The position numbers and the translations under genes are program-made. The notes under the pieces were generated by a model, which searched no databases, was not told the DNA's origin, and saw only the letters and a list, made by a program, of their open reading frames with translations. Source: Escherichia coli (GTDB lineage Bacteria > Pseudomonadota > Gammaproteobacteria > Enterobacterales > Enterobacteriaceae). Taken from it: DNA of 64,000 bases. This document shows positions 1-64,000 of the stretch, piece after piece. The DNA lies in assembly GCF_044324785.1 (NCBI RefSeq), contig NZ_CP172127.1. One strand, given 5' to 3'. Positions within the stretch are counted from its first letter, which is position 1; every line of letters begins with the position of its first letter.

Positions 1-2301
1 ATGGCCGTTAAAGCCTCCGGGCGTTTTGTCCCTCCGTCAGCATTTGCCGCAGGCACCGGTAAGGCGTTTACCGGTGCTTATGCATGGAACGCGCCACGCG
101 AGGCTGTCGGGCGCGAAAGACCCCTTACACGTGACGAGATGCGTCAGGTGCAAGGTGTTTTATCCACGATTAACCGCCTGCCTTACTTTTTGCGCTCGCT
201 GTTTACTTCACGCTATGACTACATCCGGCGCAATAAAAGCCCGGTGCACGGGTTTTATTTCCTCACATCCACTTTTCAGCGTCGTTTATGGCCGCGCATT
301 GAGCGTGTGAATCAGCGCCATGAAATGAACACCGACGCGTCGTTGCTGTTTCTGGCAGAGCGTGACCACTATGCGCGCCTGCCGGGAATGAATGACAAGG
401 AGCTGAAAAAGTTTGCTGCCCGTATCTCATCGCAGCTTTTCATGATGTATGAGGAACTCTGCGATGCCTGGGTGGATGCGCATGGCGAAAAAGAATCGCT
501 GTTTACGGATGAGGCGCAGGCACATCTGTATGGTCATGTTGCTGGCGCTGCACGTGCTTTCAATATTTCCCCGCTTTACTGGAAAAAATACCGTAAAGGG
601 CAGATGACCACGAGGCAGGCATATTCTGCCATTGCCCGCCTGTTTAACGATGAGTGGTGGACTCATCAGCTTAAAGGCCAGCGTATGCGCTGGCATGAGG
701 CGTTACTGATTGCTGTCGGGGAGGTCAATAAAGACCGTTCTCCTTATGCCAGTAAACATGCCATTCGTGATGTGCGTGCGCGCCGCCAGGCAAATCTGGA
801 ATTTCTTAAATCGTGTGACCTTGAAAACAAGGAAACCGGCGAGCGCATCGACCTTATCAGTAAGGTGATGGGCAGTATTTCTAATCCAGAAATTCGCCGG
901 ATGGAGCTGATGAACACCATCGCCGGTATTGAGCGTTACGCCGCCGCAGAGGGTGATGTAGGGATGTTTATCACGCTGACCGCGCCGTCAAAGTATCACC
1001 CGACACGTCAGGTCAGAAAAGGCGAAAGTAAAACCGTCCAGCTAAATCACGGCTGGAACGATGAGGCATTTAATCCAAAGGATGCGCAGCGTTATCTCTG
1101 CCGTATCTGGAGCCTGATGCGCACGGCATTCAAGGATAATGATTTACAGGCCTACGGTTTGCGTGTTGTTGAACCACACCACGACGGAACGCCGCACTGG
1201 CATATGATGCTTTTTTGTAATCCACGCCAGCGTAACCAGATTATTGAAATCATGCGTCGCTACGCGCTCAAAGAGGATGGCGACGAAAGAGGAGCTGCGC
1301 GAAACCGTTTTCAGGCAAAACACCTTAACCGGGGCGGTGCTGCGGGATATATCGCGAAATACATCTCAAAAAACATCGACGGCTATGCACTGGATGGTCA
1401 GCTCGATAATGATACCGGTAGACCGCTGAAAGACACAGCTGCGGCTGTTACCGCATGGGCGTCAACGTGGCGCATTCCGCAATTTAAAACGGTTGGTCTG
1501 CCGACAATGGGGGCTTACCGTGAACTACGCAAATTGCCTCGCGGCGTCAGCATTGCTGATGAGTTTGACGAGCGCGTCGAGGCTGCACGCGCCGCTGCAG
1601 ACAGTGGTGATTTTGCGTTGTATATCAGCGCGCAGGGCGGGGCAAATGTCCCGCGCGATTGCCAGACTGTCAGGGTCGCCCGTAGCCCGTCGGATGACGT
1701 TAACGAGTACGAGGAAGAAGTCGAGAGAGTGGTCGGCATTTACGCGCCGCATCTCGGCGCGCGTCATATTCATATCACCAGAACGACGGACTGGCGCATT
1801 GTTCCGAAAGTGCCGGTCGTTGAGCCTTTGACTTTAAAAAGCGGCATCGCCGCGCCTCGGAGTCCTGTCAATAACTGTGGAAAGCTCACCGGTGGTGATA
1901 CTTCGTTACCGGCTCCCACACCTTCTGAGCACGCCGCAGCAGTGCTTAATCTGGTTGATGACGGTGTTATTGAATGGAATGAACCGGAGGTCGTGAGGGC
2001 GCTCAGGGGCGCATTAAAACACGGCCTGAGAAGACCAAACCGTCAGCAAAGAAACGGAAGCCCGTTAAAACCGCATGAAATAGCGCCATCGGCCAGACTG
2101 ACCCGGTCGGAACGAATGCAAATTACCCGTATCCGCGTTGACCTTGCTCAGAACGGTATCAGGCCACAGCGATGGGAGCTTGAGGCGCTGGCGCGTGGTG
2201 CGATGGTGATATTCGATGATAAAAAATATAAGTATGTGGCAAGTAATGTCGATGAGTGGCAGGGTTTTAGTAATGAGTACTTCAGCAAAGAGCTCAAGTA
2301 A
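1..2301 (+). CDS. A: P2-type replication initiator, rolling-circle nicking endonuclease gpA (766 aa)
   Basis: ORF starts with ATG at position 1. HUH-type motif PHWHMML and tyrosine pair GYIAKYISK are visible in the translation. Colinear with the downstream P2-like gene set. Promoter lies outside the window. Confidence 0.9.
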   Translation: MAVKASGRFVPPSAFAAGTGKAFTGAYAWNAPREAVGRERPLTRDEMRQVQGVLSTINRLPYFLRSLFTSRYDYIRRNKSPVHGFYFLTSTFQRRLWPRIERVNQRHEMNTDASLLFLAERDHYARLPGMNDKELKKFAARISSQLFMMYEELCDAWVDAHGEKESLFTDEAQAHLYGHVAGAARAFNISPLYWKKYRKGQMTTRQAYSAIARLFNDEWWTHQLKGQRMRWHEALLIAVGEVNKDRSPYASKHAIRDVRARRQANLEFLKSCDLENKETGERIDLISKVMGSISNPEIRRMELMNTIAGIERYAAAEGDVGMFITLTAPSKYHPTRQVRKGESKTVQLNHGWNDEAFNPKDAQRYLCRIWSLMRTAFKDNDLQAYGLRVVEPHHDGTPHWHMMLFCNPRQRNQIIEIMRRYALKEDGDERGAARNRFQAKHLNRGGAAGYIAKYISKNIDGYALDGQLDNDTGRPLKDTAAAVTAWASTWRIPQFKTVGLPTMGAYRELRKLPRGVSIADEFDERVEAARAAADSGDFALYISAQGGANVPRDCQTVRVARSPSDDVNEYEEEVERVVGIYAPHLGARHIHITRTTDWRIVPKVPVVEPLTLKSGIAAPRSPVNNCGKLTGGDTSLPAPTPSEHAAAVLNLVDDGVIEWNEPEVVRALRGALKHGLRRPNRQQRNGSPLKPHEIAPSARLTRSERMQITRIRVDLAQNGIRPQRWELEALARGAMVIFDDKKYKYVASNVDEWQGFSNEYFSKELK

Positions 2302-2351
2302 TGGTAGAATTAAATATTGTTGTCTAAATATACATATATGGTTAACTGAAC

Positions 2352-3503
2352 ATGAATGTGGTTGATTTATACTCAGGGGTAGGTGGTTTAAGCTTGGGAG
2401 CATCACGGGCAGGCTTTAACTTGGTTGGTGCCGTTGAGTTGGATAAGCATGCAATATTTTCCCATGCTCTTAATTTCCCAAATTCAACACATTTACATAA
2501 AGATGTTAGCAAACTTTCTGCTCATGATATTCTAACAGCTTGTAATGTTAGTAATATTGATTGTGTCATCGGTGGACCACCTTGTCAGGGATTTAGTACA
2601 ATTGGTAAAGGGATGGCTAATGACGTCAGAAATGAATTGTATATTCATTTTTTTAGGTTGGTGAGCGAGTTATCACCTGTTTGTTTCTTGGCAGAGAATG
2701 TTCCTGGGATAATGAATGAAAAATATGATGCAGTTAGAGAAAAAGCATTCTCATTAGTAAAAGACCGATATGTAATATTGAGCCCAATAAAAGTGAATGC
2801 GTCTAATTATGGAGCTCCTACAACTAGAACTAGGATTTTTTTTATCGGATTCAAAAAGGAATTAGCTAATTGTTTAAAAGAATCTGATTTCTTTCCTGTG
2901 CAAGATATTGAGCAAACCTTAGTTAAAGATGCTTTATACGGTATTCCTCGTGTTATAAGAAAAGAATGGCAGCAAGAGGAACAAGGCTGGCGTGAAGTTA
3001 AGATGGATAGGCAAGGATATTTTTTTGATAGACTTTGGAGTAATGTTCCGAATAATGTTGGTGATCCGGAATCTTTAGAAAAATTAAAAAAAGGGTTGGT
3101 CTCCGGTTTCTTGGGAACAATACATACAGATGAGGTTATTAATAGATATAAAAAACTCTCTTTTGGCGAAACTGATAAAATTTCACGATCTCAGAGGTTA
3201 AATCCAAATGGTTTCTGTCCGACGCTAAGGGCTGGAACTGGCAGCGATAAGGGCAGTTATCAAGCAGTTAGGCCGATCCATCCAACGCAGGCTAGAGTTA
3301 TTACTCCACGTGAGGCTGCTCGATTACAAGGTTTTCCTGATTGGTTTAGGTTTCACCCTACTAAGTGGCATAGTTTCAGGCAAATCGGTAATAGCGTTAG
3401 CCCATTAGTAGCTGAAGCTATGCTATTACCGTTATATAAATTATGTCAGTTTTCTAAAGAAGAACTTTCGAATACCACGGAATTACTTTGTAATACTCAA
3501 TAA
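2352..3503 (+). CDS. DNA (cytosine-5)-methyltransferase (383 aa)
   Basis: Canonical C5-MTase motifs in order: motif I DLYSGVGG, motif IV GGPPCQGFS, motif VI FLAENVPG, motif VIII-like TTRTRIFFIG, motif X IGNSVSP. AT-rich relative to flanking phage genes. Starts 51 bp after the gpA stop. Confidence 0.85.
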   Translation: MNVVDLYSGVGGLSLGASRAGFNLVGAVELDKHAIFSHALNFPNSTHLHKDVSKLSAHDILTACNVSNIDCVIGGPPCQGFSTIGKGMANDVRNELYIHFFRLVSELSPVCFLAENVPGIMNEKYDAVREKAFSLVKDRYVILSPIKVNASNYGAPTTRTRIFFIGFKKELANCLKESDFFPVQDIEQTLVKDALYGIPRVIRKEWQQEEQGWREVKMDRQGYFFDRLWSNVPNNVGDPESLEKLKKGLVSGFLGTIHTDEVINRYKKLSFGETDKISRSQRLNPNGFCPTLRAGTGSDKGSYQAVRPIHPTQARVITPREAARLQGFPDWFRFHPTKWHSFRQIGNSVSPLVAEAMLLPLYKLCQFSKEELSNTTELLCNTQ

Positions 3504-3915
3504 AGTTTTTAAGGTTACTATTAGCCTCGGCTTCATCATCTCCAATGTAAAAGCCGAGGTCGTTGGTAATTTCTTCATGGTCTTTTGTAGGAAGTCGTTC
3601 CTCAATAAAGATTCTCTCACGTAAAGACATCGTGGGAACACTAATGTTTTTGACGGTGCCCCAGTCTCCAGAATAAAAGGGCCAAAAATTAATTCGAGAA
3701 TTTTGAAGGAAGCTATCTAATTGCATATCACTGTTTTCGAGAACAATGGCAGTAAAGGTAAGCATTTGCTGACCATCTTTGTAAATAAAATTACATAAAG
3801 GATGGATCATTATATCTGGTCTACCTGTTAATCCAATACTTATGGCACGTTGAGCTGCTTTTATTAAAAGGTGTGGGTACCTTTTAAAAGTGACATCATC
3901 AACAGTTAGATTCAC
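3454..3915 (-). CDS. Hypothetical protein (153 aa), third gene of GHKL-ATPase operon
   Basis: GTG start overlaps the stop of the upstream 177-aa ORF by 4 nt (GTGA). No recognisable motif. 3' end overlaps the MTase 3' end convergently by 50 bp. Confidence 0.55.
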   Translation of the reverse strand: MNLTVDDVTFKRYPHLLIKAAQRAISIGLTGRPDIMIHPLCNFIYKDGQQMLTFTAIVLENSDMQLDSFLQNSRINFWPFYSGDWGTVKNISVPTMSLRERIFIEERLPTKDHEEITNDLGFYIGDDEAEANSNLKNFIEYYKVIPWYSKVLL

Positions 3916-4445
3916 TGGGCAATAATCTTGAGTAAGTAAAGATTGTATTTTTTTAATCGAAAACGCCTAGGGTCTCTTTCTTGAAAATCTCTTCCTAAAG
4001 TTTCAGGAGTTGCATTTAAAGTTATTTTAAATATATCTTTTGGCTTTAACTTACTTACCAATTGAGCAATGTCATTCATTTGCTCATATATTTGGCTTGG
4101 TATGGCATAGTCAAGCCAAATTAGAGAAGGTGCAGCGAAGTCGCTTTGAGTAATAAATTCACTGCTACTTAAAGGTTCTTCTCCTAAATCAATACATGAT
4201 ATAGGTTTGTTAAATTTTTGTCGTTTATGAACGTTAGCATCTACCTCTAGAGAGATCATGTTATTGATTTTTAAAGCATTATGCAGTTGTTTGAAGTCTT
4301 CTAGAAAAGGGCCACCAAACCCGATATAAACATAATCGGATATGTTTACATAGTTGTTGAGTTTTCTGAGCAACTCAATGAATAGATTTCTTTCGACAGC
4401 TTTGTGTTGTCGAAGATGATAAGGAATACTTCCCCCAGTACTCAT
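3912..4445 (-). CDS. Hypothetical protein (177 aa), second gene of GHKL-ATPase operon
   Basis: ATG overlaps the stop of the 488-aa ORF by 4 nt (ATGA). Weak glycine-rich stretch YVYIGFGGPF could be a nucleotide- or SAM-binding loop, but no confident family assignment. Confidence 0.55.
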   Translation of the reverse strand: MSTGGSIPYHLRQHKAVERNLFIELLRKLNNYVNISDYVYIGFGGPFLEDFKQLHNALKINNMISLEVDANVHKRQKFNKPISCIDLGEEPLSSSEFITQSDFAAPSLIWLDYAIPSQIYEQMNDIAQLVSKLKPKDIFKITLNATPETLGRDFQERDPRRFRLKKYNLYLLKIIAQ

Positions 4446-5908
4446 TTTTTTGCCCTCTCTAAAAAATCTTCAAAGCAATAATTACCAATTTCTGTCGGAG
4501 GAACAGAATCATCATCGAAAATGAAAGTGGCAACAGTTTTTATCTCACTCAATCTTCTACTAAATTTTATTTGCTTTAAAGGGTCTGTTTCTTTAGGTAT
4601 TGGCAATGTTGGTTTGAAACTATTCCCACCAATGGATCTATGCACCCGAGACCATTTATCTTCAGGTACTATGCTATCTAGTTTGTCGTTTGTAAGAGGA
4701 ATTGTTTTAGATGTGGAACTAAACATTTGCTGGCGTTCTGGAGAGTTACTTTTCCATCTGTTAGTAAAATCTGTAAATATTTTCAAGCCTTCACGCATGA
4801 AATCTTTAGTAGCCAAATAGATATCAGAATTACCATCAATGCCTCTCTTGGTAGTAGTAATAGGTAATTTTTCAGCTTCATTAGATGTAAAAATAGCTAC
4901 GCCTGCAATTCCAACAAATTGTGTGTGATATTGTGGAACTCCTGCTTCACCCCATCCGGTAAGACGTGTCTTGTCCGCATGAACAACAACACGATCATTG
5001 CAGATAATAGTCCATCCGGCTTTCTCGGAAGTGTTACGTCCAGTAAGGAATGAATTTTCCTCATCTTCTGTCACAAAATCTCTATAGAATCCAACTGCGA
5101 TCTTTATTGAAACTCCATTAGTTTCACCTCTGTAAAAATAAGGCGTGATACCACCTTTTTTCGCTGACACAAGAGCTTCGGTATCGATAATTAATGATGT
5201 CAGATTTGGCTTGACTTCTATATCATTAATATAGACCTTGAAACCTTTATTAAGAATTAGGCTATAATGGTTTGAAACAGAATTGATTAATTTTTGTTGA
5301 AAATCACGATCAACTTTGAAATGGTTTTTTACATCGTCTCTGAGATCGTTAACTATAATTTTTACGCCCGTTGTTTTTAAATCGACATTACCACGTTCGA
5401 GATCTAGTTTCCAGTTTTTATCATTGGATAACCATTCTGGAGAAATTGTAACTTTAAATTCCTCGTCTTTTGTTTTACTTAATACTTGCGATGAAGTGCC
5501 CAACTTAAAAATAGCTCGCTTCATACCTATCCCATAAACACCAATGGTTGGGATATTATCTATGTCTCTTTCATTTGGTCTTCCCATTCGGAAAGCATAG
5601 CTTGTTGCTAAGCTTCCCGAAATTCCGCCACAATTATCTTCAATTGTAAAACCATCTTCATTAAAATTTATTTTTGAGTAAAAACCGTGGTATTTATTTT
5701 CTTCGTTTATTTCTTCATTCGATGATGAAATGGAACGAAGAGCGCCATCAAGACAGTTGTCTAATAAGTCAAGAATAGCATCTTGGAGTTCGATATCCCT
5801 GGTTAACATTTCTACAAAGAAACGTTTTGCAGGAAAAGCTTCGATGATATCGTTTGCCATAGTTATTTTAGTTCCATCTGTGTGATTACTTATAGATATG
5901 TTTACCAT
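4442..5908 (-). CDS. GHKL-superfamily (MutL/GyrB/MORC-like Bergerat fold) ATPase (488 aa)
   Basis: N-box AILDLLDNCLDGA, G1 box IEDNCGGISG and G2 box IGVYGIGMKRA occur in the expected order and spacing in the N-terminal ~130 residues. C-terminal ~350 residues unassigned. First gene of a 3-gene coupled operon. Confidence 0.7.
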   Translation of the reverse strand: MVNISISNHTDGTKITMANDIIEAFPAKRFFVEMLTRDIELQDAILDLLDNCLDGALRSISSSNEEINEENKYHGFYSKINFNEDGFTIEDNCGGISGSLATSYAFRMGRPNERDIDNIPTIGVYGIGMKRAIFKLGTSSQVLSKTKDEEFKVTISPEWLSNDKNWKLDLERGNVDLKTTGVKIIVNDLRDDVKNHFKVDRDFQQKLINSVSNHYSLILNKGFKVYINDIEVKPNLTSLIIDTEALVSAKKGGITPYFYRGETNGVSIKIAVGFYRDFVTEDEENSFLTGRNTSEKAGWTIICNDRVVVHADKTRLTGWGEAGVPQYHTQFVGIAGVAIFTSNEAEKLPITTTKRGIDGNSDIYLATKDFMREGLKIFTDFTNRWKSNSPERQQMFSSTSKTIPLTNDKLDSIVPEDKWSRVHRSIGGNSFKPTLPIPKETDPLKQIKFSRRLSEIKTVATFIFDDDSVPPTEIGNYCFEDFLERAKK

Positions 5909-6136
5909 AAAACAAGGTACAGATCATCGATGTTTAGCACAACATCTTGAGAGTTTCTTGGTAGCATGAGGGGGATTATGCCGCTTATTTTATGATTTTC
6001 AGCTTTGTGCTAATGCATCTAACTGGTGCATGAGTTTGCATTCGCTTTTATTTCAAAGCATGTGGGGGCGTGCTAGTGTTGGTAGAGCTCTGATTTCCTG
6101 ATGCAACTGCATTAAAACCGCCCCATGAAGCGGGCG

Positions 6137-6155
6137 GGCGAGGCGGGGAAAGCAC
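6137..6155. other. cos: P2-type cos site (19-nt cohesive end GGCGAGGCGGGGAAAGCAC)
   Basis: Exact 19-mer present in the GC-rich spacer between the cargo operon and the portal gene Q, where cos lies in P2. The P2 cohesive-end sequence is recalled from memory. Confidence 0.7.
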
Positions 6156-6297
6156 TGCGCGCTGGCGGTGGTGCTGATTTTATTTTTTCAGCGTCTCAGC
6201 GCGTCGTGACGGCGCTTAGTCTGCCCGTTGAGGCGTTGGTGTGTCTGCGGGGTGTTTTGTGCGGTGGTGAGCGTGTGAGGGCGTGATGACGGGGTGT

Positions 6298-6320
6298 AAA
6301 AAAGCCGCCCGCAGGCGGCG
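6298..6320 (-). terminator. Rho-independent terminator downstream of Q
   Basis: Minus-strand hairpin CGCCGCC-TGC-GGGCGGC followed by a T6 run, immediately after the Q stop codon. Confidence 0.65.
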
Positions 6321-6324
6321 ATGT

Positions 6325-7359
6325 TCAGCCGTTGTCAGTGTCCAGTGAGTAGTTTTTAAATCGGATGACCTCCTGACCGAGCCAGCCGTTTATCTCGCGG
6401 ATCCTGTCCTGTAACGGGATAAGCTCATTGCGGACAAAGACCTTTGCCACTTTCTCAATATCACCCAGCGACCCGACGTTCTCCGGCTTGCCGCCCATCA
6501 ACTGAAAGGGGATGCGGTGCGCGTCCAGCAGGTCTGCGGCGCTGGCTTTTTTGATATTAAAAAAATCGTCTTTCGTCGCCACTTCACTGAGCGGGATAAT
6601 TTTAATGCCGTCGGCTTTTCCCTGCGGGGCGTAGAGAAACAGATTTTTAAAGTTGTTGCGGCCTTTCGACTTCACCATGTTTTCGCGGAGCATTTCGATA
6701 TCGTTGCGATCCTGCACGGCGTCGGTGACGTACATGATGTATCCGGCATGTGCGCCGTTTTCGTAATACTTGCGGCGGAACAGCGTGGCCGACTCATTCA
6801 GCCAGGCAGAGTTAAGGGCGCTGAGATATTCCGGCAGGCCGTACAGCTCCTGATTGATATCCGGCTCCAGCAGGTGAAATACGGAGCCGGGCGCGAAGGC
6901 TGTCGGTTCGTTGAAGGACGGCACCCACCAGTAAACATCCTCTTCCACCCCACGGCGGGTATATTTTGCCGGTGAGGTTTCCAGTCTGATGACCTTACCG
7001 GTGGTGCTGTAACGCTTTTCCAGAAACGCATTGCCGAACACCAGAAAATCCAGCACAAAGCGGCTGAAATCCTGCTGGGAAAGCCACGGATGCGGGATAA
7101 ATGTCGAGGCCAGAATATTGCGTTTGACGTAAATCGGTGAGCTGTGATGCACGGCAGCACGCAGACTTTTTGCCAGCCCGGTAAAGCTGACCGGCGGCTC
7201 ATACCATCTGCCGTTACTGATGCATTCGACGTAATCCAGAATGTCACGGCGGTCGAGTACCGGCACCGGCTCGCCAAAGGTGAATGCCTCCATTTTCGGG
7301 GCGCTGGCAGTCATTTTTTTTGCCGCAGGTTGCGGTGTTTTCCCTTTTTTCTTGCTCAT
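6325..7359 (-). CDS. Q: Portal protein gpQ (344 aa)
   Basis: Size, position next to cos and terminase, and sequence are typical of the P2 portal protein. Confidence 0.9.
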   Translation of the reverse strand: MSKKKGKTPQPAAKKMTASAPKMEAFTFGEPVPVLDRRDILDYVECISNGRWYEPPVSFTGLAKSLRAAVHHSSPIYVKRNILASTFIPHPWLSQQDFSRFVLDFLVFGNAFLEKRYSTTGKVIRLETSPAKYTRRGVEEDVYWWVPSFNEPTAFAPGSVFHLLEPDINQELYGLPEYLSALNSAWLNESATLFRRKYYENGAHAGYIMYVTDAVQDRNDIEMLRENMVKSKGRNNFKNLFLYAPQGKADGIKIIPLSEVATKDDFFNIKKASAADLLDAHRIPFQLMGGKPENVGSLGDIEKVAKVFVRNELIPLQDRIREINGWLGQEVIRFKNYSLDTDNG

Positions 7360-9131
7360 CAGTAAAACTCCAGAATGGTGGATGTCAGCGGGGTGCTGAT
7401 ACCGGCGGTGAGTGGCTCATTTAACAGGGCGTGCATGGTCGCCCAGGCGAGGTCGGCGTGGCTGGCTTCCTCGCTGCGGCTGGCTTCATAGGTGGCGCTG
7501 CGTCCGCTGCTGGTCATGGTCTTGCGGATAGCCATAAACGAGCTGGTGATGTCGGTGGCGCTGACGTCATATTCCAGACAGCCACGGCGGATAACGTCTT
7601 TTGCCTTGAGCACCATTGCGGTTTTCATTTCCGGCGTGTAGCGGATATCACGCGCGGCGGGATAGAACGAGCGCACGAGCTGGAACACGCCGACACCGAG
7701 GCCGGTGGCATCAATACCGATGTATTCGACGTTGTATTTTTCGGTGAGTTTGCGGATGGATTCAGCTTGGGTGGCAAAGTCCATGCCTTTCCACTGGTGA
7801 CGCTCAAGTATTCTGAATTTGCCACCGGCCACCACCGGCGGTGCCAGTACCACGCATCCGGCGCTGTCGCCACGGTGTGACGGGTCGTAACCAATCCATA
7901 CCGGGCGGGAGCCGAACGGATTGGCGGCAAACGGCGCATAGTCTTCCCATTCTTCCAGCGTGTCGACCATGCAGCGTTGCAGCTCCTCGAACGGGAACAC
8001 CGATGCCTTGTCGTCAACAAATTCACACATGAACAGGTTTTTAAAATCGTCGGCGCTGTTTTCGCGTTTGAGCTGCTCAATGTCGAACAGCGTGCAGCCG
8101 CCTTTCAGGGCATCCTCAATGGTGACAATCTGCCGCCACTGGCCGTCCGCACAGAGAAGCCCACCGGCAAGGGCGTTATGACTGACGTCGATTTCCACAC
8201 GTTCGGCGGCGCTGGCGCGTCCCCGGTTGAACAGTTCACCTGACCAGAACGGGTAGGCGTCGTGCGCCAGCGTGGACGGGGTGGAGAAATAGGTCGAGCG
8301 CAGGTGACTCTGTGAGGCCATACCTGATGCCACCTTACGCAGTACCTGAAAATTCGGGATCCAGAAAATCTCATCGACGTACAGGTCGCCGTTATGGCTC
8401 TGCGCGGTGTTGGAGTTTGTGCCGAGAAAAATCAGTTTTGCGCCGTTATTGCCCAGGACAATCGGGTCACCGGTCAGGTCAACGTCAACCAGACGGGCAA
8501 AGGCGATGATGTATTCACGGAATACATACGCCTGCGTTTTACTGGCCGACAGAAAAATCTGGTTATGGCCGGTTTTCAGGGCGCGCAGCAGCGCCTCGCG
8601 GGAAAAATAAAACGTTGCGCCAATCTGGCGGGATTTCAGGATATCGCGGATGCGGTGCTCAAGCCCGGCGCGATACCAGTGCAACTGATAGTCGAAAGAC
8701 TGCTCAAAGAAAATCTGCTCCAGCTTTTCGATGGCCTCGTCACTGAAAAAATTCTTTTTCGGTTTGCGACGCCCGCCTTTGTTGCGGTTAGCGACGTTCG
8801 GATTAAGGTCTGCCTCGTTGCCGGTCTGACTGTAGCGGTTTATCCGTGCCAGTCGTTCAATCTGGCGTCCGAGCAGGTCAATTTCCTTGAAGTCACCACC
8901 GGTTTTCTGCGGTTTGATGATGAGCTGGGTCAGTCGCGCTTCCAGACTCATTTCGACACGGCTGATGGGGGCAACGCTGTCCCAGCCGTCGCGCTGTTTC
9001 CAGCTCTGCACCGTCGGGCGTTTCATCTGCAACATGGCGGCAATCTGCGGCACGGAAAACCCCTGCCAGTACAGCAGCGCCGCCTGACGACGCGGGTCGT
9101 GTAAAAGAGTGGTGTCTGTGGTGATGGTCAT
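7359..9131 (-). CDS. P: Terminase large (ATPase) subunit gpP (590 aa)
   Basis: ORF track gives 7359..9161. Start trimmed to the internal Met (MTITTDTTLL) that matches the P2 gpP N-terminus and length. Confidence 0.9.
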   Translation of the reverse strand: MTITTDTTLLHDPRRQAALLYWQGFSVPQIAAMLQMKRPTVQSWKQRDGWDSVAPISRVEMSLEARLTQLIIKPQKTGGDFKEIDLLGRQIERLARINRYSQTGNEADLNPNVANRNKGGRRKPKKNFFSDEAIEKLEQIFFEQSFDYQLHWYRAGLEHRIRDILKSRQIGATFYFSREALLRALKTGHNQIFLSASKTQAYVFREYIIAFARLVDVDLTGDPIVLGNNGAKLIFLGTNSNTAQSHNGDLYVDEIFWIPNFQVLRKVASGMASQSHLRSTYFSTPSTLAHDAYPFWSGELFNRGRASAAERVEIDVSHNALAGGLLCADGQWRQIVTIEDALKGGCTLFDIEQLKRENSADDFKNLFMCEFVDDKASVFPFEELQRCMVDTLEEWEDYAPFAANPFGSRPVWIGYDPSHRGDSAGCVVLAPPVVAGGKFRILERHQWKGMDFATQAESIRKLTEKYNVEYIGIDATGLGVGVFQLVRSFYPAARDIRYTPEMKTAMVLKAKDVIRRGCLEYDVSATDITSSFMAIRKTMTSSGRSATYEASRSEEASHADLAWATMHALLNEPLTAGISTPLTSTILEFY

Positions 9132-9304
9132 GAATACCTCGCCGTGATGAATACACGGCAAGGCTACTGAGTCGCGCCCTGCGATTCGCTAAGGTGCTGT
9201 TGTGTCAGTGATAAGCCATCCGGGACTGATGGCGGAGGATGCGCATCGTCGGGAAACTGATGCCGACATGTGACTCCTCTAATCACTATTCAGGACTCCT
9301 GACA
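9132..9304. promoter_or_regulatory. Divergent late promoter region between P (leftward) and O (rightward)
   Basis: Intergenic spacer between divergently oriented late operons. In P2 this spacer holds the Ogr-dependent late promoters. Individual promoter elements not resolved by eye. Confidence 0.5.
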
Positions 9305-10159
9305 ATGGCAAAAAAAGTCTCAAAATTCTTTCGTATCGGCGTTGAGGGTGACACCTGTGACGGGCGTGTCATCAGTGCGCAGGATATTCAGGAAATGGCC
9401 GAAACCTTTGACCCGCGTGTCTATGGTTGCCGCATTAACCTGGAACATCTGCGCGGCATCCTGCCTGACGGCATTTTTAAACGTTATGGCGATGTGGCCG
9501 AACTGAAGGCCGAAAAGATTGACGATGATTCGGCGCTGAAAGGCAAATGGGCGCTGTTTGCGAAAATCACCCCGACCGATGACCTTATCGCGATGAACAA
9601 GGCCGCGCAGAAGGTCTACACCTCAATGGAAATTCAGCCGAACTTTGCCAACACCGGCAAATGTTATCTGGTGGGGCTGGCCGTCACCGATGACCCGGCA
9701 AGCCTCGGCACGGAATACCTGGAATTCTGCCGCACGGCAAAACACAACCCTCTGAACCGCTTCAAATTAAGCCCTGAAAACCTGATTTCAGTGGCAACGC
9801 CTGTTGAGCTGGAATTTGAAGACCTGCCTGAAACCGTGTTCACCGCCCTGACCGAAAAGGTGAAGTCCATTTTTGGCCGCAAACAGGCCAGCGATGATGC
9901 CCGTCTGAATGACGTGCATGAAGCGGTGACCGCTGTTGCTGAACATGTGCAGGAAAAACTGAGCGCCACTGAGCAGCGCCTCGCGGAGATGGAAACCGCC
10001 TTTTCCGCACTTAAGCAGGAGGTGACTGACAGGGCGGATGAAACCAGCCAGGCATTCACCCGCCTGAAAAACAGTCTCGACCACACCGAAAGTCTGACCC
10101 AGCAGCGCCGCAGCAAGGCCACCGGCGGTGGCGGTGACGCCCTGATGACGAACTGCTGA
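9305..10159 (+). CDS. O: Capsid scaffolding protein gpO (284 aa)
   Basis: ORF track starts at 9239. Trimmed to MAKKVSKFF, which matches the P2 gpO start and length. Confidence 0.9.
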   Translation: MAKKVSKFFRIGVEGDTCDGRVISAQDIQEMAETFDPRVYGCRINLEHLRGILPDGIFKRYGDVAELKAEKIDDDSALKGKWALFAKITPTDDLIAMNKAAQKVYTSMEIQPNFANTGKCYLVGLAVTDDPASLGTEYLEFCRTAKHNPLNRFKLSPENLISVATPVELEFEDLPETVFTALTEKVKSIFGRKQASDDARLNDVHEAVTAVAEHVQEKLSATEQRLAEMETAFSALKQEVTDRADETSQAFTRLKNSLDHTESLTQQRRSKATGGGGDALMTNC

Positions 10160-10216
10160 CCGGCATCAGTCATCCGGGAAAACCTTCACGATTAACCCTT
10201 AATTTCAGGAAAAACT

Positions 10217-11290
10217 ATGCGCCAGGAAACCCGCTTTAAATTTAATGCCTACCTGTCCCGTGTTGCCGAACTGAACGGCATCGACGCCGGTGATGTGTCG
10301 AAAAAATTCACCGTTGAACCGTCGGTCACCCAGACCCTGATGAACACCATGCAGGAGTCCTCTGACTTTCTGACCCGCATCAACATTGTGCCGGTCAGCG
10401 AAATGAAAGGGGAAAAAATTGGCATCGGTGTCACCGGCTCCATCGCCAGCACCACCGACACCGCCGGTGGCACCGAGCGTCAGCCGAAGGACTTCTCGAA
10501 GCTGGCGTCAAACAAGTACGAATGCGACCAGATTAACTTCGATTTTTATATCCGCTACAAAACGCTTGACCTGTGGGCGCGTTATCAGGATTTCCAGCTC
10601 CGTGTCCGTAACGCCATTATCAAACGCCAGTCCCTTGATTTCATCATGGCCGGTTTTAACGGCGTGAAGCGTGCCGAAACCTCTGACCGCAGCAGCAATC
10701 CGATGTTGCAGGATGTGGCGGTCGGCTGGCTGCAGAAATACCGCAATGAAGCACCGGCGCGCGTGATGAGCAAGGTCACTGACGAGGAAGGTCACACGAC
10801 CTCTGAGGTCATCCGCGTGGGTAAGGGCGGTGATTATGCCAGCCTTGATGCACTGGTGATGGATGCGACCAACAACCTGATCGAACCGTGGTATCAGGAA
10901 GACCCTGACCTTGTGGTGATAGTGGGACGTCAGTTACTGGCGGACAAGTATTTCCCCATCGTTAACAAGGAGCAGGACAACAGCGAAATGCTGGCCGCTG
11001 ACGTCATCATCAGCCAGAAACGCATCGGCAACCTGCCAGCGGTACGCGTCCCGTACTTCCCGGCGGATGCGATGCTCATCACGAAGCTGGAAAACCTGTC
11101 CATCTACTACATGGATGACAGCCATCGCCGCGTGATTGAGGAAAACCCGAAACTCGACCGCGTGGAGAACTACGAGTCAATGAACATTGATTACGTGGTG
11201 GAGGACTACGCCGCCGGTTGTCTGGTGGAAAAAATTAAGGTCGGTGATTTCTCCACACCGGCTAAAGCGACCGCAGAGCCGGGAGCGTAA
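10217..11290 (+). CDS. N: Major capsid protein gpN (357 aa)
   Basis: Length and position in the O-N-M-L head module. Confidence 0.9.
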   Translation: MRQETRFKFNAYLSRVAELNGIDAGDVSKKFTVEPSVTQTLMNTMQESSDFLTRINIVPVSEMKGEKIGIGVTGSIASTTDTAGGTERQPKDFSKLASNKYECDQINFDFYIRYKTLDLWARYQDFQLRVRNAIIKRQSLDFIMAGFNGVKRAETSDRSSNPMLQDVAVGWLQKYRNEAPARVMSKVTDEEGHTTSEVIRVGKGGDYASLDALVMDATNNLIEPWYQEDPDLVVIVGRQLLADKYFPIVNKEQDNSEMLAADVIISQKRIGNLPAVRVPYFPADAMLITKLENLSIYYMDDSHRRVIEENPKLDRVENYESMNIDYVVEDYAAGCLVEKIKVGDFSTPAKATAEPGA

Positions 11291-11293
11291 CCG

Positions 11294-12037
11294 ATGACGA
11301 GTCCCGCACAGCGCCACATGATGCGGGTCTCGGCAGCGATGACCGCGCAGCGGGAAGCCGCCCCGCTGCGACATGCAACTGTCTATGAGCAGATGCTGGT
11401 CAAGCTGGCCGCAGACCAGCGCACACTGAAAGCGATTTATTCAAAAGAGCTGAAGGCCGCGAAAAAACGCGAACTGCTGCCGTTCTGGTTGCCGTGGGTG
11501 AACGGCGTGCTGGAGCAGGGCAAAGGTGCACAGGATGACATTCTGATGACGGTCATGCTGTGGCGTCTGGATACCGGCGATATTGCCGGTGCGCTGGAGA
11601 TTGCCCGTTATGCCCTGAAGTACGGTCTGACCATGCCGGGTAAACACCGCCGCACCCCGCCGTACATGTTCACCGAGGAGGTGGCGCTTGCGGCCATGCG
11701 CGCTCACGCTGCCGGTGAGTCTGTGGATACCCGCCTGCTGACGGACACCCTTGAACTGACCGCCACGGCTGACATGCCTGATGAAGTGCGCGCAAAGCTG
11801 CACAAAATCACCGGTCTGTTTCTGCGTGACGCTGGTGATGCCGCAGGGGCGCTGGCGCACCTGCAACGTGCGACACAGCTCGACTGTCAGGCAGGCGTCA
11901 AAAAAGAGATTGAACGACTGGAGCGGGAACTGAAACCGAAGCCGGAGCCACAGCCAAAAGCGGCCACCCGCGCCCCGCGTAAGACCCGGAGTGCGACACC
12001 GGCAAAACGTGGACGCCCGAAAAAGAAAGCCAGTTAA
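11294..12037 (+). CDS. M: Terminase small (endonuclease) subunit gpM (247 aa)
   Basis: Position after N. Basic C-terminal tail. Confidence 0.9.
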   Translation: MTSPAQRHMMRVSAAMTAQREAAPLRHATVYEQMLVKLAADQRTLKAIYSKELKAAKKRELLPFWLPWVNGVLEQGKGAQDDILMTVMLWRLDTGDIAGALEIARYALKYGLTMPGKHRRTPPYMFTEEVALAAMRAHAAGESVDTRLLTDTLELTATADMPDEVRAKLHKITGLFLRDAGDAAGALAHLQRATQLDCQAGVKKEIERLERELKPKPEPQPKAATRAPRKTRSATPAKRGRPKKKAS

Positions 12038-12136
12038 CAACCGAATGCGCCCCGCGCCAGGGCGGCACGCCGGTCAGTGAGGGTGAATCACCTGACACTG
12101 CACCGGCGTCCACCGCCCGACTTTTCAGAGGTAGTC

Positions 12137-12646
12137 ATGATGACGCTGATTATTCCGCGAAAGGAGGCTCCCGTGTCCGGTGAGGGTACGGTGGTCATCC
12201 CGCAACCGGCAGGCGACGAGCCGGTGATTAAAAACACGTTCTTTTTTCCCGATATCGACCCGAAGCGCGTCCGGGAACGTATGCGCCTTGAGCAGACCGT
12301 CGCCCCCGCCCGTCTGCGAGAGGCCATCAAGTCAGGCATGGCTGAAACGAATGCGGAGCTGTACGAGTACCGCGAACAGAAAATTGCTGCCGGTTTTACG
12401 CGTCTGGTGGACGTCCCGGCGGACGACATCGACGGTGAAAGCATCAAAGTTTTTTATTACGAGCGCGCCGTGTGTGCGATGGCGACCGCGTCGCTTTATG
12501 AACGTTATCGCGGTGTGGATGCCAGTGCGAAAGGCGACAAGAAGGCCGACAGCATTGACAGCACCATTGATGAACTGTGGCGGGATATGCGCTGGGCGGT
12601 GGCGCGTATCCAGGACAAGCCACGCTGCATCGTGAGTCAAATCTGA
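12137..12646 (+). CDS. L: Head completion protein gpL (169 aa)
   Basis: ORF track starts at 12077. Trimmed to MMTLIIPRKE, consistent with P2 gpL length. Confidence 0.85.
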   Translation: MMTLIIPRKEAPVSGEGTVVIPQPAGDEPVIKNTFFFPDIDPKRVRERMRLEQTVAPARLREAIKSGMAETNAELYEYREQKIAAGFTRLVDVPADDIDGESIKVFYYERAVCAMATASLYERYRGVDASAKGDKKADSIDSTIDELWRDMRWAVARIQDKPRCIVSQI

Positions 12647-12849
12647 TGAAGACCTTTGCGCTACAGGGCGACACGCTCGACGCCATTTGTGTCCGGTATT
12701 ACGGGCGCACTGAGGGCGTGGTCGAGGCCGTGCTCGCCGCAAATCCGGGACTGGCTGAACTGGGTGCGGTGCTGCCGCACGGCACCGCCGTCGAACTGCC
12801 CGACGTTCAGACCGCGCCCGTGGCTGAAACTGTCAATCTGTGGGAGTAA
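12646..12849 (+). CDS. X: Tail protein gpX (67 aa)
   Basis: ATG overlaps the L stop (ATGA). Translation MKTFALQGDTLDAICVRYYGR. Confidence 0.85.
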   Translation: MKTFALQGDTLDAICVRYYGRTEGVVEAVLAANPGLAELGAVLPHGTAVELPDVQTAPVAETVNLWE

Positions 12850-12852
12850 CAC

Positions 12853-13134
12853 ATGACAGCAGAAGAAAAAAGCGTCCTGTCGCTTTTCATGATTGGGGTG
12901 CTGATTGTTGTCGGCAAGGTGCTTGCCGGTGGTGAACCCATTACCCCGCGTCTGTTTATCGGGCGCATGTTGCTCGGTGGTTTTGTCTCGATGGTTGCCG
13001 GTGTTGTTCTGGTGCAGTTCCCTGACCTGTCACTGCCTGCGGTGTGCGGCATCGGCTCCATGCTGGGTATCGCCGGTTATCAGGTGATTGAGATTGCCAT
13101 TCAGCGCCGCTTTAAGGGCAGGGGGAAACAGTAA
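12853..13134 (+). CDS. Y: Holin gpY (93 aa)
   Basis: Small hydrophobic protein with transmembrane segments, immediately upstream of the endolysin. Confidence 0.85.
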   Translation: MTAEEKSVLSLFMIGVLIVVGKVLAGGEPITPRLFIGRMLLGGFVSMVAGVVLVQFPDLSLPAVCGIGSMLGIAGYQVIEIAIQRRFKGRGKQ

Positions 13135-13631
13135 TGCAGGTAATTAACACGCATCAGAATATCGCCGCCTTTCTCGACATGCTGGCCGTGTCCGAAGGGA
13201 CGGCGAATCATCCGCTGACGAAAAACCGGGGCTATGACGTGATAGTCACCGGACTGGACGGAAAGCCGGAAATTTTCACCGACTACAGTGACCACCCGTT
13301 CGCACATGGCCGACCGGCGAAGGTGTTTAACCGTCGCGGTGAAAAATCAACGGCCTCCGGTCGCTATCAGCAGCTTTACCTGTTCTGGCCGCATTACCGC
13401 AAACAGCTTGCCCTGCCGGATTTCAGTCCGTTGTCACAGGACAGACTCGCCATTCAGTTGATCCGCGAACGCGGTGCACTGGATGACATCCGGGCGGGAC
13501 GTATTGAGCGCGCCATTTCACGCTGTCGCAATATCTGGGCGTCCCTGCCGGGTGCCGGTTACGGTCAGCGTGAGCATTCACTGGAAAAACTGGTCACCGT
13601 CTGGCGTACCGCTGGCGGCGTACCGGCTTAA
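13134..13631 (+). CDS. K: Endolysin (lysozyme-like) gpK (165 aa)
   Basis: Position in the lysis cassette, size, and start overlapping the holin stop. Confidence 0.9.
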   Translation: MQVINTHQNIAAFLDMLAVSEGTANHPLTKNRGYDVIVTGLDGKPEIFTDYSDHPFAHGRPAKVFNRRGEKSTASGRYQQLYLFWPHYRKQLALPDFSPLSQDRLAIQLIRERGALDDIRAGRIERAISRCRNIWASLPGAGYGQREHSLEKLVTVWRTAGGVPA

Positions 13632-13645
13632 ACGGAGTAAACACC

Positions 13646-14071
13646 ATGAAGAAATTATCCCTTTCACTGATGCTGAACGTGTCGCTGGCGCTGATGCTGG
13701 CACTGTCCCTGATTTACCCGCAGAGCGTGGCCGTCAGTTTTGTCGCTGCCTGGGCGATTCTGGCGACGGTTATCTGTGTGGTTGCCGGTGGTGTCGGCGT
13801 TTATGCCACTGAGTATGTGCTGGAACGCTACGGGCGGGAGCTGCCGCCGGAGTCGCTGGCCGTGAAGATTGTCATGTCGCTGTTTTTGCAGCCAGTGCCG
13901 TGGTGCAGACGGGCGGCGGCTCTGGTGGTGATGGTGGCGACATTTATCTCGCTGGTCGCTGCCGGGTGGATTTTTACCGCGCTGATTTATCTCGTGGCGT
14001 CGGTGTTCTTCCGGCTGATACGTACGGCCTGCCGTCAACGTCTTGAGGGGCGGGAACCATGTCAAAGCTGA
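13646..14071 (+). CDS. lysA: Lysis timing protein LysA (141 aa, membrane)
   Basis: Hydrophobic ORF following K, as in P2. Confidence 0.8.
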   Translation: MKKLSLSLMLNVSLALMLALSLIYPQSVAVSFVAAWAILATVICVVAGGVGVYATEYVLERYGRELPPESLAVKIVMSLFLQPVPWCRRAAALVVMVATFISLVAAGWIFTALIYLVASVFFRLIRTACRQRLEGREPCQS

Positions 14072-14484
14072 TGATTGTGATGGTTGTGTTGTTATCGCTG
14101 GCGGTGGCGGGGCTGTTTCTGGCGAAGCATGAAAACGCCAGCCTGCGCGCCTCGCTGGACAGGGTGAACAACGTCGCCAGTGAACAGCAGACGACCATCA
14201 CCATGCTGAAAAATCAGCTTCATGTTGCCCTCACCAGGGCAGACAAAAACGAGCTGGCGCAGGTGGCACTGCGTCAGGAACTGGAGAACGCCGCGAAGCG
14301 TGAAGCACAGCGCGAGAAAACCATCACGAGGTTACTTAATGAAAACGAAGATTTTCGCCGCTGGTACGGCGCTGACCTGCCTGATGCTGTGCGCCGGTTG
14401 CACCAGCGCCCCGCCTGCACCGACGCCAGTGATTGTCCACAACGCCTGCCCGAAAGTGAGCCTTTGCCCGATGCCGGGCAGTGA
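14059..14484 (+). CDS. lysB: LysB, Rz-like inner-membrane spanin (141 aa)
   Basis: N-terminal transmembrane segment followed by a coiled-coil-like region. Position after lysA. Confidence 0.8.
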   Translation: MSKLMIVMVVLLSLAVAGLFLAKHENASLRASLDRVNNVASEQQTTITMLKNQLHVALTRADKNELAQVALRQELENAAKREAQREKTITRLLNENEDFRRWYGADLPDAVRRLHQRPACTDASDCPQRLPESEPLPDAGQ

Positions 14485-14629
14485 CCCGCAGACGAACGGT
14501 GATTTAAGTGCCGATATCCGGCAGCTTGAGAACGCGCTGGCACGCTGTGCCAGCCAGGTAAAAATGATTAAACACTGTCAGGACGAAAACGATGCTCAAA
14601 CCCGACAGCCTGCGCAGGGCGCTGACTGA
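14339..14629 (+). CDS. lysC: LysC, Rz1-like outer-membrane lipoprotein spanin (96 aa), embedded out of frame in lysB
   Basis: Internal start MKTKIFAAGTALTCLMLCAGC with lipobox LCAGC. Lies in the +1 frame overlapping the 3' part of lysB and the start of R. Confidence 0.7.
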   Translation: MKTKIFAAGTALTCLMLCAGCTSAPPAPTPVIVHNACPKVSLCPMPGSDPQTNGDLSADIRQLENALARCASQVKMIKHCQDENDAQTRQPAQGAD

Positions 14630-15059
14630 TGCCGTCACGGTGCTGAAAACCAGTCCCGAGATGTTGCGGATATTCGTGGATAACGGGAGTATTGCCTCCA
14701 CGCTGGCGACGTCGTTGTCATTCGAAAAGCGTTACACGCTCAATGTGATTGTGACCGACTTTACCGGTGATTTTGACCTGCTCATCGTGCCGGTGCTGGC
14801 GTGGCTGCGGGAAAATCAGCCCGACATCATGACCACCGACGAAGGTCAGAAAAAAGGTTTCACGTTTTATGCAGACATCAACAATGACAGCAGCTTTGAT
14901 ATCAGCATCAGCCTGATGCTGACCGAGCGCACGCTGGTCAGTGAGGTGGACGGCGCGCTGCATGTGAAGAATATCCCGGAACCCACGCCGCCGGAGCCGG
15001 CCACCCGCCCGATGGAGCTTTATATCAATGGCGAACTGGTGAGCAAGTGGGATGAATGA
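14592..15059 (+). CDS. R: Tail completion protein gpR (155 aa)
   Basis: Position and size. Confidence 0.85.
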   Translation: MLKPDSLRRALTDAVTVLKTSPEMLRIFVDNGSIASTLATSLSFEKRYTLNVIVTDFTGDFDLLIVPVLAWLRENQPDIMTTDEGQKKGFTFYADINNDSSFDISISLMLTERTLVSEVDGALHVKNIPEPTPPEPATRPMELYINGELVSKWDE

Positions 15060-15504
15060 GTTTAAGCGTTTTGAAGACCGGCTGACCGGACTGACTGAGT
15101 CGCTGTCACCGTCAGGGCGTCGGCGACTGAGCGCCGAACTGGCGAAACGTCTGCGGCAGAGTCAGCAGCGTCGGGTGATGGCACAGAAAGCCCCGGATGG
15201 CACACCCTATGCGCCACGCCAGCAGCAGAGCGCCAGAAAAAAGACCGGTCGTGTTAAGCGAAAAATGTTTGCGAAACTTATCACCAGTCGTTTTTTGCAT
15301 ATCCGCGCCAGCCCGGAACAGGCATCAATGGAATTTTACGGCGGGAAGTCGCCGAAAATCGCCAGTGTGCATCAGTTCGGTCTGTCGGAAGAAACCCGGA
15401 AAGACGGTAAGAAAATTGATTATCCGGCGCGTCCTCTGCTCGGCTTTACCGGTGAGGATGTGCAGATGATTGAAGAGATTATCCTGGCTCACCTTGAGCG
15501 TTAG
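15052..15504 (+). CDS. S: Tail completion protein gpS (150 aa)
   Basis: Position and size. Overlaps the R stop. Confidence 0.85.
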   Translation: MNEFKRFEDRLTGLTESLSPSGRRRLSAELAKRLRQSQQRRVMAQKAPDGTPYAPRQQQSARKKTGRVKRKMFAKLITSRFLHIRASPEQASMEFYGGKSPKIASVHQFGLSEETRKDGKKIDYPARPLLGFTGEDVQMIEEIILAHLER

Positions 15505-16131
15505 TTTTATCCAGGCAGAGGCTGATGCGCAATTAAACATTGAGCGGCCATGCTGGTCGCTCAATGTTTAGAGGTTTATGAGTGATTTTTATTTGATGCT
15601 TTGTATTCTAAAACCTTCTTATTGGCGTAAAAGAATTTTGTATATGACAGGAATATAACCAGACCTGAAGTGAAATAGACGAGGGATAGTATTAATAATG
15701 CTTTTTTGTGACTGTTATTATCTTTAATCTCCTGGCTTAACCATTCGGAGTCCTCCTCGTTTAGCTGTAAGAGCTTATTGCAGGCGATCTCAGGAAGTGT
15801 GTCTTTTATAAATACGTTTTGCAGTCTCTTGCAATCGGCAAGGCTATAAGTTTTATTAAATTCAACTGCTTTATTTTTGAAGGATAAAAGAACTTTGTCA
15901 CTATAAACATAGTACATCATGTTTTTATATGGTATGCCTATGGCATCCCTTACTATAACGGATTGTACGTTGTGTATGTAACATGCGAGGAGAATGTAAA
16001 AAATACTGGCCAGAATTACAATTATTGTTTTAATTATGTGTAGACTGGCCCCCTGAATCTCCAGACAACCAATATCACTTAAATAAGTGATAGTCTTAAT
16101 ACTAGTTTTTAGACTAGTCATTGGAGAGCAG

Positions 16132-16497
16132 ATGATTGATGTCTTAGGACCGGAGAAACGCAGACGGCGTACTACACAGGAAAAGATCGCTATTGTTCAG
16201 CAGAGTTTTGAACCGGGAATGACGGTCTCCCTTGTTGCCCGGCAACACGGTGTGGCAGCCAGCCAGTTATTTCTCTGGCGCAAGCAATACCAGGAGGGAA
16301 GTCTTACTGCTGTGGCCGCAGGAGAGCAGGTCGTTCCTGCCTCTGAACTTGCTGCTGCCATGAAGCAGATTAAAGAACTCCAGCGCCTGCTCGGCAAAAA
16401 AACGATGGAAAATGAACTCCTTAAAGAAGCCGTTGAATACGGGCGTGCAAAAAAGTGGATAGCGCACGCGCCCTTATTGCCCGGGGATGGGGAGTAA
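16132..16497 (+). CDS. insC: IS2 transposase OrfA, InsC (121 aa)
   Basis: Start [24 protein letters not shown] with upstream GGAGAG Shine-Dalgarno. HTH-containing N-terminus. The GTG at 16087 in the ORF track is rejected as the start. Confidence 0.9.
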
Positions 16498-17360
16498 GCT
16501 TAGTCAGCCGTTGTCTCCGGGTGTCGCGTGCGCAGTTGCACGTAATTCTCAGACGAACCGATGACTGGAAAGATGGTCGCCGCAGCCGTCACTCAGATGA
16601 TACGGATGTGCTTCTCCGTATACACCATGTTATCGGAGAGCTGCCCACGTATGGTTATCGTCGGGTATGGGCGCTGCTTCGCAGACAGGCCGAACTTGAT
16701 GGTATGCCTGCGATCAATGCCAAACGTGTTTACCGGATCATGCGCCAGAATGCGCTGTTGCTTGAGCGAAAAACCGCTGTACCGCCATCGAAACGGGCAC
16801 ATACTGGCAAAGTGGCCGTGAAAGAAAGCAATCAACGATGGTGCTCTGACGGGTTCGAGTTCCGCTGTGATAACGGAGAAAAACTGCGAGTCACGTTCGC
16901 GCTGGACTGCTGTGACCGTGAGGCACTGCACTGGGCAGTCACTACGGGCGGCTTCGACAGTGAAACAGTACAGGACGTAATGCTGGGAGCGGTGGAACGC
17001 CGCTTCGGCAACGAGCTTCCGGCGTCTCCAGTAGAGTGGCTGACGGATAATGGTTCATGCTACCGGGCTAATGAAACACGGCAGTTTGCCCGGATGTTGG
17101 GGCTTGAACCGAAGAACACGGCGGTGCGGAGTCCGGAGAGTAACGGCATAGCAGAGAGCTTCGTGAAAACGATAAAGCGTGACTACATCAGTATCATGCC
17201 TAAACCAGACGGGTTAACGGCAGCAAAGAACCTTGCAGAGGCGTTCGAGCATTATAACGAATGGCATCCGCATAGTGCACTGGGTTATCGCTCGCCACGG
17301 GAATATCTGCGGCAGCAGGCCAGTAATGGGTTAAGTGATAACAGGTGTCTGGAAATATAG
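16455..17360 (+). CDS. insD: IS2 transposase OrfB, InsD (301 aa, DDE catalytic domain)
   Basis: Overlaps insC in the -1 frame, the typical IS3-family frameshift arrangement. Translation [19 protein letters not shown].... Confidence 0.9.
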
Positions 17361-17780
17361 GGGCAAATCCAATGTGTGGTGGTTTTGTTATGTCACCCCA
17401 GATGCGAGTAAGAAAAAAATACGATGTTTTTAGTTTTCCATCAATCAGTCCCTGCTGTATCATTCTCACATTTTCAATGCCTGATACATTGATTCCGTTA
17501 ATTATTTTAAATAGTTGAATGTCGCGCCACTCGCGGTCAAGTCTTTTTAATTTTTTGTCTGAATATCCAAAATTGAAATAATGTGCAATAAGCCTCATAA
17601 GGTTACTTTTACCAAAGCTAAAAAATGCTAATACTGCAAAGCTACAAAGGAAAAAAACGATTAGCCCCCACACATTAGTCACATTATAGCTGACCATTAC
17701 GCTCTCCTTGAATGTTGTCTGGTAGTTCTACAAATGAATCCAGATAGCATAACTTTTATATATTGTGCAATCTCACATGC

Positions 17781-18416
17781 ATGAACACTCTCGCAAATAT
17801 TCAGGAACTCGCGCGTGCACTGCGCAACATGATCCGCACCGGTATTATCGTCGAAACCGACCTTAACGCCGGTCGCTGCCGTGTGCAGACCGGCGGCATG
17901 TGCACCGACTGGCTTCAGTGGCTGACCCATCGCGCCGGACGTTCGCGCACATGGTGGGCACCTTCCGTGGGGGAACAGGTGCTGATTCTGGCCGTGGGCG
18001 GTGAACTCGACACGGCGTTCGTTCTGCCGGGGATTTATTCCGGCGATAACCCCGCGCCGTCTGCGTCGGCGGATGCCCTGCATATCCGTTTCCCTGACGG
18101 GGCGGTGATTGAGTATGAACCTGAAACCAGTGCGCTCACGGTAAGCGGAGTTAAAACGGCCAGCGTGATGGCTTCTGATTCTGTTACTGCCACGGTGCCG
18201 GTGGTTATGGTGAAAGCATCAACCCGCATCACCCTGGACACACCGGAAGTGGTCTGCACCAACAAACTGACTACCGGCACGCTGGAAGTGCAGAAGGGCG
18301 GGACGATGCGCGGCAACATTGAACACACCGGCGGTGAACTCTCATCAAACGGTAAGGTACTGCATACCCATAAACACCCCGGCGACAGCGGCGGCACAAC
18401 CGGGAGTCCTTTATGA
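17781..18416 (+). CDS. V: Baseplate spike/assembly protein gpV (211 aa)
   Basis: ORF track starts at 17763. Trimmed to MNTLANIQELARALRN. Confidence 0.9.
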   Translation: MNTLANIQELARALRNMIRTGIIVETDLNAGRCRVQTGGMCTDWLQWLTHRAGRSRTWWAPSVGEQVLILAVGGELDTAFVLPGIYSGDNPAPSASADALHIRFPDGAVIEYEPETSALTVSGVKTASVMASDSVTATVPVVMVKASTRITLDTPEVVCTNKLTTGTLEVQKGGTMRGNIEHTGGELSSNGKVLHTHKHPGDSGGTTGSPL

Positions 18417-18760
18417 CAGCGCGTTATCTCGGAATGAATCGCAGTGATGGCCTGACTGTCACTGACCTTGAGCATATCAGCCAGAGTATCGGCGATATCC
18501 TGCGCACACCGGTCGGCTCACGGGTGATGCGTCGTGATTACGGCTCGTTGCTGGCATCAATGATTGACCAGCCGCAGACCCCGGCGCTTGAGTTGCAGAT
18601 TAAGGTCGCCTGTTACATGGCGGTGCTGAAATGGGAACCCCGCGTCACCCTGTCATCCGTCACCACTGAGCGCAGTTTTGACGGGCGAATGACGGTCACG
18701 TTAACCGGCCAGCACAACGACACCGGCCAGCCACTTTCATTAACCATCCCTGTGAGTTGA
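18413..18760 (+). CDS. W: Baseplate protein gpW (115 aa)
   Basis: Position and size. Overlaps the V stop. Confidence 0.9.
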   Translation: MTARYLGMNRSDGLTVTDLEHISQSIGDILRTPVGSRVMRRDYGSLLASMIDQPQTPALELQIKVACYMAVLKWEPRVTLSSVTTERSFDGRMTVTLTGQHNDTGQPLSLTIPVS

Positions 18761-18764
18761 AACC

Positions 18765-19673
18765 ATGCCGATTATCGACCTGAACCAGCTACCCGCACCG
18801 GATGTGGTCGAGGAGCTGGACTTTGAAAGCATTCTCGCTGAACGCAAGGCGACACTGATTTCCCTTTACCCGGAAGATCAGCAGGAGGCGGTCGCCCGTA
18901 CCCTGACACTGGAATCTGAGCCTCTCGTCAAACTGCTGGAAGAAAATGCTTATCGTGAGCTTATCTGGCGTCAGCGTGTGAATGAGGCCGCACGGGCGGT
19001 GATGCTGGCCTGTGCCGCCGGTAATGACCTTGATGTGATTGGTGCCAATTACAACACCACGCGCCTGACTATCACCCCGGCAGATGATTCGACCATTCCG
19101 CCGACACCGGCAGTGATGGAATCTGACACCGATTATCGGCTGCGTATTCAGCAGGCGTTTGAAGGTTTAAGCGTCGCCGGGTCGGTGGGTGCCTATCAGT
19201 ATCATGGCCGCAGTGCCGACGGGCGTGTCGCGGATATCTCTGTCACCAGTCCGTCTCCGGCCTGCGTCACTATCTCTGTGCTGTCACGTGAAAATAACGG
19301 CGTCGCATCCGAAGACCTGCTGGCTGTGGTGCGTAACGCCCTTAATGGCGAGGACGTCAGGCCGGTGGCCGACCGCGTGACCGTGCAGTCTGCCGCCATC
19401 GTTGAATACCAGATAAACGCCACGCTTTACCTTTACCCTGGTCCCGAAAGCGAACCCATCCGCGCTGCCGCTGTGAAAAAGCTGGAAGCGTATATCACGG
19501 CACAGCACAGGCTGGGGCGCGACATCCGTCTGTCTGCCATTTATGCCGCTTTGCATGTGGAAGGTGTGCAGCGTGTCGAACTGGCTGCACCACTGGCCGA
19601 CATCGTGCTCAACAGTACGCAGGCGTCTTTCTGTACCGAATACCGCGTCGTGACCGGAGGCTCGGATGAGTGA
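18765..19673 (+). CDS. J: Baseplate protein gpJ (302 aa)
   Basis: Position and size. Confidence 0.9.
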   Translation: MPIIDLNQLPAPDVVEELDFESILAERKATLISLYPEDQQEAVARTLTLESEPLVKLLEENAYRELIWRQRVNEAARAVMLACAAGNDLDVIGANYNTTRLTITPADDSTIPPTPAVMESDTDYRLRIQQAFEGLSVAGSVGAYQYHGRSADGRVADISVTSPSPACVTISVLSRENNGVASEDLLAVVRNALNGEDVRPVADRVTVQSAAIVEYQINATLYLYPGPESEPIRAAAVKKLEAYITAQHRLGRDIRLSAIYAALHVEGVQRVELAAPLADIVLNSTQASFCTEYRVVTGGSDE

Positions 19674-20196
19674 TTCGCGACTGCTGCCGACCGGCTCATC
19701 ACCGCTTGAGGTCGCCGCCGCAAAAGCCTGTGCGGAAATTGAAAAAACGCCGGTCAGTATTCGTGAGCTGTGGAACCCGGACACCTGTCCGGCAAATCTG
19801 CTGCCGTGGCTGGCGTGGGCGTTTTCGGTCGACAGGTGGGATGAAAAGTGGCCGGAAGCGACAAAACGCGCCGTTATCCGCGATGCGTATTTCATCCACT
19901 GTCATAAAGGCACAATAGGTGCAATCCGGCGTGTGGTGGAGCCGCTCGGCTATCTCATCAACGTGACGGAGTGGTGGGAAAACAGTGACCCGCCCGGCAC
20001 CTTCCGGCTTGATATTGGTGTACTGGAAAGCGGCATCACAGAGGCAATGTATCAGGAAATGGAACGGCTGATTGCTGATGCCAAACCTGCAAGCCGCCAC
20101 CTTATTGGCCTGAACATTACCCGGGACATTCCCGGCTACCTGTTCGCCGGTGGTGTGGCTTACGACGGCGATGTAATTACGGTTTACCCCGGATAA
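19666..20196 (+). CDS. I: Baseplate/tail fibre attachment protein gpI (176 aa)
   Basis: Position and size. Overlaps the J stop. Confidence 0.9.
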   Translation: MSDSRLLPTGSSPLEVAAAKACAEIEKTPVSIRELWNPDTCPANLLPWLAWAFSVDRWDEKWPEATKRAVIRDAYFIHCHKGTIGAIRRVVEPLGYLINVTEWWENSDPPGTFRLDIGVLESGITEAMYQEMERLIADAKPASRHLIGLNITRDIPGYLFAGGVAYDGDVITVYPG

Positions 20197-20206
20197 GTGA
20201 GGAATA

Positions 20207-22525
20207 ATGAGCACAAAATTCAGAACCGTTATCACCACTGCCGGTGCAGCAAAGCTGGCAGCGGCAACCGCACCGGGAGGGCGGAAGGTCAACATTACCA
20301 CGATGGCCGTCGGGGATGGCGGTGGTAAATTGCCTGTCCCGGATGCCGGACAGACCGGGCTTATCCACGAAGTCTGGCGACATGCGCTGAACAAAATCAG
20401 CCAGGACAAACGAAACAGTAATTATATTATCGCAGAGCTGGTTATTCCGCCGGAGGTGGGCGGTTTCTGGATGCGTGAGCTTGGCCTGTACGATGATGCG
20501 GGAACGTTAATTGCTGTGGCGAACATGGCCGAAAGTTATAAGCCAGCTCTCGCCGAAGGCTCAGGGCGTTCGCAGACCTGTCGCATGGTCATCATCGTCA
20601 GCAGTGTGGCCTCAGTGGAGCTGACCATTGACACCACAACAGTGATGGCGACGCAGGATTACGTTGATGACAAAATTGCAGAGCACGAACAGTCACGACG
20701 TCACCCGGACGCCTCGCTGACCGCCAAAGGTTTTACTCAGTTAAGCAGTGCGACCAACAGCACGTCTGAAACACTGGCCGCAACGCCGAAAGCGGTAAAG
20801 GCCGCGTATGACCTTGCTAACGGGAAATATACTGCGCAGGATGCCACCACAGCGCGAAAAGGTCTTGTCCAGCTCAGTAGTGCCACCAACAGCACGTCTG
20901 AAACGCTCGCTGCAACACCAAAAGCGGTAAAAGCAGCATATGACCTGGCTAACGGGAAATATACCGCACAGGACGCCACCACCGCGCGAAAAGGCCTTGT
21001 CCAGCTAAGTAGCGTCACCAACAGCGATTCTGAAACGCTTGCGGCAACGCCAAAGGCGGTTAAGACAGCGTATGACCTTGCTAACGGGAAATACACTGCA
21101 CAGGATGCCACCACAGCGCGAAAAGGGCTTGTCCAGCTCAGTAGCGCCACCAACAGTGATTCTGAAACCCTCGCGGCAACGCCAAAAGCAGTGAAGTCTG
21201 CCTATGACAATGCTGAAAAACGTCTTCAGAAAGATCAGAACGGTGCGGATATTCCGGGAAAGGATACCTTCACGAAAAATATCGGTGCCTGTCGTGCTTA
21301 TAGCGGCGCTTTGAGCACTGAAGCCGGAAACTGGACAACCGCTCAGTTTATTGAATGGCTGGATTCCCGTGGTGCATTTAATCATCCGTACTGGATGTGC
21401 AAAGGCTCCTGGTCATATGCAAATAACAAAATCATTACGGATACCGGATGTGGTGATATCCACCTGGCTGGTTGTGTCGTCGAGGTCATGGGAACTAAAT
21501 CTGCAATCACTATCCGAGTGACCACGCCGACAACATCAAGCGGTGGCGGTACAACCAGCGCGCAATTCACTTACATTAATCATGGGGACGGCTACTCCCC
21601 CGGCTGGCGTCGTGACTGGAATCGTCAGGGCGACGCAATGACCGGAACGATTAATCAGGATGGCGGAAGCCAGAATGCCTATATGTCTACGGCCTTATGT
21701 TCAGGCACCAGAGGCGGCAAAAAATATCTCAGAAAGTTTCGTGGTGGAGAAGGAGACACTATCTGGCATGAAACAGTACAGGGCGGGGTAGTTCGCTGGG
21801 CGACTGGTAATACTGATGCTCAGGAAGAATTATCACTCAGCTCCGCTTATGGTCTCCGTTCAAGAGGTGAGATTACATCAAGCAGTGCTAATGGTCTGCG
21901 CATTGCTTATGGCAATTATGGATTCTTTATCAGGAATGATGGCAGCAGCACTTATTTTATGTTGACTAAATCAGGTGACAGATTAGGCACTTATAATAAT
22001 TTAAGACCACTGATTATAAATGATGCCACGGGTGCTGTATCAATGGGGCATGGCCTGAGTGTTACTGGTGATATTGCCTCAAGTACCAAAGTACGTGCCG
22101 GTAGCGGGAAAAAATTCACGGTCAGCAGCAGTAATACATCCACGAAGGAAGCCGCATTCAATTTGTGGGGAAACTCAAGTCGTCCGGTGGTGGCTGAATT
22201 AGGTGATGATGCAGGCTGGCATTTTTACAGTCAGAGAAATACAGATAACAGCATCACTTTTGCTGTTAACGGGCAGGTATCACCATCTAACTATAGTAAT
22301 TTTGATTCACGCTATGTCCGGGATATCCGGCTTGGTGGTGCTGCCACATACAAACCTGCGAACAATGGCATGACATGGACACATCAGGCACCGTCCGGGT
22401 GTGTATATTCCGGCATTATTGTTCAGGATACCGGCTCAAACTCTGCCGATAACATTGGTGGCGTATATTACAGACCGGTGCAGAAATACATTAACGGGAC
22501 ATGGTATAACGTGGCACAGGTATAA
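20207..22525 (+). CDS. H: Tail fibre protein gpH (772 aa) with internal tandem repeats and divergent distal half
   Basis: Conserved N-terminus MSTKFRTVITTAGAAKLAAA, then a repeat block, then an AT-richer C-terminal half. Confidence 0.85.
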   Translation: MSTKFRTVITTAGAAKLAAATAPGGRKVNITTMAVGDGGGKLPVPDAGQTGLIHEVWRHALNKISQDKRNSNYIIAELVIPPEVGGFWMRELGLYDDAGTLIAVANMAESYKPALAEGSGRSQTCRMVIIVSSVASVELTIDTTTVMATQDYVDDKIAEHEQSRRHPDASLTAKGFTQLSSATNSTSETLAATPKAVKAAYDLANGKYTAQDATTARKGLVQLSSATNSTSETLAATPKAVKAAYDLANGKYTAQDATTARKGLVQLSSVTNSDSETLAATPKAVKTAYDLANGKYTAQDATTARKGLVQLSSATNSDSETLAATPKAVKSAYDNAEKRLQKDQNGADIPGKDTFTKNIGACRAYSGALSTEAGNWTTAQFIEWLDSRGAFNHPYWMCKGSWSYANNKIITDTGCGDIHLAGCVVEVMGTKSAITIRVTTPTTSSGGGTTSAQFTYINHGDGYSPGWRRDWNRQGDAMTGTINQDGGSQNAYMSTALCSGTRGGKKYLRKFRGGEGDTIWHETVQGGVVRWATGNTDAQEELSLSSAYGLRSRGEITSSSANGLRIAYGNYGFFIRNDGSSTYFMLTKSGDRLGTYNNLRPLIINDATGAVSMGHGLSVTGDIASSTKVRAGSGKKFTVSSSNTSTKEAAFNLWGNSSRPVVAELGDDAGWHFYSQRNTDNSITFAVNGQVSPSNYSNFDSRYVRDIRLGGAATYKPANNGMTWTHQAPSGCVYSGIIVQDTGSNSADNIGGVYYRPVQKYINGTWYNVAQV
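20726..21225 (+). repeat. About 3.8 tandem copies of a 132-bp (44-aa) unit inside H
   Basis: Peptide unit QLSSATNS(T/D)SETLAATPKAVKAAYDLANGKYTAQDATTARKGLV recurs with Q codons at 20738, 20870, 21002 and 21134. Confidence 0.9.
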
Positions 22526-22528
22526 TTT

Positions 22529-23056
22529 ATGCAGCATTTGATAAATATAACCGCGGGTAATCCAAAAACGGTTGAACAATATCAATTGACAAAGGACTTT
22601 GATGTTGTCTGGTTTTTTACAGAAGATGGTAAGAACTGGTACGAAGAACAAAAGTATTTTGCTGATGACACGATAAAAATAGCGTACGACAAGGATAATA
22701 TTATCCGCTATGTGGAAAAAGATGTGACAGCTATCAGACCAGATGGATTAAGTGTGGTTGAAGTGGCGGATATTACTGCTAACCGACGGGCGGACATTTC
22801 AGGGAACTGGATGTTTAAGGACGGCAAAGTGATTAAACGCATTTATACGGCAGAGGAATTGCAGCAGCAGGCAGAAAACCGGAAAGCCAGACTTCTTGCA
22901 GATGCTGAATCCGTGATTTTGCCACTGGAGCGCGCTGTCAGGCTGAACATGGCAACAGATGAGGAGCGTAGCCGACTGGAAGCATGGGAACGCTACAGTG
23001 TTCTGGTCAGCCGTGTGGATCCTGCAAATCCTGAATGGCCGGAAATGCCGCAATAA
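22529..23056 (+). CDS. G: Tail fibre assembly chaperone gpG (175 aa)
   Basis: Immediately downstream of H. AT-rich like the distal part of H. Confidence 0.8.
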
Positions 23057-23381
23057 GTGATATGATCTCTTGTGTTAGTTAACATAGCTATAGTACAGAG
23101 TAAGGCCTAATCTGACAGTCCGCTCTGTGCTAGGAGCGGACATTATCAACATCATGCTATGTTAATGTATAAAGTGAAGATAAATTGATATAATAAGGCC
23201 ACCATGAATATTTCAGAACCTTGTCAAAAGGTTTGCACATACTCTAGTCTTGCAATGTGTAGTTGATAGTTCCACTGAGGAGGTTCTTCGACATTCTTTA
23301 TAAAAATGTACATTTTCATCAATAATAAGAGGTAAAAGGGCTTTAATGGTTTTTTGTGGATGTTATTTCTACTCATAAATT

Positions 23382-23410
23382 TTGAGATAAGTATTGAGTT
23401 GAGATAAAAT
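23382..23410 (+). promoter_or_regulatory. Putative sigma70 promoter for the 175-aa cargo gene
   Basis: -35 TTGAGA at 23382..23387, 17-bp spacer, -10 TAAAAT at 23405..23410. AAGGA Shine-Dalgarno about 8 nt before the ATG at 23446. Confidence 0.4.
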
Positions 23411-23445
23411 TAAACTCGTTAAATTCACCTTTAAAAGGATAAAGC

Positions 23446-23973
23446 ATGGACTGGAAAGATCTTGCATCAACCGCTGTGTATACAGGTATGACTGATGAAA
23501 ATGAAAGCATATGGGAACGTGTTGATGGGGTTGACGTTGCCTTCATAGGTGCCTTTCTTACTGCGCACTTGAGCCTTGAAAAGTATATTACTGATTATCT
23601 TGGATTAAGATATCCTTCGTTAGCTTGGGGTGATGCAAAACTCACATTTTCACAAAAAATAGCTTTAATACAACATGAGCCTGCAACCCCCCCTTATGAT
23701 GAAATATATTTAAGAATAAAAGACTTTAACAGCATAAGAAATAAAATCAGTCATCAATTGAATTATCAGATTACGGATAAAGAAAAAAGTAAGTTTGTGG
23801 ACTTCTACATGAAGATTACTAAAGCCAGTAAAACTAAACCAAATATTGATATTGATAACATGGCAGATTTGTTGGATTTTTTCGTATCGATGACAAAATC
23901 CTATTTTGCTAGTGCTATTTCTTGTTATCACTATAATAAAAAGGTTGCAGGTAAAAGTAATAAAATTGATTAA
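23446..23973 (+). CDS. Hypothetical cargo protein (175 aa) with Rx4H HEPN-like motif
   Basis: Very AT-rich gene in the G-to-FI gap, where P2 carries Z/fun. Motif IRNKISH (R-x4-H) in the middle of the protein. Good Shine-Dalgarno. Confidence 0.55.
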   Translation: MDWKDLASTAVYTGMTDENESIWERVDGVDVAFIGAFLTAHLSLEKYITDYLGLRYPSLAWGDAKLTFSQKIALIQHEPATPPYDEIYLRIKDFNSIRNKISHQLNYQITDKEKSKFVDFYMKITKASKTKPNIDIDNMADLLDFFVSMTKSYFASAISCYHYNKKVAGKSNKID

Positions 23974-24271
23974 TAAAACTGGACTTAGGGATAATTAATA
24001 TATAGACGTTCTATCATTTTTAGAGTGTGCGGCAGCTCCATACATTCATGCGGATGTCAGCACCTCGCTCAAAGCAGACAGTCAGATTTGATAGCGTTTG
24101 GACTATGTAAATAGTCAGTTGGAAAATGAGTGAGTACAAATCAGGACAGGCGGGCGAATTGCCCGCCTTTTCTTTATCTGTTGTTTCATCCACTGACCAG
24201 CCAGGTCAAATAGCGTCTCATGCTCTGCCCAACAGAAAATAGTTGCACCCATTAACCACGGAGTTAAACGG

Positions 24272-25462
24272 ATGAGTGACTATCATCACGGCGTGCAGGT
24301 GCTGGAGATTAACGACGGCACCCGCGTCATTTCCACCGTATCCACGGCCATTGTCGGCATGGTCTGCACGGCCAGCGATGCGGATGCGGAAACCTTCCCC
24401 CTCAATAAACCGGTGCTGATTACCAATGTGCAGAGCGCAATTGCAAAGGCTGGTAAAAAAGGCACGCTGGCGGCATCGTTGCAGGCCATCGCCGACCAGT
24501 CAAAACCGGTCACCGTTGTCGTGCGTGTGGAAGACGGCACCGGCGACGACGAGGAAACGAAACTCGCGCAGACCGTTTCCAATATCATCGGCACCACCGA
24601 CGAAAACGGTCAGTACACCGGACTGAAAGCCCTGCTGGCGGCGGAGTCGGTAACCGGTGTTAAACCGCGTATTCTCGGCGTGCCGGGACTGGACACCAAA
24701 GAGGTGGCTGTTGCACTGGCATCAGTCTGTCAGAAGCTGCGCGCTTTCGGGTATATCAGCGCATGGGGCTGTAAAACTATTTCCGAGGTGAAAGCCTACC
24801 GCCAGAATTTCAGCCAGCGTGAGTTGATGGTCATCTGGCCGGATTTCCTCGCATGGGATACGGTCACCAGTACCACCGCCACCGCGTATGCCACCGCCCG
24901 TGCGCTGGGTCTGCGCGCTAAAATCGACCAGGAGCAGGGCTGGCATAAAACACTGTCCAACGTTGGGGTGAACGGTGTTACCGGCATCAGCGCCTCTGTA
25001 TTCTGGGATTTGCAGGAGTCCGGCACCGATGCTGACCTGCTTAATGAGTCAGGCGTCACTACGCTGATTCGCCGCGACGGTTTCCGCTTCTGGGGTAACC
25101 GTACCTGCTCTGATGATCCGCTGTTCCTCTTTGAAAACTACACCCGCACCGCGCAGGTGCTGGCCGACACGATGGCTGAGGCGCACATGTGGGCGGTGGA
25201 CAAGCCCATCACCGCAACGCTGATTCGCGACATCGTTGACGGCATCAATGCCAAATTCCGTGAGCTGAAAACAAACGGCTATATCGTGGATGCGACCTGC
25301 TGGTTCAGCGAAGAATCCAACGATGCGGAAACCCTCAAGGCCGGAAAACTGTATATCGACTACGACTATACACCGGTGCCTCCTCTCGAAAACCTGACCC
25401 TGCGCCAGCGTATTACCGATAAATACCTGGCAAATCTGGTCACCTCGGTTAACAGCAATTAA
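24272..25462 (+). CDS. FI: Tail sheath protein gpFI (396 aa)
   Basis: Size and position. Confidence 0.9.
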   Translation: MSDYHHGVQVLEINDGTRVISTVSTAIVGMVCTASDADAETFPLNKPVLITNVQSAIAKAGKKGTLAASLQAIADQSKPVTVVVRVEDGTGDDEETKLAQTVSNIIGTTDENGQYTGLKALLAAESVTGVKPRILGVPGLDTKEVAVALASVCQKLRAFGYISAWGCKTISEVKAYRQNFSQRELMVIWPDFLAWDTVTSTTATAYATARALGLRAKIDQEQGWHKTLSNVGVNGVTGISASVFWDLQESGTDADLLNESGVTTLIRRDGFRFWGNRTCSDDPLFLFENYTRTAQVLADTMAEAHMWAVDKPITATLIRDIVDGINAKFRELKTNGYIVDATCWFSEESNDAETLKAGKLYIDYDYTPVPPLENLTLRQRITDKYLANLVTSVNSN

Positions 25463-25474
25463 GGAGCCTGACCG

Positions 25475-25993
25475 ATGGCAATGCCGCGCAAACTCAAGTT
25501 AATGAACGTCTTTCTGAACGGCTACAGCTATCAGGGCGTTGCAAAGTCCGTCACGCTGCCAAAACTGACCCGTAAGCTCGAAAACTATCGCGGTGCGGGG
25601 ATGAACGGCAGCGCACCGGTAGACCTCGGCCTTGATGACGATGCGCTGTCAATGGAGTGGTCGCTCGGTGGTTTCCCGGATTCGGTTATCTGGGAGCTTT
25701 ACGCAGCAACCGGTGTGGATGCCGTGCCGATTCGTTTTGCAGGCTCTTACCAGCGCGACGATACCGGCGAAACGGTGGCCGTCGAGGTAGTCATGCGTGG
25801 ACGTCAGAAAGAAATCGACACCGGAGAGGGTAAACAGGGAGAAGACACCGAGTCGAAAATCTCCGTGGTCTGCACCTATTTCCGGCTGACGATGGACGGT
25901 AAGGAGCTGGTCGAAATCGACACCATCAACATGATTGAGAAGGTGAACGGCGTCGACCGGCTGGAGCAACACCGCCGCAATATCGGCCTGTGA
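25475..25993 (+). CDS. FII: Tail tube protein gpFII (172 aa)
   Basis: Size and position. Confidence 0.9.
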   Translation: MAMPRKLKLMNVFLNGYSYQGVAKSVTLPKLTRKLENYRGAGMNGSAPVDLGLDDDALSMEWSLGGFPDSVIWELYAATGVDAVPIRFAGSYQRDDTGETVAVEVVMRGRQKEIDTGEGKQGEDTESKISVVCTYFRLTMDGKELVEIDTINMIEKVNGVDRLEQHRRNIGL

Positions 25994-26049
25994 TTTTCAT
26001 CCGGTCAGCCAGGCTGACCGGTTAACCCTGATTCAGAAGTGAGAAAACC

Positions 26050-26325
26050 ATGAACAAAGAAAATGTGATTACCCTGGACAATCCGGTCAAGCGTGGTGAG
26101 CAGGTTATCGAACAGGTCACGCTGATGAAACCCAATGCCGGGACGCTGCGCGGTGTCAGTCTGGCTGCGGTCGCGAACTCCGAAGTCGATGCACTGATTA
26201 AAGTGCTGCCGCGCATGACGGCACCGATGCTGACCGAACAGGAGGTCGCCGCGCTGGAACTGCCTGACCTTGTGGCGCTGGCCGGTAAGGTGGTCGGTTT
26301 TTTGTCGCCGAACTCGGTGCAGTGA
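26050..26325 (+). CDS. E: Tail assembly chaperone gpE (91 aa)
   Basis: Position between FII and T. Ends ...KVVGFLSPNSVQ. Confidence 0.85.
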   Translation: MNKENVITLDNPVKRGEQVIEQVTLMKPNAGTLRGVSLAAVANSEVDALIKVLPRMTAPMLTEQEVAALELPDLVALAGKVVGFLSPNSVQ

Positions 26326-26477
26326 CGTTTCCGAAAAATCTCTCGGTCGATGACCTGATGGCGGATGTGGCAGTGATATTTCACTGGCCGCCATCAGAAC
26401 TGTATCCCATGAGCCTGACCGAACTCATCACATGGCGCGAAAAGGCGCTCCGGCGAAGCGGAAACACGAATGAGTAA
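26050..26477 (+). CDS. E': gpE+E' product of programmed -1 frameshift (about 142 aa)
   Basis: Slippery T-run GGTTTTTTG at about 26296..26304 near the end of E. The -1 frame stays open to TAA at 26475..26477, overlapping the T start. Matches the known P2 E/E' arrangement. Confidence 0.6.
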
Positions 26478-28917
26478 CAATGTAAAATTACAGGTATTGC
26501 TCAGGGCTGTTGACCAGGCATCCCGCCCGTTTAAATCCATCCGCACAGCGAGCAAATCGCTGTCGGGGGATATCCGGGAAACACAAAAATCACTGCGCGA
26601 GCTGAACGGTCACGCATCCCGTATTGAGGGATTCCGCAAGACCAGTGCACAGCTCGCCGTGACTGGTCAGGAACTGAAAAAAGCCAGACAGGAAGCCGCA
26701 GCTCTGGCTGTCCAGTTTAAAAATACTGAACGACCGACAAATGCACAGGCAAAGGCAATGGAAGCCGCGCGTAAAAATGCGTCTGAGTTACAGGTGAAAT
26801 ATAACAGCCTGAGATTGTCGGTACAGCGCCAGCGTCAGGAATTGAGTCAGGCGGGTATTAATACCCGTAATCTGGCGCATGATGAACGAGGACTGAAAAA
26901 CCGTATCAGTGAAACCACCGCACAGCTTAACCGGCAGCGTGACGCGCTGGCGCGTGTCAGTGCACAACAGGCAAAACTTAACGCAGTAAAACAGCGTTAT
27001 CAGGCCGGAAAGGAACTGGCCGGAAATATGGCCTCGGTGGGCGCTGCCGGTGTGGGGATTGCGGCGGCGGGAACGATGGCCGGAGTTAAGCTGCTGATGC
27101 CCGGTTATGAGTTTGCGCAGAAAAACTCAGAATTGCAGGCCGTGCTCGGTGTGGCAAAAGACTCCACCGAAATGGCTGCACTACGCAAGCAGGCGCGTCA
27201 GCTCGGCGACAATACCGCAGCCTCGGCAGATGATGCAGCTGGTGCGCAGATTATTATTGCGAAAGCCGGTGGGGATGTTGATGCCATTCAGGCGGCAACG
27301 CCGGTCACGCTGAATATGGCGCTGGCGAACCGTCGCACAATGGAAGAAAACGCCGCCCTGCTGATGGGGATGAAATCCGCCTTTCAGCTTTCAAACGATA
27401 AGGTCGCTCATATCGGGGATGTTCTCTCCATGACGATGAACAAAACCGCCGCTGATTTTGACGGCATGAGCGATGCGCTGACCTATACCGCACCAGTGGC
27501 AAAAAATGCCGGTGTCAGCATTGAAGAAACCGCCGCAATGGTCGGGGCGCTGCATGATGCAAAAATCACAGGCTCAATGGCGGGGACGGGAAGCCGTGCC
27601 GTGTTAAGCCGCCTGCAGGCACCGACGGGAAAAGCATGGGATGCACTCAAAGAGCTTGGTGTGAAAACCTCAGACAGCAAGGGAAACACCCGACCAGTAT
27701 TTACCATTCTGAAAGAAATGCAGGCCAGTTTTGAGAAAAACCGGCTCGGTACTGCCCAGCAGGCTGAATACATGAAAACCATTTTCGGGGAGGAGGCCAG
27801 TTCAGCCGCCGCCGTGCTGATGACTGCCGCCTCAACCGGAAAGCTGGACAAACTGACCGCTGCGTTTAAAGCCTCAGACGGAAAGACCGCAGAGCTGGTA
27901 AATATCATGCAGGACAACCTCGGCGGTGAATTTAAGGAGTTTCAGTCCGCTTATGAGGCGGTGGGGACTGACCTGTTTGACCAGCAGGAAGGCGCACTGC
28001 GTAAGCTCACGCAGACGGCCACAAAGTATGTGTTAAAACTCGACGGCTGGATCCAGAAAAACAAATCACTGGCGTCAACCATCGGCCTCATTGTCGGTGG
28101 CGCGCTGGCGCTTATTGGCATCATCGGTGCCATTGGTCTGGTAGCCTGGCCGGTTATCACCGGCATCAATGCCATCATCGCGGCAGCAGGCGCAATGGGG
28201 GCAATCTTCACGACGGTTGGCAGTGCTGTTATGACCGCCATCGGGGCGATTAGCTGGCCGGTTGTGGCCGTGGTGGCCGCAATTGTCGCCGGGGCGTTGC
28301 TTATCCGTAAATACTGGGAGCCTGTCAGCGCATTCTTTGGCGGTGTGGTTGAAGGGCTGAAAGTGGCATTTGCGCCGGTGGGGGAACTGTTCACGCCACT
28401 TAAGCCGGTGTTTGACTGGCTGGGTGAAAAGTTACAGGCCGCGTGGCAGTGGTTTAAAAACCTGATTGCCCCGGTCAAAGCCACTCAGGACACCCTGAAC
28501 AGTTGCCGTGACACGGGGGTCATGTTCGGGCAGGCACTGGCTGACGCGCTGATGCTGCCGCTTAATGTGTTCAACAAACTGCGCAGCGGTATTGACTGGG
28601 TACTGGAAAAACTCGGCGTCATCAACAAAGAGTCTGACGCACTTGACCAGACTGCCGCCAGAACTCATGCCGCCACGTATGGCACAGGTGATTATATTCC
28701 GGCGACCGGCTCTTATGCGGGGTATCAGGCTTACCAGCCGGTCACGGCACCGGCTGGCCGCTCTTATGTGGACCAGAGTAAAAACGAATATCACATCAAT
28801 CTGACGGGCGGTACTGCGCCGGGGACACAGCTCGACCGCCATTTACAGGATGCGCTCGAAAAATACGAGCGGGATAAACGTGCGCGCGCCCGTGCCAGCA
28901 TGATGCATGACGGTTAA
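26470..28917 (+). CDS. T: Tail tape measure protein gpT (815 aa)
   Basis: Size, coiled-coil N-terminus, hydrophobic glycine/alanine-rich central segment. Confidence 0.9.
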   Translation: MSNNVKLQVLLRAVDQASRPFKSIRTASKSLSGDIRETQKSLRELNGHASRIEGFRKTSAQLAVTGQELKKARQEAAALAVQFKNTERPTNAQAKAMEAARKNASELQVKYNSLRLSVQRQRQELSQAGINTRNLAHDERGLKNRISETTAQLNRQRDALARVSAQQAKLNAVKQRYQAGKELAGNMASVGAAGVGIAAAGTMAGVKLLMPGYEFAQKNSELQAVLGVAKDSTEMAALRKQARQLGDNTAASADDAAGAQIIIAKAGGDVDAIQAATPVTLNMALANRRTMEENAALLMGMKSAFQLSNDKVAHIGDVLSMTMNKTAADFDGMSDALTYTAPVAKNAGVSIEETAAMVGALHDAKITGSMAGTGSRAVLSRLQAPTGKAWDALKELGVKTSDSKGNTRPVFTILKEMQASFEKNRLGTAQQAEYMKTIFGEEASSAAAVLMTAASTGKLDKLTAAFKASDGKTAELVNIMQDNLGGEFKEFQSAYEAVGTDLFDQQEGALRKLTQTATKYVLKLDGWIQKNKSLASTIGLIVGGALALIGIIGAIGLVAWPVITGINAIIAAAGAMGAIFTTVGSAVMTAIGAISWPVVAVVAAIVAGALLIRKYWEPVSAFFGGVVEGLKVAFAPVGELFTPLKPVFDWLGEKLQAAWQWFKNLIAPVKATQDTLNSCRDTGVMFGQALADALMLPLNVFNKLRSGIDWVLEKLGVINKESDALDQTAARTHAATYGTGDYIPATGSYAGYQAYQPVTAPAGRSYVDQSKNEYHINLTGGTAPGTQLDRHLQDALEKYERDKRARARASMMHDG

Positions 28918-28931
28918 GGAGGTGACGAAAA

Positions 28932-29411
28932 ATGATGCTCGCGTTAGGTATGTTTGTTTTTATGCGCCAGACGCTGCCACACCAGACCATGCAGCGTGAA
29001 TCAGATTATCGCTGGCCGTCAAATTCCCGTATCGGTAAACGGGACGCCTACCAGTTTCTCGGTGTGGGTGAGGAAAACATCACGCTTGCCGGTGTGCTTT
29101 ATCCAGAACTGACCGGCGGCAAGCTGACGATGACCACGCTCAGGCTGATGGCAGAGGAAGGCCGGGCGTGGCCGTTGCTGGATGGCACCGGCATGATTTA
29201 CGGCATGTATGTCATCAGCAGGGTGAGTGAAACAGGGAGTATTTTCTTTGCAGACGGCACACCCCGGAAAATTGATTTTACGTTGTCGCTCACCCGCGTT
29301 GATGAATCACTGGCCGCGCTTTATGGCGATATCGGTAAACAGGCGGAATCGCTCATCGGTAAGGCTGGCAGTATGGCGACTAAATTCACGGGTATGACGG
29401 GGGCGGGATAA
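28932..29411 (+). CDS. U: Tail protein gpU (159 aa)
   Basis: Position and size. Confidence 0.9.
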   Translation: MMLALGMFVFMRQTLPHQTMQRESDYRWPSNSRIGKRDAYQFLGVGEENITLAGVLYPELTGGKLTMTTLRLMAEEGRAWPLLDGTGMIYGMYVISRVSETGSIFFADGTPRKIDFTLSLTRVDESLAALYGDIGKQAESLIGKAGSMATKFTGMTGAG

Positions 29412-30574
29412 TGCTGGACGCGCTGACATTTGATGCAGGCAGTACGCTGACGCCGGATTACATGCTGATGCTCGACAGCAGGGATATTACCGGCAATATC
29501 AGCGACCGTCTGATGAGCATGACCCTGACGGATAACCGGGGCTTTGAGGCTGACCAGCTTGATATTGAACTGAACGATGCCGACGGGCAGGTCGGGCTGC
29601 CGGTTCGTGGCGCTGTCCTGACGGTGTATATCGGCTGGAAAGGTTTTGCCCTGGTATGCAAAGGGAAATTTACCGTTGATGAGGTTGAACACCGGGGCGC
29701 ACCGGATGTGGTCACCATCCGCGCCCGGAGTGCAGATTTCCGCGGGACGCTCAATTCCCGCCGTGAAGGCTCCTGGCATGACACCACGCTCGGTGCGATT
29801 GTTGAGGCGATAGCCTCCCGTAACAGACTGGAAGCCAGTGTCGCTCCGTCACTGGCCGGAATTAAAATCCCGCACATCGACCAGTCGCAGGAGTCTGATG
29901 CGAAATTCCTGACCCGTCTTGCAGAACGCAACGGCGGTGAGGTGTCGGTAAAAATGGGAAAACTGCTGTTTCTCAAAGCGGGGCAGGGGGTGACTGCCAG
30001 CGGTAAAAAAATCCCGCAGATTACCATCACCCGCAGCGACGGTGACCGTCATCATTTTGCGATTGCTGACCGTGGCGCCTATACCGGCGTAACGGCAAAG
30101 TGGTTACACACCAAAGACCCGAAGCCACAAAAGCAGAAGGTAAAACTGAAACGCAAAAAGAAAGAGAAACACCTGCGCGCACTGGAGCACCCGAAAGCGA
30201 AACCAGTCACGCAGAAGAAAGCGCCAAAAGTACCGGAAGCACGCGAAGGTGAATACATGGCTGGTGAGGCTGACAACGTTTTTGCCCTGACCACGGTATA
30301 TGCCACGAAAGCGCAGGCCATGCGCGCCGCTCAGGCGAAGTGGGATAAGCTGCAACGGGGCGTTGCGGAGTTCTCCATCAGTCTGGCTACTGGTCGGGCA
30401 GATATTTACACGGAAACGCCGGTCAAAGTGTCAGGCTTTAAGCGCGTCATAGACGAGCAGGACTGGACAATCACTAAGGTGACACATTTTCTGAATAATA
30501 GCGGCTTCACGACGTCCTTAGAGCTTGAGGTCAGGCTTTCTGATGTGGAGTACGAAACAGAAGATGATGAGTGA
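29411..30574 (+). CDS. D: Tail protein gpD (387 aa)
   Basis: Position and size. Start overlaps the U stop. Confidence 0.9.
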   Translation: MLDALTFDAGSTLTPDYMLMLDSRDITGNISDRLMSMTLTDNRGFEADQLDIELNDADGQVGLPVRGAVLTVYIGWKGFALVCKGKFTVDEVEHRGAPDVVTIRARSADFRGTLNSRREGSWHDTTLGAIVEAIASRNRLEASVAPSLAGIKIPHIDQSQESDAKFLTRLAERNGGEVSVKMGKLLFLKAGQGVTASGKKIPQITITRSDGDRHHFAIADRGAYTGVTAKWLHTKDPKPQKQKVKLKRKKKEKHLRALEHPKAKPVTQKKAPKVPEAREGEYMAGEADNVFALTTVYATKAQAMRAAQAKWDKLQRGVAEFSISLATGRADIYTETPVKVSGFKRVIDEQDWTITKVTHFLNNSGFTTSLELEVRLSDVEYETEDDE

Positions 30575-30655
30575 TGTCTTTATTTTATCTGTTTGTTTTA
30601 TAAGGATAAATTAACTAAAATGGCACCATCAACAAAACCGGAAGAGGTGCTCGCG

Positions 30656-30874
30656 ATGTTTCATTGTCCTTTATGCCAGCATGCCGCACATGCGCGTACA
30701 AGCCGCTATATCACTGACACGACAAAAGAGCGTTATCACCAGTGTCAGAACGTGAATTGCAGCGCCACGTTCATCACTTATGAGTCGTTACAGCGATACA
30801 TCGTGAAGCCGGGAGAAGTCCACGCCGTAAGACCGCACCCGTTGCCGTCAGGGCAGCAAATTATGTGGATGTAA
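30656..30874 (+). CDS. ogr: Late gene transcriptional activator Ogr, zinc finger (72 aa)
   Basis: MFHCPLCQHAAHARTSRY...CQNVNCSATF with a four-Cys zinc motif. ORF track start at 30593 trimmed to the internal Met. Confidence 0.9.
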   Translation: MFHCPLCQHAAHARTSRYITDTTKERYHQCQNVNCSATFITYESLQRYIVKPGEVHAVRPHPLPSGQQIMWM

Positions 30875-30885
30875 TTACAAACAGG

Positions 30886-30911
30886 AAGCCCCTCAGTCGA
30901 GGGGCTTTTTT
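30886..30911 (+). terminator. Rho-independent terminator after ogr
   Basis: Hairpin AGCCCCTC-AGTC-GAGGGGCT followed by a T6 run. Confidence 0.7.
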
Positions 30912-30975
30912 GTCGATGTGGTCAATGTGTGGACGTGACCAGAAATAAATCCTTTTATTTCATTGTATTACGCGT

Positions 30976-31002
30976 AAAAAATAAGCCCGTGTAAGGGAGA
31001 TT
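30976..31002. other. attR: Prophage attR core (P2 27-bp att core AAAAAATAAGCCCGTGTAAGGGAGATT)
   Basis: Exact 27-mer at the junction between ogr and the host gene yegQ. Coincides with the 3' end of cyaR. The P2 core sequence is recalled from memory. Confidence 0.7.
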
Positions 31003-31062
31003 ACACAGGCTAAGGAGGTGGTTCCTGGTACAGCTAGCATTTTATGGGTTATGTTTTTCAGC
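30976..31062 (-). ncRNA. cyaR: CyaR (RyeE) Hfq-dependent small RNA, 87 nt
   Basis: Minus strand reads GCTGAAAAACATAACCCATAAAATGCTAGCTGTACCAGGAACCACCTCCTTAGCCTGTGTAATCTCCCTTACACGGGCTTATTTTTT: a CCUCCUU seed loop and a terminal hairpin with U-run. Lies between yegQ and the prophage end, as in K-12. Confidence 0.85.
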
Positions 31063-31146
31063 GAAACGGATGATAACCTTAATAAATGCAGCTGTATGTG
31101 ATCGGTTTCTAAGAATTTTCCATCCGGGAAAAATAATCGAAATTAA

Positions 31147-32508
31147 TCACTTACCGTGGGGGTTACGCGTGGTTTCCCCGGAGAAATTACGCATCAGCAG
31201 CGCGTAATTTAGCTCAAGATCCTGCGGCACCGGGATCCACACAGTATAACCATCGCCCGGTGCGACCGGCATTGCTTCGCCTTTGGCGTTTTCCATGTGC
31301 TCAAGGGTAAAGTTAATGTTCCCTTGCGGCGTCATCAGCTCAAGGCTGTCGCCAACGGAGAATTTATTTTTCACCGCTACCGCCGCGAGGTCGCCCTTGC
31401 GCTCACCGGTAAACTCACCAACAAACTGCTGGCGGTCAGAAACTGAATAACCGTATTCGTAGTTCTGATAATCGTCGTGAGTATGACGACGCAGGAAACC
31501 TTCGGTATAGCCACGATGCGCCAGACCTTCCAGAGTTTCCAGCAGGCTGGTATCGAACGGTTTGCCCGCAGCGGCGTCATCGATAGCTTTACGGTAAACC
31601 TGTGCGGTGCGTGCGCAATAGTAGAAAGATTTAGTACGGCCTTCGATTTTCAGCGAATGCACGCCCATTTTGGTCAGGCGTTCAACGTGGGCGATAGCGC
31701 GCAGATCTTTCGAGTTCATGATGTAAGTGCCGTGCTCATCTTCAAACGCGGTCATATACTCGCCCGGACGCTGGGCTTCTTCGATCATAAACACTTTGTC
31801 GGTTGGCGCGCCGATACCCAGCGTCGGCTCAACATTTTGCACCGGAATCGGCTCGTACTTGTGCACGATGTTGCCAACGTCATCTTCTTTCCCTTCCTGG
31901 ACGTTGTACTCCCAGCGGCAGGCGTTGGTGCAGGTGCCCTGGTTCGGGTCGCGCTTGTTGATATAGCCAGAGAGCAGGCAGCGACCGGAGTAGGCCATGC
32001 ACAGCGCGCCGTGAACGAAGATTTCGATCTCCATATCTGGCACCTGATTGCGGATCTCTTCAATCTCTTCCAGCGACAGCTCGCGAGAGAGGATCACGCG
32101 GGTCAGGCCCATTTGCTGCCAGAATTTCACCGTCGCCCAGTTCACGGCGTTAGCCTGTACCGAGAGATGGATCGGCATTTCAGGGAAGTGCTCACGCACC
32201 AGCATAATCAGCCCAGGATCGGACATTATCAGCGCATCCGGCCCCATTTCCACCACCGGTTTCAGGTCACGGATAAAGGTTTTCAGCTTGGCGTTGTGCG
32301 GTGCAATGTTGACCACGACATAAAACTTTTTCCCCAGCGCATGGGCTTCATTAATGCCGAGCTGAAGATTTTCGTGGTTGAATTCGTTGTTGCGCACACG
32401 CAGGGAGTAACGCGGCTGGCCCGCATAAACAGCATCTGCGCCATAAGCGAAAGCGTAACGCATATTTTTCAGCGTTCCCGCCGGGGAAAGGAGTTCCGGT
32501 TTAAACAT
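31147..32508 (-). CDS. yegQ: Peptidase U32-family protein YegQ (RlhA, 23S rRNA hydroxycytidine synthase), 453 aa
   Basis: Full-length translation is recognisable as E. coli YegQ. Confidence 0.9.
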   Translation of the reverse strand: MFKPELLSPAGTLKNMRYAFAYGADAVYAGQPRYSLRVRNNEFNHENLQLGINEAHALGKKFYVVVNIAPHNAKLKTFIRDLKPVVEMGPDALIMSDPGLIMLVREHFPEMPIHLSVQANAVNWATVKFWQQMGLTRVILSRELSLEEIEEIRNQVPDMEIEIFVHGALCMAYSGRCLLSGYINKRDPNQGTCTNACRWEYNVQEGKEDDVGNIVHKYEPIPVQNVEPTLGIGAPTDKVFMIEEAQRPGEYMTAFEDEHGTYIMNSKDLRAIAHVERLTKMGVHSLKIEGRTKSFYYCARTAQVYRKAIDDAAAGKPFDTSLLETLEGLAHRGYTEGFLRRHTHDDYQNYEYGYSVSDRQQFVGEFTGERKGDLAAVAVKNKFSVGDSLELMTPQGNINFTLEHMENAKGEAMPVAPGDGYTVWIPVPQDLELNYALLMRNFSGETTRNPHGK

Positions 32509-32709
32509 AATTCTCTCGTTCTGATGACAGGTCAGATCCGCTTCACCTGATGAAGCGGCCAGGGGAGTGCCCCCACTTTAAGGGCGGGCATTGTAGCGCA
32601 ATCGTTGGGGTTGGCTCCAGTGTAATTGTGATGAGCTTTTCGATGCCTGGCGTACAATTGACATCAGAATTGAGTATATTTACGACCGTGAATGCTAAGG
32701 AGTTAAAAC

Positions 32710-33315
32710 ATGTGGATGTTAAAGAAGGGAATCACGCTGGCTCTGTTGGTTCTGTTTTCTCTGCCCGCTACTGCCGGTCTTTCGCTGGAGGAGACTGCTC
32801 GTAAGGTGATTATCGGCTTTCAGCAAAAAGATGCTCAATTAATCAACTCGTTAATTGATAAAAAAACGGGGTTGTATGTTCTCTTCCAGCGTGGCGCTTC
32901 GATGGATGTCGAAAATTTTAAGTCAATTGATTTTAAAACGCCTGTTCCCGAGTATTTGCTGTGGCCTTCGGCAGGGGAACATATTCCGCGAGATGAAGAG
33001 TTTGATAAGAAAACTATCCCGGAATTTGACTGTGAACGTGGTTGGAATAAGCACGGATATTTTATTAGCAGCAGCGATACACACCATAAAGTCAGCCGTA
33101 ATTTGGTCTTCACGCAGATGTTTGGTTCACCGCGAAACACTATTTCTGATGCGCAGATTGCCGCAGCGCGTCGAATGGAGTACGGGGCCGTGCGTGTGGT
33201 CGCTGCGCCAGAAGGGGGTAGCGATGGACTGGTATTTTATTTAAGTCAACTTTACGGTTATGACCGTGACTGGTATCTGACGGTGGTGGATCAGATTGGT
33301 GATTGTGGGGCGTGA
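32710..33315 (+). CDS. Hypothetical secreted protein (201 aa)
   Basis: N-terminal signal peptide MLKKGITLALLVLFSLPATA. No recognisable family. In an islet that, as far as I recall, is absent from the K-12 yegP-yegQ interval. Confidence 0.6.
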   Translation: MWMLKKGITLALLVLFSLPATAGLSLEETARKVIIGFQQKDAQLINSLIDKKTGLYVLFQRGASMDVENFKSIDFKTPVPEYLLWPSAGEHIPRDEEFDKKTIPEFDCERGWNKHGYFISSSDTHHKVSRNLVFTQMFGSPRNTISDAQIAAARRMEYGAVRVVAAPEGGSDGLVFYLSQLYGYDRDWYLTVVDQIGDCGA

Positions 33316-33345
33316 TAAAGATTTATTCGCCCGCAAGCAGTGATG

Positions 33346-34746
33346 CTATTTAAAAGGTATGTAACCCCTTAATCTGTTGTGAAGTTCCGGATTGCGGGTA
33401 AAAAGCGCCTGAAGTTGCTGACGCTGGGGAGCATTCGGTTGAATGCCCGAAAGATTGAAATTGCGTTGCCATATTGCGAGCTGTTTATCTGCAAATTCTT
33501 CAGTTAGTTTGTGTTGCGATTGCAGAAGAAGAATTAAACCGTCCCATTTGTTCAAGTTATGATACAACCGACAATATGCGCAAGCATGTTTAACTGACGG
33601 TGCGTTTTCCAGCAACTGACGTATTTCCTCGAACGTGAGCGGAACGCGACACCATACACAGATGTTAACCATAAATCGAAGCCCGGAGGCGTCCGGGTTA
33701 GCCAGTGTGGTCAGAATAATCCCTTTGGCACCACCATCAGGATTGGCTTTCGCAAGAATATACATAGCGGCTAATCGCAGTGGGAATACATCCTGTGATA
33801 ATCCCCATTCAGCCAGTTTTAAAATATTGGCATCATGAATGGAGTCCAGCCCGTATAAAGCTGCCCGGCGCTGTGAGGGAGTATATTCAGTCGAGGTGAC
33901 AACATGACGCCAGAATTGCGCAACATCCATGACGTCATTAAGCATGTTTTTAGCGCGTAGACGGATCAACATATTGTTATCCAGCAGTAATGCGCTGTAC
34001 AACGCCGGAGGAATTTCTATAGCTCGGTCAGTAAGGCTAAACAACGTTGCTTGTCGAATACGCGGCCAGCGGTCTTTTAACAGACGAGTTAATACCGCTT
34101 CGCTTAACGGTAATTGTTGACGCAGCCAGTGGGTGACCGCCAGCATTCGTAAACCTTCGTCGGGCTGCTTGAGTATTAAAAGCAGCGAAGATTCATCATT
34201 AAAGTAGCCATATTCAATCAGCGTTTGTAATACTGCGCGGGAGAGTTTTTTATCAGGGCAAGTAAGCCAACACGTTAATTGTGGACGGCTATTTTCTGTC
34301 AATAAAAATCTAAGTATCTCGTCTACAAATGCACGGTGATCGTAACGCTGGCATTGGAGAAGGTTACGTATCATGGGAAGATTAACGGCAAATGCCGCTG
34401 CATTCTTATCCTTCTTTAAATGACGTAACGCTATGGTTGCAGCAAGGCGAACCTCTTTTACCCAGTCATTAGCTGCAAGTAATAATTCTTCTATAGCTGC
34501 AACATCCTCTTTTTGTCCCAGACATTGCACGGCCTTTTCTCGTATATATCCATTGTGGTGATGGGTAAGCTGGCAAAGAACCAGAGTATCGTTGAGATCA
34601 CAATCATGCGCTATATAATTGCCTGGATCGGCTATCATCGCCTGGAGTTGTTGCTGGATAAGAAATAATTCACAGTCAACAGAATTATTCATTTCGACAT
34701 TAAACAAAACCCTGCGTGTAAATAATGTACGCAATCCTTTGAGCAT
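33346..34746 (-). CDS. Hypothetical HEAT/ARM-like repeat protein (466 aa)
   Basis: Recurrent approximately VRxxAxxAL helical-repeat signatures (KEVRLAATIALRHL, WPRIRQATLFSL, FPLRLAAMYILAK). Lower GC than flanking core genes. Confidence 0.6.
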   Translation of the reverse strand: MLKGLRTLFTRRVLFNVEMNNSVDCELFLIQQQLQAMIADPGNYIAHDCDLNDTLVLCQLTHHHNGYIREKAVQCLGQKEDVAAIEELLLAANDWVKEVRLAATIALRHLKKDKNAAAFAVNLPMIRNLLQCQRYDHRAFVDEILRFLLTENSRPQLTCWLTCPDKKLSRAVLQTLIEYGYFNDESSLLLILKQPDEGLRMLAVTHWLRQQLPLSEAVLTRLLKDRWPRIRQATLFSLTDRAIEIPPALYSALLLDNNMLIRLRAKNMLNDVMDVAQFWRHVVTSTEYTPSQRRAALYGLDSIHDANILKLAEWGLSQDVFPLRLAAMYILAKANPDGGAKGIILTTLANPDASGLRFMVNICVWCRVPLTFEEIRQLLENAPSVKHACAYCRLYHNLNKWDGLILLLQSQHKLTEEFADKQLAIWQRNFNLSGIQPNAPQRQQLQALFTRNPELHNRLRGYIPFK

Positions 34747-34868
34747 AATTTTCCTTATCAGTTATGAGGAGAAAACTCATTTCATGATTAATAATTTCTT
34801 GAGGGATAGTAACTCTGTGGTGAGAGAAAATAAAGCCGGACGCCAACAACCCACGCCCGGCATCGTAA

Positions 34869-35201
34869 TTACGTATTGTCTTTCACCGTCTGGCTTGTGC
34901 CATTGGCTTTAACGGAGGCAATTCCGGTTTCACGAGATTGCGCGGTGGCGTACATCTGGCTGGAGCCGATAATTTGATGATTGGCGGCTTTCAGATTGAA
35001 ATAGAATTTGCCGTTGCTTGCCGTTTTTTTCTCATAGCGTTCTTCTTGCGGGCTGTTGCTACGCACCGACGCGATGCCCTTTTCCGCAGAGGCTTTTGAT
35101 GTATACAGCTCGCTGGTGAGGATAGTCTCACCATTGCCCGCTTTTAGCACAAACCGAAATTGATTATCACTGCTCTTACTGAGTTCAAACCAACCAGCCA
35201 T
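34869..35201 (-). CDS. yegP: DUF1508-family protein YegP (110 aa)
   Basis: MAGWFELSKSSDNQFRFVLKAGNGE.... ORF track start at 35240 trimmed. Confidence 0.85.
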   Translation of the reverse strand: MAGWFELSKSSDNQFRFVLKAGNGETILTSELYTSKASAEKGIASVRSNSPQEERYEKKTASNGKFYFNLKAANHQIIGSSQMYATAQSRETGIASVKANGTSQTVKDNT

Positions 35202-35380
35202 AATGACTCCTTGATTGAAATTGCGTATCGAAAACAGCATCTAAAAGGACTGTTTACCGATTAAAGTATGAGCGATTTTCTGGTGCCTGCCAGGGCGAAG
35301 AGATAATGTCAGTTTGCTGACCATGCGTGGAATAATGTTGCCGGATGCGGCGTGAATGCCTTCTCCGGCAGGTAAAAATG

Positions 35381-36103
35381 TTAAACGATGCGGCAGGCGT
35401 CGGCTTCCCAGCGGTAACCGACGCCGTAAACGGCGCGGATAAATGACTGTTCGGCGTCGAGAGATTCCAGCTTGCGACGCAGGTTTTTAATGTGGCTGTC
35501 GATGGTGCGGTCGGTTACTACGCGGTAGTCGTCATAAAGATGATTGAGCAATTGCTCGCGGGAGAACACTTTTCCTGGTTCATGAGAGAGCGTTTTCAGC
35601 AGACGAAATTCCGCAGGCGTCAGGTCAAGCATTTTACCGCGCCATGAAGCCTGAAAACGACCTTCGTCGATAATCAACGGGCTTTCAGCATCCTGTTGCT
35701 GCAACTCACGCTGCGGTTTGCAACGGCGCAAAATGGTTTTGACGCGCGCTACCACTTCCCGTGGGCTGTACGGTTTGCAGATGTAGTCATCTGCGCCAAT
35801 TTCCAGCCCCAGCAGGCGGTCGATCTCTTCGATTTTTGCTGTCACCATCACGATCGGAATGTCAGAAAAATGACGAATCTCCCGACACAGCGTCAGGCCA
35901 TCGGTACCTGGCAGCATCAGATCGAGCAGGATCAGATCCGGCGGCGACTGGTGAACGTAGGGCAGTACCTGATCGCCGTGGCTGATAAGCGTCGGCGCAT
36001 AGCTCGCAGCACGCAGATAATCAATGAGCAACTGCCCCAGCTTCGGTTCATCTTCCACGATCAAAATACGCGGTGTGTTTTCGTCGATTGGTAACTCGGT
36101 CAT
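35381..36103 (-). CDS. baeR: Envelope-stress response regulator BaeR (240 aa)
   Basis: OmpR-family receiver plus winged-helix domains. Overlaps the baeS stop. Confidence 0.95.
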
Positions 36104-37503
36104 ACTTCTCTCTGTAAATCCCGTTCCAGCGGTAACTCTACTGTAATGCTTACCCCGCCAAAAGGCGAATGGGCAGCAATAATGCGGCCATTATGGGCTT
36201 CAACAATGTTCAGGCAAATCGCCAGCCCCAGCCCGGAACCGCCGCTGGCGCGGTTGCGGGAACCTTCGGTGCGATAAAAACGTTCAAACAATTTTTGTAG
36301 CTGATCGTCACTGACGCCCGGCGCGCTGTCAGCAAAGGTCAGGCGCACCGTTTTGTCGTGCTGCTCGGCAGAGATTTTCAGGCTGCCGCCACTGTCAGTG
36401 TAGCGCAGGCTGTTTTCCAGTAAGTTATTGAATAACTGCATTAAACGGTCGCGATCGCCAAATACGGTAATACTGTCTGGCAGGGAAAATTGCAGTTTCA
36501 GGCCACGGCTGGCGAATCGTTCGCGAAATGCGCCGCCCGCCACTTCCAGCAGTGGGATCAAATCTACCGGTGCTTTTTGATAGGCGAGAGCGCCTTCATC
36601 AGACATCGACAACTGATGGAGATCGTCAACCAGTTTGGTCAGTGTACCGACCTCCGCCTGTAAAGACGCCACCGTCTCCGGCGTGAATTTACGCACGCCA
36701 TCCTGAATGGCTTCCAGTTCACCGCGCAGCACCGCTAATGGCGTACGCAGTTCGTGAGAAATATCGGCCATAAAATCGCGCCGCATTTGCTGGTTTTTCT
36801 CCAGCGTGCTGGCAAGCTGGTTGAAGTCTTGCGCCAGTTTGCCCAGTTCATCTTCACTGGTGGGCGTCACGCGGGTTGTGAAATCGCCCGCCGCCAGTTT
36901 GTGCGTGCCGTCCACCAGCCGTTTGACCGGGGCCAACAGACCACGCGCCAGCAGAAAGGTGGCGAGCGCCGCGAGTAACGTTGCCAGGGCGACAATCAGC
37001 CAGCTGGTTTGCCGCTGTTGTTTATCGAAATTGATATCAGTATTGCGGGTCAGTCGCTCAACAGGGGAGGCAATCACCGCACCCACTTCCGCACCGTTGA
37101 CCAGAATGGGTCGCCGTGTACCGTCAGGTGGAATCGGCGCTCGCGGACCAACCAGCACTTTGTTGTTTTGATCAACCACCCAGAACTGAGTACGCCAGCC
37201 GTGTGGTGGCATACCCGGGCCGGGTTTATCTTCCGAATTATCGTGTTCAAATGAGCGCAGGATCTGAAAGACAAAGCGATCATTGTTGCGCAGGAAGCGC
37301 CAGTTGCCATGCTGCGCATACTGCTCGCCAAGCGCATCACTTAACAGTTGTAATCGCTGTTCATTACCATGCTTGATGTAATCAATAAAGCCACGCTCAA
37401 AACTGATACGCACCGCCCAGTGCATACTGATCAGCAAGACAATGCAGGTGGCGAAAATCGCCAGAAACAGTTTACCGGTAATACCGGGTCGCCAGAACTT
37501 CAT
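36100..37503 (-). CDS. baeS: Sensor histidine kinase BaeS (467 aa)
   Basis: Transmembrane segments, HAMP, H-box HELRTPL and ATPase domain. Upstream of baeR. Confidence 0.95.
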
Positions 37504-38915
37504 TGCGCGCTCCTTTTTCGCCGCGAAATAGCTACATTTTGATGCGTATCGTTCGGCACTCTGGCAAAGATGAACGCCGGAAGGGCGATGATCAACGCCA
37601 TGCTAAGCCAGGTGTACATAAAGACGGTTTGTGTGGTGCCGCTGTCGATGCTGACATGCTGCGAACCAAAAAGCCCCAGCAACAGCCCGGCGATGGTGAC
37701 GCCGATACTCATCGACAATTGCATAATCATCGACAGCAGACTGTTGCCGCTGCTCGCCAGATTGTCCGGAAGATCTTTCAGCGTCAGGGTGTTCATGGAG
37801 GAGAAACGGGTCGAGTTGACCATCCCTTGTAAAAACAGGACGAACGGCAAAACGTAGTACCAGCCCAGCAGAGCGGTAGTCATAAACAATAGGGTGACCA
37901 GCGACAGACCCAGCGTGGTCGCCACCAGTACCCGACGATAACCAAAGCGATTCACTACCTGTACCACAATTCGCTTCATCCCCATGCTGCCGAGCACCAT
38001 CGGGATCATCATCAGTCCGGCATGAAACGGTGAGAAGCCAAGGCCAATTTGCAGGAAAACCGGCGTCATAAAGGGCAACATGCCGCTACCGATACGTCCG
38101 GCAAAACTCCCCGCCAGGCCCAGCGAAAAGGTACGAGTGCGGAACAGTTTCAGACTGAAAAGAGCGCGGTTGTTATTTCTGGCGTGCAGCAGATAAAGCA
38201 CCAGTGCTACCACGCCAACAGCGACCAGGCCAGTAATCGCCAGCGGCGATAAACCTGTACCTTTACTGCCATCCAGCGCCAGGGTTAATACCGCCATGCC
38301 AACCGCCAGCAATAAAAAGCCGGAAAGATCAAAGCGCCGCGTCTGCATGGTGTAGTTCGGCATCAACATTAGTGTTGCGATCGCACCGATAATCCCCACC
38401 GGAATGTTGATCAAAAAGATCCAGTGCCACGATGCGTACTCCACCAGCAGACCGCCGAGCGCCGGACCCAGCAGCGGACCGACCTGACCGGGCAGTGTGA
38501 CAAAGGTCATCGCCGCCATATATTGCTCGCGCGGTACGATTTTCATCACCGTCAATCTGCCGACCGGCACCATCATCGCACCGCCAACGCCCTGTAACGC
38601 GCGTGCCAGCAACAGTTCGTTTAGCGTGCCGGAAAGCGCGCAAAACAGTGAACCGAGAGTAAACAGTACGATGGCGGTAAAGAAAATATTGCGCACGCCG
38701 ACTTTGTCCGCCAGCCAGCCGCTGGCGGGCAGCATCACCGCCACGGTCAGCACATAAGAGACAATGACCATGTGCATATGCAACGGACTTTCCCCGAGGC
38801 TTTGCGCCATTGAGGGAAGCGCGGTGTTGACGATGGTGGTGTCCAGCGACTGCATAAAGAAGCCGAAAGCCACAATCCACAATTGCCAGCGGGTGCTGTC
38901 GGGAAGATCTGTCAT
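37500..38915 (-). CDS. mdtD: MFS transporter MdtD (471 aa)
   Basis: Polytopic MFS protein. Position in the mdtABCD-baeSR operon. Confidence 0.95.
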
Positions 38916-41900
38916 TTACTCGGTTACCGTTTGTTTAGGTTTACGCGAAAAACGCAGCCGCAGACGGTCGAAAAAGAGATACACCACCGGCGTGGTATAC
39001 AGCGTCAGAAGCTGGCTCATTACCAGACCGCCGACAATGGTGATCCCCAGGGGTTGGCGCAGCTCCGAACCGTCACCGCCCGACAATACCAGCGGCAGCG
39101 CGCCAAACAGCGCCGCCAGGGTAGTCATCATAATCGGGCGAAAACGCAGCAGACAGGCCTGGAAAATAGCTTCCTGCGGCGTCAGGTTACCGTGCCGTTG
39201 GGCTTCAAGCGCAAAATCGACCATCATAATGGCGTTTTTCTTCACGATGCCGATTAATAGCATGATCCCTATCAGGGCGATTAGGCTGAACGGGGCATTG
39301 AACAGCTCCAGCGCCAACAGCGCTCCAACGCCCGCCGAGGGCAGGGTGGAGAGAATCGTCAGCGGATGTACGTAACTCTCGTAAAGGATACCCAGCACGA
39401 TATACACCGTGGCGATGGCGGCGATAATCAGGATCACCTGCGAGTTCATCGTCTCCTGGAACACCTGCGCTGTTCCGGCAAAACTGCCGCGCACCGTCGA
39501 AGGCACGCCAAGTTGCGTCATTGCGCGATCGATCGCCGCACTGGCGTCCGAGAGCGATTTTCCGGTCGGCAGGTTAAACGAAATGGTCGAGGCTGCCGAT
39601 AACCCCTGATGATTCACCGACAGCGGAGCATTCGCCGGTTGCCATTTAGCGAAATACGACAGCGGGATCGCTTTTCCTTCGTTATTGATAACGAACATTT
39701 TTTCCAGCGCACTGATGTCCTGGGTATAGCGCGGATCCACTTCCATCACCACTTTATACTGGTTCATCGGCTGGTAAATGGTCGAGATTTGTCGCTGACC
39801 GAAGGCGTTATTTAACAGGCTGTTGGCGGCCTGCACGTCGATTCCCAGCCGTGCCATAGTGTCGCGGTCGTAAACCAGATTCATCTCCGCGCCGTTATCC
39901 TGCTGGTCGGAGTTCACGTCCGCCAGTTCCGGCAATGTCGCCAGTTTTTTGCGGATTTTCGGCTCCCATTCGCGCAGTGCCGCCAGGTCGTCGGACAGCA
40001 ACGTGTACTGATAGCTGGCGTTCGACTGACGTCCGCCAACGCGAATATCCTGTACCGCCATCAGGAACAGATTCGCCCCCGGTTCTTTCGCCAGCTTCAC
40101 CCGCAGACGGTCGATAATTTGCTGCGCCGTTTCGCTGCGTTCGCCGCGTGGCTTGAGGGTGATAAACATCATCCCGCTGTTCACCCGCGAACCGCCGGTA
40201 AATCCGGTGACATTATCCACTGCCGGATCGTCACGGATAATTTTCATGAAATCCTGCAACTTACCGCGCATCGCCTGAAACGAAATACTCTGATCCGCCT
40301 GTATCCCGCCCATCAACACGCCGGTGTCCTGCTCCGGGAAGAAGGTTTTCGGGATCGAGATATATAGCCAGATATTCAGCGCAATGGTGCCAAGCAGCAC
40401 CACGCCCACCAGACGGGTATGATTGAGCACCCATTTCAGTGACTTGCCGTAGCTTTGTTGCAGGGCTACCAACATGCGACCAAAACCACGCAGACGCTTT
40501 TGCTCGCGCGGCTTGCTGGCTTTCAGCATCCAGCCGCACATCATCGGCGTTAGCGTCAGGGAAACCAGCAACGAAATCCCAATGGCGACAGAAAGCGTCA
40601 CGGCAAATTCGCGTAACAGGCGGCCCGGCAATCCGCCCATCAACAGTAGCGGCAGGAACACCGCCACCAGTGACAGACTCATTGATAGCACCGTAAAGCC
40701 GACTTCACGGGTGCCTTGCAGCGCGGCCTGTAGCGGTTTCATCCCCGCTTCCAGATGACGGGCAATGTTTTCCAGCACCACGATGGCGTCATCCACCACA
40801 AAGCCAGTGGCGATGGTGAGCGCCATTAACGACAGGTTATTGAGACTGAATCCGCACAGGTACATCGCCGCAAAAGTACCAATCAGCGAAACCGGCACCG
40901 CAACGGCGGGAATAATAGTGGCGCGACCCGAGCGTAGGAATAAAAAGACCACCAGAATCACCAGCGCCACCGAGATAATCAACGTTTGCTCGACTTCCTC
41001 CAGCGAGGCGCGAATGGTGGGGGAGCGATCCTGAGCAATTTGCAGATCAATCGCCGCCGGAATGGTCTCCTGCAACTCCGGTAATTTTGCCCGGATGCTG
41101 TCAACCGTCTGGATAATATTGGCTTCCGGCAGCTTGCGGATCATCAGCAAAATAGCCGGTTTGGCGTTGGTCATCCCGGCGTTGCGCACATCCTGCACTG
41201 AGTCGGTCACCGTCGCCACATCGCCCAGACGAACCGCGCCGCCGTTGTTGTAATGAATAATTAACGGCTGATATTCAGCGGCGGTTTTTAGCTCATCATT
41301 GGTCTGGATCTGCCAGCGGTGAGTGCTATCTTCCAGCGCCCCCTGCGGTTTACGCACGTTGGCATTGCTGATGGCAGTGCGAACATCGTCCAGCGACACG
41401 CCCTGATTAAACAGCGCCTGCGGATTCAGCCCGACGCGCACGGCGGGCAGTGAGCTGCCGCCAACATCGACATCACCGACACCGTCGATTTGCGAAATCG
41501 TCGGAGCCAGCTGCGTCGAGGCGAAATCGTACAGTTCACCCTGCGAATAAGTATCGGATGTCAGCGTGAGGATCATAATTGGCGCATCCGACGGGTTCGC
41601 TTTGCGATAGGTCGGACGGCTGGGCATCCCACTGGGCAGCAAACTTTGTGCAGCGTTGATCGCCGCCTGCACATCACGCGCTGCGCCGTTGATATCCCGG
41701 TCAAAATCAAACTGCAAAATAATGCGCGTGCTGCCGAGCGAACTACTGGAGGTCATTTCACTAACCCCGGCAATGCGCCCAAGTGAGCGTTCCAGCGGTG
41801 TGGCAACGGAAGACGCCATTGTCTCCGGCGATGCACCGGGCAGCGAGGCGCTGACCATAATCACCGGAAAATCGACCTGTGGCAGCGGGGCGACCGGCAG

Positions 41901-41993
41901 CATACGGAAGCCCAGTATGCCGCACAGGGTAATGGCGACCGACAGTAAAATCGTCGCCACCGGGCGGTAAATGAAGAGGGCAAAAAACTTCAC
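38916..41993 (-). CDS. mdtC: RND multidrug efflux pump subunit MdtC (1025 aa)
   Basis: RND architecture. Operon position. Confidence 0.95.
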
Positions 41994-44900
41994 TTACGCC
42001 TCCTCTTCATGACGAGCAAAGCGGCTTTTGGTCCACAATGCCAGACGGTCGAATAGCAGATAAATCACCGGCGTGGTAAACAGCGTCAGCACCTGGCTGA
42101 CAATCAGACCGCCGACCATGCCGATCCCTAACGGACGACGCAGTTCCGCGCCGACCCCGGTACTCAACATCAGCGGCAGCGCGCCAAGCAGAGCCGCCAG
42201 GGTGGTCATCAGGATCGGACGAAAACGCAACAGACAAGCCTGGTAGATTGCATCGCGTGGCGACATGCCTTGCTCGCGCTCAGCAGCCAGCGCGAAGTCG
42301 ATCATCATGATGGCGTTCTTCTTCACGATACCGATCAGCAAAATAATGCCGATAATCGCAATCACATCCAGCTCGCTACCGGCAATCAGTAGCGCCAGCA
42401 GTGCGCCGACCCCTGCGGTGGGTAGCGTCGAGAGAATGGTGATCGGGTGAATAAAGCTCTCGTACAGAATGCCGAGCACGATATACATCGCCACCACCGC
42501 CGCGACAATCAGCCAGACAGTGCTGCCAAGCGCCGACTGGAAGGCGAGGGTGCTGCCCTGGAACTGCGTGGTGATATCCACTGGCAGATTCAGCGTCTTC
42601 TCGGTGTCCATAATCGCCTGCACCGCATCGCCCAGCGAATAGTTATCCGGCACGTTAAAGGAGATGGTCGTTACCGGGAACTGATCCAGATGGTTGATGG
42701 AAAGCGGCGCAAAACGCTGCTCAATTTTGGCAATTGAGCTTAACGGCACCACGCCACCGTCGCTGCTGGTCAGGCGAATGGTATCCAGCGCCGCGAGGCC
42801 TGGGGTATTTTCGGTGTTGTGTTCCAGCACTACGCGATACTGGTTAGCCTGAGTATAAATAGTGGAAATCAGCCGCTGACCAAACGCGTTGTACAGGGCG
42901 TTATCGACATCCGCCATGCTGATCCCCAGACGGCTGGCGCTGTCGCGATCAACGTTGACATACGCCACCAGCCCTTGGTCCTGCCAGTCGCTGGAGACAT
43001 CAGAAAGCTGTGGCAGTTGCTGGAGTTTTTCCATCAACTGTGGCACCCAGGTACTGAGCGCATCCAGTGACGTGGCCTGTAAGGTAAACTGGTACTGGGT
43101 GCGGCTGACCTGAGTATCAATAGTCAGGTCCTGCGTTGGTTGCAGGAAGAGATCGACGCCCGGCACTTTATCTACTGCCGTTTGCAAACGAGCGATGACT
43201 TTTTGCACCCGATCATCACGTTCATCCAACGGTTTGAGGTTGATCTGTAAACGCGCACTGTTCAGCGACGGGTTAGTGCCATCAACGCCAACAAATGAGG
43301 TCAGGCTTTGCACTGCCGGATCCTGCAAAATCACATCCGCGACCTGGCGTTGCCGCTGGGCCATATTGGCAAAGGAGCTGGATTGCGGTGCCTGCAAAGT
43401 GCCCTGAATAATGCCGTTGTCCTGTACCGGGAAGAAACCTTTCGGAATGAACACCCACAACAGCACGCTAAGCAGCAGCGTGCTGAGCGCCACGCTTAAG
43501 GTCAGCCACGGATGATTCAGCACTTTCGCCAGTCCCTGACCATAGGCGGCGATTATCCTGTCGAACATTTTTTCCGAGGCACGGGAGAAGCGGTTCTGTT
43601 TACGCAGCGACTCCTGGCTGAGCATCCGCGCACACATCATCGGTGTCAGGGTCAGCGACACCACGGCTGAGATCAAAATCGCGACTGCCAGAGTAATAGC
43701 AAATTCGCGGAACAGTCGCCCGACGATATCGCCCATAAATAGCAGTGGGATCAACACTGCAATCAGTGAGAAGGTCAGCGAGATAATGGTAAAGCCGATT
43801 TCACCCGCGCCCTTGAGCGCCGCCGCCAGCGGTTTTTCGCCTTTTTCGATATAGCGGGAAATGTTTTCGATTACCACGATGGCGTCATCGACCACGAATC
43901 CGGTGGCGATAGTTAACGCCATCAGCGTCAGGTTATTGATTGAAAAATCGAGAAACACCATAACCGCAAAGGTGCCAATTAACGACAGCGGCACTGCGAC
44001 GCCAGGAATGATGGTCGCCGGAATATTGCGCAAAAACAGGTAGATAATCATGACTACCAGCGCGATAGCCATCATCAGTTCAAACTGGGTATCGTCGACC
44101 GATGCGCGGATGTTGGTGGTGCGGTCAGAAAGCACCGTCACTTTTACCGATTTCGGCAAACTCTCGGTGAGTTGTGGCAGCATCTGCCGGATGCTGTCGG
44201 CGGTGGAGATAATGTTAGCACCGGGCTGGCGCTGAACATTCATCACAATGGCCTGTTCTTTGTTCGCCCACGCGCCGAGCCAGCTGTTTTCTGCTCCTTG
44301 CTCTACGGTTGCGACATCGCCCAGACGAATCGGCGCGCCGTTCTGGTAGGCGATGATCAGCTGGCGATACTCTTCGGCGGATTGCATCTGGTCGTTCGCG
44401 GAAAGTGTGACCGCACGAGAAGGGCCGTCGAGGCTACCTTTTGCCGAGTTAACGTTAGCGCCGGTAATAGCGGTGCGCACGGTTTCGCTGGTCAGGCCGA
44501 GGGCGGCAATCGCCTGGGCGTTAAGTTTGACGCGAACAGCCGGACGCTGGCCGCCGGAAAGCGTCACCAGGCCGACGCCGGAAATCTGCGAGATTTTCTG
44601 CGCGACGCGGGTTTCCACCATATCTTCCACTTGCGTCATTGGCATGGCGGTTGAGGTGACGGCGAGCGTCATGATTGGTGGATCTGCCGGGTTCACTTTG
44701 CTGTAAACCGGCGGGTTAGGCAGATCGCCCGGCAACAAGTTGGTCGCAGCGTTAATCGCGGCCTGCACCTCCTGCTCGGCGACATCGAGCGGTAATGTTA
44801 GCTGGAACTGCAAAGTGATAACTGACGCACCGCCGGAACTTTGCGACGACATCTGTTTCAGGCCGGACATCTGCCCGAACTGGCGTTCGAGCGGCGCGGT

Positions 44901-45116
44901 AACGGCAGAGGTCATGACATCCGGGCTCGCACCTGGGTAGAGCGTGACCACCTGAATGGTCGGATAGTCCACTTCCGGCAGCGCCGAAACGGGCAGGGCG
45001 CGATAACCGATAATCCCGGCGAGTAAGATCGCCACCATCAGCAGCGTGGTGGCGACAGGACGCATAATAAACAGGCGCGACGGGCCGCCTGTGCTGCTAG
45101 GAGGTAACACCTGCAT
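41994..45116 (-). CDS. mdtB: RND multidrug efflux pump subunit MdtB (1040 aa)
   Basis: RND architecture. Operon position. Confidence 0.95.
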
Positions 45117-46363
45117 CAGGAGCGTGCTCCTTTTTTCGCGTATTCGCGGCTGGTGGCTTTCTCTTCCGGAGTGGTGGCGCTCTGGGCTTCCACCACTTCC
45201 ACTTTCGCCCCTTCGGTCAGGCGATCAATGCCGTCTGTCACCACGCGGTCGCCCGCAGAAATACCTGCGCGGATCACCACTTTCTGACTGTCCTGAATGC
45301 CCGGCGTCACCAGATGTTTGCTGACCTTGTTTTCGCTATTCAGCACCCAGACAAAATGGCCTTCATTGCCCATTTGCAGGGCGGCGGTGGGGATCACCAC
45401 GGCGTTTTGTTCGGTGTCGACTAACATACGCGCGTTAACAAACTGATTGGGAAACAGCGCATCCTCCTGATTATTAAAGCGTGCTTTCACTTTAATCGTA
45501 CCGGTAGTGGCATCGATTTGGTTATCGAGACTTAACAGCGTGCCTTCACTTAATTTCTTCGAGTTGGTGCGATCCCAGGCTTCAACAACCAGCGGTTTTC
45601 CGGCTTTTTGCGCCTGTACTACGGTAGTGATATCGCTTTCCGGCAGGGTAAAGAGCAAATCGATAGGATGCGTCTGGGTGATCACCACAATCCCGGTGGT
45701 ATCACCACTGGAGATTTGGTTACCAACATCAACCTGCTTGAGACCAACGCGACCATCGACTGGTGCGGTGATGCGGCTCCAGTCGAGTTGCAGCTGCGCG
45801 CTGGCGACGCTTGCTTCATCAGCCTTAATGGTGCCTTCTGTTTCACTGACCAGCGCTTGTTGGGCATCCAGTTCCTGACGAGATACGAGATTGGTTTTTA
45901 CCAGTTGTTGATAACGCGCCAGGTCACGGCGGGCGTTGGCAAGCGTGGCTTTATCTTTTGCCAGTTGGCCCTGGGCTTGTGCTAATGCAACTTTGAACTG
46001 GCTGGGGTCAATTTCTGCCAATAAATCGCCTGCTTTGACCTGCTGGCCTTCCTGGAAATGTAACGCCATCAGTTGACCGTCCACGCGGCTGCGCACCGTA
46101 ACGGTATTAGCGGCGGTAATGGTGCCAAGCCCGGTGAGATAACGTGGCACAGCTTGTTCTACGGCAGTCGCCGCCTGAACCGGGGCTAATGGGCCGGCAC
46201 GCATACCACGGCGACCACCCGCTGGCGATTGCTGCGCTTGTTTGGTCGCCCCTGGGGCTGCACTCTGGGAGTCATTGCGGCCTTGCCAGAACCAGAATGC
46301 GGCGATGGCGGCGATAACCACCACGATTACGATTACCCAACGGGATTTATAACTGCCTTTCAT
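45116..46363 (-). CDS. mdtA: RND efflux membrane fusion protein MdtA (415 aa)
   Basis: ORF track start at 46510 trimmed to [15 protein letters not shown] (signal/anchor). Confidence 0.9.
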
Positions 46364-46587
46364 CGTTAAGAGTTTCTCTTCCTGAAACGTTTCGCGGAAT
46401 GATACTAGTGTAGCCAGCCAATAAGGGAGAAAAATGGAGGAATTATGAAACACTGTCGGGAATCGTCTGAATGACGGGCACATTTGCGAGCACGCATCCA
46501 GTAATAACACATGAAACTATTTTATCTACGCGTTAGCGATAGACTGCTTGCATGGCGAAAGGAGGTAAGCCGACGATTTCAGCGGGA

Positions 46588-46735
46588 CGCTGAAACGGGA
46601 AAGCCCCTCCCGAGGAAGGGGCCATAAATAAGGAAAGGGTCATGATGAAGCTACTCATCATCGTGGTGCTCTTAGTGATTAGCTACCCAGCATACTAAGA
46701 CTACCAGGGCGGGGGAAACCCCGCTCTACCCTCAC
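46588..46735 (-). ncRNA. sibB: Sib antisense sRNA, antitoxin to the first ibs (boundaries approximate)
   Basis: In the Ibs/Sib family the antitoxin RNA is encoded antisense and spans the whole toxin ORF. Minus-strand hairpin GGCCCCTTCC-TCG-GGAGGGGC at about 46596..46619 is a plausible 3' terminator. Ends not determined. Confidence 0.4.
46642..46698 (+). CDS. ibsB: Ibs-family type I toxin peptide (18 aa, MMKLLIIVVLLVISYPAY)
   Basis: Short hydrophobic ORF with AAGGAAAGGG Shine-Dalgarno. Copy adjacent to mdtA. Symbol assigned by synteny and similarity to K-12 IbsB as recalled. Confidence 0.7.
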   Translation: MMKLLIIVVLLVISYPAY

Positions 46736-46914
46736 TCCTGAAAGTATGCCTTCACGATAAGATTGTCAATCTGCAGGCTTTGCAGTCTGCGATCCTGCCA
46801 GCAAATATTCTTTGCGAGACGTTACGCAATAATCACATGTGAAACTATTTTATCCGCAAGTCAGCGATAGACTGCATTCAGGGCGAAAGGAGGTAAGCCG
46901 ATGATTTCAGCGGG

Positions 46915-47062
46915 ACGCTGAAACGGGAAAGCCCCTCCCGAGGAAGGGGCCTTAAATAAGGAAAGGGTCATGATGAAGTGGATCATCATCGTGGTGCTCT
47001 TAGTCATAAGCTTCCCGGCTTACTAAGACTACCAGGGCGGGGGAACCCCCGCTCTACCCTCA
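46915..47062 (-). ncRNA. Sib antisense sRNA for the middle ibs copy (boundaries approximate)
   Basis: Same architecture as the first unit, shifted by one repeat period. Confidence 0.4.
46969..47025 (+). CDS. Ibs-family type I toxin peptide (18 aa, MMKWIIIVVLLVISFPAY), middle copy
   Basis: Second repeat unit. Same architecture as the other two copies. Confidence 0.7.
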
Positions 47063-47244
47063 CTCCTGAAAGTATGCCTTCACGATAAGATTGTCAATCT
47101 GCAGGCTTTGCAGTCTGCGATCCTGCCAGCAAATATTCTTTGCGAGTCGTTACGCAATAATCACAGAGGAAACTATTTTGTTCACGCGTTAGCGATAGAC
47201 TGCATTCAGGGCGAAAGGAGGTAAGCCGACGATTTCAGCGGGAC

Positions 47245-47392
47245 GCTGAAACGGGAAACCCTCTCCCGGAGAAGAGGGCTTTTAATAAGGAAAGGGTTAT
47301 GATGAAGCACGTCATCATACTGGTGATACTCTTAGTGATTAGCTTCCAGGCTTACTAAGAACACCAGGGGGAGGGGGAAACCTCTCCCTAAC
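47245..47392 (-). ncRNA. sibA: Sib antisense sRNA for the third ibs copy (boundaries approximate)
   Basis: Same architecture as the first unit, shifted by two repeat periods. Confidence 0.4.
47299..47358 (+). CDS. ibsA: Ibs-family type I toxin peptide (19 aa, MMKHVIILVILLVISFQAY)
   Basis: Third repeat unit adjacent to yegL. IbsA-like. Confidence 0.7.
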   Translation: MMKHVIILVILLVISFQAY

Positions 47393-47578
47393 CCTCACTC
47401 CTGAAATTATGTCACTCCGCCCTTAGTGTCAATCGACGGCTCTCCGTTCTTGCGAGGCGAATAGCAAAATTTTCTGCGCCGCCGGGCCTAATTCTGAAAG
47501 TTTCTTCGTTTGCTCTTATTTCATTGTTGCGGTCGGTATGATACCGGGCCTCAATAATTCTCTAAGAAAGGATTTCTT

Positions 47579-48238
47579 ATGAGCGAACAAATCACGTTTG
47601 CCACCAGCGATTTTGCCAGTAACCCGGAACCACGTTGCCCCTGCATTTTGCTGTTGGATGTTTCTGGTTCGATGAGTGGTAGACCTATTAATGAACTTAA
47701 CGCCGGATTGGTTACCTTTCGCGATGAACTGCTTGCCGACCCGCTGGCCTTAAAAAGAGTGGAACTCGGCATTGTGACGTTCGGCCCGGTGCATGTGGAA
47801 CAACCCTTTACCAGCGCCGCTAATTTTTTCCCGCCCATCCTGTTTGCCCAAGGCGATACACCAATAGGCGCTGCCATTACCAAAGCCCTGGATATGGTAG
47901 AGGAGCGCAAACGTGAGTATCGTGCAAATGGTATTTCGTATTATCGCCCGTGGATTTTCCTGATCACCGATGGCGCTCCAACCGATGAGTGGCAGGCTGC
48001 CGCCAACAAAGTGTTTCAGGGGGAAGAAGATAAGAAGTTTGCCTTCTTTTCCATCGGTGTTCAGGGGGCGGATATGAAGACTTTGGCACAAATCAGCGTT
48101 CGTCAGCCTTTTCCACTGCAGGGATTACAATTCCGTGAACTGTTTAGCTGGTTATCCAGTTCACTGCGTTCGGTTTCCCGCTCCACGCCGGGAACGGAAG
48201 TTGTGCTGGAAGCGCCAAAAGGCTGGACGTCAGTGTGA
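47579..48238 (+). CDS. yegL: von Willebrand factor A domain protein YegL (219 aa)
   Basis: MIDAS motif [11 protein letters not shown] near the N-terminus. Confidence 0.9.
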
Positions 48239-48996
48239 GCTGGCGTCTGGTCTATGCATCAACCGTTGGAACGTCGCACATCAGCGCGGACTTGCCTTGC
48301 CAGGATGCCTGCCAGATGCAGGTTGCCTGGTTAAATGACCAGCAGCCATTATTGTCGGTATTTGTCGCTGATGGCGCAGGCAGTGTCTCGCAGGGTGGCG
48401 AAGGCGCGATGCTCGCCGTCAATGAAGCGATGGCTTATATGTCGCAAAAAGTGCAGGGCGGGGAATTGGGGCTTAATGATGTCCTCGCCACGGATATTGT
48501 GCTGACCGTTCGTCAGCGACTTTTTGCCGAGGCGGAAGCCAAAGAATTAGCTGTTCGCGATTTTGCCTGCACGTTTCTGGGACTGATTTCATCGCCTAAC
48601 GGCACCCTGATTATGCAGATTGGCGATGGCGGCGTGGTGGTAGATTTGGGGCACGGTCTGCAACTGCCGCTCACGCCGATGGTGGGTGAATATGTCAACA
48701 TGACGCACTTCATTACCGATGAAGATGCGGTTTCCAGACTGGAAACTTTCACCAGCACTGAGCGTGCGCACAAAGTTGCAGCATTTACGGATGGTATCCA
48801 GCGGCTGGCGTTAAATATGCTGGATAATTCTCCCCATGTGCCTTTCTTTACCCCGTTTTTCAATGGGCTGGCGTCAGCAACGCAGGAACAACTCGATTTA
48901 TTACCTGAATTGTTAAAGCAGTTTTTGTCCAGCCCGGCGGTAAACGAGCGTACCGATGATGATAAAACGTTGGCACTGGCGCTGTGGACAGAATGA
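48235..48996 (+). CDS. yegK: PP2C-type Ser/Thr phosphatase YegK/PphC (253 aa)
   Basis: Overlaps the yegL stop. PP2C-like aspartate-rich motifs (FVADGAGS). Confidence 0.85.
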
Positions 48997-49060
48997 ACAT
49001 CGCATGGCGGTTGAAGACAACAGTTCAACCGCCAGTTTAAGCAATCAATATAATGGCTGG

Positions 49061-49522
49061 TTAGCGAACTAATTTTGCTCTTAGCTCGTCGGCTTCTTCT
49101 TTTGGATAGGTGACCAATAAAGGATCAATGGTATAACCGCCGTAAATTTTATCCCCGCGTGTATACATCCAGTCTGAAATATCTTCTTTCTTGATTTTCC
49201 ACTCCTGACCATATTCTACGTTTGTAACAATACCAGGGTCATTGCTTATTACGCCAATAAACATGCCGTTAGAATAAGTGACATCCGTGAGCCAGAAATG
49301 CTCGGTTCTTCCGTGATCGGTTATCGGGGCTTTGACTGCGAAAGTATCGGCATCTTTTTTATTCATAACCTCGATGAATTTATCAGTTTCTTTCCGCGCA
49401 TGTTGAATGGCGTCAGACATCGCTTGTTTATCATAACCTCCCGTCACTAACGTATCCGAAACTTCACTAAAGCCCGCGGTAGTAAAAAATAGCAGACTCA
49501 ACATAAGTAATATCTTTTTCAT
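49061..49522 (-). CDS. yegJ: Secreted DUF2314-family protein YegJ (153 aa)
   Basis: Signal peptide MKKILLMLSLLFFTTAGFS. Position. Confidence 0.85.
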   Translation of the reverse strand: MKKILLMLSLLFFTTAGFSEVSDTLVTGGYDKQAMSDAIQHARKETDKFIEVMNKKDADTFAVKAPITDHGRTEHFWLTDVTYSNGMFIGVISNDPGIVTNVEYGQEWKIKKEDISDWMYTRGDKIYGGYTIDPLLVTYPKEEADELRAKLVR

Positions 49523-49722
49523 TTTTTCTCCAGAATCCCTGTGTAGTAAAAGTTAGCAATAAACCTGTGGAAGTGAATCATTATCAGGTTGGAATTGAAT
49601 TGTATCCTGATGAAATTGCATTATCATTTTTATTCTTGAGTGGGACTCTTCCCATATAGAAATAATTATAATAGGCAGTGTTATTATTCATTGAAATATA
49701 ATATGACTGCCCTTGAAACATT

Positions 49723-51669
49723 ATGAAGACAAATATAAAAGTATTTACATCGACAGGTGAATTGACCACTCTCGGGCGTGAACTGGGCAAAGGTGGCGAA
49801 GGCGCGGTTTATGATATCGAGGAGTTAGTCGATAGCGTCGCCAAGATTTATCACACGCCGCCACCCGCCTTAAAACAGGACAAACTTGCCTTTATGGCTG
49901 CGACAGCTGATGCGCAGTTGCTGAATTATGTCGCCTGGCCGCAGGCAACGCTTCACGGTGGACGAGGCGGAAAAGTAATCGGTTTTATGATGCCAAAAGT
50001 TTCTGGTAAAGAACCGATTCATATGATCTATAGCCCGGCACATCGTCGTCAACGTTACCCTCATTGTGCGTGGGATTTTCTACTCTATGTTGCGCGCAAT
50101 ATTGCTTCATCTTTTGCTACGGTTCACGAGCACGGGCATGTCGTGGGTGACGTAAACCAGAACAGCTTTATGGTAGGCCGTGACAGCAAAGTGGTGTTGA
50201 TTGATAGCGACTCCTTTCAGATTAACGCCAATGGCACACTGCATTTATGCGAAGTCGGCGTGTCGCATTTTACGCCGCCAGAGCTGCAAACCTTGCCATC
50301 ATTTGTCGGCTTTGAACGCACCGCGAATCACGATAATTTTGGCCTTGCGTTGCTGATTTTTCACGTCTTGTTTGGTGGTCGGCATCCTTATTCCGGTGTA
50401 CCGCTTATCTCTGATGCGGGTAATGCACTGGAGACGGATATTGCCCATTTCCGTTATGCCTACGCATCAGATAATCAGCGACGTGGTTTAAAACCGCCGC
50501 CACGATCTATTCCGCTGTCGATGTTACCAGGTGATGTTGAAGCCATGTTTCAGCAGGCATTCACGGAAAGTGGCGTGGCAACCGGGCGTCCGACGGCAAA
50601 AGCGTGGGTAGCGGCACTTGATTCTCTACGCCAACAGTTAAAGAAATGTACCGTTTCGGCAATGCATGTTTACCCCGGTCATTTGACTGACTGCCCGTGG
50701 TGTGCGCTGGATAATCAAGGCGTTATCTATTTTATTGATCTCGGCGAAGAGGTCATTACCACCAGCGGTGATTTTGTGCTGGCGAAAGTCTGGGCGATGG
50801 TGATGGCGTCAGTTGCACCACCAGCATTGCAACTGCCATTACCCGATCATTTCCAACCGACTGGCAGGCCGCTTCCTTTAGGCCTGTTACGGCGTGAATA
50901 CATCATTCTGATTGAGATCGGACTGTCAGCGTTATCGCTGTTGCTTTGCGGCCTTCAGGCAGAACCGCGTTATATTATTTTGGTTCCTGTGCTGGCGGCT
51001 ATCTGGATTATTGGCAGCCTGACAAGCAAAGCGTACAAAGCAGAAATCCAGCAACGCCGTGAGGCGTTTAATCGCGCGAAAATGGACTATGACCATTTAG
51101 TCAGCCAGATCCAACGGTTGGGCGGGCTGGAAGGTTTTATCGCCAAACGGACGATGCTCGAAAAAATGAAGGACGAAATTCTTGGGTTACCGGAAGAAGA
51201 GAAACGCGCTCTGGCAGCACTTCAGGACACCGCAAGGGAACGGCAGAAGCAGAAGTTTCTGGAGGGATTTTTTATTGATGTTGCCTCTATTCCCGGCGTT
51301 GGCCCTGCGCGTAAAGCGGCGTTACGGTCCTTTGGTATTGAAACGGCGGCAGACGTTACCCGACGGAGCGTTAAGCAAGTTAGAGGTTTTGGTGATCATC
51401 TGACCCAGGCGGTTATCGACTGGAAAGCAAGTTGCGAACGCCGTTTTGTGTTCAGGCCGAATGAAGCGGTAACGCCAGCAGACAGACAAGCGGTAATGGC
51501 AAAAATGGCCGCCAAACGACATCGGCTGGAATCGACGTTGACTGTCGGCGCGACAGAGTTGCAGCGATTCCGCCTTCATGCTCCAGCACGGACCATGCCG
51601 TTGATGGAACCTTTACGTCAGGCGGCAGAAAAACTGGCTCAGGCGCAGGCTGATTTAAGCCGTTGCTGA
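49723..51669 (+). CDS. yegI: Eukaryotic-like Ser/Thr protein kinase YegI (648 aa)
   Basis: Glycine-rich loop LGKGGEGAVY, catalytic-loop-like HGHVVGDVNQNSFMV, C-terminal transmembrane and coiled-coil region. Confidence 0.9.
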   Translation: MKTNIKVFTSTGELTTLGRELGKGGEGAVYDIEELVDSVAKIYHTPPPALKQDKLAFMAATADAQLLNYVAWPQATLHGGRGGKVIGFMMPKVSGKEPIHMIYSPAHRRQRYPHCAWDFLLYVARNIASSFATVHEHGHVVGDVNQNSFMVGRDSKVVLIDSDSFQINANGTLHLCEVGVSHFTPPELQTLPSFVGFERTANHDNFGLALLIFHVLFGGRHPYSGVPLISDAGNALETDIAHFRYAYASDNQRRGLKPPPRSIPLSMLPGDVEAMFQQAFTESGVATGRPTAKAWVAALDSLRQQLKKCTVSAMHVYPGHLTDCPWCALDNQGVIYFIDLGEEVITTSGDFVLAKVWAMVMASVAPPALQLPLPDHFQPTGRPLPLGLLRREYIILIEIGLSALSLLLCGLQAEPRYIILVPVLAAIWIIGSLTSKAYKAEIQQRREAFNRAKMDYDHLVSQIQRLGGLEGFIAKRTMLEKMKDEILGLPEEEKRALAALQDTARERQKQKFLEGFFIDVASIPGVGPARKAALRSFGIETAADVTRRSVKQVRGFGDHLTQAVIDWKASCERRFVFRPNEAVTPADRQAVMAKMAAKRHRLESTLTVGATELQRFRLHAPARTMPLMEPLRQAAEKLAQAQADLSRC

Positions 51670-51681
51670 GCAAGTTTTCAA

Positions 51682-53034
51682 TTAACGAAACACCACTTCC
51701 GCCCAGCGTGCCAGCCCGGCGGTGACGGAGCCAAAGTCATCGCCACCTGCAATCGGAATGCCCGGCAACTGTTCTGTCAGCGCTTTTTTAATCAGCGGTG
51801 AACGGGCGCTACCGCCGGTCAGATAGATAACATCCGGTTTTTCCTGGGCGTTATCCAGCGCCAGTTGCACCTGTTCCAGAATCCGCGCCAGCGGCTGGCT
51901 GAGGGCGCTTTCCAGCCCTTGTCGGCTAATCAGCGTTGCCAATTCATCGCTGATAAACGGCAGTGAGGCGCGGGTTTCCGCTACGCTTGAAAGCGCAATT
52001 TTGCTCTCTTCTGCGCTGCGCACCAGGCGATAGCTTAAACGCTGACGCCAGACTTTCTGTAACAGGGCCACTTTCTCCGGTTCGCGGGCATCGCGTACCA
52101 GATCGTTAAGCAGACGACCGTTGGCACTACTGTAGAAATCACTTTGCGCAGGGACGTCGTTGATGGCAACCGCATTCCACCACGGCAGGATCGGCAGGGC
52201 GATGCCTTTTTCGGTTTCGCCACCCATGCCAAGTAACGGCATCAGGTTTTTAAACGCCAGCGCGATATCCAGATCGTTACCACCAATACGGCAACCACTG
52301 TGACCCAGCAGGCTGGCTTCACGATCGAGACGCGAACGCCACTGCGGCCCCATCAGCAGCAATGAACAGTCAGTCGTACCACCGCCGATATCCACCACCA
52401 GCACCCGTTTTTCTTCCTGCAAGGTGGCTTCGTAATCCAGCCCAGCCGCGACCGGCTCGTACTGGAATACCACGTCCCTGAATCCGGCACGCTTCGCCGC
52501 GCGTTCCAGAATCCCTTGCGCCTGGGCGTTTGCTTCATCGCCGCCCAGCCCCTGGAAGTTGATCGGGCGACCAATCACCGCCTGAGTAATCGCTTCTGGC
52601 AGCTGCGCCTGCGCCTGCTGGCGAATGTGCAACATCATTGCGCAGACCAGATCCTCAAACAGCGCTACCTGCTGCGGTTTTAAGCCGCTGGCACCGAGGA
52701 ACGATTTTGGTGATTTCACAAACCACACTTCTTCTGGATCATCAATGTACTGTGCCAGTGAGGAAAGACCGAACTGCACGCTTTTCGCCGTAACATCGAT
52801 ATCTTCTTCGCGGTTATAACGAATCGCCCGACGCAACAGCGCCTGCGTTTCATCGTCGTCTGCCGGAACATCATGATGGCGGTACAGCCATTCGCTTACC
52901 GCTTCACGCGTTGGCGCGCAAAGCATTGAAGGCAGCAGCGTGCTGTCGTTTTCCATTTTTAGCAAGTGCGGTTTACCGTCACGCATGACCGCCACTGAAC
53001 AGTTTGCTGTACCGTAATCAAAACCAATAAACAC
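51682..53034 (-). CDS. yegD: Hsp70/actin-fold ATPase YegD (450 aa)
   Basis: GTG start giving (M)FIGFDYGTANCSVAV. DxGGGTTD phosphate-2 motif present. ORF track start at 53097 rejected. Confidence 0.9.
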   Translation of the reverse strand: MFIGFDYGTANCSVAVMRDGKPHLLKMENDSTLLPSMLCAPTREAVSEWLYRHHDVPADDDETQALLRRAIRYNREEDIDVTAKSVQFGLSSLAQYIDDPEEVWFVKSPKSFLGASGLKPQQVALFEDLVCAMMLHIRQQAQAQLPEAITQAVIGRPINFQGLGGDEANAQAQGILERAAKRAGFRDVVFQYEPVAAGLDYEATLQEEKRVLVVDIGGGTTDCSLLLMGPQWRSRLDREASLLGHSGCRIGGNDLDIALAFKNLMPLLGMGGETEKGIALPILPWWNAVAINDVPAQSDFYSSANGRLLNDLVRDAREPEKVALLQKVWRQRLSYRLVRSAEESKIALSSVAETRASLPFISDELATLISRQGLESALSQPLARILEQVQLALDNAQEKPDVIYLTGGSARSPLIKKALTEQLPGIPIAGGDDFGSVTAGLARWAEVVFR

Positions 53035-53167
53035 GAAATAATCCCCATGCCGGTGAAGAAGGGGCGTGACTTTAGCGAAATGTTGCCGTCGCGACAACCG
53101 GAATATGAAAGCAAAGCGTAGCGTCTGAATAACGTTTATGCTGAAAGCGGATTAACAAGGAGATGCG

Positions 53168-54025
53168 ATGTATACCCTGAACTGGCAGCCGCCATATGAC
53201 TGGTCGTGGATGTTGGGATTTCTCGCCGCCCGTGCGGTGAGCGGTGTTGAAACGGTTGCGGACGATTATTATGCCCGTAGTCTGGAGGTGGGCGAATATC
53301 GCGGCGTGGTGACTGCTATTCCGGATATAGCCAGCCATACTCTGCACATAAATTTAAGTGCAGGTTTAGAACCTGTTGCCGCTGAGTGTCTGGCGAAAAT
53401 GAGCCGCCAGTTTGATCTGCAATGTCACCCGCAGATTGTTAACGGTGCGTTGGGCAAGTTAGGCGCGGCGCGGCCCGGATTGCGTTTACCCGGCAGTGTT
53501 GATGCTTTTGAGCAGGGCGTGCGGGCGATTTTAGGCCAACTGGTGAGCGTGGCGATGGCGGCAAAATTGACCGCCAGAGTGGCACAGCTTTATGGCGAAC
53601 GGCTGGATGATTTTCCGGACTATGTCTGCTTCCCCACGCCTCAGCGGCTGGCTGCAGCCGACCCGCAGGCATTAAAAGCGTTAGGTATGCCGTTGAAACG
53701 GGCAGAGGCACTGATTCATCTGGCAAATGCGGCGCTGGAGGGCACCTTACCAATGACAATTCCGGGCGACGTAGAACAAGCGATGAAAACGCTGCAAACT
53801 TTTCCGGGTATCGGGCGCTGGACGGCGAATTATTTCGCCTTACGTGGCTGGCAGGCGAAAGATGTTTTCCTGCCGGATGATTATCTGATTAAACAGCGAT
53901 TTCCGGGAATGACACCGGCACAAATCCGCCGTTATGCCGAACGCTGGAAGCCCTGGCGTTCTTATGCGCTGTTGCATATCTGGTATACGGAAGGCTGGCA
54001 ACCAGACGGAACGGACGAATTGTAG
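53168..54025 (+). CDS. alkA: 3-methyladenine DNA glycosylase II AlkA (285 aa)
   Basis: MYTLNWQPPYDWSWMLGFLAARAV.... HhH-GPD motif GIGRWTANYFALRG with catalytic Asp context. Confidence 0.9.
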   Translation: MYTLNWQPPYDWSWMLGFLAARAVSGVETVADDYYARSLEVGEYRGVVTAIPDIASHTLHINLSAGLEPVAAECLAKMSRQFDLQCHPQIVNGALGKLGAARPGLRLPGSVDAFEQGVRAILGQLVSVAMAAKLTARVAQLYGERLDDFPDYVCFPTPQRLAAADPQALKALGMPLKRAEALIHLANAALEGTLPMTIPGDVEQAMKTLQTFPGIGRWTANYFALRGWQAKDVFLPDDYLIKQRFPGMTPAQIRRYAERWKPWRSYALLHIWYTEGWQPDGTDEL

Positions 54026-54062
54026 GCCTGATACGCCGCATCAGTCGATGGGGAAGCACGCC

Positions 54063-57000
54063 TTAGTTAATCGCGAAATAACTGCTATTCACCAGCAAAT
54101 CCAGCGGTTGGGCATCGGCAATCACATCGCCATAAATCAGATCGACGCCGATGCCAGAAAGCGTATCCATCACCAGGGGTAAAACGACTGGCCCGGCGAT
54201 GGTCTTCATCCCGAGCCGCTGAGCGTGCCCCTGAATGATCGTAATCAGCATCTCATCCATCAAATTTCCCTGCACGTTGGCGCATAACTCACCATCAAGT
54301 AGCAGATAATCTGCCATATTTGCTTTCAGCGAGTTGAAGATTTGCAGATCGCGGCCCACCTGACTGAATACGATCCGACATCCCGCCAGCCGCAGTTTTT
54401 GCACGCTTTCTGCGTGATCTAAAATCGCGTCTGCCGGAATAATCAGATGTAATAACCGTGGTGGTATAGGGCTATTTTCCAGCTGCTCAATTAGTTCATT
54501 CACCAGCGTGGCGCTACTCAAACCGGCAACGGAAAGGGGGAGGGCGATGCTTAAGCCTTTACTGGCAATCGCTTTTGCGGCCTGCTGGAAAAAATCGTGG
54601 AATACCCGTCGGTCAAGAGCATGGCTAAGTGCCGGATCGCTGAAGCTACGACGAAATGTTTGTTCATCAATAATCTCGCCTTCGCAACTCCAGAGCTTAA
54701 GTGAAATCAGCCACAAATTACGTGCTTCCGGGATCCGCGGCGAAGCGACACCGTGGGCGATCATCATCAACTGATTTTCTTTAATCATCCGCCACTGTTC
54801 ATCAAGCGATATCGCCGCCCGTTCGCTATGTGCGGCAGCTTGCTGTGGTTCGTAAACCGTCACGCGGCCCCGTCCACCATTTTTGGAGGCATAACAGGCG
54901 ATATCAGCCTGCGACATCACTTCTGCCGCCTGATGATTGTTGTCATCAATCAAGGTAATCCCGGCACTGGCACCTACCCGATGTACACGTCCTTCCCATA
55001 TAAAGTGATAGTCATTCACGGCACTGATAATGCGTGTAGCGATAAAACGCGCGCTTTCAACATTACAGTCTGGTAGCAGCAGACCAAATTCATCCCCACC
55101 GAGTCGCGCCAGCACGTCGCTGGAGCGCAGCATACTCAGCATCAACGACGCCAGTTCGCGCAGCAAAGCGTCGCCAGCGGCGTGCCCGGCGCTGTCATTC
55201 ACCGCTTTAAAGCGATCAAGATCGATAAACACCAGTGCATGTCGCTGATGTGTACTGTTTACCGTTTGCAGCAGGATGCGTAGTTGTTTCTCAAAACTGG
55301 CGCGGTTGGCGAGATGCGTCAGTGCATCATGGGAGGCGCTGTAGCTCAGCTGGCGCAGCATTTTACGCGATTCGGTGACGTCCTGAATCACCAGAACCGA
55401 ACCAATATTGCTGCCGTCCAGAGTACTTAACGGCGTAATACTGTAATGCACGTCGTAGCTGCCGCCGCTTCGGCAGTGCAACACCACATCTTGTTCAATC
55501 GCGGAACGTGAGGTGTCGGCACTGTAAATGTTCTCCATTAATGGTCCGTTGTCGCCAAAAGTAATATGCAACACCGTCAGGAGTGGAACACCTAACGCTT
55601 CTTCCTGCGTCCAGCCGCTCATCTTCTCCGCCACCGGATTCATAAAGGTAATTTTCATTGCCATATCAATACAGACCACGGCTTCGCCGATGGAATCCAG
55701 CGTTATGTGCAGGCGCTCTTTTTCCTGAAACAATGCCTCGTTAAGCTGTTTCACTTCGGTCATATCCATATTAATGCCGAGCAGGCGTTCGACTTCGCCT
55801 TCTTTATTCAGTACCCGGTTGGCGAGGGCGCGGATATGGCGAATACCGTCTTTCACGGTAATGCGAAATTCCAGTTTAAAGGGAGAGCGTGATTGCAATG
55901 AATCGCGAATCACTTTTTCGGCGTGCTGGCGATCTTCCGGCAGCACGCAGTCGTACCACACCTGCCAGTTCGGTTTGATATGCGGAGGAATTTCATACAG
56001 CTCGAACATCCGCTTATCCCAGCTAAAAATATTCGGCTTAAGCTCCCACTCCCAGATGCCAATCCCGCCCGCTTCGTTAGCCAGCGTGATGCGCTCCATC
56101 AGTTGCTGGTTCACCTGTTCGGTGCGTTTTAGCTCGTTAATGTCTTCAATCTGAGCGATAAAATAGAGCGGCGTGCCATCCGTGTGGCGCACCAGTGAGA
56201 CGGCAAGCAACGCCCAGACAACATCGCCATTGCGGTTGTAGTAGCGTTTTTCCATTGAATAGGTGTTTATTTCACCGCTTATCAGCTTTTCAACCTGTTG
56301 GAGATCTTTATTGAGATCCTCCGGCCAGGTCAGTTGCTGAAAGGTGAGTCCGCGCAGCTCTTCCTGACTGTAACCGAGAAACTGGCAGAGCGCTTTGTTG
56401 GATTGCAGCCATTGCCCCTCGGTGCCCACTAATGCCATGCCGATGGCGGAATATTCCATGGCATTACGAAAACGGGTTTCGCTTTCAGAGATGTGTTTGC
56501 GTTCCGCACGAAAGGCATACATCACCATCGTCATGATGTTGGCGGGCAGCAGGATCAGCAAAAACGGTAGCCACGGCATATGGCTCATCAGGTATGTACG
56601 CGGCGTAGCAAGCAGGGAGGGATCAGCGGCCATCATCAGTGACACCATCATCACCGTGGTAAGGAAGATCAAAAAGGCTTCCATTCGTGGCAGGCGCACG
56701 GCGCTCCACATCAACAGCACAATAATGAAAGTAAAAGGCCACGGCAGATACAGCATCGAAAGCCAGCTTAACGTCAGTGTGATGGCCAACGTGAGCAGCG
56801 ACTCAAAAAGCAACCGTGGGTTGCGATGGCGCAGCAGATAGTGTGGTTTAAATAACAATCCCAGCGGCACCAGTGCCAGTGCGCCGATGGATTCTGAAAG
56901 TACCCATATCAAAAATGCCCTGAGAGGATCGTCTCCGGGCGTCAGCAGGACAACCAGAACACCCCCCAACAGAGGCGGAACAATGGCGCTGCCGAGTGCC

Positions 57001-57380
57001 AGACGCAGCCAGTCAGCCAGATTTTGCAATGGGTTATACCACGGCAGCAATTTACGCAGTAGCACTGCCCCGACCACGGCTTCAACAATATTGATGGTCG
57101 TCCAGGTCATGTTCAGCGAGCTGGTGGAAAAAAGCAGGATGGATGCGGCGATATTTCCCAGTGAGCAGCTCAGCGCAATCCCCGGCCACATGCGCCCGGC
57201 ATGGCGATAAAACGCCACCATCATGATGGACGTCGGGAACCACAGTGGGGCGAGTTGGGTGCCAAACTGCGAAAGCTCAAGCGAGAAAAGGGTAAAGATA
57301 AACGAGACTAAACCTAAACTGACCAGGTGAAGCAGCGGGTGGGGCAGGGCAATTAATACATGCTGTGATTGTTTGCTCAT
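54063..57380 (-). CDS. dgcE: Diguanylate cyclase DgcE (YegE), MASE1-PAS-GGDEF-EAL (1105 aa)
   Basis: N-terminal polytopic membrane domain, PAS repeats, GGDEF motif (RLGGDEFGLLL) and EAL-like C-terminus. Confidence 0.9.
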   Translation of the reverse strand: MSKQSQHVLIALPHPLLHLVSLGLVSFIFTLFSLELSQFGTQLAPLWFPTSIMMVAFYRHAGRMWPGIALSCSLGNIAASILLFSTSSLNMTWTTINIVEAVVGAVLLRKLLPWYNPLQNLADWLRLALGSAIVPPLLGGVLVVLLTPGDDPLRAFLIWVLSESIGALALVPLGLLFKPHYLLRHRNPRLLFESLLTLAITLTLSWLSMLYLPWPFTFIIVLLMWSAVRLPRMEAFLIFLTTVMMVSLMMAADPSLLATPRTYLMSHMPWLPFLLILLPANIMTMVMYAFRAERKHISESETRFRNAMEYSAIGMALVGTEGQWLQSNKALCQFLGYSQEELRGLTFQQLTWPEDLNKDLQQVEKLISGEINTYSMEKRYYNRNGDVVWALLAVSLVRHTDGTPLYFIAQIEDINELKRTEQVNQQLMERITLANEAGGIGIWEWELKPNIFSWDKRMFELYEIPPHIKPNWQVWYDCVLPEDRQHAEKVIRDSLQSRSPFKLEFRITVKDGIRHIRALANRVLNKEGEVERLLGINMDMTEVKQLNEALFQEKERLHITLDSIGEAVVCIDMAMKITFMNPVAEKMSGWTQEEALGVPLLTVLHITFGDNGPLMENIYSADTSRSAIEQDVVLHCRSGGSYDVHYSITPLSTLDGSNIGSVLVIQDVTESRKMLRQLSYSASHDALTHLANRASFEKQLRILLQTVNSTHQRHALVFIDLDRFKAVNDSAGHAAGDALLRELASLMLSMLRSSDVLARLGGDEFGLLLPDCNVESARFIATRIISAVNDYHFIWEGRVHRVGASAGITLIDDNNHQAAEVMSQADIACYASKNGGRGRVTVYEPQQAAAHSERAAISLDEQWRMIKENQLMMIAHGVASPRIPEARNLWLISLKLWSCEGEIIDEQTFRRSFSDPALSHALDRRVFHDFFQQAAKAIASKGLSIALPLSVAGLSSATLVNELIEQLENSPIPPRLLHLIIPADAILDHAESVQKLRLAGCRIVFSQVGRDLQIFNSLKANMADYLLLDGELCANVQGNLMDEMLITIIQGHAQRLGMKTIAGPVVLPLVMDTLSGIGVDLIYGDVIADAQPLDLLVNSSYFAIN

Positions 57381-57697
57381 TACCGCTTTATCCGCAAGAC
57401 CAGGTCGCCAGTATTCGTTTCTGTGTTTATGCTAGTACAAAAGTTTTACATTTTATATGCGAATTGCTCATAAAGTGACGTAAAGGCGGATAATTTGCGC
57501 AACTGCGTATAACAATTTTTACCTTGTATAAAACTGATCAACGTAATTTGCCACCGGGAATTCTTCGTCAACAATTAACTCTGAGCGCGCGGCAACGCTA
57601 TTCGACTGGTATCAGGCGGATGAAATCCCTATAATTGCCGCGTTTGGCGCTTCGTCGCCCCCTTCCTAACATCCAGGTTAATCAGGTCGCTAAATAT

Positions 57698-58339
57698 ATG
57701 ACTGATCAGTCTCATCAGTGCGTCATTATCGGTATCGCTGGCGCATCGGCTTCCGGCAAGAGTCTTATTGCCAGTACCCTTTATCGTGAATTACGTGAGC
57801 AAGTCGGTGATGAACACATCGGCGTAATTCCCGAAGACTGCTATTACAAAGATCAAAGCCATCTGTCGATGGAAGAACGCGTTAAGACCAACTACGACCA
57901 TCCCAGCGCGATGGATCACAGCCTGCTGCTTGAGCATTTACAAGCGTTGAAACGCGGCTCGGCAATTGACCTGCCGGTTTACAGCTATGTTGAACATACG
58001 CGTATGAAAGAAACGGTGACGGTTGAGCCGAAGAAAGTCATCATTCTCGAAGGCATTTTGCTGCTGACGGATGCGCGTTTGCGTGACGAACTTAACTTCT
58101 CAATTTTCGTTGATACCCCGCTGGATATCTGCCTGATGCGCCGCATCAAGCGTGACGTTAACGAGCGTGGGCGTTCAATGGATTCAGTGATGGCGCAATA
58201 TCAAAAAACCGTGCGCCCGATGTTCCTGCAATTCATTGAGCCTTCTAAACAATATGCGGACATTATCGTGCCGCGCGGCGGGAAAAACCGCATCGCCATC
58301 GATATATTGAAAGCGAAAATAAGTCAGTTCTTTGAATAA
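57698..58339 (+). CDS. udk: Uridine/cytidine kinase Udk (213 aa)
   Basis: P-loop [14 protein letters not shown] track start at 57635 trimmed to MTDQSHQ. Confidence 0.9.
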
Positions 58340-58430
58340 GCTTGATAAATTGTGTACCGTTCAGTGATAACCTGGTATGCCCTTGACGTAATTGGCGTTA
58401 AGGGAGTGATGCACGAAAGGAGAAAATGCC

Positions 58431-59012
58431 ATGCGTCTGTGTGACCGAGATATTGAAGCCTGGCTTGATGAAGGCCGTTTGTCGATCAACCCACGTCCGC
58501 CAGTGGAGCGTATTAACGGCGCGACGGTGGATGTGCGCCTGGGCAATAAATTTCGTACCTTCCGTGGTCACACGGCAGCGTTTATCGATCTGAGCGGTCC
58601 CAAAGATGAAGTGAGCGCCGCGCTTGACCGCGTGATGAGCGATGAGATCGTACTCGATGAAAGCGAGGCGTTTTATCTTCACCCAGGAGAGCTGGCGCTG
58701 GCGGTGACGCTGGAGTCGGTGACGCTGCCAGCCGATCTGGTGGGATGGCTGGACGGTCGTTCCTCACTGGCGCGTCTGGGGCTGATGGTGCACGTCACCG
58801 CGCACCGTATCGATCCGGGCTGGTCTGGCTGTATTGTGCTGGAGTTCTACAACTCCGGTAAGCTGCCGCTGGCGCTGCGTCCGGGCATGTTAATTGGTGC
58901 GCTGAGCTTTGAGCCGCTTTCCGGCCCGGCGGCGCGACCTTACAACCGCCGTGAAGATGCGAAATATCGCAACCAGCAGGGCGCGGTAGCCAGCCGAATC
59001 GATAAAGACTAA
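58431..59012 (+). CDS. dcd: dCTP deaminase Dcd (193 aa)
   Basis: [21 protein letters not shown]..., a highly conserved enzyme. Confidence 0.95.
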
Positions 59013-59033
59013 TTCAGGCCCATTGAGGATACC

Positions 59034-60887
59034 ATGAGACGATTTCTGACGACGCTGATGATACTCCTGGTCGTGCTGGTGGCCGGGTTATCTGCGTTAG
59101 TGTTGCTGGTGAATCCGAATGATTTCCGCGACTATATGGTCAAGCAAGTTGCTGCACGTAGCGGTTATCAATTGCAGCTCGACGGGCCACTGCGTTGGCA
59201 CGTTTGGCCGCAGCTTAGTATCCTCTCCGGGCGAATGTCTCTCACTGCCCAGGGCGCGAGCCAGCCACTGGTTCGCGCAGACAACATGCGTCTGGACGTG
59301 GCGCTTTTACCACTGCTGAGTCATCAACTGAGCGTTAAGCAGGTGATGCTAAAAGGGGCAGTGATCCAACTGACGCCGCAGACGGAAGCGGTACGCAGTG
59401 AAGATGCCCCGGTTGCACCACGCGACAATACCTTGCCGGATCTGTCAGATGATCGCGGATGGTCGTTTGATATATCCAGTCTTAAGGTGGCGGACAGCGT
59501 GCTGGTGTTCCAGCATGAAGATGACGAGCAGGTGACAATCCGCAATATCCGCCTGCAAATGGAACAAGATCCCCAACATCGTGGCTCATTTGAGTTCTCC
59601 GGGCGGGTTAATCGCGATCAGCGCGATCTCACGATATCCCTTAACGGTACGGTAGATGCTTCTGATTATCCGCATGATTTAACGGCGGCTATTGAACAAA
59701 TTAACTGGCAGTTGCAGGGTGCAGATTTACCAAAACAAGGTATTCAGGGGCAGGGGAGTTTCCAGGCCCAGTGGCAGGAGTCACATAAACGCCTTTCATT
59801 TAACCAAATCAGTTTGACCGCCAATGACAGTACGCTGAGCGGGCAAGCACAGGTCACGCTGACAGAGAAACCGGAATGGCAGCTGAGGCTGCAATTCCCG
59901 CAACTGAATCTTGACAACCTCATCCCGCTTAAAGAAACAGCGAACGGTGAAAACGGTGCCGCGCAGCAGGGGCAGAGCCAATCCACGTTGCCGCGCCCGG
60001 TCATTTCTTCGCGTATTGATGAACCGGCCTATCAGGGATTGCAAGGCTTTACGGCTGATATTTTGTTGCAGGCCAGTAACGTGCGCTGGCGCGGAATGAA
60101 TTTTACAGATGTTGCCACGCAAATGACCAACAAATCGGGTCTGCTGGAAATTACTCAACTGCAGGGCAAACTTAACGGTGGGCAGGTTTCACTGCCGGGC
60201 ACGCTGGACGCGACATCAATAAATCCGCGGATAAACTTCCAGCCACGGCTGGAAAACGTTGAGATTGGTACCATTCTGAAGGCGTTTAACTATCCGATTT
60301 CGTTGACCGGAAAAATGTCACTGGCTGGTGATTTCTCCGGTGCTGACATAGATGCCGACGCATTCCGCCACAACTGGCAAGGACAGGCACATGTCGAAAT
60401 GACCGACACACGCATGGAAGGGATGAACTTCCAGCAGATGATTCAGCAAGCGGTAGAGCGTAATGGTGGTGATGTGAAGGCCGCTGAAAACTTCGATAAC
60501 GTGACGCGTCTTGACCGCTTTACCACCGATTTGACGTTGAAGGATGGCGTCGTGACGTTAAACGACATGCAAGGTCAATCGCCTGTGCTGGCGCTTACAG
60601 GGGAAGGTATGTTGAATCTGGCAGATCAAACCTGCGATACCCAGTTTGATATTCGGGTCGTGGGTGGCTGGAACGGGGAAAGCAAACTGATTGATTTCCT
60701 CAAAGAAACGCCAGTACCGCTGCGGGTTTATGGCAACTGGCAGCAACTTAATTACAGCCTGCAAGTGGATCAGTTACTGCGTAAACACTTACAGGACGAA
60801 GCGAAACGTCGCCTGAATGACTGGGCCGAGCGGAATAAAGATTCCCGCAATGGCAAAGATGTGAAGAAGTTGCTGGAGAAGATGTAA
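59034..60887 (+). CDS. asmA: Outer-membrane assembly protein AsmA (617 aa)
   Basis: N-terminal signal/anchor, then a long beta-rich domain. Position after dcd. Confidence 0.9.
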   Translation: MRRFLTTLMILLVVLVAGLSALVLLVNPNDFRDYMVKQVAARSGYQLQLDGPLRWHVWPQLSILSGRMSLTAQGASQPLVRADNMRLDVALLPLLSHQLSVKQVMLKGAVIQLTPQTEAVRSEDAPVAPRDNTLPDLSDDRGWSFDISSLKVADSVLVFQHEDDEQVTIRNIRLQMEQDPQHRGSFEFSGRVNRDQRDLTISLNGTVDASDYPHDLTAAIEQINWQLQGADLPKQGIQGQGSFQAQWQESHKRLSFNQISLTANDSTLSGQAQVTLTEKPEWQLRLQFPQLNLDNLIPLKETANGENGAAQQGQSQSTLPRPVISSRIDEPAYQGLQGFTADILLQASNVRWRGMNFTDVATQMTNKSGLLEITQLQGKLNGGQVSLPGTLDATSINPRINFQPRLENVEIGTILKAFNYPISLTGKMSLAGDFSGADIDADAFRHNWQGQAHVEMTDTRMEGMNFQQMIQQAVERNGGDVKAAENFDNVTRLDRFTTDLTLKDGVVTLNDMQGQSPVLALTGEGMLNLADQTCDTQFDIRVVGGWNGESKLIDFLKETPVPLRVYGNWQQLNYSLQVDQLLRKHLQDEAKRRLNDWAERNKDSRNGKDVKKLLEKM

Positions 60888-60939
60888 GACAAGTTATGCA
60901 GATGGCGGCGTCAATTTGTCGCCATCTGTATTTATAGTA

Positions 60940-61230
60940 CTAAGCAGCATGTGGATATTGAACTTCAATACGTTGAATATGCAATCCTGCATGAGCCATC
61001 ATGGTGATCAATTTATCGATACTAAAGATCTGGATCTTACCTCTGGCAAGTTCAGATATGCGAGGTTGAGTGACCCCTAAAGCAGACGCTGCCTGAGCCT
61101 GGCTAAACCCTTGTTGTTCAATCCAGTTATTAATGATCGTAACAAGTTCGGCACGGATCCGCATATTTTCCGCTTGTTCAGGGGTGTCACTCACCGCATC
61201 CCACACACTATCAAAGGTTTCAATTTTCAT
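60940..61230 (-). CDS. XRE-family HTH antitoxin (HigA-like), 96 aa
   Basis: HTH segment FSQAQAASALGVTQPRISELARGK. Start at the internal Met with strong AGGAG Shine-Dalgarno. Directly downstream of the toxin gene. Confidence 0.7.
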   Translation of the reverse strand: MKIETFDSVWDAVSDTPEQAENMRIRAELVTIINNWIEQQGFSQAQAASALGVTQPRISELARGKIQIFSIDKLITMMAHAGLHIQRIEVQYPHAA

Positions 61231-61513
61231 TTTTCCGCTCCTGAACAAGTTCTTTATAGCGTCGTTTGGCTAAATCAATATCCGATTGACTGGTAGTCTG
61301 TGTTTTCTTTTGAAAACAATGCAATACGTAAACCGCTTCTTCAAATTTTGCGACATACATGACGCGATAGATCCCATCAGCATCGCGAGTACGAATCTCT
61401 CGCACACCAGGGCCGATAGTTGAAAAAGGTTTCCAGTCGTATGGGTTTAACCCTTGTTGGATCCTGTCGAGACGATTCTGGAAATGCGCGTAAATCGTCA
61501 AGACTGGTATCAA
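61220..61513 (-). CDS. RelE/ParE-superfamily toxin (HigB/Gp49-like), 97 aa
   Basis: Small basic protein with C-terminal region ...GIYRVMYVAKFEEAVYVLHCFQKKTQ.... Toxin-first gene order typical of higBA modules. Confidence 0.65.
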   Translation of the reverse strand: MIPVLTIYAHFQNRLDRIQQGLNPYDWKPFSTIGPGVREIRTRDADGIYRVMYVAKFEEAVYVLHCFQKKTQTTSQSDIDLAKRRYKELVQERKNEN

Positions 61514-61609
61514 GAAAAGCCAGCTTTTTTCTCATTACTCCATCCTTAGATTATACTAAATTTTGTATAAATCAAATGCGCAGTTTGAACCTGCGCATTT
61601 GATGTTTTA

Positions 61610-63193
61610 TCACACCTCGTACTCCATCTCGCCATCCTTACGCAGCGGAATAATTTGCACCTTCTGCACGCGATGGCTTTCCACCTGCAACGTTTTAAGC
61701 AAATAATCTCCCACCTGCACTTCTTCGCCAGGTTTTGGAATGCGCTGCAAATATTCCATCAATAGCCCGGCAATGGTGTGATATTCACGTTTCTCGTCCA
61801 GCGGCAGCGGCACATATTGCACCAGATCCTCCAGCGGCATATGACCATTCGCCGTCCAGGAACCGTCCGCATTCTTCTGAATATCATGGCGGGCGTCGAT
61901 CTCTTCCACTTCGTTCGGTAAGTTACCGGCAATGGTTTCTGTGACATCACTTAATGTCACAATCCCTTCCACCGAGCCAAACTCATCCACCACAAAAGCA
62001 AAGTGTGTGCGGGCATTACGGAACTGCTCCAGGGCAGGTAACAACGGCAAGGTTTCCGGGAACACCAGCGGCTGGCGAATCAACACCCGCAGGTTGAGCG
62101 GTTCGCCGCGCAGAGACTGTTGTAGCAGGTCGATAACGTGAACAACACCGAGCAAATCTTCCGCGTCGTCACCGTCGGTAACCACCAGCCGCGTATGCTG
62201 ATTTCGCTCCAGCAACTGGCGGATTTCCTCTTCCGGCGCGTTGAGATCGATATGCTCAATATCGTGGCGCGACGTCATAATGCTGCTGACGGTACGCTGG
62301 TTAAGATTAAGGACCCGCTCAATCATCCGCCGCTCCTGCGGATTAAAGATCTGCTGGTTACCATGATCCACCAGCATGGACGCGGTTTCGGCGTCCAGTT
62401 CCGCATCTTCTTTTTGCCCGCTAAGCAGGCGCATTACCGCTTCGGTAGTCCGCTGGCGCAGCGTCTGGTTAGCGGAAAGAAAACGTCGCCGGTTAAAGAT
62501 AGCCAACTGATTGAGCGCCTCGATCATCACCGAGAAACCAATGGCAGCGTACAGGTAGCCTTTCGGAATGACGAAGCCGAAACCTTCCGCCACCAGGCTA
62601 AAGCCAATCATCAACAGGAAGCTTAAGCAGAGAATAACGATGGTCGGGTGACTGTTAACAAATTGCGTTAACGGCTTGCTGGCCATCAACATCAGGCTAA
62701 TAGCGATAACCACGGCGGCCATCATGACCAGTAAATGGTCGACCATCCCGACGGCGGTAATCACCGAGTCGAGTGAGAAGATGGCGTCCAGTACCACAAT
62801 TTGTGTCACCACCCCCCAGAACTTCGCACCTTTGCGTTGTGTGGGGTTATTGCTGTCTTTCCCCTCCAGCCGTTCGTTCAGCTCCATCGTGGCTTTGAAC
62901 AGCAGGAAGAAACCACCAAACAGCATGATTAAGTCGCGGGCGCTAAAGGTAAACGAGCGGAAGCTGAACAGCGGTTGAGTCAGGGTGACCAGCCAGGAGA
63001 TAGACGCCAGCAGTAACAGGCGCATTAACATCGCCAGCAGCAGCCCGGTAACCCGTGCGCGGTCGCGCTGCTTCGGCGGTAGTTTTTCGGCGAGGATGGC
63101 AATAAAGACCAGGTTATCAATGCCGAGGACCAGTTCGATCACAATCAGCGTGATTAACCCGGCCCAGATAGACGGATCGGCAATCCATTCCAT
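61610..63193 (-). CDS. yegH: TerC-family membrane protein with CBS/CorC domains, YegH (527 aa)
   Basis: Start trimmed to [12 protein letters not shown]. TerC-like transmembrane N-terminus and CBS pair in the C-terminal half. Confidence 0.85.
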
Positions 63194-63661
63194 AGTAAGT
63201 ACAAAACCTATTCGTTGTATGACAAATGTCACAATTCGATCATGGATAAATCGGGGCAAAAATGCAATGTTGCAGCACTATTTATCTCATATTATTTGAG
63301 GGTAATAACCTCACATTATCCCTGAATTAAAAGTGGTAATAATAAAACATTATTTAAGAAATATCGCATGTGGAGACACAGTATTAAATATTGTCAACCT
63401 AAAGAAACTCCTAAAAAACATATTGAATGACACTTAATATAATTCTTAAAAATAGCCAATTGCCGAATTGTTACCTTGCCTGCTATTCCGTTAGCTGTAA
63501 CACTTCCTCCTGCATTATTGGAGAGCCAATATTCAATTACCATAATGTCACCTTATATTCGGAAGTTAATTTCCGCAATAACCCTTTCTCATCAACGATT
63601 GTATGCAGAGAGGGTTTGAAAAATTGAGCTAAATCAGTGTATTGGTAGCTAAAAAGCCAGG

Positions 63662-63673
63662 GGCGGTAGCGTG
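63662..63673 (+). promoter_or_regulatory. ops element (GGCGGTAGCGTG) within a JUMPstart sequence upstream of wza
   Basis: Exact ops 12-mer inside CAGTGTATTGGTAGCTAAAAAGCCAGGGGCGGTAGCGTG (63635..63673). Expected RfaH-dependent antitermination site of the colanic acid operon leader. Confidence 0.7.
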
Positions 63674-63851
63674 TCTGGATGCCTGAAAGACCAGTCTGAA
63701 TTATTCTGTCAATAGCCTGCGGATGAAATCAATTTTTTTAGGACTGATGCCAGTTAAATTTTTATTCAATTAACTGCAAGGTAAATGTGCATGGCGACAT
63801 TGCTATTAATAGTGCACAGGATAATTACTCTGCCAAAGTGATAAATAAACA

Positions 63852-64000
63852 ATGATGAAATCCAAAATGAAATTGATGCCATTATTGGTGTCAGTAACCT
63901 TGATAAGCGGTTGCACAGTACTTCCGGGCAGCAATATGTCTACGATGGGTAAAGACGTCATCAAACAGCAGGACGCTGATTTCGATCTCGACAAAATGGT
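63852..64000 (+). CDS. wza: Capsular polysaccharide export lipoprotein Wza, 5' end only (truncated by window)
   Basis: MMKSKMKLMPLLVSVTLISGCTVLPGS with lipobox ISGC. The ORF runs off the window end. Confidence 0.85.
   Translation, partial: MMKSKMKLMPLLVSVTLISGCTVLPGSNMSTMGKDVIKQQDADFDLDKM

What the first reader, a model, noticed from the sequence alone, without database searches (positions are those of the whole stretch)
20726..22525. Tail fibre H has a 132-bp tandem repeat block and an AT-rich distal half paired with its own chaperone G
About 3.8 copies of a 44-aa unit lengthen the fibre shaft relative to P2. The distal, receptor-binding part of H and the following G gene are visibly more AT-rich than the proximal part of H, which suggests a swapped host-range module. 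Repeat number is likely to vary by slippage or recombination.
Basis: seen in the sequence. Interest (0 to 1): 0.35.

Follow-up and report, generated by a model that had tools for sequence, protein, structure and literature searches.

The report
Mosaic P2-type tail fibre with repeats
This is an ordinary but real tail-fibre gene of a P2-like prophage in E. coli: four copies of a known 44-residue fibre repeat (P2 has two), a far end and helper protein exchanged for another common type, and a repeat number that differs between related prophages.

Summary
H (20207-22525, 772 aa) carries four in-frame 132-nt units (20714-21241) of the Pfam repeat Phage_fiber_2; canonical P2 H has two. It is not an assembly artefact: 143 complete E. 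coli genomes hold a match covering at least 80% of H/G. The 30 best listed are single gap-free pieces, 29 of them the same 2850-nt length.

The units are old paralogues, 72-85% identical as DNA, with differences mostly at third codon positions. Relatives with the same 427-aa distal part have 3, 4, 5 or 6 units. Adjacent units in these relatives are 100%, 98%, 92% or 90% identical. Copy number therefore changes by occasional whole-unit duplication and loss, not by frequent slippage.

Identity to P2 (97.7%) ends at 20931. The middle of H resembles Mu S'/P1 Sv' and the end resembles Mu S. The last ~65 aa and the N-terminal domain of G form a co-varying sub-module, shared at 95-97% DNA identity with 19 Peduovirus records.

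The AT-richness is real but not diagnostic of the swap, because P2's own distal H and G N-half are equally AT-rich.

This is a new member of a well-known kind and of low interest. A side observation: the AT-rich ORF after G (23446-23973) may be a solo HEPN defence gene.

The parts
20207..22525 (+). Gene H, P2-type long tail fibre protein, 772 aa
   Evidence: ORF. Pfam Phage_tail_fib, 4 x Phage_fiber_2 and Gp34_trimer. Follows gene I as in P2. 100% identical to the annotated 'tail fiber protein' of E. coli EC77.
20207..20659 (+). N-terminal collar/baseplate-attachment domain (aa 1-151)
   Evidence: Pfam PF12571, E 1.6e-58. H aa 1-251, which includes this domain, is 96% identical to P2 H.
20714..21241 (+). 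Four tandem 132-nt / 44-aa Phage_fiber_2 units (20714-20845, 20846-20977, 20978-21109, 21110-21241)
   Evidence: Unit pairs differ mainly at third codon positions; for example units 2 and 3 differ at 20 nt, 16 of them third positions, giving 3 aa changes.
20931..20931 (+). End of the 97.7%-identical stretch shared with P2 (which starts upstream of V). It lies inside unit 2, just after the ...AATPKAVK motif
   Evidence: blastn of window against P2. Exit sequences after the last unit compared.
21206..21667 (+). Mu S'/P1 Sv'-like segment (aa 334-487)
   Evidence: PDB 8ju3 (Mu S/S'), stretch E 1.9e-69. 67.5% identical to Mu Sv'. About 85% identical to lambdoid side tail fibres and 80.6% to P1 Sv'.
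21827..22018 (+). Gp34_trimer-like domain (aa 541-604)
   Evidence: Pfam PF21446, E 5.1e-26. Matches T4 gp34 chains 4uxe and 5nxf and Mu S 5yvq.
22091..22522 (+). C-terminal tip region (aa 629-772), homologous to the P2 H tip (59%) and the Mu S tip
22328..22843 (+). Exchangeable sub-module: last 65 aa of H plus the N-terminal domain of G. The breakpoint against Yersinia phage vB_YpM_115 is at about 22335
   Evidence: vB_YpM_115 is 98.5% identical up to H nt 2129 and then differs. Tip and G N-domain vary together. 22295-23056 is 95-97% identical in 19 Peduovirus records.
22529..23056 (+). Gene G, tail fibre assembly protein (175 aa). Variable AT-rich N-domain 22529-22843; conserved C-domain 22844-23053
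   Evidence: Pfam Caudo_TAP, E 6.7e-35. PDB 5yvq_B (Mu U), E 2.2e-82 over the full length. Against P2 G, N-domain 68% and C-domain 84% identical. GC 0.394 against 0.543.
23446..23973 (+). Neighbouring cargo ORF (175 aa, GC 0.333) in the Z/fun position between G and FI. Not part of the fibre, but part of the same AT-rich variable island (21601-24550)
24148..24168 (+). Terminator-like hairpin followed by a T run, downstream of the cargo ORF and upstream of FI
   Evidence: This is a consensus match only.

Best explanation
H is the long tail fibre of a P2-like (Peduoviridae) prophage of E. coli, and G is its assembly chaperone.

The fibre is modular:
- A P2-type N-terminal domain docks on the baseplate.
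- Four 44-residue Phage_fiber_2 units follow.
- Next comes a Mu S'/P1 Sv'-like segment, then a gp34-trimer-like domain.
- A C-terminal tip binds the receptor.

By homology with the solved Mu S-U complex, the variable N-terminal domain of G binds the tip. The conserved C-terminal domain of G drives trimerisation.

Compared with canonical P2, everything from the middle of repeat unit 2 to just upstream of FI has been exchanged by recombination. The conserved repeat motif (...SETLAATPKAVK) and the linker after it serve as joints shared among P2, L-413C, Mu and P1 fibres. The last ~65 residues of H and the G N-domain travel together as a smaller unit.

The number of repeat units changes by occasional whole-unit duplication or loss through unequal homologous recombination. 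New copies then diverge at synonymous sites. In this allele the four units are old and diverged, so the count is stable.

Shown here: the anatomy, the homologies, the breakpoints, the co-variation and the copy-number polymorphism. Inferred: that extra units lengthen the shaft, the receptor (probably LPS core, as for P2 and Mu), and the recombination mechanism.
For: Domain content. Gene order V-W-J-I-H-G-(cargo)-FI as in P2. Breakpoints against P2.

Solved relatives: Mu S' 8ju3, Mu S 5yvq, and Mu U 5yvq_B at E 2.2e-82. Division of labour between the Tfa domains: from PMC9608196, which summarises the Mu Tfa work.

Co-variation of tip and G N-domain. The tip+G allele is common in Peduovirus isolates.

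Copy number:
- P2 has 2 units and L-413C has 1.
- Among the 120 closest protein clusters, 15 have 3 units, 91 have 4, 12 have 5 and 3 have 6.
- Complete genomes show spans of 737, 869 and 1001 nt for a 5-unit query.
- Adjacent-unit DNA identity is 100% (L005, L006), 98% (L012), 92% (L013), 90% (L014) and 85% at most in the window. All share the same 427-aa distal part at 93-99% identity.
- 150 diverse H-type fibres carry 0-12 units, and the commonest spacing is 44 aa.

Joints: the P2, L-413C, Mu, P1 and window fibres all leave the repeat right after ...AATPKAVK, into one of two linker types.
Against: No experiment or trimer structure was available. Pf2 repeats were described as structurally uncharacterised, and possibly bead-like rather than rod-like, in PMC3368898. 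'Lengthening' is therefore an inference.

One relative (L006) has a tip 86% identical to the window's but a different chaperone type (C-domain 35% identical). Tip-chaperone pairing is therefore not absolute.

The receptor was not tested.
Confidence: 0.85

Rival explanations
1. The repeat block is a contingency locus. Frequent slippage or recombination produces a mixed population of fibre lengths within one lysogen or lysate.
For: Copy number differs among close relatives. Two lineages have 100% identical adjacent units.
Against: In this allele adjacent units are 72-85% identical, and the longest exact in-register run between them is 20 nt (26 nt for units two apart). The 30 best-matching complete genomes listed align as single gap-free pieces, 29 of them over exactly 2850 nt. 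91 of the 120 closest protein clusters keep 4 units. Corresponding units in different lineages are more alike than neighbouring units within one gene.
Confidence: 0.08
2. The copy-number differences are selectively neutral by-products of unequal recombination and have no effect on host range or adsorption.
For: Fibres with the same distal 427 aa exist with 3 to 6 units. Across the family, 0-12 units occur. No link with hosts was tested.
Against: Each unit is held at the protein level while synonymous sites diverge. That could reflect folding constraints alone. Nothing here tests function directly.
Confidence: 0.3
3. The AT-rich distal H/G marks a recent import into this prophage from a low-GC donor outside the P2-like phages.
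For: GC3 falls from 0.60 to 0.40 along H. The region is one of three AT-rich islands in the prophage.
Against: P2's own distal H and G N-half, and Mu Sv/U, have the same composition. The pieces circulate within Peduoviridae at 95-98.5% DNA identity. The whole gene is in 143 complete E. coli genomes.
Confidence: 0.1
4. The repeat count is an assembly artefact.
For: None found.
Against: The units are distinguishable by sequence. The same 4-unit arrangement is present in 143 complete genomes, including a 100% identical copy.
Confidence: 0.01

Closest known systems
Bacteriophage P2 gpH / gpG (NC_001895)
   Same: Same gene order and operon position. H aa 1-251 is 96% identical. Same 44-aa unit. G has the same length (175 aa) and is 74% identical. 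The H stop to G start spacing is the same.
   Different: Two units instead of four. H aa 252-628 is unrelated. The tip is only 59% identical. The G N-domain is 68% identical. A different linker type follows the last unit.
Yersinia phage vB_YpM_115 H (OR545056) and relatives vB_YpM_46, VB-YPM-4 and P37, isolated on Y. pestis EV76
   Same: For vB_YpM_115: 94% protein identity over the whole H, four units, and 98.5% DNA identity up to H nt 2129. The relatives were checked only for the distal part, which is 87-88% identical.
   Different: The last ~62 aa of H and the G N-domain of vB_YpM_115 and VB-YPM-4 are of the P2/L-413C type: 34% and 70% identical to the window.
Peduovirus isolates P24C9, 10W, 11W, P22H1, D8, PhiR44 and fiAA91-ss
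   Same: The tip of H plus G (22295-23056) is 95-97% identical as DNA.
   Different: The middle of H differs. For example, fiAA91-ss matches only H nt 1-1376 and then the tip.
Yersinia phage L-413C gpH, described as a four-part mosaic (Garcia et al. 2008, as reported in PMC7460101)
   Same: P2-like N-terminus, unrelated mosaic middle, weakly P2-like C-terminus. The linker after the repeat is of the same type as in the window.
   Different: One unit only. 913 aa. The middle is different.
Phage Mu fibres S/U and S'/U' (PDB 5YVQ, 8JU3) and P1 S/U
   Same: One Phage_fiber_2 unit followed by the same linker. H aa 329-486 is 67.5% identical to Mu Sv'. H aa 519-770 is 41% identical to Mu S. G is 72% identical to Mu U. 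The P1 record annotates a 132-nt 'repeated element a1' in S.
   Different: The window has no invertible segment, no Gin/Cin invertase, no inverted second fibre/chaperone pair and no gix-like site. The baseplate-attachment domain is P2-type.

Membership tests
P2-type long tail fibre (gpH) | N-terminal tail-collar fibre domain (PF12571) | tested here: met
   aa 1-151, E 1.6e-58. H aa 1-251 is 96% identical to P2 H.
P2-type long tail fibre (gpH) | Position in the V-W-J-I-H-G late operon of a P2-like genome | tested here: met
   Neighbouring ORFs and the EC77 and P2 annotations. 97.7% DNA identity to P2 from V into H.
P2-type long tail fibre (gpH) | Phage_fiber_2 (PF03406) repeat(s) after the N-terminal domain | tested here: met
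   Four stretches, E 1.5e-77.
P2-type long tail fibre (gpH) | Forms a trimeric fibre on the virion and binds the host receptor | not testable with these tools
   Inferred from homology to Mu S (5yvq) and P2 H only.
Tail fibre assembly protein (Tfa; Caudo_TAP, Mu U / P2 G type) | Caudo_TAP domain, encoded immediately after the fibre gene | tested here: met
   PF02413, E 6.7e-35. Mu U 5yvq_B, E 2.2e-82 over the full length. Starts 4 nt after the H stop codon.
Tail fibre assembly protein (Tfa; Caudo_TAP, Mu U / P2 G type) | Variable fibre-binding N-domain that tracks the fibre tip, and a conserved C-domain | tested here: met
   The N-domain is 67-71% and the C-domain 80-89% identical to the P2, L-413C, vB_YpM_115, VB-YPM-4, Mu and P1 chaperones. 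N-domain type follows tip type in 9 of 10 pairs; L006 is the exception.
Invertible host-range switch (Mu G segment / P1 C segment) | Serine invertase gene, inverted crossover sites, and a second inverted fibre-end/chaperone pair | tested here: not met
   tblastn with Mu Gin, Sv' and U' finds no invertase and no second copy in the 64-kb window. The best gix-like site has 8 of 26 mismatches. No suitable inverted repeats flank the region.
Contingency (slippage-prone) repeat locus | Near-identical tandem units that allow frequent gain and loss | tested here: not met
   Adjacent units are 72-85% identical, with exact in-register runs of 20 nt at most. The count is constant in the complete genomes listed. 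Some relatives do have identical adjacent units.
Diversity-generating retroelement target (Mtd-like fibre tip) | Template/variable repeat pair and a reverse transcriptase gene nearby | tested here: not met
   The only direct-repeat family in 20207-23100 is the 132-nt block. The neighbouring ORFs are G, the 175-aa cargo ORF and FI.

The most novel reading that the evidence does not exclude
The number of Phage_fiber_2 units may be a selected 'length dial'. On this reading, recurrent whole-unit duplications and losses tune fibre reach to the depth of the host's O-antigen or capsule layer. They would act independently of the receptor-binding tip, giving P2-like phages a second, quantitative axis of host-range evolution. 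The present data show duplications of every age (100% down to about 75% identity between neighbouring units) on one and the same distal module. They do not show any phenotypic effect.
Probability: 0.25. Interest if true: 0.45.

Novelty: new member of a known kind. Interest (0 to 1): 0.2.

Why it matters
The matter is modest. Mosaic tail fibres with matched chaperones are the textbook route of host-range change in P2-, Mu-, P1- and lambda-type phages. This allele is already present, and annotated as a tail fibre, in well over a hundred complete E. coli genomes.

The useful products of this check are practical:
- A precise map of exchange points: after ...AATPKAVK in a repeat unit, near H nt 1376, and near H nt 2129, with the G N-domain attached to the last piece. 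This could guide fibre engineering in P2-like phages and tailocins.
- Evidence that repeat number is a natural variable (1 to 6 in close relatives, up to 12 in the wider family). It could be tested for an effect on adsorption.

Tried and rejected
- Repeat counting: a regular-expression count of units undercounted. It was replaced by an HMM built from the four units.
- Assembly artefact: rejected.
- Invertible Mu/P1-type switch: rejected.
- DGR-type tip variation: rejected, because there is no second repeat family and no RT gene nearby.
- AT-richness as proof of the swap: rejected, because P2 has the same profile.
- Literature: the BASEL paper had nothing on P2 fibres. Casjens & Grose 2016 and North & Davidson 2021 are not held, so the Tfa domain roles are cited through PMC9608196.
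- Structure of the Pf2 unit: no solved structure was found beyond the Mu S chains, whose match covers one unit by sequence. A monomer AlphaFold run of the repeat region was considered and not run, because only four diverse homologues have at least four in-register units and the fibre is an intertwined trimer.
- Cargo ORF: the AlphaFold model was too poor (pLDDT 53.5) for a fold search. PADLOC and Pfam gave nothing significant.
Full report
CONTEXT. The window is E. coli chromosome. Positions 1 to about 30900 are a P2-like prophage that runs from replication gene A to ogr, next to trhP/yegQ. It is 99.8% identical to the prophage of strain EC77 over 31 kb. The gene order around the finding is V, W, J, I, H (20207-22525), G (22529-23056), a 175-aa ORF (23446-23973), then FI (24272-). 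This is the P2 late-operon layout.

THE OBSERVATION.
- Tandem Repeats Finder reports a 132-nt period at 20753-21208, with 3.5 copies, 86% matches and score 653.
- The repeat finder reports three 219-nt copies starting at 20726, 20858 and 20990.
- Pfam finds four Phage_fiber_2 (PF03406) stretches at aa 170-342.
- The in-frame units are 20714-20845, 20846-20977, 20978-21109 and 21110-21241.
- P2 H (669 aa) has two such stretches.

The composition claim also holds, but the fall is graded. GC is 0.558 for aa 1-169, 0.536 for the repeats, 0.510 for aa 343-540 and 0.451 for aa 541-772. It is 0.394 for the N-terminal 105 aa of G and 0.543 for the rest of G. GC3 falls from 0.60 to 0.40 along H, so amino-acid composition is not the only cause. 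Within the prophage there are three AT-rich islands: 1851-6350, about 15151-16000 (with the IS insertion and the AT-rich orf30-like gene next to it), and 21601-24550.

NOT AN ARTEFACT. 143 complete E. coli genomes hold a match covering at least 80% of the 2850-nt H/G stretch. The 30 best listed align as single gap-free pieces, 29 over exactly 2850 nt and one over 2840 nt. EC77 is 100% identical. The four units also differ in sequence, so they could not have been mis-stacked by an assembler.

WHAT THE REPEATS ARE. They are the known 'phage tail fibre repeat' of lambda Stf, P1 S, Mu S and P2 H. The P1 GenBank record annotates a 132-nt 'repeated element a1' in S.

In the window the units are old paralogues:
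- Adjacent units are 77%, 85% and 72% identical as DNA.
- Differences are concentrated at third codon positions. Units 2 and 3 differ at 20 nt, 16 of them third positions, giving 3 amino-acid changes.
- Corresponding units in different lineages are more alike than neighbours within one gene. Window unit 1 is 95% identical to P2 unit 1, window unit 3 is 97% identical to L005 unit 3, and window unit 4 is 93% identical to the last unit of L003.
- Shared polymorphism patches between units suggest some gene conversion.

COPY NUMBER IN RELATIVES.
- Among the 120 closest protein clusters, an HMM of the unit counts 3 units in 15 clusters (728 aa), 4 in 91 (771-772 aa), 5 in 12 (808-819 aa) and 6 in 3 (862-863 aa).
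- L-413C has 1 unit and P2 has 2.
- Complete genomes confirm 3-, 4- and 5-unit forms. A 1001-nt query from a 5-unit gene gives spans of 737, 869 and about 1001 nt. Among the 60 best records, 15, 37 and 8 respectively show these spans.
- All sampled variants carry the same 427-aa distal part, 93-99% identical to the window's.
- Neighbouring units are 100% identical in L005 and L006, 98% in L012, 92% in L013 and 89-90% in L014. Whole-unit duplications of many ages coexist. L003 equals L005 minus its duplicated pair.
- In a wide sample of 150 H-type fibres, clustered at 50% identity, the count runs from 0 to 12. The mode is 1-2, 22 of the 150 have four or more, and the commonest spacing is 44 aa.

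Repeat number is therefore a general, slowly turning variable of this fibre family. In the window's allele the longest exact in-register run is 20 nt between adjacent units and 26 nt between units two apart. From my own knowledge, this is at or below the minimal length usually quoted for efficient RecA-dependent exchange in E. coli. I therefore expect the 4-unit form to be stable within a culture.

THE SWAPPED MODULE.
- DNA identity to P2 is 97.7% from upstream of V to 20931. Position 20931 lies inside unit 2, just after the ...AATPKAVK codons.
- No similarity is detectable from about 21200 to 22109.
- Similarity is 73-76% over the H tip and G, and resumes at 90.6% from 24064.
- At protein level, H aa 1-251 is 96% identical to P2 H, aa 252-628 is unmatched, aa 629-772 is 59% identical, and G is 74% identical.

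The non-P2 part is itself a mosaic:
- aa 334-487 matches the Mu S' fibre (PDB 8ju3). It is 67.5% identical to Mu Sv', 80.6% to P1 Sv' and about 85% to lambdoid side tail fibres.
- aa 541-604 is a gp34-trimer-like domain.
- aa 544-771 matches Mu S (PDB 5yvq).

Breakpoints against other Peduoviruses lie near H nt 1376 (window about 21582) and H nt 2129 (window about 22335).

The P2, L-413C, Mu, P1 and window fibres all leave the repeat immediately after ...AATPKAVK. They enter one of two conserved linker types:
- The window, L-413C and Mu share '..DNA..RL.K..NGADI..K..F..NIG'.
- P2 and P1 share '..KAP..SP.LTGTPT.PTA.QGTN.TQIANTAFV'.

This fits the idea that the repeat and linker act as homologous joints for exchanging distal modules. 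The mosaic nature of a P2-like H gene was already described for L-413C (Garcia et al. 2008, as reported in PMC7460101). Hypervariable C-terminal regions that set host range were shown experimentally for P88 and pro147 (PMC5285337).

H AND ITS CHAPERONE. G is a Caudo_TAP protein. It is homologous over its full length to Mu U in the solved S-U complex (5yvq_B, E 2.2e-82). In that system the variable N-domain of Tfa binds the distal fibre, and the conserved C-domain is proposed to trimerise (PMC9608196, summarising the Mu work).

Across ten fibre/chaperone pairs, the last 65 aa of H and G aa 1-105 fall into the same groups:
- Window, L003 and L005: tip 100% identical, G N-domain 96-100%.
- P2, L-413C, vB_YpM_115, VB-YPM-4 and P1: tips 77-98% identical, G N-domains 90-99%.
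- Between the two groups: 34-37% for the tip and 68-71% for the G N-domain.

vB_YpM_115 shares the window's preceding segment (90%) but has the other tip and chaperone. So the tip plus G N-domain is exchanged as a unit. One exception is L006, whose tip is 86% like the window's but whose chaperone is of another type. The window's tip+G allele (22295-23056) is 95-97% identical in 19 Peduovirus records, including P24C9, 10W, 11W and fiAA91-ss.

WHAT THE AT-RICHNESS MEANS. P2's own distal H (GC 0.477) and G N-half (0.381, against 0.521 for the C-half) have the same profile, as do Mu Sv, U, U' and Sv' (0.425-0.473). The composition is therefore a long-standing property of this pool of shared distal modules. 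It does not mark this particular exchange.

ALTERNATIVES EXCLUDED. There is no Mu/P1-type inversion switch. The window has no Gin-like invertase, no inverted second Sv'/U' pair and no gix-like site. There is no DGR-like second repeat.

VERDICT. AT-richness is not diagnostic of the swap, and frequent slippage is unlikely in this diverged allele. The feature is a new member of a well-known kind and of low interest.

UNTESTED. The effect of unit number on fibre length and adsorption, the receptor, and the recombination mechanism.

Noticed in passing
window 23446-23973 (+): A 175-aa AT-rich ORF (GC 0.333, GC3 0.278) sits between G and FI, the Z/fun cargo position of P2. It has no significant Pfam or PADLOC hit; it matches PHROG 5483 (unknown function). 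Only 23 protein clusters were found: the named ones are Enterobacterales and carry only uninformative names ('hypothetical' or 'uncharacterised' protein), and the rest are unnamed metagenome or read-archive entries. The family has invariant D93-F94-N95, I97 and R98-N99-K100-I101-S102-H103. This fits the HEPN Rx4H motif and aligns exactly with the R100-H105 catalytic motif of the prophage anti-phage anticodon nuclease HepS (PDB 9oij; profile E 0.026, which is weak). The AlphaFold model is all-helical but of low confidence (pLDDT 53.5). A sigma70-like promoter lies at 23382-23410 and a terminator-like hairpin at 24148-24168. It is a candidate solo HEPN defence gene.
   Followed up: partly
window 23057-24271; loci L001, L003, L005, L007, L008, L012, L015, L017: The G-FI gap is a cargo hotspot. 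It holds fun(Z) in P2, a TIR_2 protein in L003 and L005, a SIR2 family protein in L015, an HNH endonuclease in L012, a PgrR-like regulator in vB_YpM_115, and an unknown ORF in L-413C. A 60%-identical homologue of the window's ORF lies right after a P2-type fibre gene, next to an AbiGi gene (L017). This matches the P2 hotspots described in PMC9122126.
   Followed up: partly
window 16042-17371: A 1330-bp insertion relative to strain EC77 carries an IS3-family transposase (rve, rve_3 and HTH_21 domains; ORF 16455-17360). It interrupts the AT-rich orf30-like gene on the minus strand (remnant 17200-17697). It ends about 400 nt upstream of V, so the V-operon promoter region is probably intact.
   Followed up: partly
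window 32600-34834: A 2.2-kb stretch absent from EC77 lies between trhP/yegQ and yegP, outside the prophage. It encodes a 201-aa ORF with a hydrophobic N-terminus and no Pfam hit (32710-33315, +) and a 466-aa HEAT-repeat protein (33346-34746, -). About 40 complete E. coli genomes have it.
   Followed up: partly
window about 2350-6300 (EC77 locus L002 3481-6990): The AT-rich island between replication gene A and the portal gene, the old/tin cargo position of P2, is annotated in EC77 as a DNA cytosine methyltransferase, an O-methyltransferase and an ATP-binding protein. It may be a defence or modification cassette. It was not examined.
   Followed up: no
loci L006, L013, L014: The same H type (5-6 units, distal part 93-95% identical to the window's) also occurs in P2-like prophages with a different layout downstream of G. 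There, gpU and the tape measure gene lie on the opposite strand directly after the chaperone, and the chaperone is a 177-aa type. The fibre gene therefore moves between Peduoviridae backbones.
   Followed up: partly
window 34835-45259 against L002: The chromosomal flank (yegP, baeSR, mdtABCD) is only 96.7% identical to EC77, while the prophage is 99.8% identical. The best complete-genome match to the flank is 98.4%. The prophage is therefore much more similar between these strains than their chromosomes are.
   Followed up: no

Follow-up and report, generated by a model that had tools for sequence, protein, structure and literature searches.

A stand-alone HEPN-domain protein as candidate abortive-infection cargo in the Z/fun hotspot of a P2-like prophage

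We propose that a 175-aa protein encoded by a P2-like prophage of Escherichia coli is a stand-alone HEPN RNase carried as accessory abortive-infection cargo in the second defence hotspot of P2, a reading to which we assign a probability of roughly 0.55. The gene (positions 23446-23973, plus strand) lies in what we call the window, i.e., the whole stretch of 64,000 nucleotides that was analysed, and its product corresponds to RefSeq WP_021517187.1, a 'hypothetical protein'. The ORF list places it between the P2 tail fibre assembly gene G (22529-23056, plus strand) and the tail sheath gene FI (24272-25462, plus strand), which form the left and right boundaries of the hotspot, and an identical E. 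coli locus (EC77) carries the same gene annotations in RefSeq. Defence genes are enriched at the Z/fun site (PMC9519451).

The GC content falls to 0.30-0.37 over approximately 23150-24050, as against 0.50-0.59 in the flanks, and the AT-rich insert with a single 175-aa gene that a sequence-only reading had recognized at the Z/fun position is indeed present. That reading had, however, counted the entire 1.2 kb as insert. While its AT-rich part stands, the cargo-specific part spans only about 0.9 kb: the left inverted repeat of the P2 Z region (23057-23155) and positions 24054-24271, comprising the right repeat, a terminator and the pF region, are common to other P2-like phages. The 35-nt core of the left repeat (23109-23143), which includes the hairpin GTCCGCT...AGCGGAC, is 80% complementary to the core of the right repeat (24054-24088). 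This pair aligns with the annotated repeats of P2-EC30 and P2-EC67 as well as with P2 itself. Thus, located between G and FI and bounded by the Z-region inverted repeats, the gene is cargo of the P2 Z/fun hotspot. We rejected the idea that the flanking repeats are a dispersed element of the ERIC/REP type: the right repeat, carried by roughly 1080 E. coli genomes, occurs once per genome and only in P2-like prophages.

The predicted structure of the protein, an AlphaFold model with a pLDDT of 92.6 and a pTM of 0.84, shows a HEPN-type fold with its all-alpha helical bundle; the hypothesis drawn from the sequence thus withstood the structure prediction that had been named as a check on it. Its top solved match in Foldseek, with a probability of 1.00 over about 163 columns, is HepS (STM14_3211 of the Gifsy-1 prophage of Salmonella Typhimurium; PDB 9oij/9oik; Sargen et al., Nature 2026, PMC13043305), and the best solved matches are HEPN proteins, namely MtlR/YggD, HepS and HEPN toxins. 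The AFDB relatives are labelled RiboL-PSP-HEPN, DUF4145, Cthe_2314-like HEPN, AbiU2-like HEPN or mannitol repressor, and members of the family give weak Pfam matches, to HEPN families only. The 175-aa protein itself finds no match in NCBIfam, no significant one in Pfam (DUF6548 only, at 0.023) and no family in PADLOC-DB v2 even at E-values up to 10, the PD-T4, PD-T7 and PD-lambda systems known from P2 hotspots included; its sole match in the family libraries is the unannotated PHROG 5483 (2.7e-60).

The sequence-only reading had singled out IRNKISH (residues 97-103, codons 23734-23754), which contains R98 and H103, as an Rx4-6H motif of HEPN RNases, conceding that it might be coincidental. By itself, such a motif is not significant: bare Rx4-6H occurs at 0.73 per 175 aa in the long ORFs of the window and is present in 33 of 55 ORFs; RNx3H occurs there at 0.027 per 175 aa. 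In the family alignment, R98 is kept in every one of 125 homologues, most of which share 20-30% identity with the query, and N99, H103, H41 and E45 are kept in 124 each. The hallmarks of HEPN domains include a polar residue (N/D/H) directly after the arginine of Rx4-6H and a conserved acidic residue in helix 1 (PMC3710099). Here, homologue conservation and the alignments to HepS identify the former as N99, within the Rx4H catalytic motif R98-N99-K-I-S-H103 (codons 23737-23754, plus strand), and the second acidic residue of helix 1 as E45, which aligns with E48 of HepS; the usual Ex3[KR] form is absent and the helix-1 motif instead reads H41-x3-E45 (codons 23566-23580, plus strand). Taken together, conservation, profile and fold agree that IRNKISH is a real HEPN active-site motif rather than a coincidence. 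One match, in 16 stretches, to a 4271-aa protein (P0026) that lacks RNx3H was kept out of the homologue alignment (A2); we suspect that it reflects K/N/I-rich composition.

These residues also speak to the possibility that the protein is a non-catalytic HEPN of the MtlR/YggD kind, binding a host protein or RNA and altering host physiology, as in lysogenic conversion, without cleavage. Loss of the Rx4-6H motif marks the non-catalytic HEPN families, and the MtlR proteins, which reside in mannitol operons, often lack it (PMC3710099); in contrast, the window family keeps it strictly, R98, N99 and H103 being essentially invariant across 125 diverged homologues, and sits at phage accessory sites. 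The solved MtlR/YggD structures (PDB 3brj, 3c8g and 6kcr), from the DUF4145-like HEPN assemblage (Anantharaman et al. 2013), are only 12-17% identical to the window protein, and mtl or other PTS genes were absent from every context examined, which sets it apart from the MtlR family. Hence, we regard a non-catalytic role as quite improbable. The HEPN-MNT toxins (SO_3166, PDB 5yep; 7ae2) differ in another respect: they have a nucleotidyltransferase partner, whereas the window protein has none, and an HEPN-MNT antitoxin gene was found neither in the window nor beside the close homologues.

HepS, the nearest characterized relative, is a partner-less, constitutively expressed and non-toxic tetramer that remains inactive until the siphovirus tail-tip (J) peptide binds and opens it; the activated enzyme then cleaves specific tRNA anticodon loops, resulting in abortive infection (PMC13043305). 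Its close homologues are 35-50% identical and PSI-BLAST recovers 393 homologues in all (PMC13043305). When the window protein is searched against the PDB as a single sequence with phmmer, HepS is reached at an E-value of 0.19 over 34 residues; the profile of the 125-sequence family reaches it at 9.7e-8, and its catalytic mutant HepS-H105A at 2.5e-5. Likewise, hhalign aligns the two at 95.7% (E 9e-9) over 86 core columns with about 20% identity. A HepS query, rebuilt from a frameshifted genomic copy and with an uncertain C-terminus, falls into phrog_5712 with phrog_5483 as its second match (1e-8); the window protein weakly matches phrog_5712, and the two PHROGs are each other's next-best match. 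A HepS fragment retrieved only three truncated Salmonella entries from a large protein database, and HepS was not found in the phage collection searched.

The two proteins thus have in common a single-gene, prophage-borne and stand-alone organization with a product of about 175-190 aa and no conserved partner; an R-N-x3-H core in which R100, N101 and H105 of HepS correspond to R98, N99 and H103 of the window protein; the helix-1 glutamate; and a hydrophobic residue after the catalytic His+1 position (I107 in HepS and L105 in the window protein). They differ in belonging to distinct PHROGs, 5712 as against 5483; in H41, which is invariant in the window family while the aligned position of HepS holds an asparagine; and in K71 of HepS, which aligns with a leucine. 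Their settings differ too, HepS occupying the replication/antirepressor site of a lambdoid siphovirus and the window gene the Z/fun site of a P2-like myovirus. Further, the profile match is confined to the core, and the window protein falls short of belonging to the HepS clade over its full length: homology could not be demonstrated for its first 35 and last 50 residues. The terminal regions of HepS contribute to trigger sensing; therefore, the activation mechanism and the target of the window protein may differ from those of HepS. By these sequence comparisons, the window family is a sister family of HepS and not a member of it. A tentative extension of this, which we consider possible though doubtful, is that PHROG 5483 represents an independent branch of solo HEPN sensors, whose own H41-x3-E45 motif and terminal modules might serve another class of trigger than the siphovirus tail tip of HepS, and another RNA; candidates for the trigger would then include components of T5-like phages, of myoviruses or of satellites.

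By position, the closest comparison is with Fun(Z), the original occupant of the hotspot, which lies between G and FI in P2 and is flanked by the same inverted repeats. It is non-essential lysogenic-conversion cargo that blocks T5; however, it measures 528 aa, is read from the opposite strand and has no sequence relationship to the window protein. It therefore offers no guide to phage specificity, and the analogy by which T5 had been suggested as a challenge phage has no basis. From its description, another prophage-encoded HEPN RNase resembles the window protein in functional theme: it is non-specific, is switched on by a structural protein of the invading phage and is regarded in the HepS paper as an entirely different system from HepS (PMC13043305).

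The genomic contexts of the homologues point to mobility between accessory sites. Close homologues (58-88% identical) occur in seven different contexts with no neighbour in common, and five of these are accessory sites of phages or prophages. One lies next to AbiGi at the Z position of a second P2-like phage; others (L012 and L026) are inserted between gpA and the portal gene, at P2 hotspot #1, with a HicB-like gene adjoining that of L026. A 68%-identical homologue adjoins lysis genes, a lysozyme gene among them, in a tail-tip-bearing phage contig, and copies in the Serratia rubidaea chromosome have two different left flanks. A search for related loci with a second homologue alignment (A1) found only nine viral contigs. 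As the insert contains no other ORF of at least 60 aa and, besides the HEPN gene, the only ORFs of at least 50 aa between G and FI are two antisense ones of 50 and 57 aa, the proposal of a one-gene module holds for the window and its close relatives. In the wider family, the solo arrangement does not hold throughout: an NTP-transferase or a PIN protein accompanies certain distant homologues, the NTP_transf_2 neighbour being restricted to a distant clade (P0046).

The gene does not travel entirely alone. A 3' untranslated region (23974-24142, plus strand), which includes the right inverted repeat, adjoins it in the Serratia chromosome and in hotspot #1 of L026 too, and folds better than shuffled sequences (z -2.8); from 24054 onward it is common to all P2-like Z regions. 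It is followed by an intrinsic-terminator-like hairpin with a T run (24148-24168, plus strand), detected by a terminator scan with nine pairs, seven of them G-C, which immediately precedes the region of the late promoter pF and is also found in P2. The promoter and the ORF, together with some 180 nt on the 3' side that include the right Z repeat, seem to move as a mini-cassette, which occurs in both P2 hotspots and at chromosomal sites; this distribution hints at repeat-directed recombination as a means of shuffling defence cargo in P2-like phages.

The insert is found in 48 of 5426 complete E. coli genomes, where it is 99-100% conserved, and in a single isolated Peduovirus record, the partial genome vB_EcoM-569R9, among 50,697 phage records; the gene is carried by only about 5% of the P2-like prophages of E. 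coli. These frequencies mark it as dispensable cargo. It is nonetheless under purifying selection (dN/dS 0.10-0.17), and its reading frame stays open, free of frameshifts, in homologues of different genera that are 58-98% identical. These observations, together with a conserved ribosome-binding site and the near-identity of the insert among its 48 E. coli carriers, tell against the gene being a passenger that is neutral or in decay and currently functionless, a view favoured only by the absence of annotation or experimental data and one that we find very hard to credit.

The signals upstream of the gene are of unequal quality. The Shine-Dalgarno proposed by the sequence-only reading is borne out: AAGGA (23435-23439, plus strand), 6 nt before the ATG as read from the sequence, sits in TTAAAAGGAT, 10 consecutive columns that are invariant across three aligned copies of the cassette. 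The proposed sigma70 promoter TTGAGA-17-TAAAAT (23382-23410, plus strand) is likewise present and matches the consensus at 10 of 12 positions, but the AT-rich region is not enriched in such sites, with 6 promoter-like hits where shuffled sequences give 5.2 +/- 2.2. Homologous cassettes do not preserve the -35 hexamer of this site; a second TTGAGA (23399-23404) is the one retained in other copies, as seen in alignment with those of Serratia and L026. The promoter call for the 23382-23410 site is accordingly weak. Upstream conservation between the copies extends over only about 70 nt, i.e., the promoter and RBS, and these elements are kept in non-phage settings such as the Serratia chromosome.

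This architecture bears on whether the protein might instead be the toxin of an addiction-type cassette, with a small RNA or peptide in the insert acting as antidote and with stabilization of the cassette or the prophage, instead of phage sensing, as its main effect. The short upstream conservation speaks against such an element. The insert has no tandem repeats, no Rfam family at the gathering score and no conserved small ORF, and the conserved 3' region is, from 24054 onward, mostly common to P2 Z cassettes whatever their cargo, so that it cannot be a cognate antidote. The 390-nt leader was considered as the site of an antitoxin or non-coding RNA and rejected: it shows no repeats and no Rfam match at threshold, its ORFs do not exceed 57 aa and are mostly antisense, and most of the leader is missing from the Serratia and L026 copies. 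HepS needs no antitoxin, and we consider an addiction cassette decidedly unlikely for the window protein. Further, because HepS does no harm to cells that lack its trigger (PMC13043305), a lack of toxicity on induction of the window gene would be no refutation of the function proposed here.

Another alternative is that the RNase benefits the phage itself, in lytic growth or against other mobile elements, and does not protect the host; it might act through shut-off of host or competitor RNA, counter-defence or interference with the satellite P4. The gene shares the orientation of the late tail operons, and no terminator-like site lies between G and the ORF, the only one being the hairpin after it; late read-through is therefore possible, and expression in the lytic cycle might serve the phage. 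The homologue that adjoins lysis genes is in keeping with this. Against it, the gene has promoter-like elements and an RBS of its own that persist in the Serratia chromosome, it is dispensable cargo at the frequencies given above, and it co-localizes with AbiGi and HicAB-type genes in defence hotspots. On balance, we deem a lytic role unlikely.

Returning to abortive-infection cargo as our preferred reading, homology and location together suggest that the gene functions as an exclusion module and is probably one more prophage-borne abortive-infection gene. Briefly, we propose the following mechanism, inferred from the comparisons above as regards RNase activity and its target RNA, auto-inhibition in an oligomer, the phage product as activator and the effect against phages. 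The lysogen would express the protein from the promoter inside the cassette. The product would form a homo-oligomer with composite R98/N99/H103 active sites held inactive, so that no antitoxin would be needed; a metal-independent endoribonuclease site composed by two protomers is characteristic of the HEPN superfamily. A component of an infecting, unrelated phage might then switch the protein on, and the active form would cleave cellular RNA, with tRNA anticodon loops, by analogy to HepS, being our best guess. Translation would stop and the infection abort, thereby protecting the lysogenic population along with its prophage.

Against this backdrop, the analysis yields a function prediction for a 'hypothetical' protein of about 1% of complete E. 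coli genomes that is missing from PADLOC-DB v2, NCBIfam and Pfam. The single-protein HEPN abortive-infection class typified by HepS would thereby be extended to a second family and to P2-like myoviruses, and, as the carrier phage has no lambda-type tail tip, the logic by which self is told from non-self must differ from that of HepS. With its 175 aa, the protein offers a compact system in which to ask what holds a HEPN RNase without a partner in check and what activates it. Finally, P2 defence hotspot #2, less studied than hotspot #1, gains another entry in its catalogue.

A run of P2-like prophage structural genes, embedded in E. coli chromosomal DNA, lies in the window's first ~31 kb. Within it, a stretch of 1215 nt separates the tail fibre assembly gene G (22529-23056), which follows the tail fibre gene H (20207-22525), from the sheath gene FI (24272-25462), beyond which lie the genes for the tube (FII) and the tape measure; the RefSeq annotation of the 100% identical E. 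coli EC77 locus agrees with this order. As the sequence-only reading had proposed, the stretch is an AT-rich insert (GC 0.30-0.37 against 0.50-0.59 in both flanks) with one 175-aa gene, at 23446-23973 on the plus strand; it is the sole substantial ORF between G and FI, where the others are at most 57 aa long and mostly antisense. The 1.2 kb taken there as cargo shrinks, however, to a cargo-specific part of only ~0.9 kb, since the sequence beginning at 24054 is matched in other P2-like phages. The proposed promoter, TTGAGA-17-TAAAAT at 23382-23410, is present, though the number of such sites in this AT-rich DNA is indistinguishable from background (6 against 5.2 ± 2.2 in shuffles), as is a Shine-Dalgarno-like AAGGA 6 nt before the ATG. 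An intrinsic-terminator-like hairpin at 24148-24168, also present in P2, lies 3' of the gene and 5' of the conserved pF region. The 390-nt leader holds a 20-codon ORF, MNISEPCQKVCTYSSLAMCS, at 23204-23266, with AAGG 7 nt upstream and a perfect TATAAT (23189-23194) shortly before it; this part of the leader is missing from the cassette copies in Serratia and in a metagenomic P2-like contig (L026), and hence the ORF is probably not functionally tied to the larger gene. The translation of gene H shows four near-identical tandem copies of a ~44-aa segment, ...KG(F/L)(T/V)QLSSATNSTSETLAATPKAVKAAYDLANGKYTAQDATTA....

The protein carries IRNKISH at residues 97-103, with the Rx4H motif. The earlier caution that this might be coincidental holds for the motif alone, since the window's long ORFs contain 0.73 bare Rx4-6H matches per 175 aa (33 of 55 ORFs have at least one) and 0.027 of the stricter RNx3H; it fails given the conservation of R98, N99 and H103 in 125 sequences. 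As neither the motif alone nor the promoter-like site stands above chance, the case rests on comparative evidence. A word-indexed search recovered 23 close relatives (58-98% identity), all without a protein name, from Escherichia, Citrobacter, Enterobacter, Serratia, Yersinia, Pectobacterium, Ewingella and metagenomes, while an exhaustive search of cluster representatives yielded 211 homologue clusters at E <= 1e-3, most of them 150-210 aa long and 25-40% identical over the matched stretches, with RN[KR]xxH at the equivalent position in almost all. Two long cluster representatives, P0026 (4271 aa) and P0080 (638 aa), match query residues ~65-126 in 16 and 7 separate stretches, respectively; a motif scan found no RNx3H in either, and we suspect that the similarity is compositional (K/N/I-rich) rather than reflecting HEPN arrays.

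Across the 125 aligned sequences, most of which share 20-30% identity with the query, R98 never varies; N99, H103, H41 and E45 are retained in 124 sequences apiece, and G35, L38, L42, F68, K71 and N95 in at least 90%. According to Anantharaman et al. (2013, PMC3710099), catalytic HEPN domains are marked by a polar residue after the arginine and a conserved acidic one in core helix 1, and, judged from its sequences, the family displays exactly these hallmarks. The near-perfect conservation of the catalytic triad contradicts a non-catalytic role of the kind played by MtlR. The dN/dS ratio, computed only between copies with unsaturated synonymous changes, is 0.10-0.17, indicating a real protein under purifying selection; this value and an ORF that stays intact across genera contradict the idea that the gene is a functionless remnant.

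Searches of PADLOC, NCBIfam and Pfam returned no significant match to the protein, and PHROGs places it in the unannotated phrog_5483 (2.7e-60); single family members match Pfam weakly, and only HEPN families. AlphaFold2, run from the alignment, predicts with confidence (pLDDT 92.6, pTM 0.84) an all-helical structure bearing a small hairpin at the N terminus, for which the top solved Foldseek match is HepS, the solo HEPN abortive-infection protein of the Salmonella Gifsy-1 prophage (probability 0.99-1.00, ~163 columns, TM ~0.45-0.5). Its AFDB structural neighbors are labeled RiboL-PSP-HEPN, DUF4145, Cthe_2314-like HEPN, AbiU2-like HEPN and mannitol repressor; one UniProt entry with the first label, an automatic one, is 81% identical to the query. 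The 125-sequence profile matches HepS (9oij_A, E 9.7e-8; its catalytic mutant H105A, 2.5e-5) and, weakly, Csm6 HEPN domains. Against a reconstructed HepS, hhalign gives 95.7% probability (E 9e-9, 86 columns, 20% identity), pairing R98/N99/H103 with HepS R100/N101/H105 and E45 with E48. HepS itself falls in phrog_5712 (1e-112), with phrog_5483 as its next match (1e-8), and the window protein matches phrog_5712 weakly, so that at the sequence level the two are reciprocally related. The HEPN-type protein suspected from the motif is thus borne out by the AlphaFold2 model, Foldseek and the HepS profile match, and the assignment is solid.

HepS, the sole characterized relative, is a partner-less, constitutively expressed prophage protein, non-toxic on over-expression, whose tetramer occludes the R100/H105 sites until direct binding of a siphovirus tail-tip peptide opens it to cut tRNA-Thr and a few other anticodon loops, leading to abortive infection (Sargen et al., PMC13043305). 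Demonstrated for the window protein are the gene itself, its fold and conserved motif, the homology to HepS, its solo and mobile character and the selection acting on it. Since it shares the core and catalytic residues with HepS, likewise lacks a partner and is also carried as prophage cargo, we propose a HepS-like logic, from which its RNase activity, auto-inhibition, trigger, target and phenotype are inferred by analogy: the lysogen would produce a resting oligomer, to be activated by a product of the invading phage; it would then cleave RNA, with tRNA as the best guess, and the resulting translation arrest would protect the lysogenic population. No alignment with HepS is obtained for the N-terminal ~35 and C-terminal ~50 residues, and the gene is carried by a myovirus, which lacks a lambda-type tail tip; hence, the trigger probably differs. 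Absent toxicity on induction would not count against this hypothesis, as HepS behaves that way. T5, favored earlier as a target by analogy with fun, loses its privilege, because P2 Fun(Z) is a 528-aa protein on the opposite strand, unrelated to the window protein. In one Salmonella Typhimurium assembly (GCA_900457195.1), a frameshift breaks hepS into two ORFs of 66 and 115 aa (L017, 2783-3348), reflecting either an inactivated defense gene in that strain or an assembly error.

Of 5426 complete E. coli genomes, 48 carry the gene at the Z/fun site, a documented reservoir of anti-phage genes (PMC9519451); they make up ~4.5% of the 1083 with the P2 right repeat (49 of which also carry the 3' part of the cassette), and the sole carrier among 50,697 phage records is the isolated phage vB_EcoM-569R9. 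Close homologues also follow the tail fibre gene in another P2-like phage, adjoining an AbiGi-family gene (L004/L028); occupy the other P2 hotspot, which separates replication gene A from the portal gene, in Ewingella (L012) and in L026, there with a HicB-like gene nearby; adjoin a lysozyme gene in a phage contig that also encodes a large tail-tip protein (L014); and reside in the Serratia rubidaea chromosome. These close-homologue contexts have no neighbor gene in common, which, along with the lack of another substantial ORF in the insert, upholds the one-gene module envisaged earlier. The A-portal hotspot is also documented, by Rousset et al., as a reservoir of anti-phage genes. In the window it (2352-5908) holds a plus-strand type II C5 cytosine methyltransferase (PADLOC MTase_II, 8e-95) and three minus-strand ORFs of 153, 177 and 488 aa without a PADLOC match, and may be a restriction-modification or Vsr-type module. 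Some distant homologues are solo, in chromosomes or islands, and others, 30-37% identical, stand in two-gene arrangements (L030 5001-6438, L031 244-1681, L032 467-2103, L029 4145-7199): in one clade, an NTP_transf_2 protein of 266 aa is encoded 44 nt downstream, in HEPN-MNT-like fashion; in another, a 344-aa PIN_12 protein overlaps upstream; and a third homologue has a DprA-like gene as its neighbor within an integrase/AlpA island. These mixed contexts imply a domain family reused as a module in several conflict-system architectures; the solo status is that of the enterobacterial clade.

The insert is bounded by the inverted repeats previously annotated for the P2-like prophage 'Z region' (cores 23109-23143 and 24054-24088, 35 nt, 80% complementary), which surround fun(Z) in P2 and flank cargo in P2-EC30/EC67; corresponding positions are 4623-4644 in L010/L011, 4620-4641 in L026, and ~826-860 and 2944-2965 in L019. 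Three parts make up the conserved cassette unit: ~70 nt of upstream DNA with the RBS and the TTGAGA at 23399, the ORF itself, and a 3' stretch of ~180 nt that takes in the right repeat; this 3' stretch accompanies the gene in the Serratia rubidaea chromosome and in the A-portal hotspot of L026. Two S. rubidaea genomes share the gene and right flank and differ in their left flanks; the point at which they part is precisely a hairpin that resembles the left repeat. Among 5426 E. coli genomes, 1083 carry the right repeat, in one copy each, and it is therefore not a dispersed repeat. These sequence comparisons suggest that cargo cassettes are exchanged by a repeat-directed mechanism; that such shuffling should go together with a different class of trigger from that of HepS is, as a joint reading, rather doubtful.

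The 3' region of the cassette folds better than shuffles (z -2.8), a small opening for the view that the protein is the toxin of an addiction-type cassette with a hidden RNA or peptide antidote. This is nevertheless unlikely: no repeats, Rfam families or conserved small ORFs were found in the insert, upstream conservation is confined to the promoter and RBS, and the conserved 3' region is mostly common to all Z-region cassettes. Two Hfq-binding sRNAs of Salmonella, STnc150 (22 bits, E 0.033) and isrF, give weak full-length matches, below the Rfam threshold, at 23929-24178, a span that covers the cassette 3' UTR, right repeat and terminator; these sRNAs may themselves be transcripts of the equivalent P2-like prophage region; a hairpin at ~24108-24127 shows compensatory changes in three sequences. 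A role in service of the phage, through late read-through expression, counter-defense or satellite interference, fits poorly with a gene that is rare in phages and also found in a bacterial chromosome.

It is already known that HEPN RNases act as abortive-infection effectors and that prophage hotspots carry them, and the solo-HEPN architecture has been described too (HepS, 2026). What is new is the assignment of the unannotated and uncatalogued PHROG 5483 as a sister of HepS, an H-x3-E element specific to this family, and the family's presence in both P2 hotspots. While no surprise to a specialist, the gene is a good and cheap candidate for experiment.

Follow-up and report, generated by a model that had tools for sequence, protein, structure and literature searches.

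In a stretch of 64,000 nt of Escherichia coli DNA (the window) a prophage begins with the replication gene A, right at the start of the window, and reaches as far as ogr (about 30.87 kb). Its genes for sheath, tube, E, E', tape measure, U, D and ogr have the same order and belong to the same families as those of phage P2. Within an FI-FII-E-T-U-D operon, E and E' are flanked by FII (tail tube) and T (tape measure), as judged from the order of the open reading frames and from Pfam matches. The elements of this region are:

24272..25462: sheath gene FI (Pfam, P2 late tail operon)
25475..25993, plus strand: tail tube gene FII, the upstream neighbour of E (ORF of 172 aa; Pfam Phage_tube PF04985, 203.6 bits)
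26050..26325, plus strand: gene E, encoding the zero-frame product, a tail assembly protein of 91 aa (ORF; Phage_TAC_7; phrog_103; likeness to P2 gpE)
26298..26304, plus strand: slippery heptamer T_TTT_TTG in the X_XXY_YYZ register of E (codon register; same site in P2; relatives)
26304..26477, plus strand: E' segment, 57 sense codons and a stop in the -1 frame (translation; Phage_P2_GpE; identity to P2)
join(26050..26304,26304..26477), plus strand: full E+E' coding sequence, 142 aa (translation across the predicted -1 shift)
26322..26477, plus strand: stand-alone E' ORF with a GTG start, 51 aa (ORF finders and PGAP; judged to be an annotation artefact)
26470..28917, plus strand: gene T for the tail tape measure protein (ORF of 815 aa; Pfam PhageMin_Tail, 154.8 bits)
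28932..29411: gene U (GpU, Pfam)
29411..30574: gene D (GPD, Pfam)

An earlier note, made from the sequence alone, had read 26296-26477 as a frameshift site, naming a T6 slippery run near the end of E and a -1 frame open through to the start of T. Both statements are accurate. The E codons GGT, TTT and TTG begin at 26296, 26299 and 26302, and the T6 run at 26298-26303 forms together with the G at 26304 the heptamer T_TTT_TTG in register. Between the end of the heptamer and the stop codon TGA of E (26323-26325) there are 18 nt. In the -1 frame a TAA at 26286-26288 is followed by an open frame from 26289 until the TAA at 26475-26477; this frame shares 37 nt with E and holds 57 sense codons counted from 26304. 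The start codon ATG of T is at 26470, that is, the open frame runs 8 nt into T. The span given in the note begins with the GGT codon and ends with the stop codon of E'. Translation of the joined frames predicts the fusion junction ...KVVGFL|VAELGAV..., and judged from the sequence the E' segment would be readable solely via a -1 shift.

The predicted fusion consists of two recognizable parts. In Pfam, residues 7-85 match Phage_TAC_7 (PF10109; 47 bits, cut-off 25), a family described there as 'tail assembly chaperone proteins, E, or 41 or 14', and residues 104-139 match Phage_P2_GpE (PF06528; 76.3-78.7 bits, cut-off 23). The latter match lies in the -1 frame, has an E-value of about 1e-22 and covers profile positions 1-36 of 37. 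In PHROGs, E is assigned to phrog_103 (E=3.8e-43); this and the further matches phrog_1756 and phrog_6416 are all described as 'tail protein' and cover both parts of the fusion. No model in NCBIfam matches the fusion, and among the solved structures in the PDB it has no sequence relative.

An alignment with P2 E/E', suggested in the earlier note as a check, was made against positions 19430..19857 of NC_001895 over 428 nt. There are nine substitutions, every one of them within the first 195 nt, and the last 233 nt, with the slip site and the whole of E', equal P2 exactly. The identity thus begins 54 nt before the heptamer and lasts through the E' stop. At the protein level, E differs from P2 gpE by one amino acid and the fusion differs from the deposited P2 E+E' protein (NP_046780.1; UniProt O64312, 'Tail assembly protein E'') by S29N only. 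Heptamer, register, the 37-nt overlap, products of 91 and 142 aa and the 8-nt overlap with T are all the same; the differences are the nine substitutions early in E, with S29N as the one change in the protein.

The P2 record NC_001895 annotates E+E' as a coding sequence in two pieces with the remark 'shares amino terminus with gpE; -1 frameshift; essential tail protein', and a misc_feature marks the frameshift site at 19685, which is the base just after the G of the heptamer. If base 19685 is taken as the slip point and read again, the result is ...GFLFAELG..., a string absent from the protein collection. Re-reading the heptamer G instead leads to ...GFLVAELG..., and this is the junction carried by the deposited P2 protein, according to an exact-sequence look-up. 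P2 uses a single start for both E (91 aa) and E+E' (142 aa), the longer product arising by a -1 shift at TTTTTTG (PMC3091744); in the published work E' has no ribosome binding site of its own and is produced as an extension of E. For P2, identical at the site, E' is accordingly recorded as an essential -1 extension of gpE (P2 record; PMC3091744).

Positions 25990-26500 of the window are 100% identical to phage pro483 and to a prophage of E. coli SMS-3-5 and 98-99% identical to many Peduovirus genomes. A match to this interval is present in about 29% of the complete E. coli genomes (1582/5426). For P2, the slip frequency is said to be about 10%, in work by Christie et al. from 2002 (J Bacteriol 184:6522), which reportedly also contains complementation data.

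One has to ask if the bare pattern is more than chance. The window contains 22 copies of TTTTTTG (18.9 expected), and from 22% of random positions in the window at least 57 sense codons are open. Of all 161 ORFs of at least 80 aa in the window, seven have an in-register heptamer near the ORF end and can be prolonged by 40 codons or more in the -1 frame. Because the heptamer and open -1 frames are individually common in the window, their combination alone is not significant and was dropped as evidence. The reality of the site rests on homology, conservation and the pattern of selection, and these confirm it.

A tblastn search with the fusion matched 418 phage records, 401 of them over at least 80% of the query, and among the matches listed each near-full-length one came in two pieces. 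These relatives come from Burkholderia, Klebsiella, Ralstonia, Pseudomonas, Vibrio, Mannheimia and other hosts. We selected 12 diverse phages at the level of genera (about 37-75% identity) and scanned them for in-register heptamers only; under this restriction such a heptamer was found at the homologous place in all 12. It has the form T_TTT_TT(G/T/C) in ten of them, the other two being Mannheimia PHL101 with G_GGA_AAG and P88 with A_AAT_TTT. In 12 out of 12 the -1 frame runs on into GpE-like sequence. Phage 186 (gene H orf51/orf52) and other pairs of the Peduoviridae share with the window an in-register T_TTT_TTG shortly before the E homologue ends, the GpE domain in the -1 frame and the position between tube and tape measure genes. 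They differ in protein identity (about 37-75%) and in the length of E (94-124 aa), the overlap with T is missing in some, and two have G_GGA_AAG or A_AAT_TTT.

Closer relatives were sampled from IMG/VR. Among 80 of them there were 77 full-length copies, representing 59 haplotypes, and heptamer and both frames are intact in 77 out of 77. According to the earlier note, stops in the -1 frame of other sequenced copies would speak against its reading; there are none in these full-length contigs. The variants in this sample are informative about the frame in use. Upstream of the site (n=40), 35 are synonymous in frame 0, two in frame -1 and three in frame +1. Downstream of the E stop (n=21), the respective numbers are four, 12 and three. 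These counts show that the frame under selection switches from 0 to -1 at the slip site.

Taken together, positions 26050-26477 very probably hold the E/E' tail gene pair of a P2-type (Peduovirus) E. coli prophage, with a predicted programmed -1 ribosomal frameshift of the P2 type from which E and E+E' would be made. This confidence applies to the two statements jointly, and no feature of the sequence speaks against them.

Three other explanations of the arrangement have to be weighed. The T-run and the open alternative frame might stand side by side by chance and have no function, as the heptamer count at expectation and the frequency of open -1 frames in the window would allow. This is already refuted by the Pfam GpE match falling in the -1 frame, by purifying selection in that same frame, by the maintenance of the arrangement across the Peduoviridae and by the identity of the sequence with the annotated P2 site, so that its probability is close to nil. 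More specific is the idea that E' is an independent gene, starting from the GTG at 26322 and coupled to the termination of E via GTGA without any recoding. The GTG indeed overlaps the stop codon of E, an arrangement common in coupling, and PGAP and many phage records show a separate coding sequence of 51 aa. However, there is no SD-like motif within 18 nt upstream of this GTG, and among 13 other phages examined the GTG is present in P2 alone; in the remaining 12, the part ahead of the conserved core is free of start-type codons, or the only one lies within the core. In 186, Vibrio MAR, Mannheimia PHL101 and Acidovorax, no start-type codon appears in the E' frame until within or beyond the core motif. 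Over the 13 phages and the window, neither a conserved start codon nor a conserved SD-like motif for E' was found. A slippery heptamer in all 12 relatives, T6-type in ten, would moreover be superfluous if E' were initiated independently, and for P2 itself the published view is that E' lacks a ribosome binding site and is made by extending E. Judged by these sequence features, initiation at GTG 26322 was rejected as extremely improbable, since there is no SD and the GTG is not conserved.

It is also conceivable that the shift arises in transcription, with RNA polymerase stuttering on the T6 run and inserting an additional U, so that a fraction of the transcripts would encode E+E' with the junction ...GFFVAELG.... 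The slip site is a homopolymer run, an extra T yields an in-frame ORF of 142 aa, which is annotated in this way in three draft E. coli assemblies with T7, and data from reporter fusions alone cannot tell transcriptional from ribosomal slippage. Yet a run of six bases is short for efficient polymerase slippage; the known cases in bacteria use about 8-9 A or T. Furthermore, the X_XXY_YYZ register with G, T or C at position 7 is kept in ten out of ten T6-type relatives, although in-register heptamers alone were searched for, and the heptamers of Mannheimia PHL101 (G_GGA_AAG) and P88 (A_AAT_TTT) are not homopolymeric and workable on the ribosome only. We therefore regard polymerase stutter as very unlikely, and a programmed -1 shift of the ribosome as the reading to be followed.

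The three draft assemblies (L100-L102) deserve a comment of their own. Their slip run is T7 where the window has T6; with it, E and E' are fused with the junction GFFV, and the resulting ORF of 142 aa bears the name 'GpE family phage tail protein'. In L101 and L102 the tube gene is called with 125-130 aa, not 172, and in L101 the tape measure has 288 aa, not 815. Because these neighbouring genes are shortened in L101 and L102, the T7 of the three assemblies is probably due to homopolymer sequencing errors.

The surroundings of the heptamer were inspected for stimulatory elements like those of E. coli dnaX. RNAalifold found no conserved downstream RNA structure among the 12 relatives (-0.01 kcal/mol, three pairs, no covariation). 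Folding of the first 36 nt after the heptamer was no better than that of shuffled sequence in the window (z = -0.01), within a range of -2.3 to +1.1 over the 13 sequences folded. The 96-nt fold downstream of the heptamer has z = -3.6, because of a hairpin at 26355-26397 (plus strand), a perfect 10-bp inverted repeat CTGATGGCGG...CCGCCATCAG inside E'. Its arms are visible also in the aligned sequence of 186; except for a core of 3 bp it does not belong to the consensus structure of the 12 aligned phages. As this hairpin starts 50 nt downstream of the slip site and overlaps the codons of the conserved LMAD...WPPSE motifs, it is an unlikely frameshift stimulator. On the upstream side a near-consensus SD-like TAAGGTGGT at 26286-26294 ends 3 nt before the heptamer, and comparable motifs (GGTG/GAGG) are present in some relatives, not in all. 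As a stimulator of the dnaX type TAAGGTGGT was rejected, its spacing being wrong and its conservation patchy; in dnaX the SD spacing that stimulates -1 shifts is about 10 nt.

The site shares with dnaX (A_AAA_AAG) the predicted tandem -1 slippage on an X_XXY_YYZ heptamer. However, dnaX has an upstream SD and a downstream hairpin, whereas the E/E' site has no conserved 3' hairpin and a mis-spaced SD-like motif: neither a stem-loop or pseudoknot 5-9 nt past the heptamer nor an SD-like element about 10 nt before it was found. Also, the shifted product is the longer one in E/E' and the shorter one in dnaX. The lack of stimulatory elements agrees with the P2 literature, in which E+E' is published as having no such structures (PMC3091744). 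Local features of the P2/186 group, with TAAGGTGGT and the CTGATGGCGG...CCGCCATCAG hairpin as the candidates, may tune the slip frequency or couple the termination of E' to the initiation of T, but we consider this unlikely. We know of no such slip-tuning stimulator described for P2.

From these data the following course of events can be proposed. Most ribosomes would finish E (91 aa) and terminate at 26323-26325. A minority would slip back by one base on T_TTT_TTG (26298-26304), probably with tRNA-Phe (on UUU) and tRNA-Leu (on UUG) re-pairing with UUU UUU, and would then decode GUC GCC GAA... until the -1 frame closes with TAA (26475-26477). The product would be E+E' of 142 aa with the junction ...VVGFL|VAELG.... 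The route should be reflected in the junction peptide: VVGFLVAELGAVTFPK is expected from tandem ribosomal slippage after decoding of Leu, and VVGFFVAELGAVTFPK from slippage in the P-site only or from a U7 transcript. Both products would have the N-terminal tail-assembly-chaperone domain in common, and the GpE domain would be present on the fusion only. The slip frequency in this prophage would fix the ratio of E to E+E'.

With regard to function, the best comparison is lambda gpG/gpGT. There, too, an overlapping pair of ORFs lies between the major tail or tube gene and the tape measure gene, and slippage by -1 shortly before the first ORF ends sets the ratio of short to long product (PMC5009743; PMC3091744). 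At the locus studied here the overlapping ORFs are likewise found just upstream of T, with the slip site near the end of the first. According to the lambda model, the tape measure protein is bound by the two products, which also bring in the tube protein and do not end up in virions (PMC5009743). The systems differ in that lambda uses G_GGA_AAG and the P2 tail is contractile, and the literature reports no sequence similarity. By analogy, E and E+E' would coat the tape measure T, recruit the tube protein and stay out of the virion. The reading of the earlier note is supported, as site, frame, product and the order FII-E-E'-T all correspond to the P2 frameshift. Its word 'chaperone' stands as an analogy: we infer this role from lambda gpG/gpGT and the name of the Pfam family, and the P2 record itself speaks merely of an 'essential tail protein' without the term chaperone. 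A chaperone frameshift conserved in tailed phages was reportedly described by Levin in 1993 and by Xu, Hendrix and Duda in 2004.

Several further observations concern the prophage and its surroundings. The positions at which P2 carries the cargo genes tin/old and Z/fun are occupied by unrelated genes. The elements in question, together with those outside the prophage, are:

1..2301: replication gene A, left flank of the cargo at the tin/old position
2352..3503, plus strand: C-5 cytosine DNA methylase, sole PADLOC match in this cargo
3454..4445, minus strand: split PF20553 'putative O-methyltransferase', ORFs of 177 aa and 153 aa
4442..5908, minus strand: HATPase_c_3 ATPase of 488 aa, in the same cargo
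6325..7359: gene Q, right flank of the cargo at the tin/old position
23446..23973, plus strand: ORF of 175 aa at the P2 Z/fun position, between the tail-fibre assembly gene G and FI
30979..31064, minus strand: CyaR/RyeE sRNA gene (100.7 bits), directly past ogr at the right end of the prophage
46627..47432, minus strand: three tandem Sib antitoxin RNAs (137-150 bits each)
63635..63673, plus strand: JUMPstart element (57 bits)

The cargo at the tin/old position thus covers 2352..5908, between A and Q, and may be an uncharacterised modification or defence module. Its O-methyltransferase gene is split at an A-run at 3948-3954, which is A7 here and A8 in E. coli EC05. This is the only difference from EC05 over 1021 nt; EC77, the other of the two closest genomes, is likewise 99.9% identical over 1022 nt. 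Up to this indel the numbering of the window (1..4460 compared) equals that of the EC05 chromosome record NZ_CM169495.1, and the first base of the window is probably also the first of an almost identical assembly. Both strains annotate a single O-methyltransferase coding sequence (330 aa in EC05). The A7/A8 difference is a homopolymer indel, by mutation or assembly error, and not a programmed shift. The stretch 3440-4460 with this gene has matches in two complete E. coli genomes out of 5426 and none among the phage records. The ORF at 23446..23973 lies in an AT-rich island (GC 0.29-0.36, compared to about 0.55 in the flanks) and has no match in Pfam, PADLOC or NCBIfam; in PHROGs it belongs to phrog_5483, function unknown. 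Of the phage records, vB_EcoM-569R9 alone covers most of the surrounding stretch 23100-24260.

At the right end of the prophage, the CyaR gene is adjoined by an ORF of 453 aa (31147..32508, minus strand), which we take to be similar to YegQ, a U32-family peptidase. The CyaR/YegQ region is a known attachment region of the P2 family, with the ogrK remnant in K-12. Further away, the Sib RNAs imply three copies of the ibs/sib type I toxin-antitoxin system, and the JUMPstart element presumably heads a polysaccharide gene cluster past the window end.

The frameshift itself is already known, and nothing is added here to the knowledge of P2 since 2002. What the locus illustrates is a point of annotation, as the recoded gene is broken up by gene callers and PGAP, which list E and a fictitious stand-alone E'. 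RefSeq/PGAP gives a separate 'GpE family phage tail protein' of 51 aa at this place, and the remark in the earlier note that E' needs manual annotation is borne out. In RefSeq, E' of E. coli SMS-3-5 has the same name and a GTG start, and most phage records are alike. We judge this stand-alone ORF of 51 aa to be an annotation artefact. E+E' should be entered as join(26050..26304,26304..26477), carrying a ribosomal_slippage qualifier and placed beside the coding sequence of E. For the prophage, the finding means that its tail-assembly module has been kept intact.

Follow-up and report, generated by a model that had tools for sequence, protein, structure and literature searches.

The attR core of a P2-type prophage at the 3' end of the small RNA gene cyaR in Escherichia coli

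Several temperate phages are described that use the 3' end of a small RNA gene as their attachment site. Targets comparable to the one considered here are tRNA-Ile for phage 186, ssrA for Fels-2 and SopE-phi, and sdsR/ryeB in Salmonella (PMC3448106, PMC3333887, PMC3603311). For the P2-like integrases, attP and attB share an identical core, and the arm sites follow the consensus tgTGGaCa (review, PMC3448106). The gene ryeE (cyaR) of E. coli was itself "previously known to be targeted by phages" according to Bobay, Rocha & Touchon, who cite Wassarman et al. 2001 (PMC3603311); this was the only explicit statement of phage targeting of ryeE found in the literature. In the MG1655 annotation, the "cryptic prophage PR-X" (2167183-2167811) overlaps the last 18 nt of cyaR (2167114-2167200). 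The arrangement described below is already known from the literature and from this annotation. The 27-nt core and the preferred site of E. coli C, "locI", were reportedly sequenced by Yu, Bertani and Haggard-Ljungquist in 1989, and the remnant at the equivalent site of K-12 is said to have been described by Barreiro and Haggard-Ljungquist in 1992. We take the site between yegR and yegQ to be this preferred attB, "locI", of P2.

How does the present locus compare with these systems? The analysis concerned a 64-kb stretch of an E. coli chromosome (contig NZ_CP172127.1), hereafter the window. The 27-bp P2 core, AAAAAATAAGCCCGTGTAAGGGAGATT, occurs in it as a single exact copy at 30976-31002 on the plus strand, and it is the same as the annotated attP core of P2 (AF063097). 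A search of the whole 64-kb window with up to three mismatches permitted gave no second core, because the window opens at the start codon of gpA and attL lies outside it. Chance coincidence was rejected as an origin of the match, since none of 100 dinucleotide-preserving shuffles contained the core even with up to three mismatches. On the minus strand, the core is the last 27 nt of cyaR (ryeE), an intact sRNA gene of 87 nt at 30976-31062 which is identical at 87/87 positions to cyaR of MG1655 (b4438). The initial annotation had claimed that an attR core coincides with the 3' end of cyaR, and the exact, unique core and the identity of the gene bear this out. It had further claimed that the core is identical to the terminal hairpin and U-run of the sRNA. 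Here the U-tail, the loop and the 3' arm stand, and the 5' arm does not. Of the 5' stem arm, the core takes in just the final 2 nt, together with the loop, all of the 3' arm and the U-tail; the other 9 nt of this arm (31003-31011) belong to the bacterial flank. The equation of core and terminal hairpin thus goes slightly too far, as the core holds about two thirds of the hairpin. Since it has only one arm of the RNA stem, the dyad of this stem cannot be the dyad to which Int binds in the core.

The identity of the sRNA gene is supported in several ways. The Rfam family CyaR_RyeE (RF00112) matches the minus strand from 31064 to 30979 with 100.7 bits (gathering threshold 47, E = 6e-19), and the match spans the full covariance model, positions 1-85 of 85. 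The gene adjoins yegQ/trhP, which is the synteny by which CyaR is recognised, in addition to its identity to the K-12 gene. A terminator scan found its intrinsic terminator hairpin at 30984-31011 (minus strand; 11 pairs, 6-nt loop), directly followed by the U-tail TATTTTTT at 30983 to 30976, and in the fold of the RNA the terminal hairpin has z = -4.1. Upstream of the gene, a putative CRP-like site, TTAGA-N6-TCACA (31097-31112, minus strand), is centred about 42 bp upstream of the +1 of cyaR, and a -10 hexamer, TATCAT, lies at 31070-31075 on the same strand; both were read from the sequence. The promoter scan gave no sigma-70 consensus for cyaR, as is expected for an activator-dependent promoter, and CyaR is CRP-dependent (PMC3333887). 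In another strain, CDE2901-yvys, an ISVsa5 element (IS10-like; stretch L005, 1479-2988) has inserted between trhP and cyaR, about 150 bp upstream of the latter, with an RNA-OUT match inside it at 1718-1787; cyaR is intact there.

To the left of the core, the window is phage DNA. The leftmost prophage gene is gpA, encoding the replication endonuclease (1-2301, plus strand; an open reading frame, named after the annotation of the related strain EC77), and int, C, cox and B lie off the window, left of gpA. From gpA to ogr runs a series of genes including those for portal, terminase, capsid, lysis and tail, which makes about 31 kb of contiguous P2 genes. At its right end is the open reading frame of the tail/late control protein gpD (29411-30574, plus strand), which corresponds in length and position to P2 D (AF063097) and is annotated in siblings as "phage late control D family". 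The late-gene activator ogr (30656-30874, plus strand), 71/72 identical to P2 Ogr, is the last phage gene before attR. The rho-independent terminator of the ogr/F operon follows at 30885-30908 on the plus strand, transferred from the P2 annotation with an offset of 28599 and also detected as a hairpin. Then come, both on the plus strand, the arm-type Int site of the P arm (30913-30940; P2 feature "Int, P arm"), whose sequence is identical to that of P2, and the IHF site of the P arm (30944-30977; P2 feature "IHF"), in which several bases near the core have diverged, the window having cattgtattacgcgt and P2 caatttattgtacgt. The same variant of the IHF site is found in the K-12 remnant and in other phage records that match the stretch from ogr to the core at up to 99.2% identity. 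The window aligns without gaps to the ogr side of the P2 att map, in which the order is terminator of the ogr/F operon, Int P arm, IHF, 27-nt attP core, Cox, Int P' arm and int (AF063097). On the other side of the core lies the flanking bacterial gene yegQ/trhP (31147-32508, minus strand; an open reading frame named from the annotation under the matches). With the P arm on the left, the core in the middle and bacterial DNA on the right, the junction is attR. The claim that the element occupies the classical P2 site next to yegQ likewise agrees with yegQ/trhP on the right of the core and the P2-annotated arm on its left. The terminators of cyaR and of the ogr/F operon face each other about 75 bp apart and should insulate the convergent transcripts. 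As for the left end of the window, its base 1 is the A of the gpA start codon, and the chromosome records of EC05, W13-16, PM7 and CP164635.1 begin at the same base; this looks like the work of an assembly-rotation tool that mistook the phage replication gene for the start gene.

The closest described system is phage P2 itself. The 27-bp core is identical, the order of ogr terminator, Int P arm, IHF and core is the same, the Int of the sibling prophage in EC77 is identical to P2 Int at 336/337 positions, and the host flanks are yegR and yegQ. Yet the phage in the window is a relative of P2 rather than P2: over the first 25 kb, it is collinear with P2 at 96.5% identity over 70% of the length. 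It also differs in several bases of the IHF site and carries other cargo at the tin/old and Z/fun positions. With PR-X of K-12 (yegZ-ogrK), the window shares the attR junction, where cyaR is identical at 87/87 positions and the 30 nt downstream of it are also identical. PR-X, however, keeps only about 0.63 kb (a D' fragment, ogrK and attR), in contrast to the full-length prophage of the window, and its left junction cuts inside the attL core. In the K-12 derivative RR1 (L007, 1940-1975), this left junction keeps about 18 nt of the core, AAAAAAATAAGCCCGTGTA, and then passes into the D' fragment, which indicates that a deletion reaching from within the attL core to gene D produced the remnant. 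The tRNA, tmRNA and sdsR/ryeB targets resemble the present one in that a small structured RNA gene has its 3' end repeated in the core and so survives insertion intact. Unlike the tRNA and tmRNA targets, the target here is the terminator of an Hfq-dependent sRNA and not a tRNA-like fold.

Is the junction the product of site-specific recombination at this core? To this end, four sequences were aligned: the junction of the window, P2 attP, the int-side junction of EC77 and the empty site of strain ANT. The left side of attR is that of attP and its right side that of attB; the left side of attL is that of attB and its right side that of attP; and the 27-nt core is common to all four. This is the textbook pattern of attP x attB giving attL and attR, and it marks a conservative site-specific recombination inside the core. 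The second core was sought in six sibling lysogens that have this phage, or one almost identical to it, at the site: EC77, EC05 and four contigs that encode exactly the gpA protein of the window. An exact copy in direct orientation, between yegR and int, was found in 6/6 of them. EC77 has a complete genome, and its prophage at this site is 99.4% identical to 1-6200 of the window; its attL core (L001, 5323-5349) and attR core (L008, 3223-3249) have the same orientation and are 33,318 bp apart. In the five of the six lysogens with core and gpA on one stretch, the core lies about 3.68 kb upstream of gpA, and in the four contigs with identical gpA it starts 3,682-3,683 bp upstream of the gpA ATG. 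These four contigs diverge from the window over 1-8301, beginning at homopolymer indels. If the genome of the window resembles them, its prophage would measure about 34.66 kb from core to core. Its completeness and its competence for excision are likewise predictions from the sibling genomes. Overall, we are highly confident that 30976-31002 is the attR core of a full-length P2-type (Peduovirus) prophage, inserted in the 3' end of cyaR between yegR and yegQ.

What does the insertion change at the sRNA gene? The initial annotation had suggested PCR across an empty site in related strains, and this can be done in silico: in ANT and N3, the order is yegR, one core with cyaR, and yegQ, and the flanks match the left side of attL and the right side of attR. 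The CyaR score is 100.7 bits alike in the empty site, in the attR of EC77 and in the window, and empty and occupied sites do not differ in the 73 nt right of the core. An Rfam scan of attL, attR and the empty site gave no CyaR match at attL. The transcribed sequence is thus unaltered, and attL gains nothing more than an orphan 27-bp copy. The equal score before and after insertion also upholds the earlier claim that the phage integrates into an sRNA gene and regenerates its terminator. The difference lies beyond the U-run, where the empty site continues with TATGCAT... (a run of 7 T) and the lysogen with ACGCGT... (6 T, then A). The form with 6 T and then A is seen in the attR of the window (30976-30983), in the attL flank of EC77 (L001) and in the cyaR of K-12 itself; the form with 7 T is seen in the empty site of ANT (L003), in the attL flank of EC05 (L006) and in the left flank of the K-12 remnant (L007). 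Since K-12, in which the function of CyaR was worked out, has the 6-T context of the attR type, this context is functional.

The integration may be pictured as follows, with the recombination steps and protein requirements inferred from the biochemistry of P2. Together with host IHF, P2 Int, a tyrosine recombinase, would assemble an intasome on attP, comprising the Int site of the P arm, the IHF site, the core and the Int site of the P' arm. The attB is the last 27 nt of cyaR, and Int would exchange strands inside the 27-bp identity with this 3' end. In the outcome attR keeps the full cyaR, and only the DNA past the U-run turns into the phage P arm, with attL, beside int, keeping an orphan 27-bp core without promoter and without the 5' stem arm. 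Because both products retain a complete core, cyaR keeps its terminator. Excision would need Cox on the P' arm at attL.

How common is the occupied site? The yegQ side of a 1.2-kb junction probe has matches in 5,423 of 5,426 complete E. coli genomes, and the whole junction of ogr, core, cyaR and yegQ is found in 1,124 of the 5,426, either as a prophage or as a remnant of the K-12 type. Of the other genomes, a sample was taken down the ranking, and in most of it the match starts at probe positions 569-577, that is, at 30968-30976 of the window, the left edge of the core. The prophage boundary had been called exact, and it is so to within the core, as homology elsewhere begins at these positions. 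With an empty-site probe, the two flanks are found together in 4,566 genomes, either contiguous or split only by the remnant of about 0.6 kb; as a count of empty sites by BLAST, this gives bounds only, since the flanks are joined across K-12-type remnants.

The left flank of the empty site holds a trace of its own. In every strain examined, the first 15 nt of the P2 Int arm site, TCGATGTGGTCAATG, recur without a mismatch immediately left of the core, and the resemblance then continues as GT.ACCAGA.ATA, so that the flank appears to contain a fossil arm-type Int site, TGTGGTCA. The local alignment of ANT to the P2 P arm scores 38, compared with a highest score of 27 among 2,000 shuffles and of 24 among 656 chunks of genome; in a set of 5,000 shuffles, ANT scores 38 against a maximum of 25 and N3 scores 33 against a maximum of 28. 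In the N3 lineage, the similarity reaches as far as ...AATCC, with ...GGGATCAATCC compared to GAAATAAATCC in P2, and the spacing from arm to core is only 4 nt shorter than in P2. The decayed arm is located at 2901-3000 of L003 (ANT), at 5276-5322 of L001, at 1900-1948 of L007, and also in L005, L006, L009 and L010-L013. Its deletions differ by lineage, the N3-type flank being 12 nt longer. A hairpin in the empty-site flank occupies the position of the ogr terminator. The neighbouring gene yegR (ANT, L003, 2524-2841) has 36% GC, compared with 50-54% for yegS and trhP beside it. In the P2-type prophage of NDM5, a cargo gene for a trypsin-like peptidase lies between ogr and the P arm (L004, 1511-2362), a position that corresponds to the one of yegR beside the decayed arm. 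It is quite possible, though we stop short of favouring it, that the "empty" attB at cyaR is the fossil right end of an older P2-type prophage and that yegR is a domesticated phage moron. DNA and protein searches for a free phage with yegR gave none; the only matches, in PHROG and the phage database, were two records that both include host flank and lend yegR no independent support as phage cargo, and for this reason the older scar is put forward as a hypothesis. If it is true, present-day P2 phages would integrate into the attR scar of a predecessor.

Could the junction in the window be explained otherwise? One explanation is a cryptic remnant of the K-12 type (D'-ogrK-attR, "PR-X"), a dead scar that kept attR by chance. 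In its favour, the remnant is all that many genomes have, and the window agrees with K-12 in the 30 nt downstream of cyaR. However, P2 genes run through the window without a break for about 31 kb, from gpA to ogr, and the K-12 remnant passes from only about 18 nt of core at its left junction straight into D'. A remnant of the PR-X type was rejected on the gene content of 1-30874, which goes far beyond D' and ogrK, and the chance left to it is negligible. A further explanation accepts a full-length prophage, but with attL and int deleted or rearranged in this genome, so that the second core is missing and the element is locked in. The left end of the prophage does lie off the window, one sibling (L012) has a split int gene, and a cargo gene of the window carries a frameshift. 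Against these stands the exact attL core in all six sibling lysogens examined, which leaves such a loss highly improbable.

The fossil arm raises a question of descent rather than of structure: was the 3' end of cyaR in E. coli itself derived from a phage, its terminator rebuilt from an ancient P2-type att scar? The P-arm-like stretch left of the empty site, with scores of 38 and 33 that exceed the shuffle maxima of 25-28, would fit such a history, as would its position next to the low-GC gene yegR. But in the Rfam consensus, the loop AAUCUCCCUU and a terminator stem with covariation are common to the whole CyaR family, which argues that the hairpin is an old feature of the host, and a fossil arm indicates an earlier occupancy of the site and not the origin of the terminator. 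We consider this reverse descent, as opposed to a phage that evolved to target a terminator already present in the host, very unlikely.

Some other features of the window should be noticed. At the tin/old position of P2, the prophage carries a low-GC cargo (35-39% GC) at 2352-5908, which only 2 of the 5,426 complete E. coli genomes share. It consists of an m5C DNA methyltransferase (2352-3503, plus strand; PF00145), the sole cargo gene recognised by PADLOC; a Methyltransf_35 "putative O-methyltransferase" (3454-4445, minus strand) and a GHKL-type ATPase (4442-5860, minus strand; HATPase_c_3) had no PADLOC match, and the cargo may thus be a restriction or defence module not yet catalogued. A run of 7 T at 3948-3954, in place of 8 T in EC77 and other siblings, splits the Methyltransf_35 gene into open reading frames at 3454-3915 and 3912-4445. 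The split could stem from a sequencing error in the homopolymer, or the gene could be a pseudogene or subject to a phase switch. In the first 6.2 kb, the window and EC77 differ by 38 substitutions, all of them inside gpA (48-1819), and the cargo is otherwise identical. Such a confinement to gpA points to a mosaic history with recombination within this gene. In another low-GC stretch (22000-24000), between the tail-fibre assembly gene and FI, which is the Z/fun hotspot of P2, lies an open reading frame of 175 aa (23446-23973, plus strand) that matches phrog_5483, a family of unknown function, and has no Pfam or PADLOC match.

On the chromosomal side, an islet of two genes in a lower-GC stretch lies between yegQ and yegP, at about 32710-34750. 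Its first gene encodes a hypothetical protein of 201 aa (32710-33315, plus strand) with no PHROG match, and the second encodes a HEAT-repeat protein by homology to N3. The same spot holds a ParDE toxin-antitoxin pair in L005 and nothing in ANT and K-12, which makes this a second hotspot of variation beside the att site. Further to the right, three tandem Sib antitoxin RNAs lie at 46627-47432 on the minus strand (Rfam SIB_RNA, 138-150 bits), with Ibs toxin open reading frames opposite by homology to N3, and a JUMPstart element lies at 63635-63673 on the plus strand (57 bits), upstream of the colanic-acid wza operon by homology to N3. For the chromosomal part 31003-56000, the best match among complete genomes is N3 with 98.3%, and the next-ranked of the eight best listed have about 95%. 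This points to a divergent lineage or to frequent recombination in this region, close to the colanic-acid and O-antigen loci.

What does the junction mean for the phage and its host? It places the right end of the prophage with a precision of 27 bp, and it predicts attL about 3.68 kb upstream of gpA. Lysogeny leaves cyaR undisrupted. What is more, as K-12 shares the 3' context of the attR type, the CyaR studied in K-12 is expressed from a lysogen-type 3' flank. The locus thus provides a clean documented case of a temperate phage that uses the 3' end of a regulatory sRNA gene as its attB, in the same manner as the tRNA and tmRNA targets.

Follow-up and report, generated by a model that had tools for sequence, protein, structure and literature searches.

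Results

Gene content and boundaries of the yegQ–yegP interval

The window analysed here is a 64,000-nucleotide stretch of Escherichia coli DNA (NCBI RefSeq assembly GCF_044324785.1, contig NZ_CP172127.1). In it, yegQ (31147–32508, minus strand) and yegP (34869–35201/35240, minus strand, followed by baeR, baeS, and mdtD) enclose an intergenic interval at 32509–34868 that carries two open reading frames. ORF201 (32710–33315, plus strand, 201 aa) is divergent from yegQ, and a Shine–Dalgarno sequence, AAGGAG, can be read directly at 32697–32702 on the plus strand, 7 nt 5′ of its ATG. HEAT466 (33346–34746, minus strand, 466 aa) is convergent with ORF201 and oriented as yegP and baeR. The first-pass annotation had described a secreted 201-aa and a convergent 466-aa HEAT-like protein between yegQ and yegP, and the reading frames were found as it had described. 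It had also placed yegP directly next to yegQ in K-12, which lacks the two genes. This is correct, the K-12 spacer comprising only 146 bp.

Alignment to K-12 delimited a variable segment of 2235 bp (32600–34834). The segment replaces 21 bp of the K-12 yegQ–yegP spacer, has no terminal repeats, and is shorter than the entire interval by ~90 bp at the left and 34 bp at the right. Its GC content is 0.444, compared to 0.543 for yegQ, 0.539 for baeR, and 0.544 for baeS, and the ORF201 and HEAT466 genes themselves lie 7–10 points below their flanks, which bears out the lower GC noted in the first-pass annotation. For ORF201, low GC was observed in every genus examined; it is a classic mark of foreign DNA and as such speaks against long residence at this locus.

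The leftmost 91 nt of the interval (32509–32599) are core intergenic DNA 5′ of yegQ, outside the variable segment; they are collinear with the K-12 locus L005 up to position 32599 of the window (BLAST) and find a match in 5423 of 5426 complete E. coli genomes. They are followed by a 30-nt junction (32600–32629) that is common to all non-empty alleles, including L002, L004, and L008. In the ParDE allele, this junction covers the 3′-terminal codons of parE including its stop codon (window 32301–32629 aligns with L006 1293–1621, and the parE coding sequence is L006 1603–1899). The window thus retains 30 nt matching the parE 3′ end, possibly as a relic of a ParDE-bearing ancestor or as a recombination joint. 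At the right edge lies a terminator-like hairpin with a T-run 3′ of yegP (34835–34847, minus strand). The same hairpin is located directly 3′ of baeR in Escherichia sp. MOD1-EC7003, which lacks yegP. Promoter and terminator scans of the segment yielded hits at chance level only, and the sole Rfam match was CyaR, outside the segment.

We also searched for signs of mobility. Repeats of at least 12 nt were absent from the borders of the segment, where the repeat scan returned only short chance repeats; the flanking repeats that the first-pass annotation had listed as a check are therefore not there. No integrase, recombinase ORF, tRNA, or att site was found at the segment. A P2-like prophage ends at ~31002 inside cyaR, on the far side of yegQ. 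No phage DNA match extended beyond ~31002, and no PHROG match fell inside the segment. The prophage is separated from the segment by yegQ and cyaR, and strain N3 has the islet without the P2-like prophage; for these reasons we rejected a link to the P2 attachment site. The earlier suggestion of an integration remnant at an att-proximal site is not supported. Copies on conjugative plasmids were not found, all plasmid matches being to a chromid or to misassigned chromosomal DNA. Lacking a recombinase, repeats, and phage or plasmid homology, the segment does not qualify as an integrase-borne island or prophage remnant.

The ORF201 protein

The N-terminus of ORF201 has the features of a Sec-type signal, with K5 and K6, a hydrophobic core at residues 8–22 (Kyte–Doolittle 19-residue maximum 2.03), and the sequence A-T-A|G, in which an A-x-A site for signal peptidase I follows residue 22. 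From these features, the protein is probably a Sec substrate that signal peptidase I processes. Two cysteines, C108 and C199, are conserved, as is a C-terminal D-C-G/S-A motif. The two cysteines could form a disulfide in the periplasm.

ORF201 gave no match in Pfam, NCBIfam, PADLOC, PHROGs, or the PDB sequences. Its domain of ~175 aa belongs to a family without a Pfam entry, which comprises 215 representative clusters, many with lipoprotein-like leaders, and of which ORF201 appears to be the founding enterobacterial member. A profile of 70 family members found nothing among the PDB sequences at E values up to 10, and a Pfam scan of all 70 revealed no family in common. Weak matches of single members to Tim44 and TcpC, along with a helix-helix-strand start of the domain, led us to think of an NTF2-like fold. 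An AlphaFold2 model calculated from an eight-sequence alignment reached a pLDDT of only 39, and with this model Foldseek retrieved only sequence relatives, namely Q1R9Z0 of UTI89 and a Salmonella "putative exported protein". In some distant proteins, the domain occurs in fusion with repeat domains, LRR among them. The distant homologues share no neighbour gene that is conserved across contexts.

The HEAT466 protein

HEAT466 lacks a hydrophobic segment (Kyte–Doolittle 19-residue maximum 1.07). Its only Pfam match was HEAT_2 (PF13646; E 8e-5, residues 57–108), and AlphaFold2 predicted an all-helical solenoid of 29 helices (pLDDT 82). HEAT466 thus combines a HEAT profile match with a predicted solenoid fold, and it is classed as a cytoplasmic HEAT-repeat alpha-solenoid with PBS-type repeats. 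It shares the D-x-x-V-R-x-x-A signature and the predicted two-helix-repeat solenoid with bacterial PBS-type HEAT proteins (HEAT_2, PF13646; HEAT_PBS, PF03130). It differs from the Pfam HEAT families in that a single repeat reaches significance, and its close family is tiny, with 16–22 clusters at 90% identity among 5.8 billion proteins, and almost all of these come from the yegQ locus. Foldseek neighbours were importin-alpha, the PP2A A subunit (E ~3e-4), and alphaRep designs; matches in the PDB were generic solenoids.

No catalytic motif was identified in HEAT466, including lyase, glycosylase, and hydroxylase motifs. In PADLOC-DB v2, HEAT466 covers 190 of the 1972 positions of HEAT-ARM_XIII (E 1.6e-7). 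We attribute this partial match to generic repeat similarity and do not regard HEAT466 as a known anti-phage defence component of that database. Beyond generic HEAT, searches of Pfam, NCBIfam, PADLOC, PHROGs, and the PDB sequences returned nothing, in agreement with the earlier statement that neither protein belongs to a characterised family. Remote relatives of ~450 aa with 23–33% identity carry no annotation beyond that of a HEAT repeat protein. Some of them are encoded away from the yegQ locus, for example on a Rahnella megaplasmid, an observation that runs against long residence of HEAT466 in this gap.

Distribution and selection in E. coli

Among 5426 complete E. coli genomes, only five contain both genes intact, which makes the pair rare in this species; strains N3 and GF60 bear the islet. 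ORF201 is present in 302 genomes, in 296 of them as the last gene of a PcfJ–DUF1266–DUF4034 array without HEAT466. HEAT466 is present in 96, of which 39 retain at least 80% of the gene; the other 57 copies are truncated or interrupted by IS1. The yegQ–yegP gap is empty in ~59% of the genomes (by subtraction) and carries ParDE in 34%, PcfJ–DUF1266–DUF4034–ORF201 in 5.5%, HEAT466 with or without fragments in 1.8%, and ORF201 plus HEAT466 in 0.1%. Fragments of parD adjoin HEAT466 in ST540 and in strains with HEAT466 only. E. coli thus displays a series of deletion and IS1-disrupted derivatives at this gap. Library scans of the neighbouring families PcfJ, DUF1266, DUF4034, and TPR240 (PADLOC, PHROGs, NCBIfam) were uninformative, and our literature search returned nothing relevant on yegP/yegQ as a hotspot and nothing related for DUF4034 or DUF1266.

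Within E. coli, dN/dS amounts to 0.32 for ORF201 and 0.22–0.29 for HEAT466, compared to 0.01–0.05 for yegQ, baeR, and baeS; for intact copies compared with L009, it is 0.12. HEAT466 and the flanks have comparable dS values (0.17 for HEAT466). At the protein level, both evolve 5–30 times faster than their neighbours. Exact copies of the two proteins occur in public databases on 305 and 284 contigs, respectively. Since such copies exist and dN/dS is well below 1, we conclude that ORF201 and HEAT466 are real coding genes. The dN/dS values also show that the intact copies are under continuing purifying selection. Public data include frameshifted ORF201 variants as well.

Homologues in other Enterobacteriaceae

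Homologues of HEAT466 were found at the same position, directly 3′ of baeR or TPR240 and 5′ of yegQ, in L009 (60% identity), L010 (37.5%), Phytobacter L017 (42%), Yokenella L029 (39%), L030 (37%), and Escherichia sp. L016, whose copy looks frameshifted. Homologues of ORF201 divergent from yegQ occur in Klebsiella aerogenes (55%), in Salmonella (45%), and in L013 as tandem paralogues (47% and 41%). ORF201 keeps one position and orientation throughout E. coli, Escherichia sp., K. aerogenes, L013, and Salmonella, at 41–55% identity over the full length. At the loci with HEAT466 or ORF201 homologues, the flanking proteins are 89–95% (BaeR) and 92–96% (YegQ) identical. Overall, position and orientation are conserved across at least eight enterobacterial lineages, including a cryptic Escherichia. 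Escherichia and other genera have, beside HEAT466, the gene for TPR240, an exported TPR protein of ~240 aa. The families resident in the gap follow a fixed order and orientation, baeR > (PcfJ–DUF1266–DUF4034) > TPR240 > HEAT466 > (toxin–antitoxin pair) < ORF201 | yegQ >. No toxin gene was present beside the homologues in L011, L013, L014, L020–L024, L026, and L028–L030, which is a small context sample, and no adjacent toxin, effector, or partner gene was seen in the ~15 contexts read.

A related gene set has been described at the Salmonella yegQ locus. According to Barretto and Fowler (2020, Pathogens 9:559, PMC7400221), the genes at the ends of the islet, t0721 and t0736 (a TPR protein), have homologues at the yegQ locus of other gamma-proteobacteria without an islet and were called likely common components of the locus with no known function. 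In S. Typhi, t0721 belongs to the islet sty2349–sty2364 of CT18. The same authors describe the locus as a landing site of orphan immunity genes (the SAIDI-1 islet) and report that t0721 and t0736, which they distinguish from the immunity genes, could not be placed in T6SS or CDI clusters. In Salmonella as in our window, the genes lie in the chromosomal slot that yegQ bounds on one side and baeR on the other. The Salmonella gene that adjoins yegQ and diverges from it shares 45% identity with ORF201 over the full length. ORF201 shares the traits of a t0721-type resident gene (~200 aa, exported, divergent from yegQ). By its position, and because it is homologous to the gene beside yegQ in serovar Abortusequi, ORF201 probably corresponds to t0721, and t0736 corresponds to the TPR240 family seen beside HEAT466. 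In contrast, HEAT466 is absent from L028, the one Salmonella locus read, and from the passages of the paper considered here. The E. coli window also differs in having no array of T6SS or CDI immunity genes between its end genes.

Type II toxin–antitoxin cargo, i.e. ParDE in E. coli and TacAT in another genus, is found in the same place, with yegQ on one side and HEAT466 or yegP on the other. ORF201 and HEAT466 differ from such systems: they are convergent, with 201 and 466 aa they are large and unlike any toxin–antitoxin family, and ORF201 is predicted to be exported. As the two genes are convergent and occur separately, we rejected a two-gene operon or type II toxin–antitoxin pair.

Discussion

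We consider it probable that the segment survives from an old, variable set of genes in the mdtABCD–baeSR/yegQ gap of Enterobacteriaceae and not a recent insertion, and that its genes are separate, non-obligate, and encode non-enzymatic binding proteins. Different lineages would have retained different subsets of the resident families, the window keeping ORF201 and HEAT466. K-12 and ~59% of E. coli would have lost all resident genes by deletion, and the 34% with ParDE would have kept only that module. The K-12 state looks like loss because the same families sit in the same slot elsewhere and because E. coli contains the deletion and IS1 derivatives. Gain by homologous recombination via the conserved flanks would leave the same pattern as retention. 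ORF201 and HEAT466 would form separate convergent transcription units and not an obligate pair. If both were binding proteins of episodic usefulness, this would explain their fast evolution, the purifying selection where they are intact, and their repeated truncation or deletion. As a tentative best guess, to which we give well under even chances, they might protect as inhibitors or immunity-like proteins, with ORF201 opposing a factor directed at the envelope and HEAT466 one in the cytoplasm. Such a role fits the toxin–antitoxin and orphan-immunity cargo known at the yegQ locus, the latter from PMC7400221.

The first-pass annotation had read the segment as an inserted two-gene islet that could be an immunity or effector-like module. 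A horizontally acquired islet of this kind, i.e. an orphan immunity or effector–immunity module placed in the yegQ–yegP spacer, is in our view unlikely. The GC content of 0.444, the rarity of the pair in E. coli, its fast divergence, the tandem ORF201 paralogues in L013, and the fusion of distant ORF201-domain proteins to LRR-type repeats would all suit it, as would the toxin–antitoxin modules in the gap of 34% of E. coli and of L030 and the SAIDI-1 islet that PMC7400221 places at the same locus in Salmonella. What speaks against an insertion is the missing integrase, repeats, att site, and tRNA, and the conservation of families, slot, order, position, and orientation in at least eight enterobacterial lineages. 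The idea of a module is not supported either, the genes being convergent and mostly found without each other (together in 5, ORF201 in 302, HEAT466 in 96 of the 5426 genomes). Moreover, no toxin neighbour accompanied them in any context examined, distant homologues included, and no Imm, PADLOC, or PHROG match was obtained that would identify a T6SS or CDI orphan immunity protein; nor did ORF201 or 70 members of its family match Pfam, NCBIfam, or the PDB. Barretto and Fowler, too, distinguished t0721 and t0736 from the immunity genes and could not place them in T6SS or CDI clusters.

We also weighed whether the genes are accessory parts of the Bae envelope-stress and MdtABCD efflux system that stay beside baeSR because they function with it, ORF201 (and TPR240) as exported proteins of the periplasm and HEAT466 from the cytoplasmic side, which we regard as doubtful. 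In six lineages, HEAT466 homologues do follow baeR immediately and are oriented alike, the HEAT466 start called in L030 overlaps the baeR stop, the TPR240–HEAT466 gap is only 4–13 nt in L009 and L016, and two of the three resident families have signal peptides and conserved cysteines. Yet in Escherichia a strong terminator-like hairpin separates baeR/yegP from these genes, with a similar one in L010, and ORF201 and HEAT466 diverge far faster than the Bae proteins. The sequence TTTTTCTCCATDATTGGC, which we take to be the BaeR-box consensus, had no match with up to three mismatches in the segment, the sole match in the window being at 46417–46434, far outside. Finally, baeSR is kept in E. coli although HEAT466 is absent from >98% and ORF201 from 94% of the genomes. 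That the genes are functionless leftovers, the window copies merely not yet broken, is very improbable: truncations or IS1 insertions affect the majority of HEAT466 copies in E. coli, ORF201 has frameshifted variants, the L016 HEAT466 looks frameshifted, and most strains lack both genes, but dN/dS is low (0.22–0.32 within E. coli, 0.12 against L009), full-length reading frames persist across genera at 37–60% identity, and conservation of the ORF201 domain extends over 215 representative clusters.

Returning to the old variable gene set, a more far-reaching version of it seems to us a long shot: ORF201 might be the enterobacterial representative of an undescribed, widespread exported domain that serves as a periplasmic inhibitor or immunity protein, forming with TPR240 and HEAT466 an ancient, fast-evolving protective set beside the Bae operon.

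A stretch that looks foreign by its GC content and by comparison with K-12 is thus more plausibly what is left of a variable region of long standing, lost from K-12. Our analysis documents the E. coli counterpart of the Salmonella yegQ locus, including an allele series for the gap, and flags two uncharacterised families, an exported domain without a Pfam entry (the 215 clusters mentioned above) and a locus-bound HEAT protein. Should one of them turn out to act as an inhibitor or in immunity, this locus would represent a conserved site for defence cargo across Enterobacteriaceae.

Two lower-GC genes between yegQ and yegP

In the window, yegQ/trhP (31147-32508, minus strand) is followed by ORF201, the gene of a 201-aa predicted exported protein (32710-33315, plus), HEAT466, the gene of a 466-aa HEAT-repeat protein (33346-34746, minus), and yegP (34869-35201, minus), beyond which lie baeR, baeS, and mdtD in that order. 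The GC content of 32600-34834 is 0.444, compared to 0.54 in yegQ, baeR, and baeS. The K-12 spacer measures only 146 bp, and pairwise alignment located the extra DNA at 32600-34834, where K-12 carries 21 bp. The ORF table, the GC content, and the K-12 comparison thus confirm the first-pass annotation of two lower-GC genes that K-12 lacks. The segment is polymorphic accessory DNA with two annotated, uncharacterised genes, real yet ordinary in kind. The longest yegP ORF comprises 123 aa (34869-35240, ATG at 35240); the RefSeq annotation of every genome compared has the 110-aa (333-nt) version.

Alleles of the gap in E. coli

The flanks were found in 5423 of 5426 complete E. coli genomes and the whole segment in only five (N3, GF60, 19KM1831, XJ6.1, and JNEC-KY178; 98.4-98.7% identity). 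The gap is strongly polymorphic. By subtraction, about 59% of the genomes have the empty allele of K-12, while 1844 carry a ParDE toxin-antitoxin pair (e.g., L006) and 296, including Nissle 1917 and UTI89-like strains, a PcfJ-DUF1266-DUF4034-ORF201 array with ORF201 at 88% nucleotide identity. Any part of HEAT466 occurs in 96 genomes; 39 of the copies cover 80% or more of the gene, and the remaining 57 are truncated or interrupted by IS1. At loci with HEAT466, the gene stands by itself or adjoins parD fragments. One genome read (AP027764) combines ORF201, a truncated HEAT466, and an exported TPR protein of ~240 aa, whose gene (TPR240) is present in only 4 of the 5426 genomes. ORF201 and HEAT466 are independent units. 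All non-empty alleles have a 30-nt junction in common (32600-32629), which in the ParDE allele represents the last codons and the stop of parE; this correspondence suggests recombination or deletion breakpoints within an ancestral parDE cassette.

The PcfJ-domain, DUF1266, and 702-aa DUF4034 proteins form a conserved array in E. coli A0 34/86 (L004, 14794-19509) and Salmonella (L028, 15229-19993), with 59-65% identity and inverted orientation to baeR between the two species; no PADLOC, PHROG, or NCBIfam assignment was found for it.

The same families in other Enterobacteriaceae

The baeR-yegQ gap of other Enterobacteriaceae holds the same families in a single consistent order and orientation, between BaeR and YegQ proteins 89-95% and 92-96% identical to those of the window. 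Behind baeR, HEAT466 relatives precede yegQ in L010 (37.5% identity), Phytobacter diazotrophicus (L017, 42%), Yokenella regensburgei (L029, 39%, then an opposite-strand 445-aa protein), and L030 (37%, then TacA-TacT); in L009, the order is TPR240, HEAT466 (60%), parD, parE', and yegQ. ORF201, in the opposite direction, lies between baeR and yegQ in Klebsiella aerogenes (L011, 55%). L013, in a 6.3-Mb genome, has TPR240 and two tandem ORF201 paralogues, and Salmonella Abortusequi (L028) has PcfJ, DUF1266, DUF4034, TPR240, a ~9-kb islet, and reversed ORF201 (45%). Escherichia sp. MOD1-EC7003 (L016), which has no yegP, shows baeR, a terminator, TPR240, HEAT466 (apparent frameshift), reversed ORF201, and yegQ. 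In L009 and L016, no more than 4-13 nt separate TPR240 from HEAT466. When 100,044 species, each represented by one genome, were scanned with the two best-conserved peptide motifs of HEAT466, true relatives were detected only in Escherichia and Phytobacter.

Several further features accompany these loci. TPR240, a third resident family absent from the window (L007 4025-4744; L009 7310-7996; L013 8614-9336; L016 3203-3916; L028 15229-15948), is exported and has four conserved cysteines and a single weak TPR match; its members are 61-89% identical across genera, and the gene is invariably found on the baeR side, in many cases 4-13 nt ahead of HEAT466. The L013 paralogues (7001-8285, adjoining yegQ) are divergent, with 47% and 41% identity to the window protein. 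The TacA-TacT (GNAT) pair (L030, 8598-9343) holds the place of ParDE in another enterobacterial genus. The terminator-like hairpin after yegP (34835-34847) has nearly the same sequence as that directly after baeR in MOD1-EC7003 (L016, 3105-3150), which suggests that yegP either entered the space between baeR and the baeR terminator or was lost from it. No yegP match was found in the gap of six non-Escherichia loci.

No sign of mobile insertion

The ORF table and a repeat scan revealed no recombinase or tRNA at the segment and no terminal repeats at its borders. Apart from a partial match of generic HEAT type, PHROGs and PADLOC scans of both proteins returned nothing. Among 72,556 plasmids, protein searches yielded only three items: a HEAT relative (31% identity) on a 723-kb Rahnella replicon, a short fragment from E. 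coli, and a Salmonella record carrying fbaB, yegS, and yegQ, evidently chromosomal DNA. Given this and the conserved gap, order, and orientation in other genera, we do not retain the description of the segment as inserted. Nor is it likely to be the remnant of an older integration at an att-proximal site, since similarity to P2/Peduovirus DNA (96%) ends at ~31002, inside cyaR (30979-31064, minus), with yegQ separating prophage and segment, and strain N3 carries the segment without the prophage. The P2-like prophage itself (24054-31002 and further left) shares 96% identity with P2 and P22H1 in its tail, gpD, and ogr genes and ends inside or adjoining cyaR, just downstream of yegQ; at this site K-12 presumably retains only the ogrK/yegZ remnant.

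Properties of the two proteins

ORF201 has AAGGAG 7 nt before its ATG, and its product starts with a typical Sec signal made up of two lysines, a hydrophobic core of 15 residues, and A-T-A|G. A word-indexed search gave only 21 clusters; when 1.84 billion representatives were searched exhaustively with a profile, 215 matched at E ≤1e-3 and 101 at E ≤1e-10. Most members are 190-230 aa long and carry a signal or lipoprotein-like leader, and the domain also forms the C-terminus of some larger proteins, one with LRR repeats. Nearly invariant positions include C108, W112, G116, W188, D194, and C199, and the consensus ends in D-C-S-A. No Pfam domain covered the region in any of 70 members, the profile matched no PDB sequence, distant homologues had no common neighbour, and structure prediction from an 8-sequence alignment was of low confidence (pLDDT 39). 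Several database homologues (P0008, P0012, P0018, P0020) are frameshifted chimeras whose middle part is in an alternative frame, corresponding to a +2-frame ORF in the window (32855-33244); they point to pseudogenisation, or to assembly errors, in some strains.

For HEAT466, a sequence scan found no hydrophobic segment and HEAT_2 was the only significant Pfam match. The AlphaFold2 model is a 29-helix solenoid (pLDDT 82), closest in the PDB to importin-alpha, the PP2A A subunit, and designed alphaRep proteins. AFDB50 relatives are uncharacterised ~450-aa HEAT proteins (23-40% identity) from Affinibrenneria, Yersinia, Xenorhabdus, Budvicia, Pseudoalteromonas, and others. Residues that are invariant in the alignment make up the structural signature of the repeats, and no catalytic motif was seen.

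The dN/dS of HEAT466 was 0.22-0.29 within E. coli and 0.12 against L009, that of ORF201 0.32 (window versus B2-type allele), compared to 0.01-0.06 for yegQ, 0.02-0.05 for baeR, and 0.03-0.08 for baeS; dS between E. coli HEAT466 alleles (0.17) was inside the flank range. Both genes are therefore constrained coding sequences whose proteins change 5-30 times faster than their neighbours. The GC content of ORF201 is low in every genus (0.43-0.47), that of HEAT466 lies between 0.44 (E. coli) and 0.55 (L010).

Interpretation

The best-supported reading, structural and evolutionary in nature, is that the window keeps two genes from an ancient and variable set that resides in the baeR-yegQ gap, and that the K-12 state represents loss.

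As to function, both proteins look like non-enzymatic binding proteins. A protective, inhibitor-like role is the guess that we favour, though it is less likely than not; it is prompted by this appearance, the quick evolution, the dispensability in most strains, and the other cargo of the gap, which is of toxin-antitoxin type and, in Salmonella, also of orphan-immunity type. Neither toxin adjacency nor family homology was found in its support. Only gene position suggests that the two genes work with the Bae system, and this reading is weakened by the terminator-like hairpins that part baeR or yegP from the two genes, by their loss from most E. coli, and by the lack of a match in the segment to the BaeR-box consensus TTTTTCTCCATDATTGGC at up to 3 mismatches. 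A single near-perfect match (one mismatch) lies at 46417-46434 (minus), a position that would fit the mdtA promoter.

The resident-set reading has a Salmonella counterpart. Passages of Barretto & Fowler (Pathogens 2020; PMC7400221) place the "yegQ locus" between yegQ and the ~700-aa protein STM2135/t0737 and describe it as host of SAIDI-1, an array of putative orphan T6SS and CDI immunity genes. STM2135/t0737 is the DUF4034 protein of L028. The two end genes, t0721 and t0736 (the latter coding for a TPR protein), have near-average GC, are represented by homologues at this locus in other gamma-proteobacteria that have no islet, and are, according to these passages, probably distinct from the immunity genes in origin and function. 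By position and homology, the end gene on the yegQ side appears to be the counterpart of ORF201, and t0736 that of TPR240; HEAT466 is not met in these passages. Our literature search found no paper on E. coli alleles of the gap. The E. coli segment is partly anticipated by the Salmonella work; the present analysis modestly adds the synteny across genera and the series of alleles in E. coli, and it recognises an exported domain family that has no Pfam entry.
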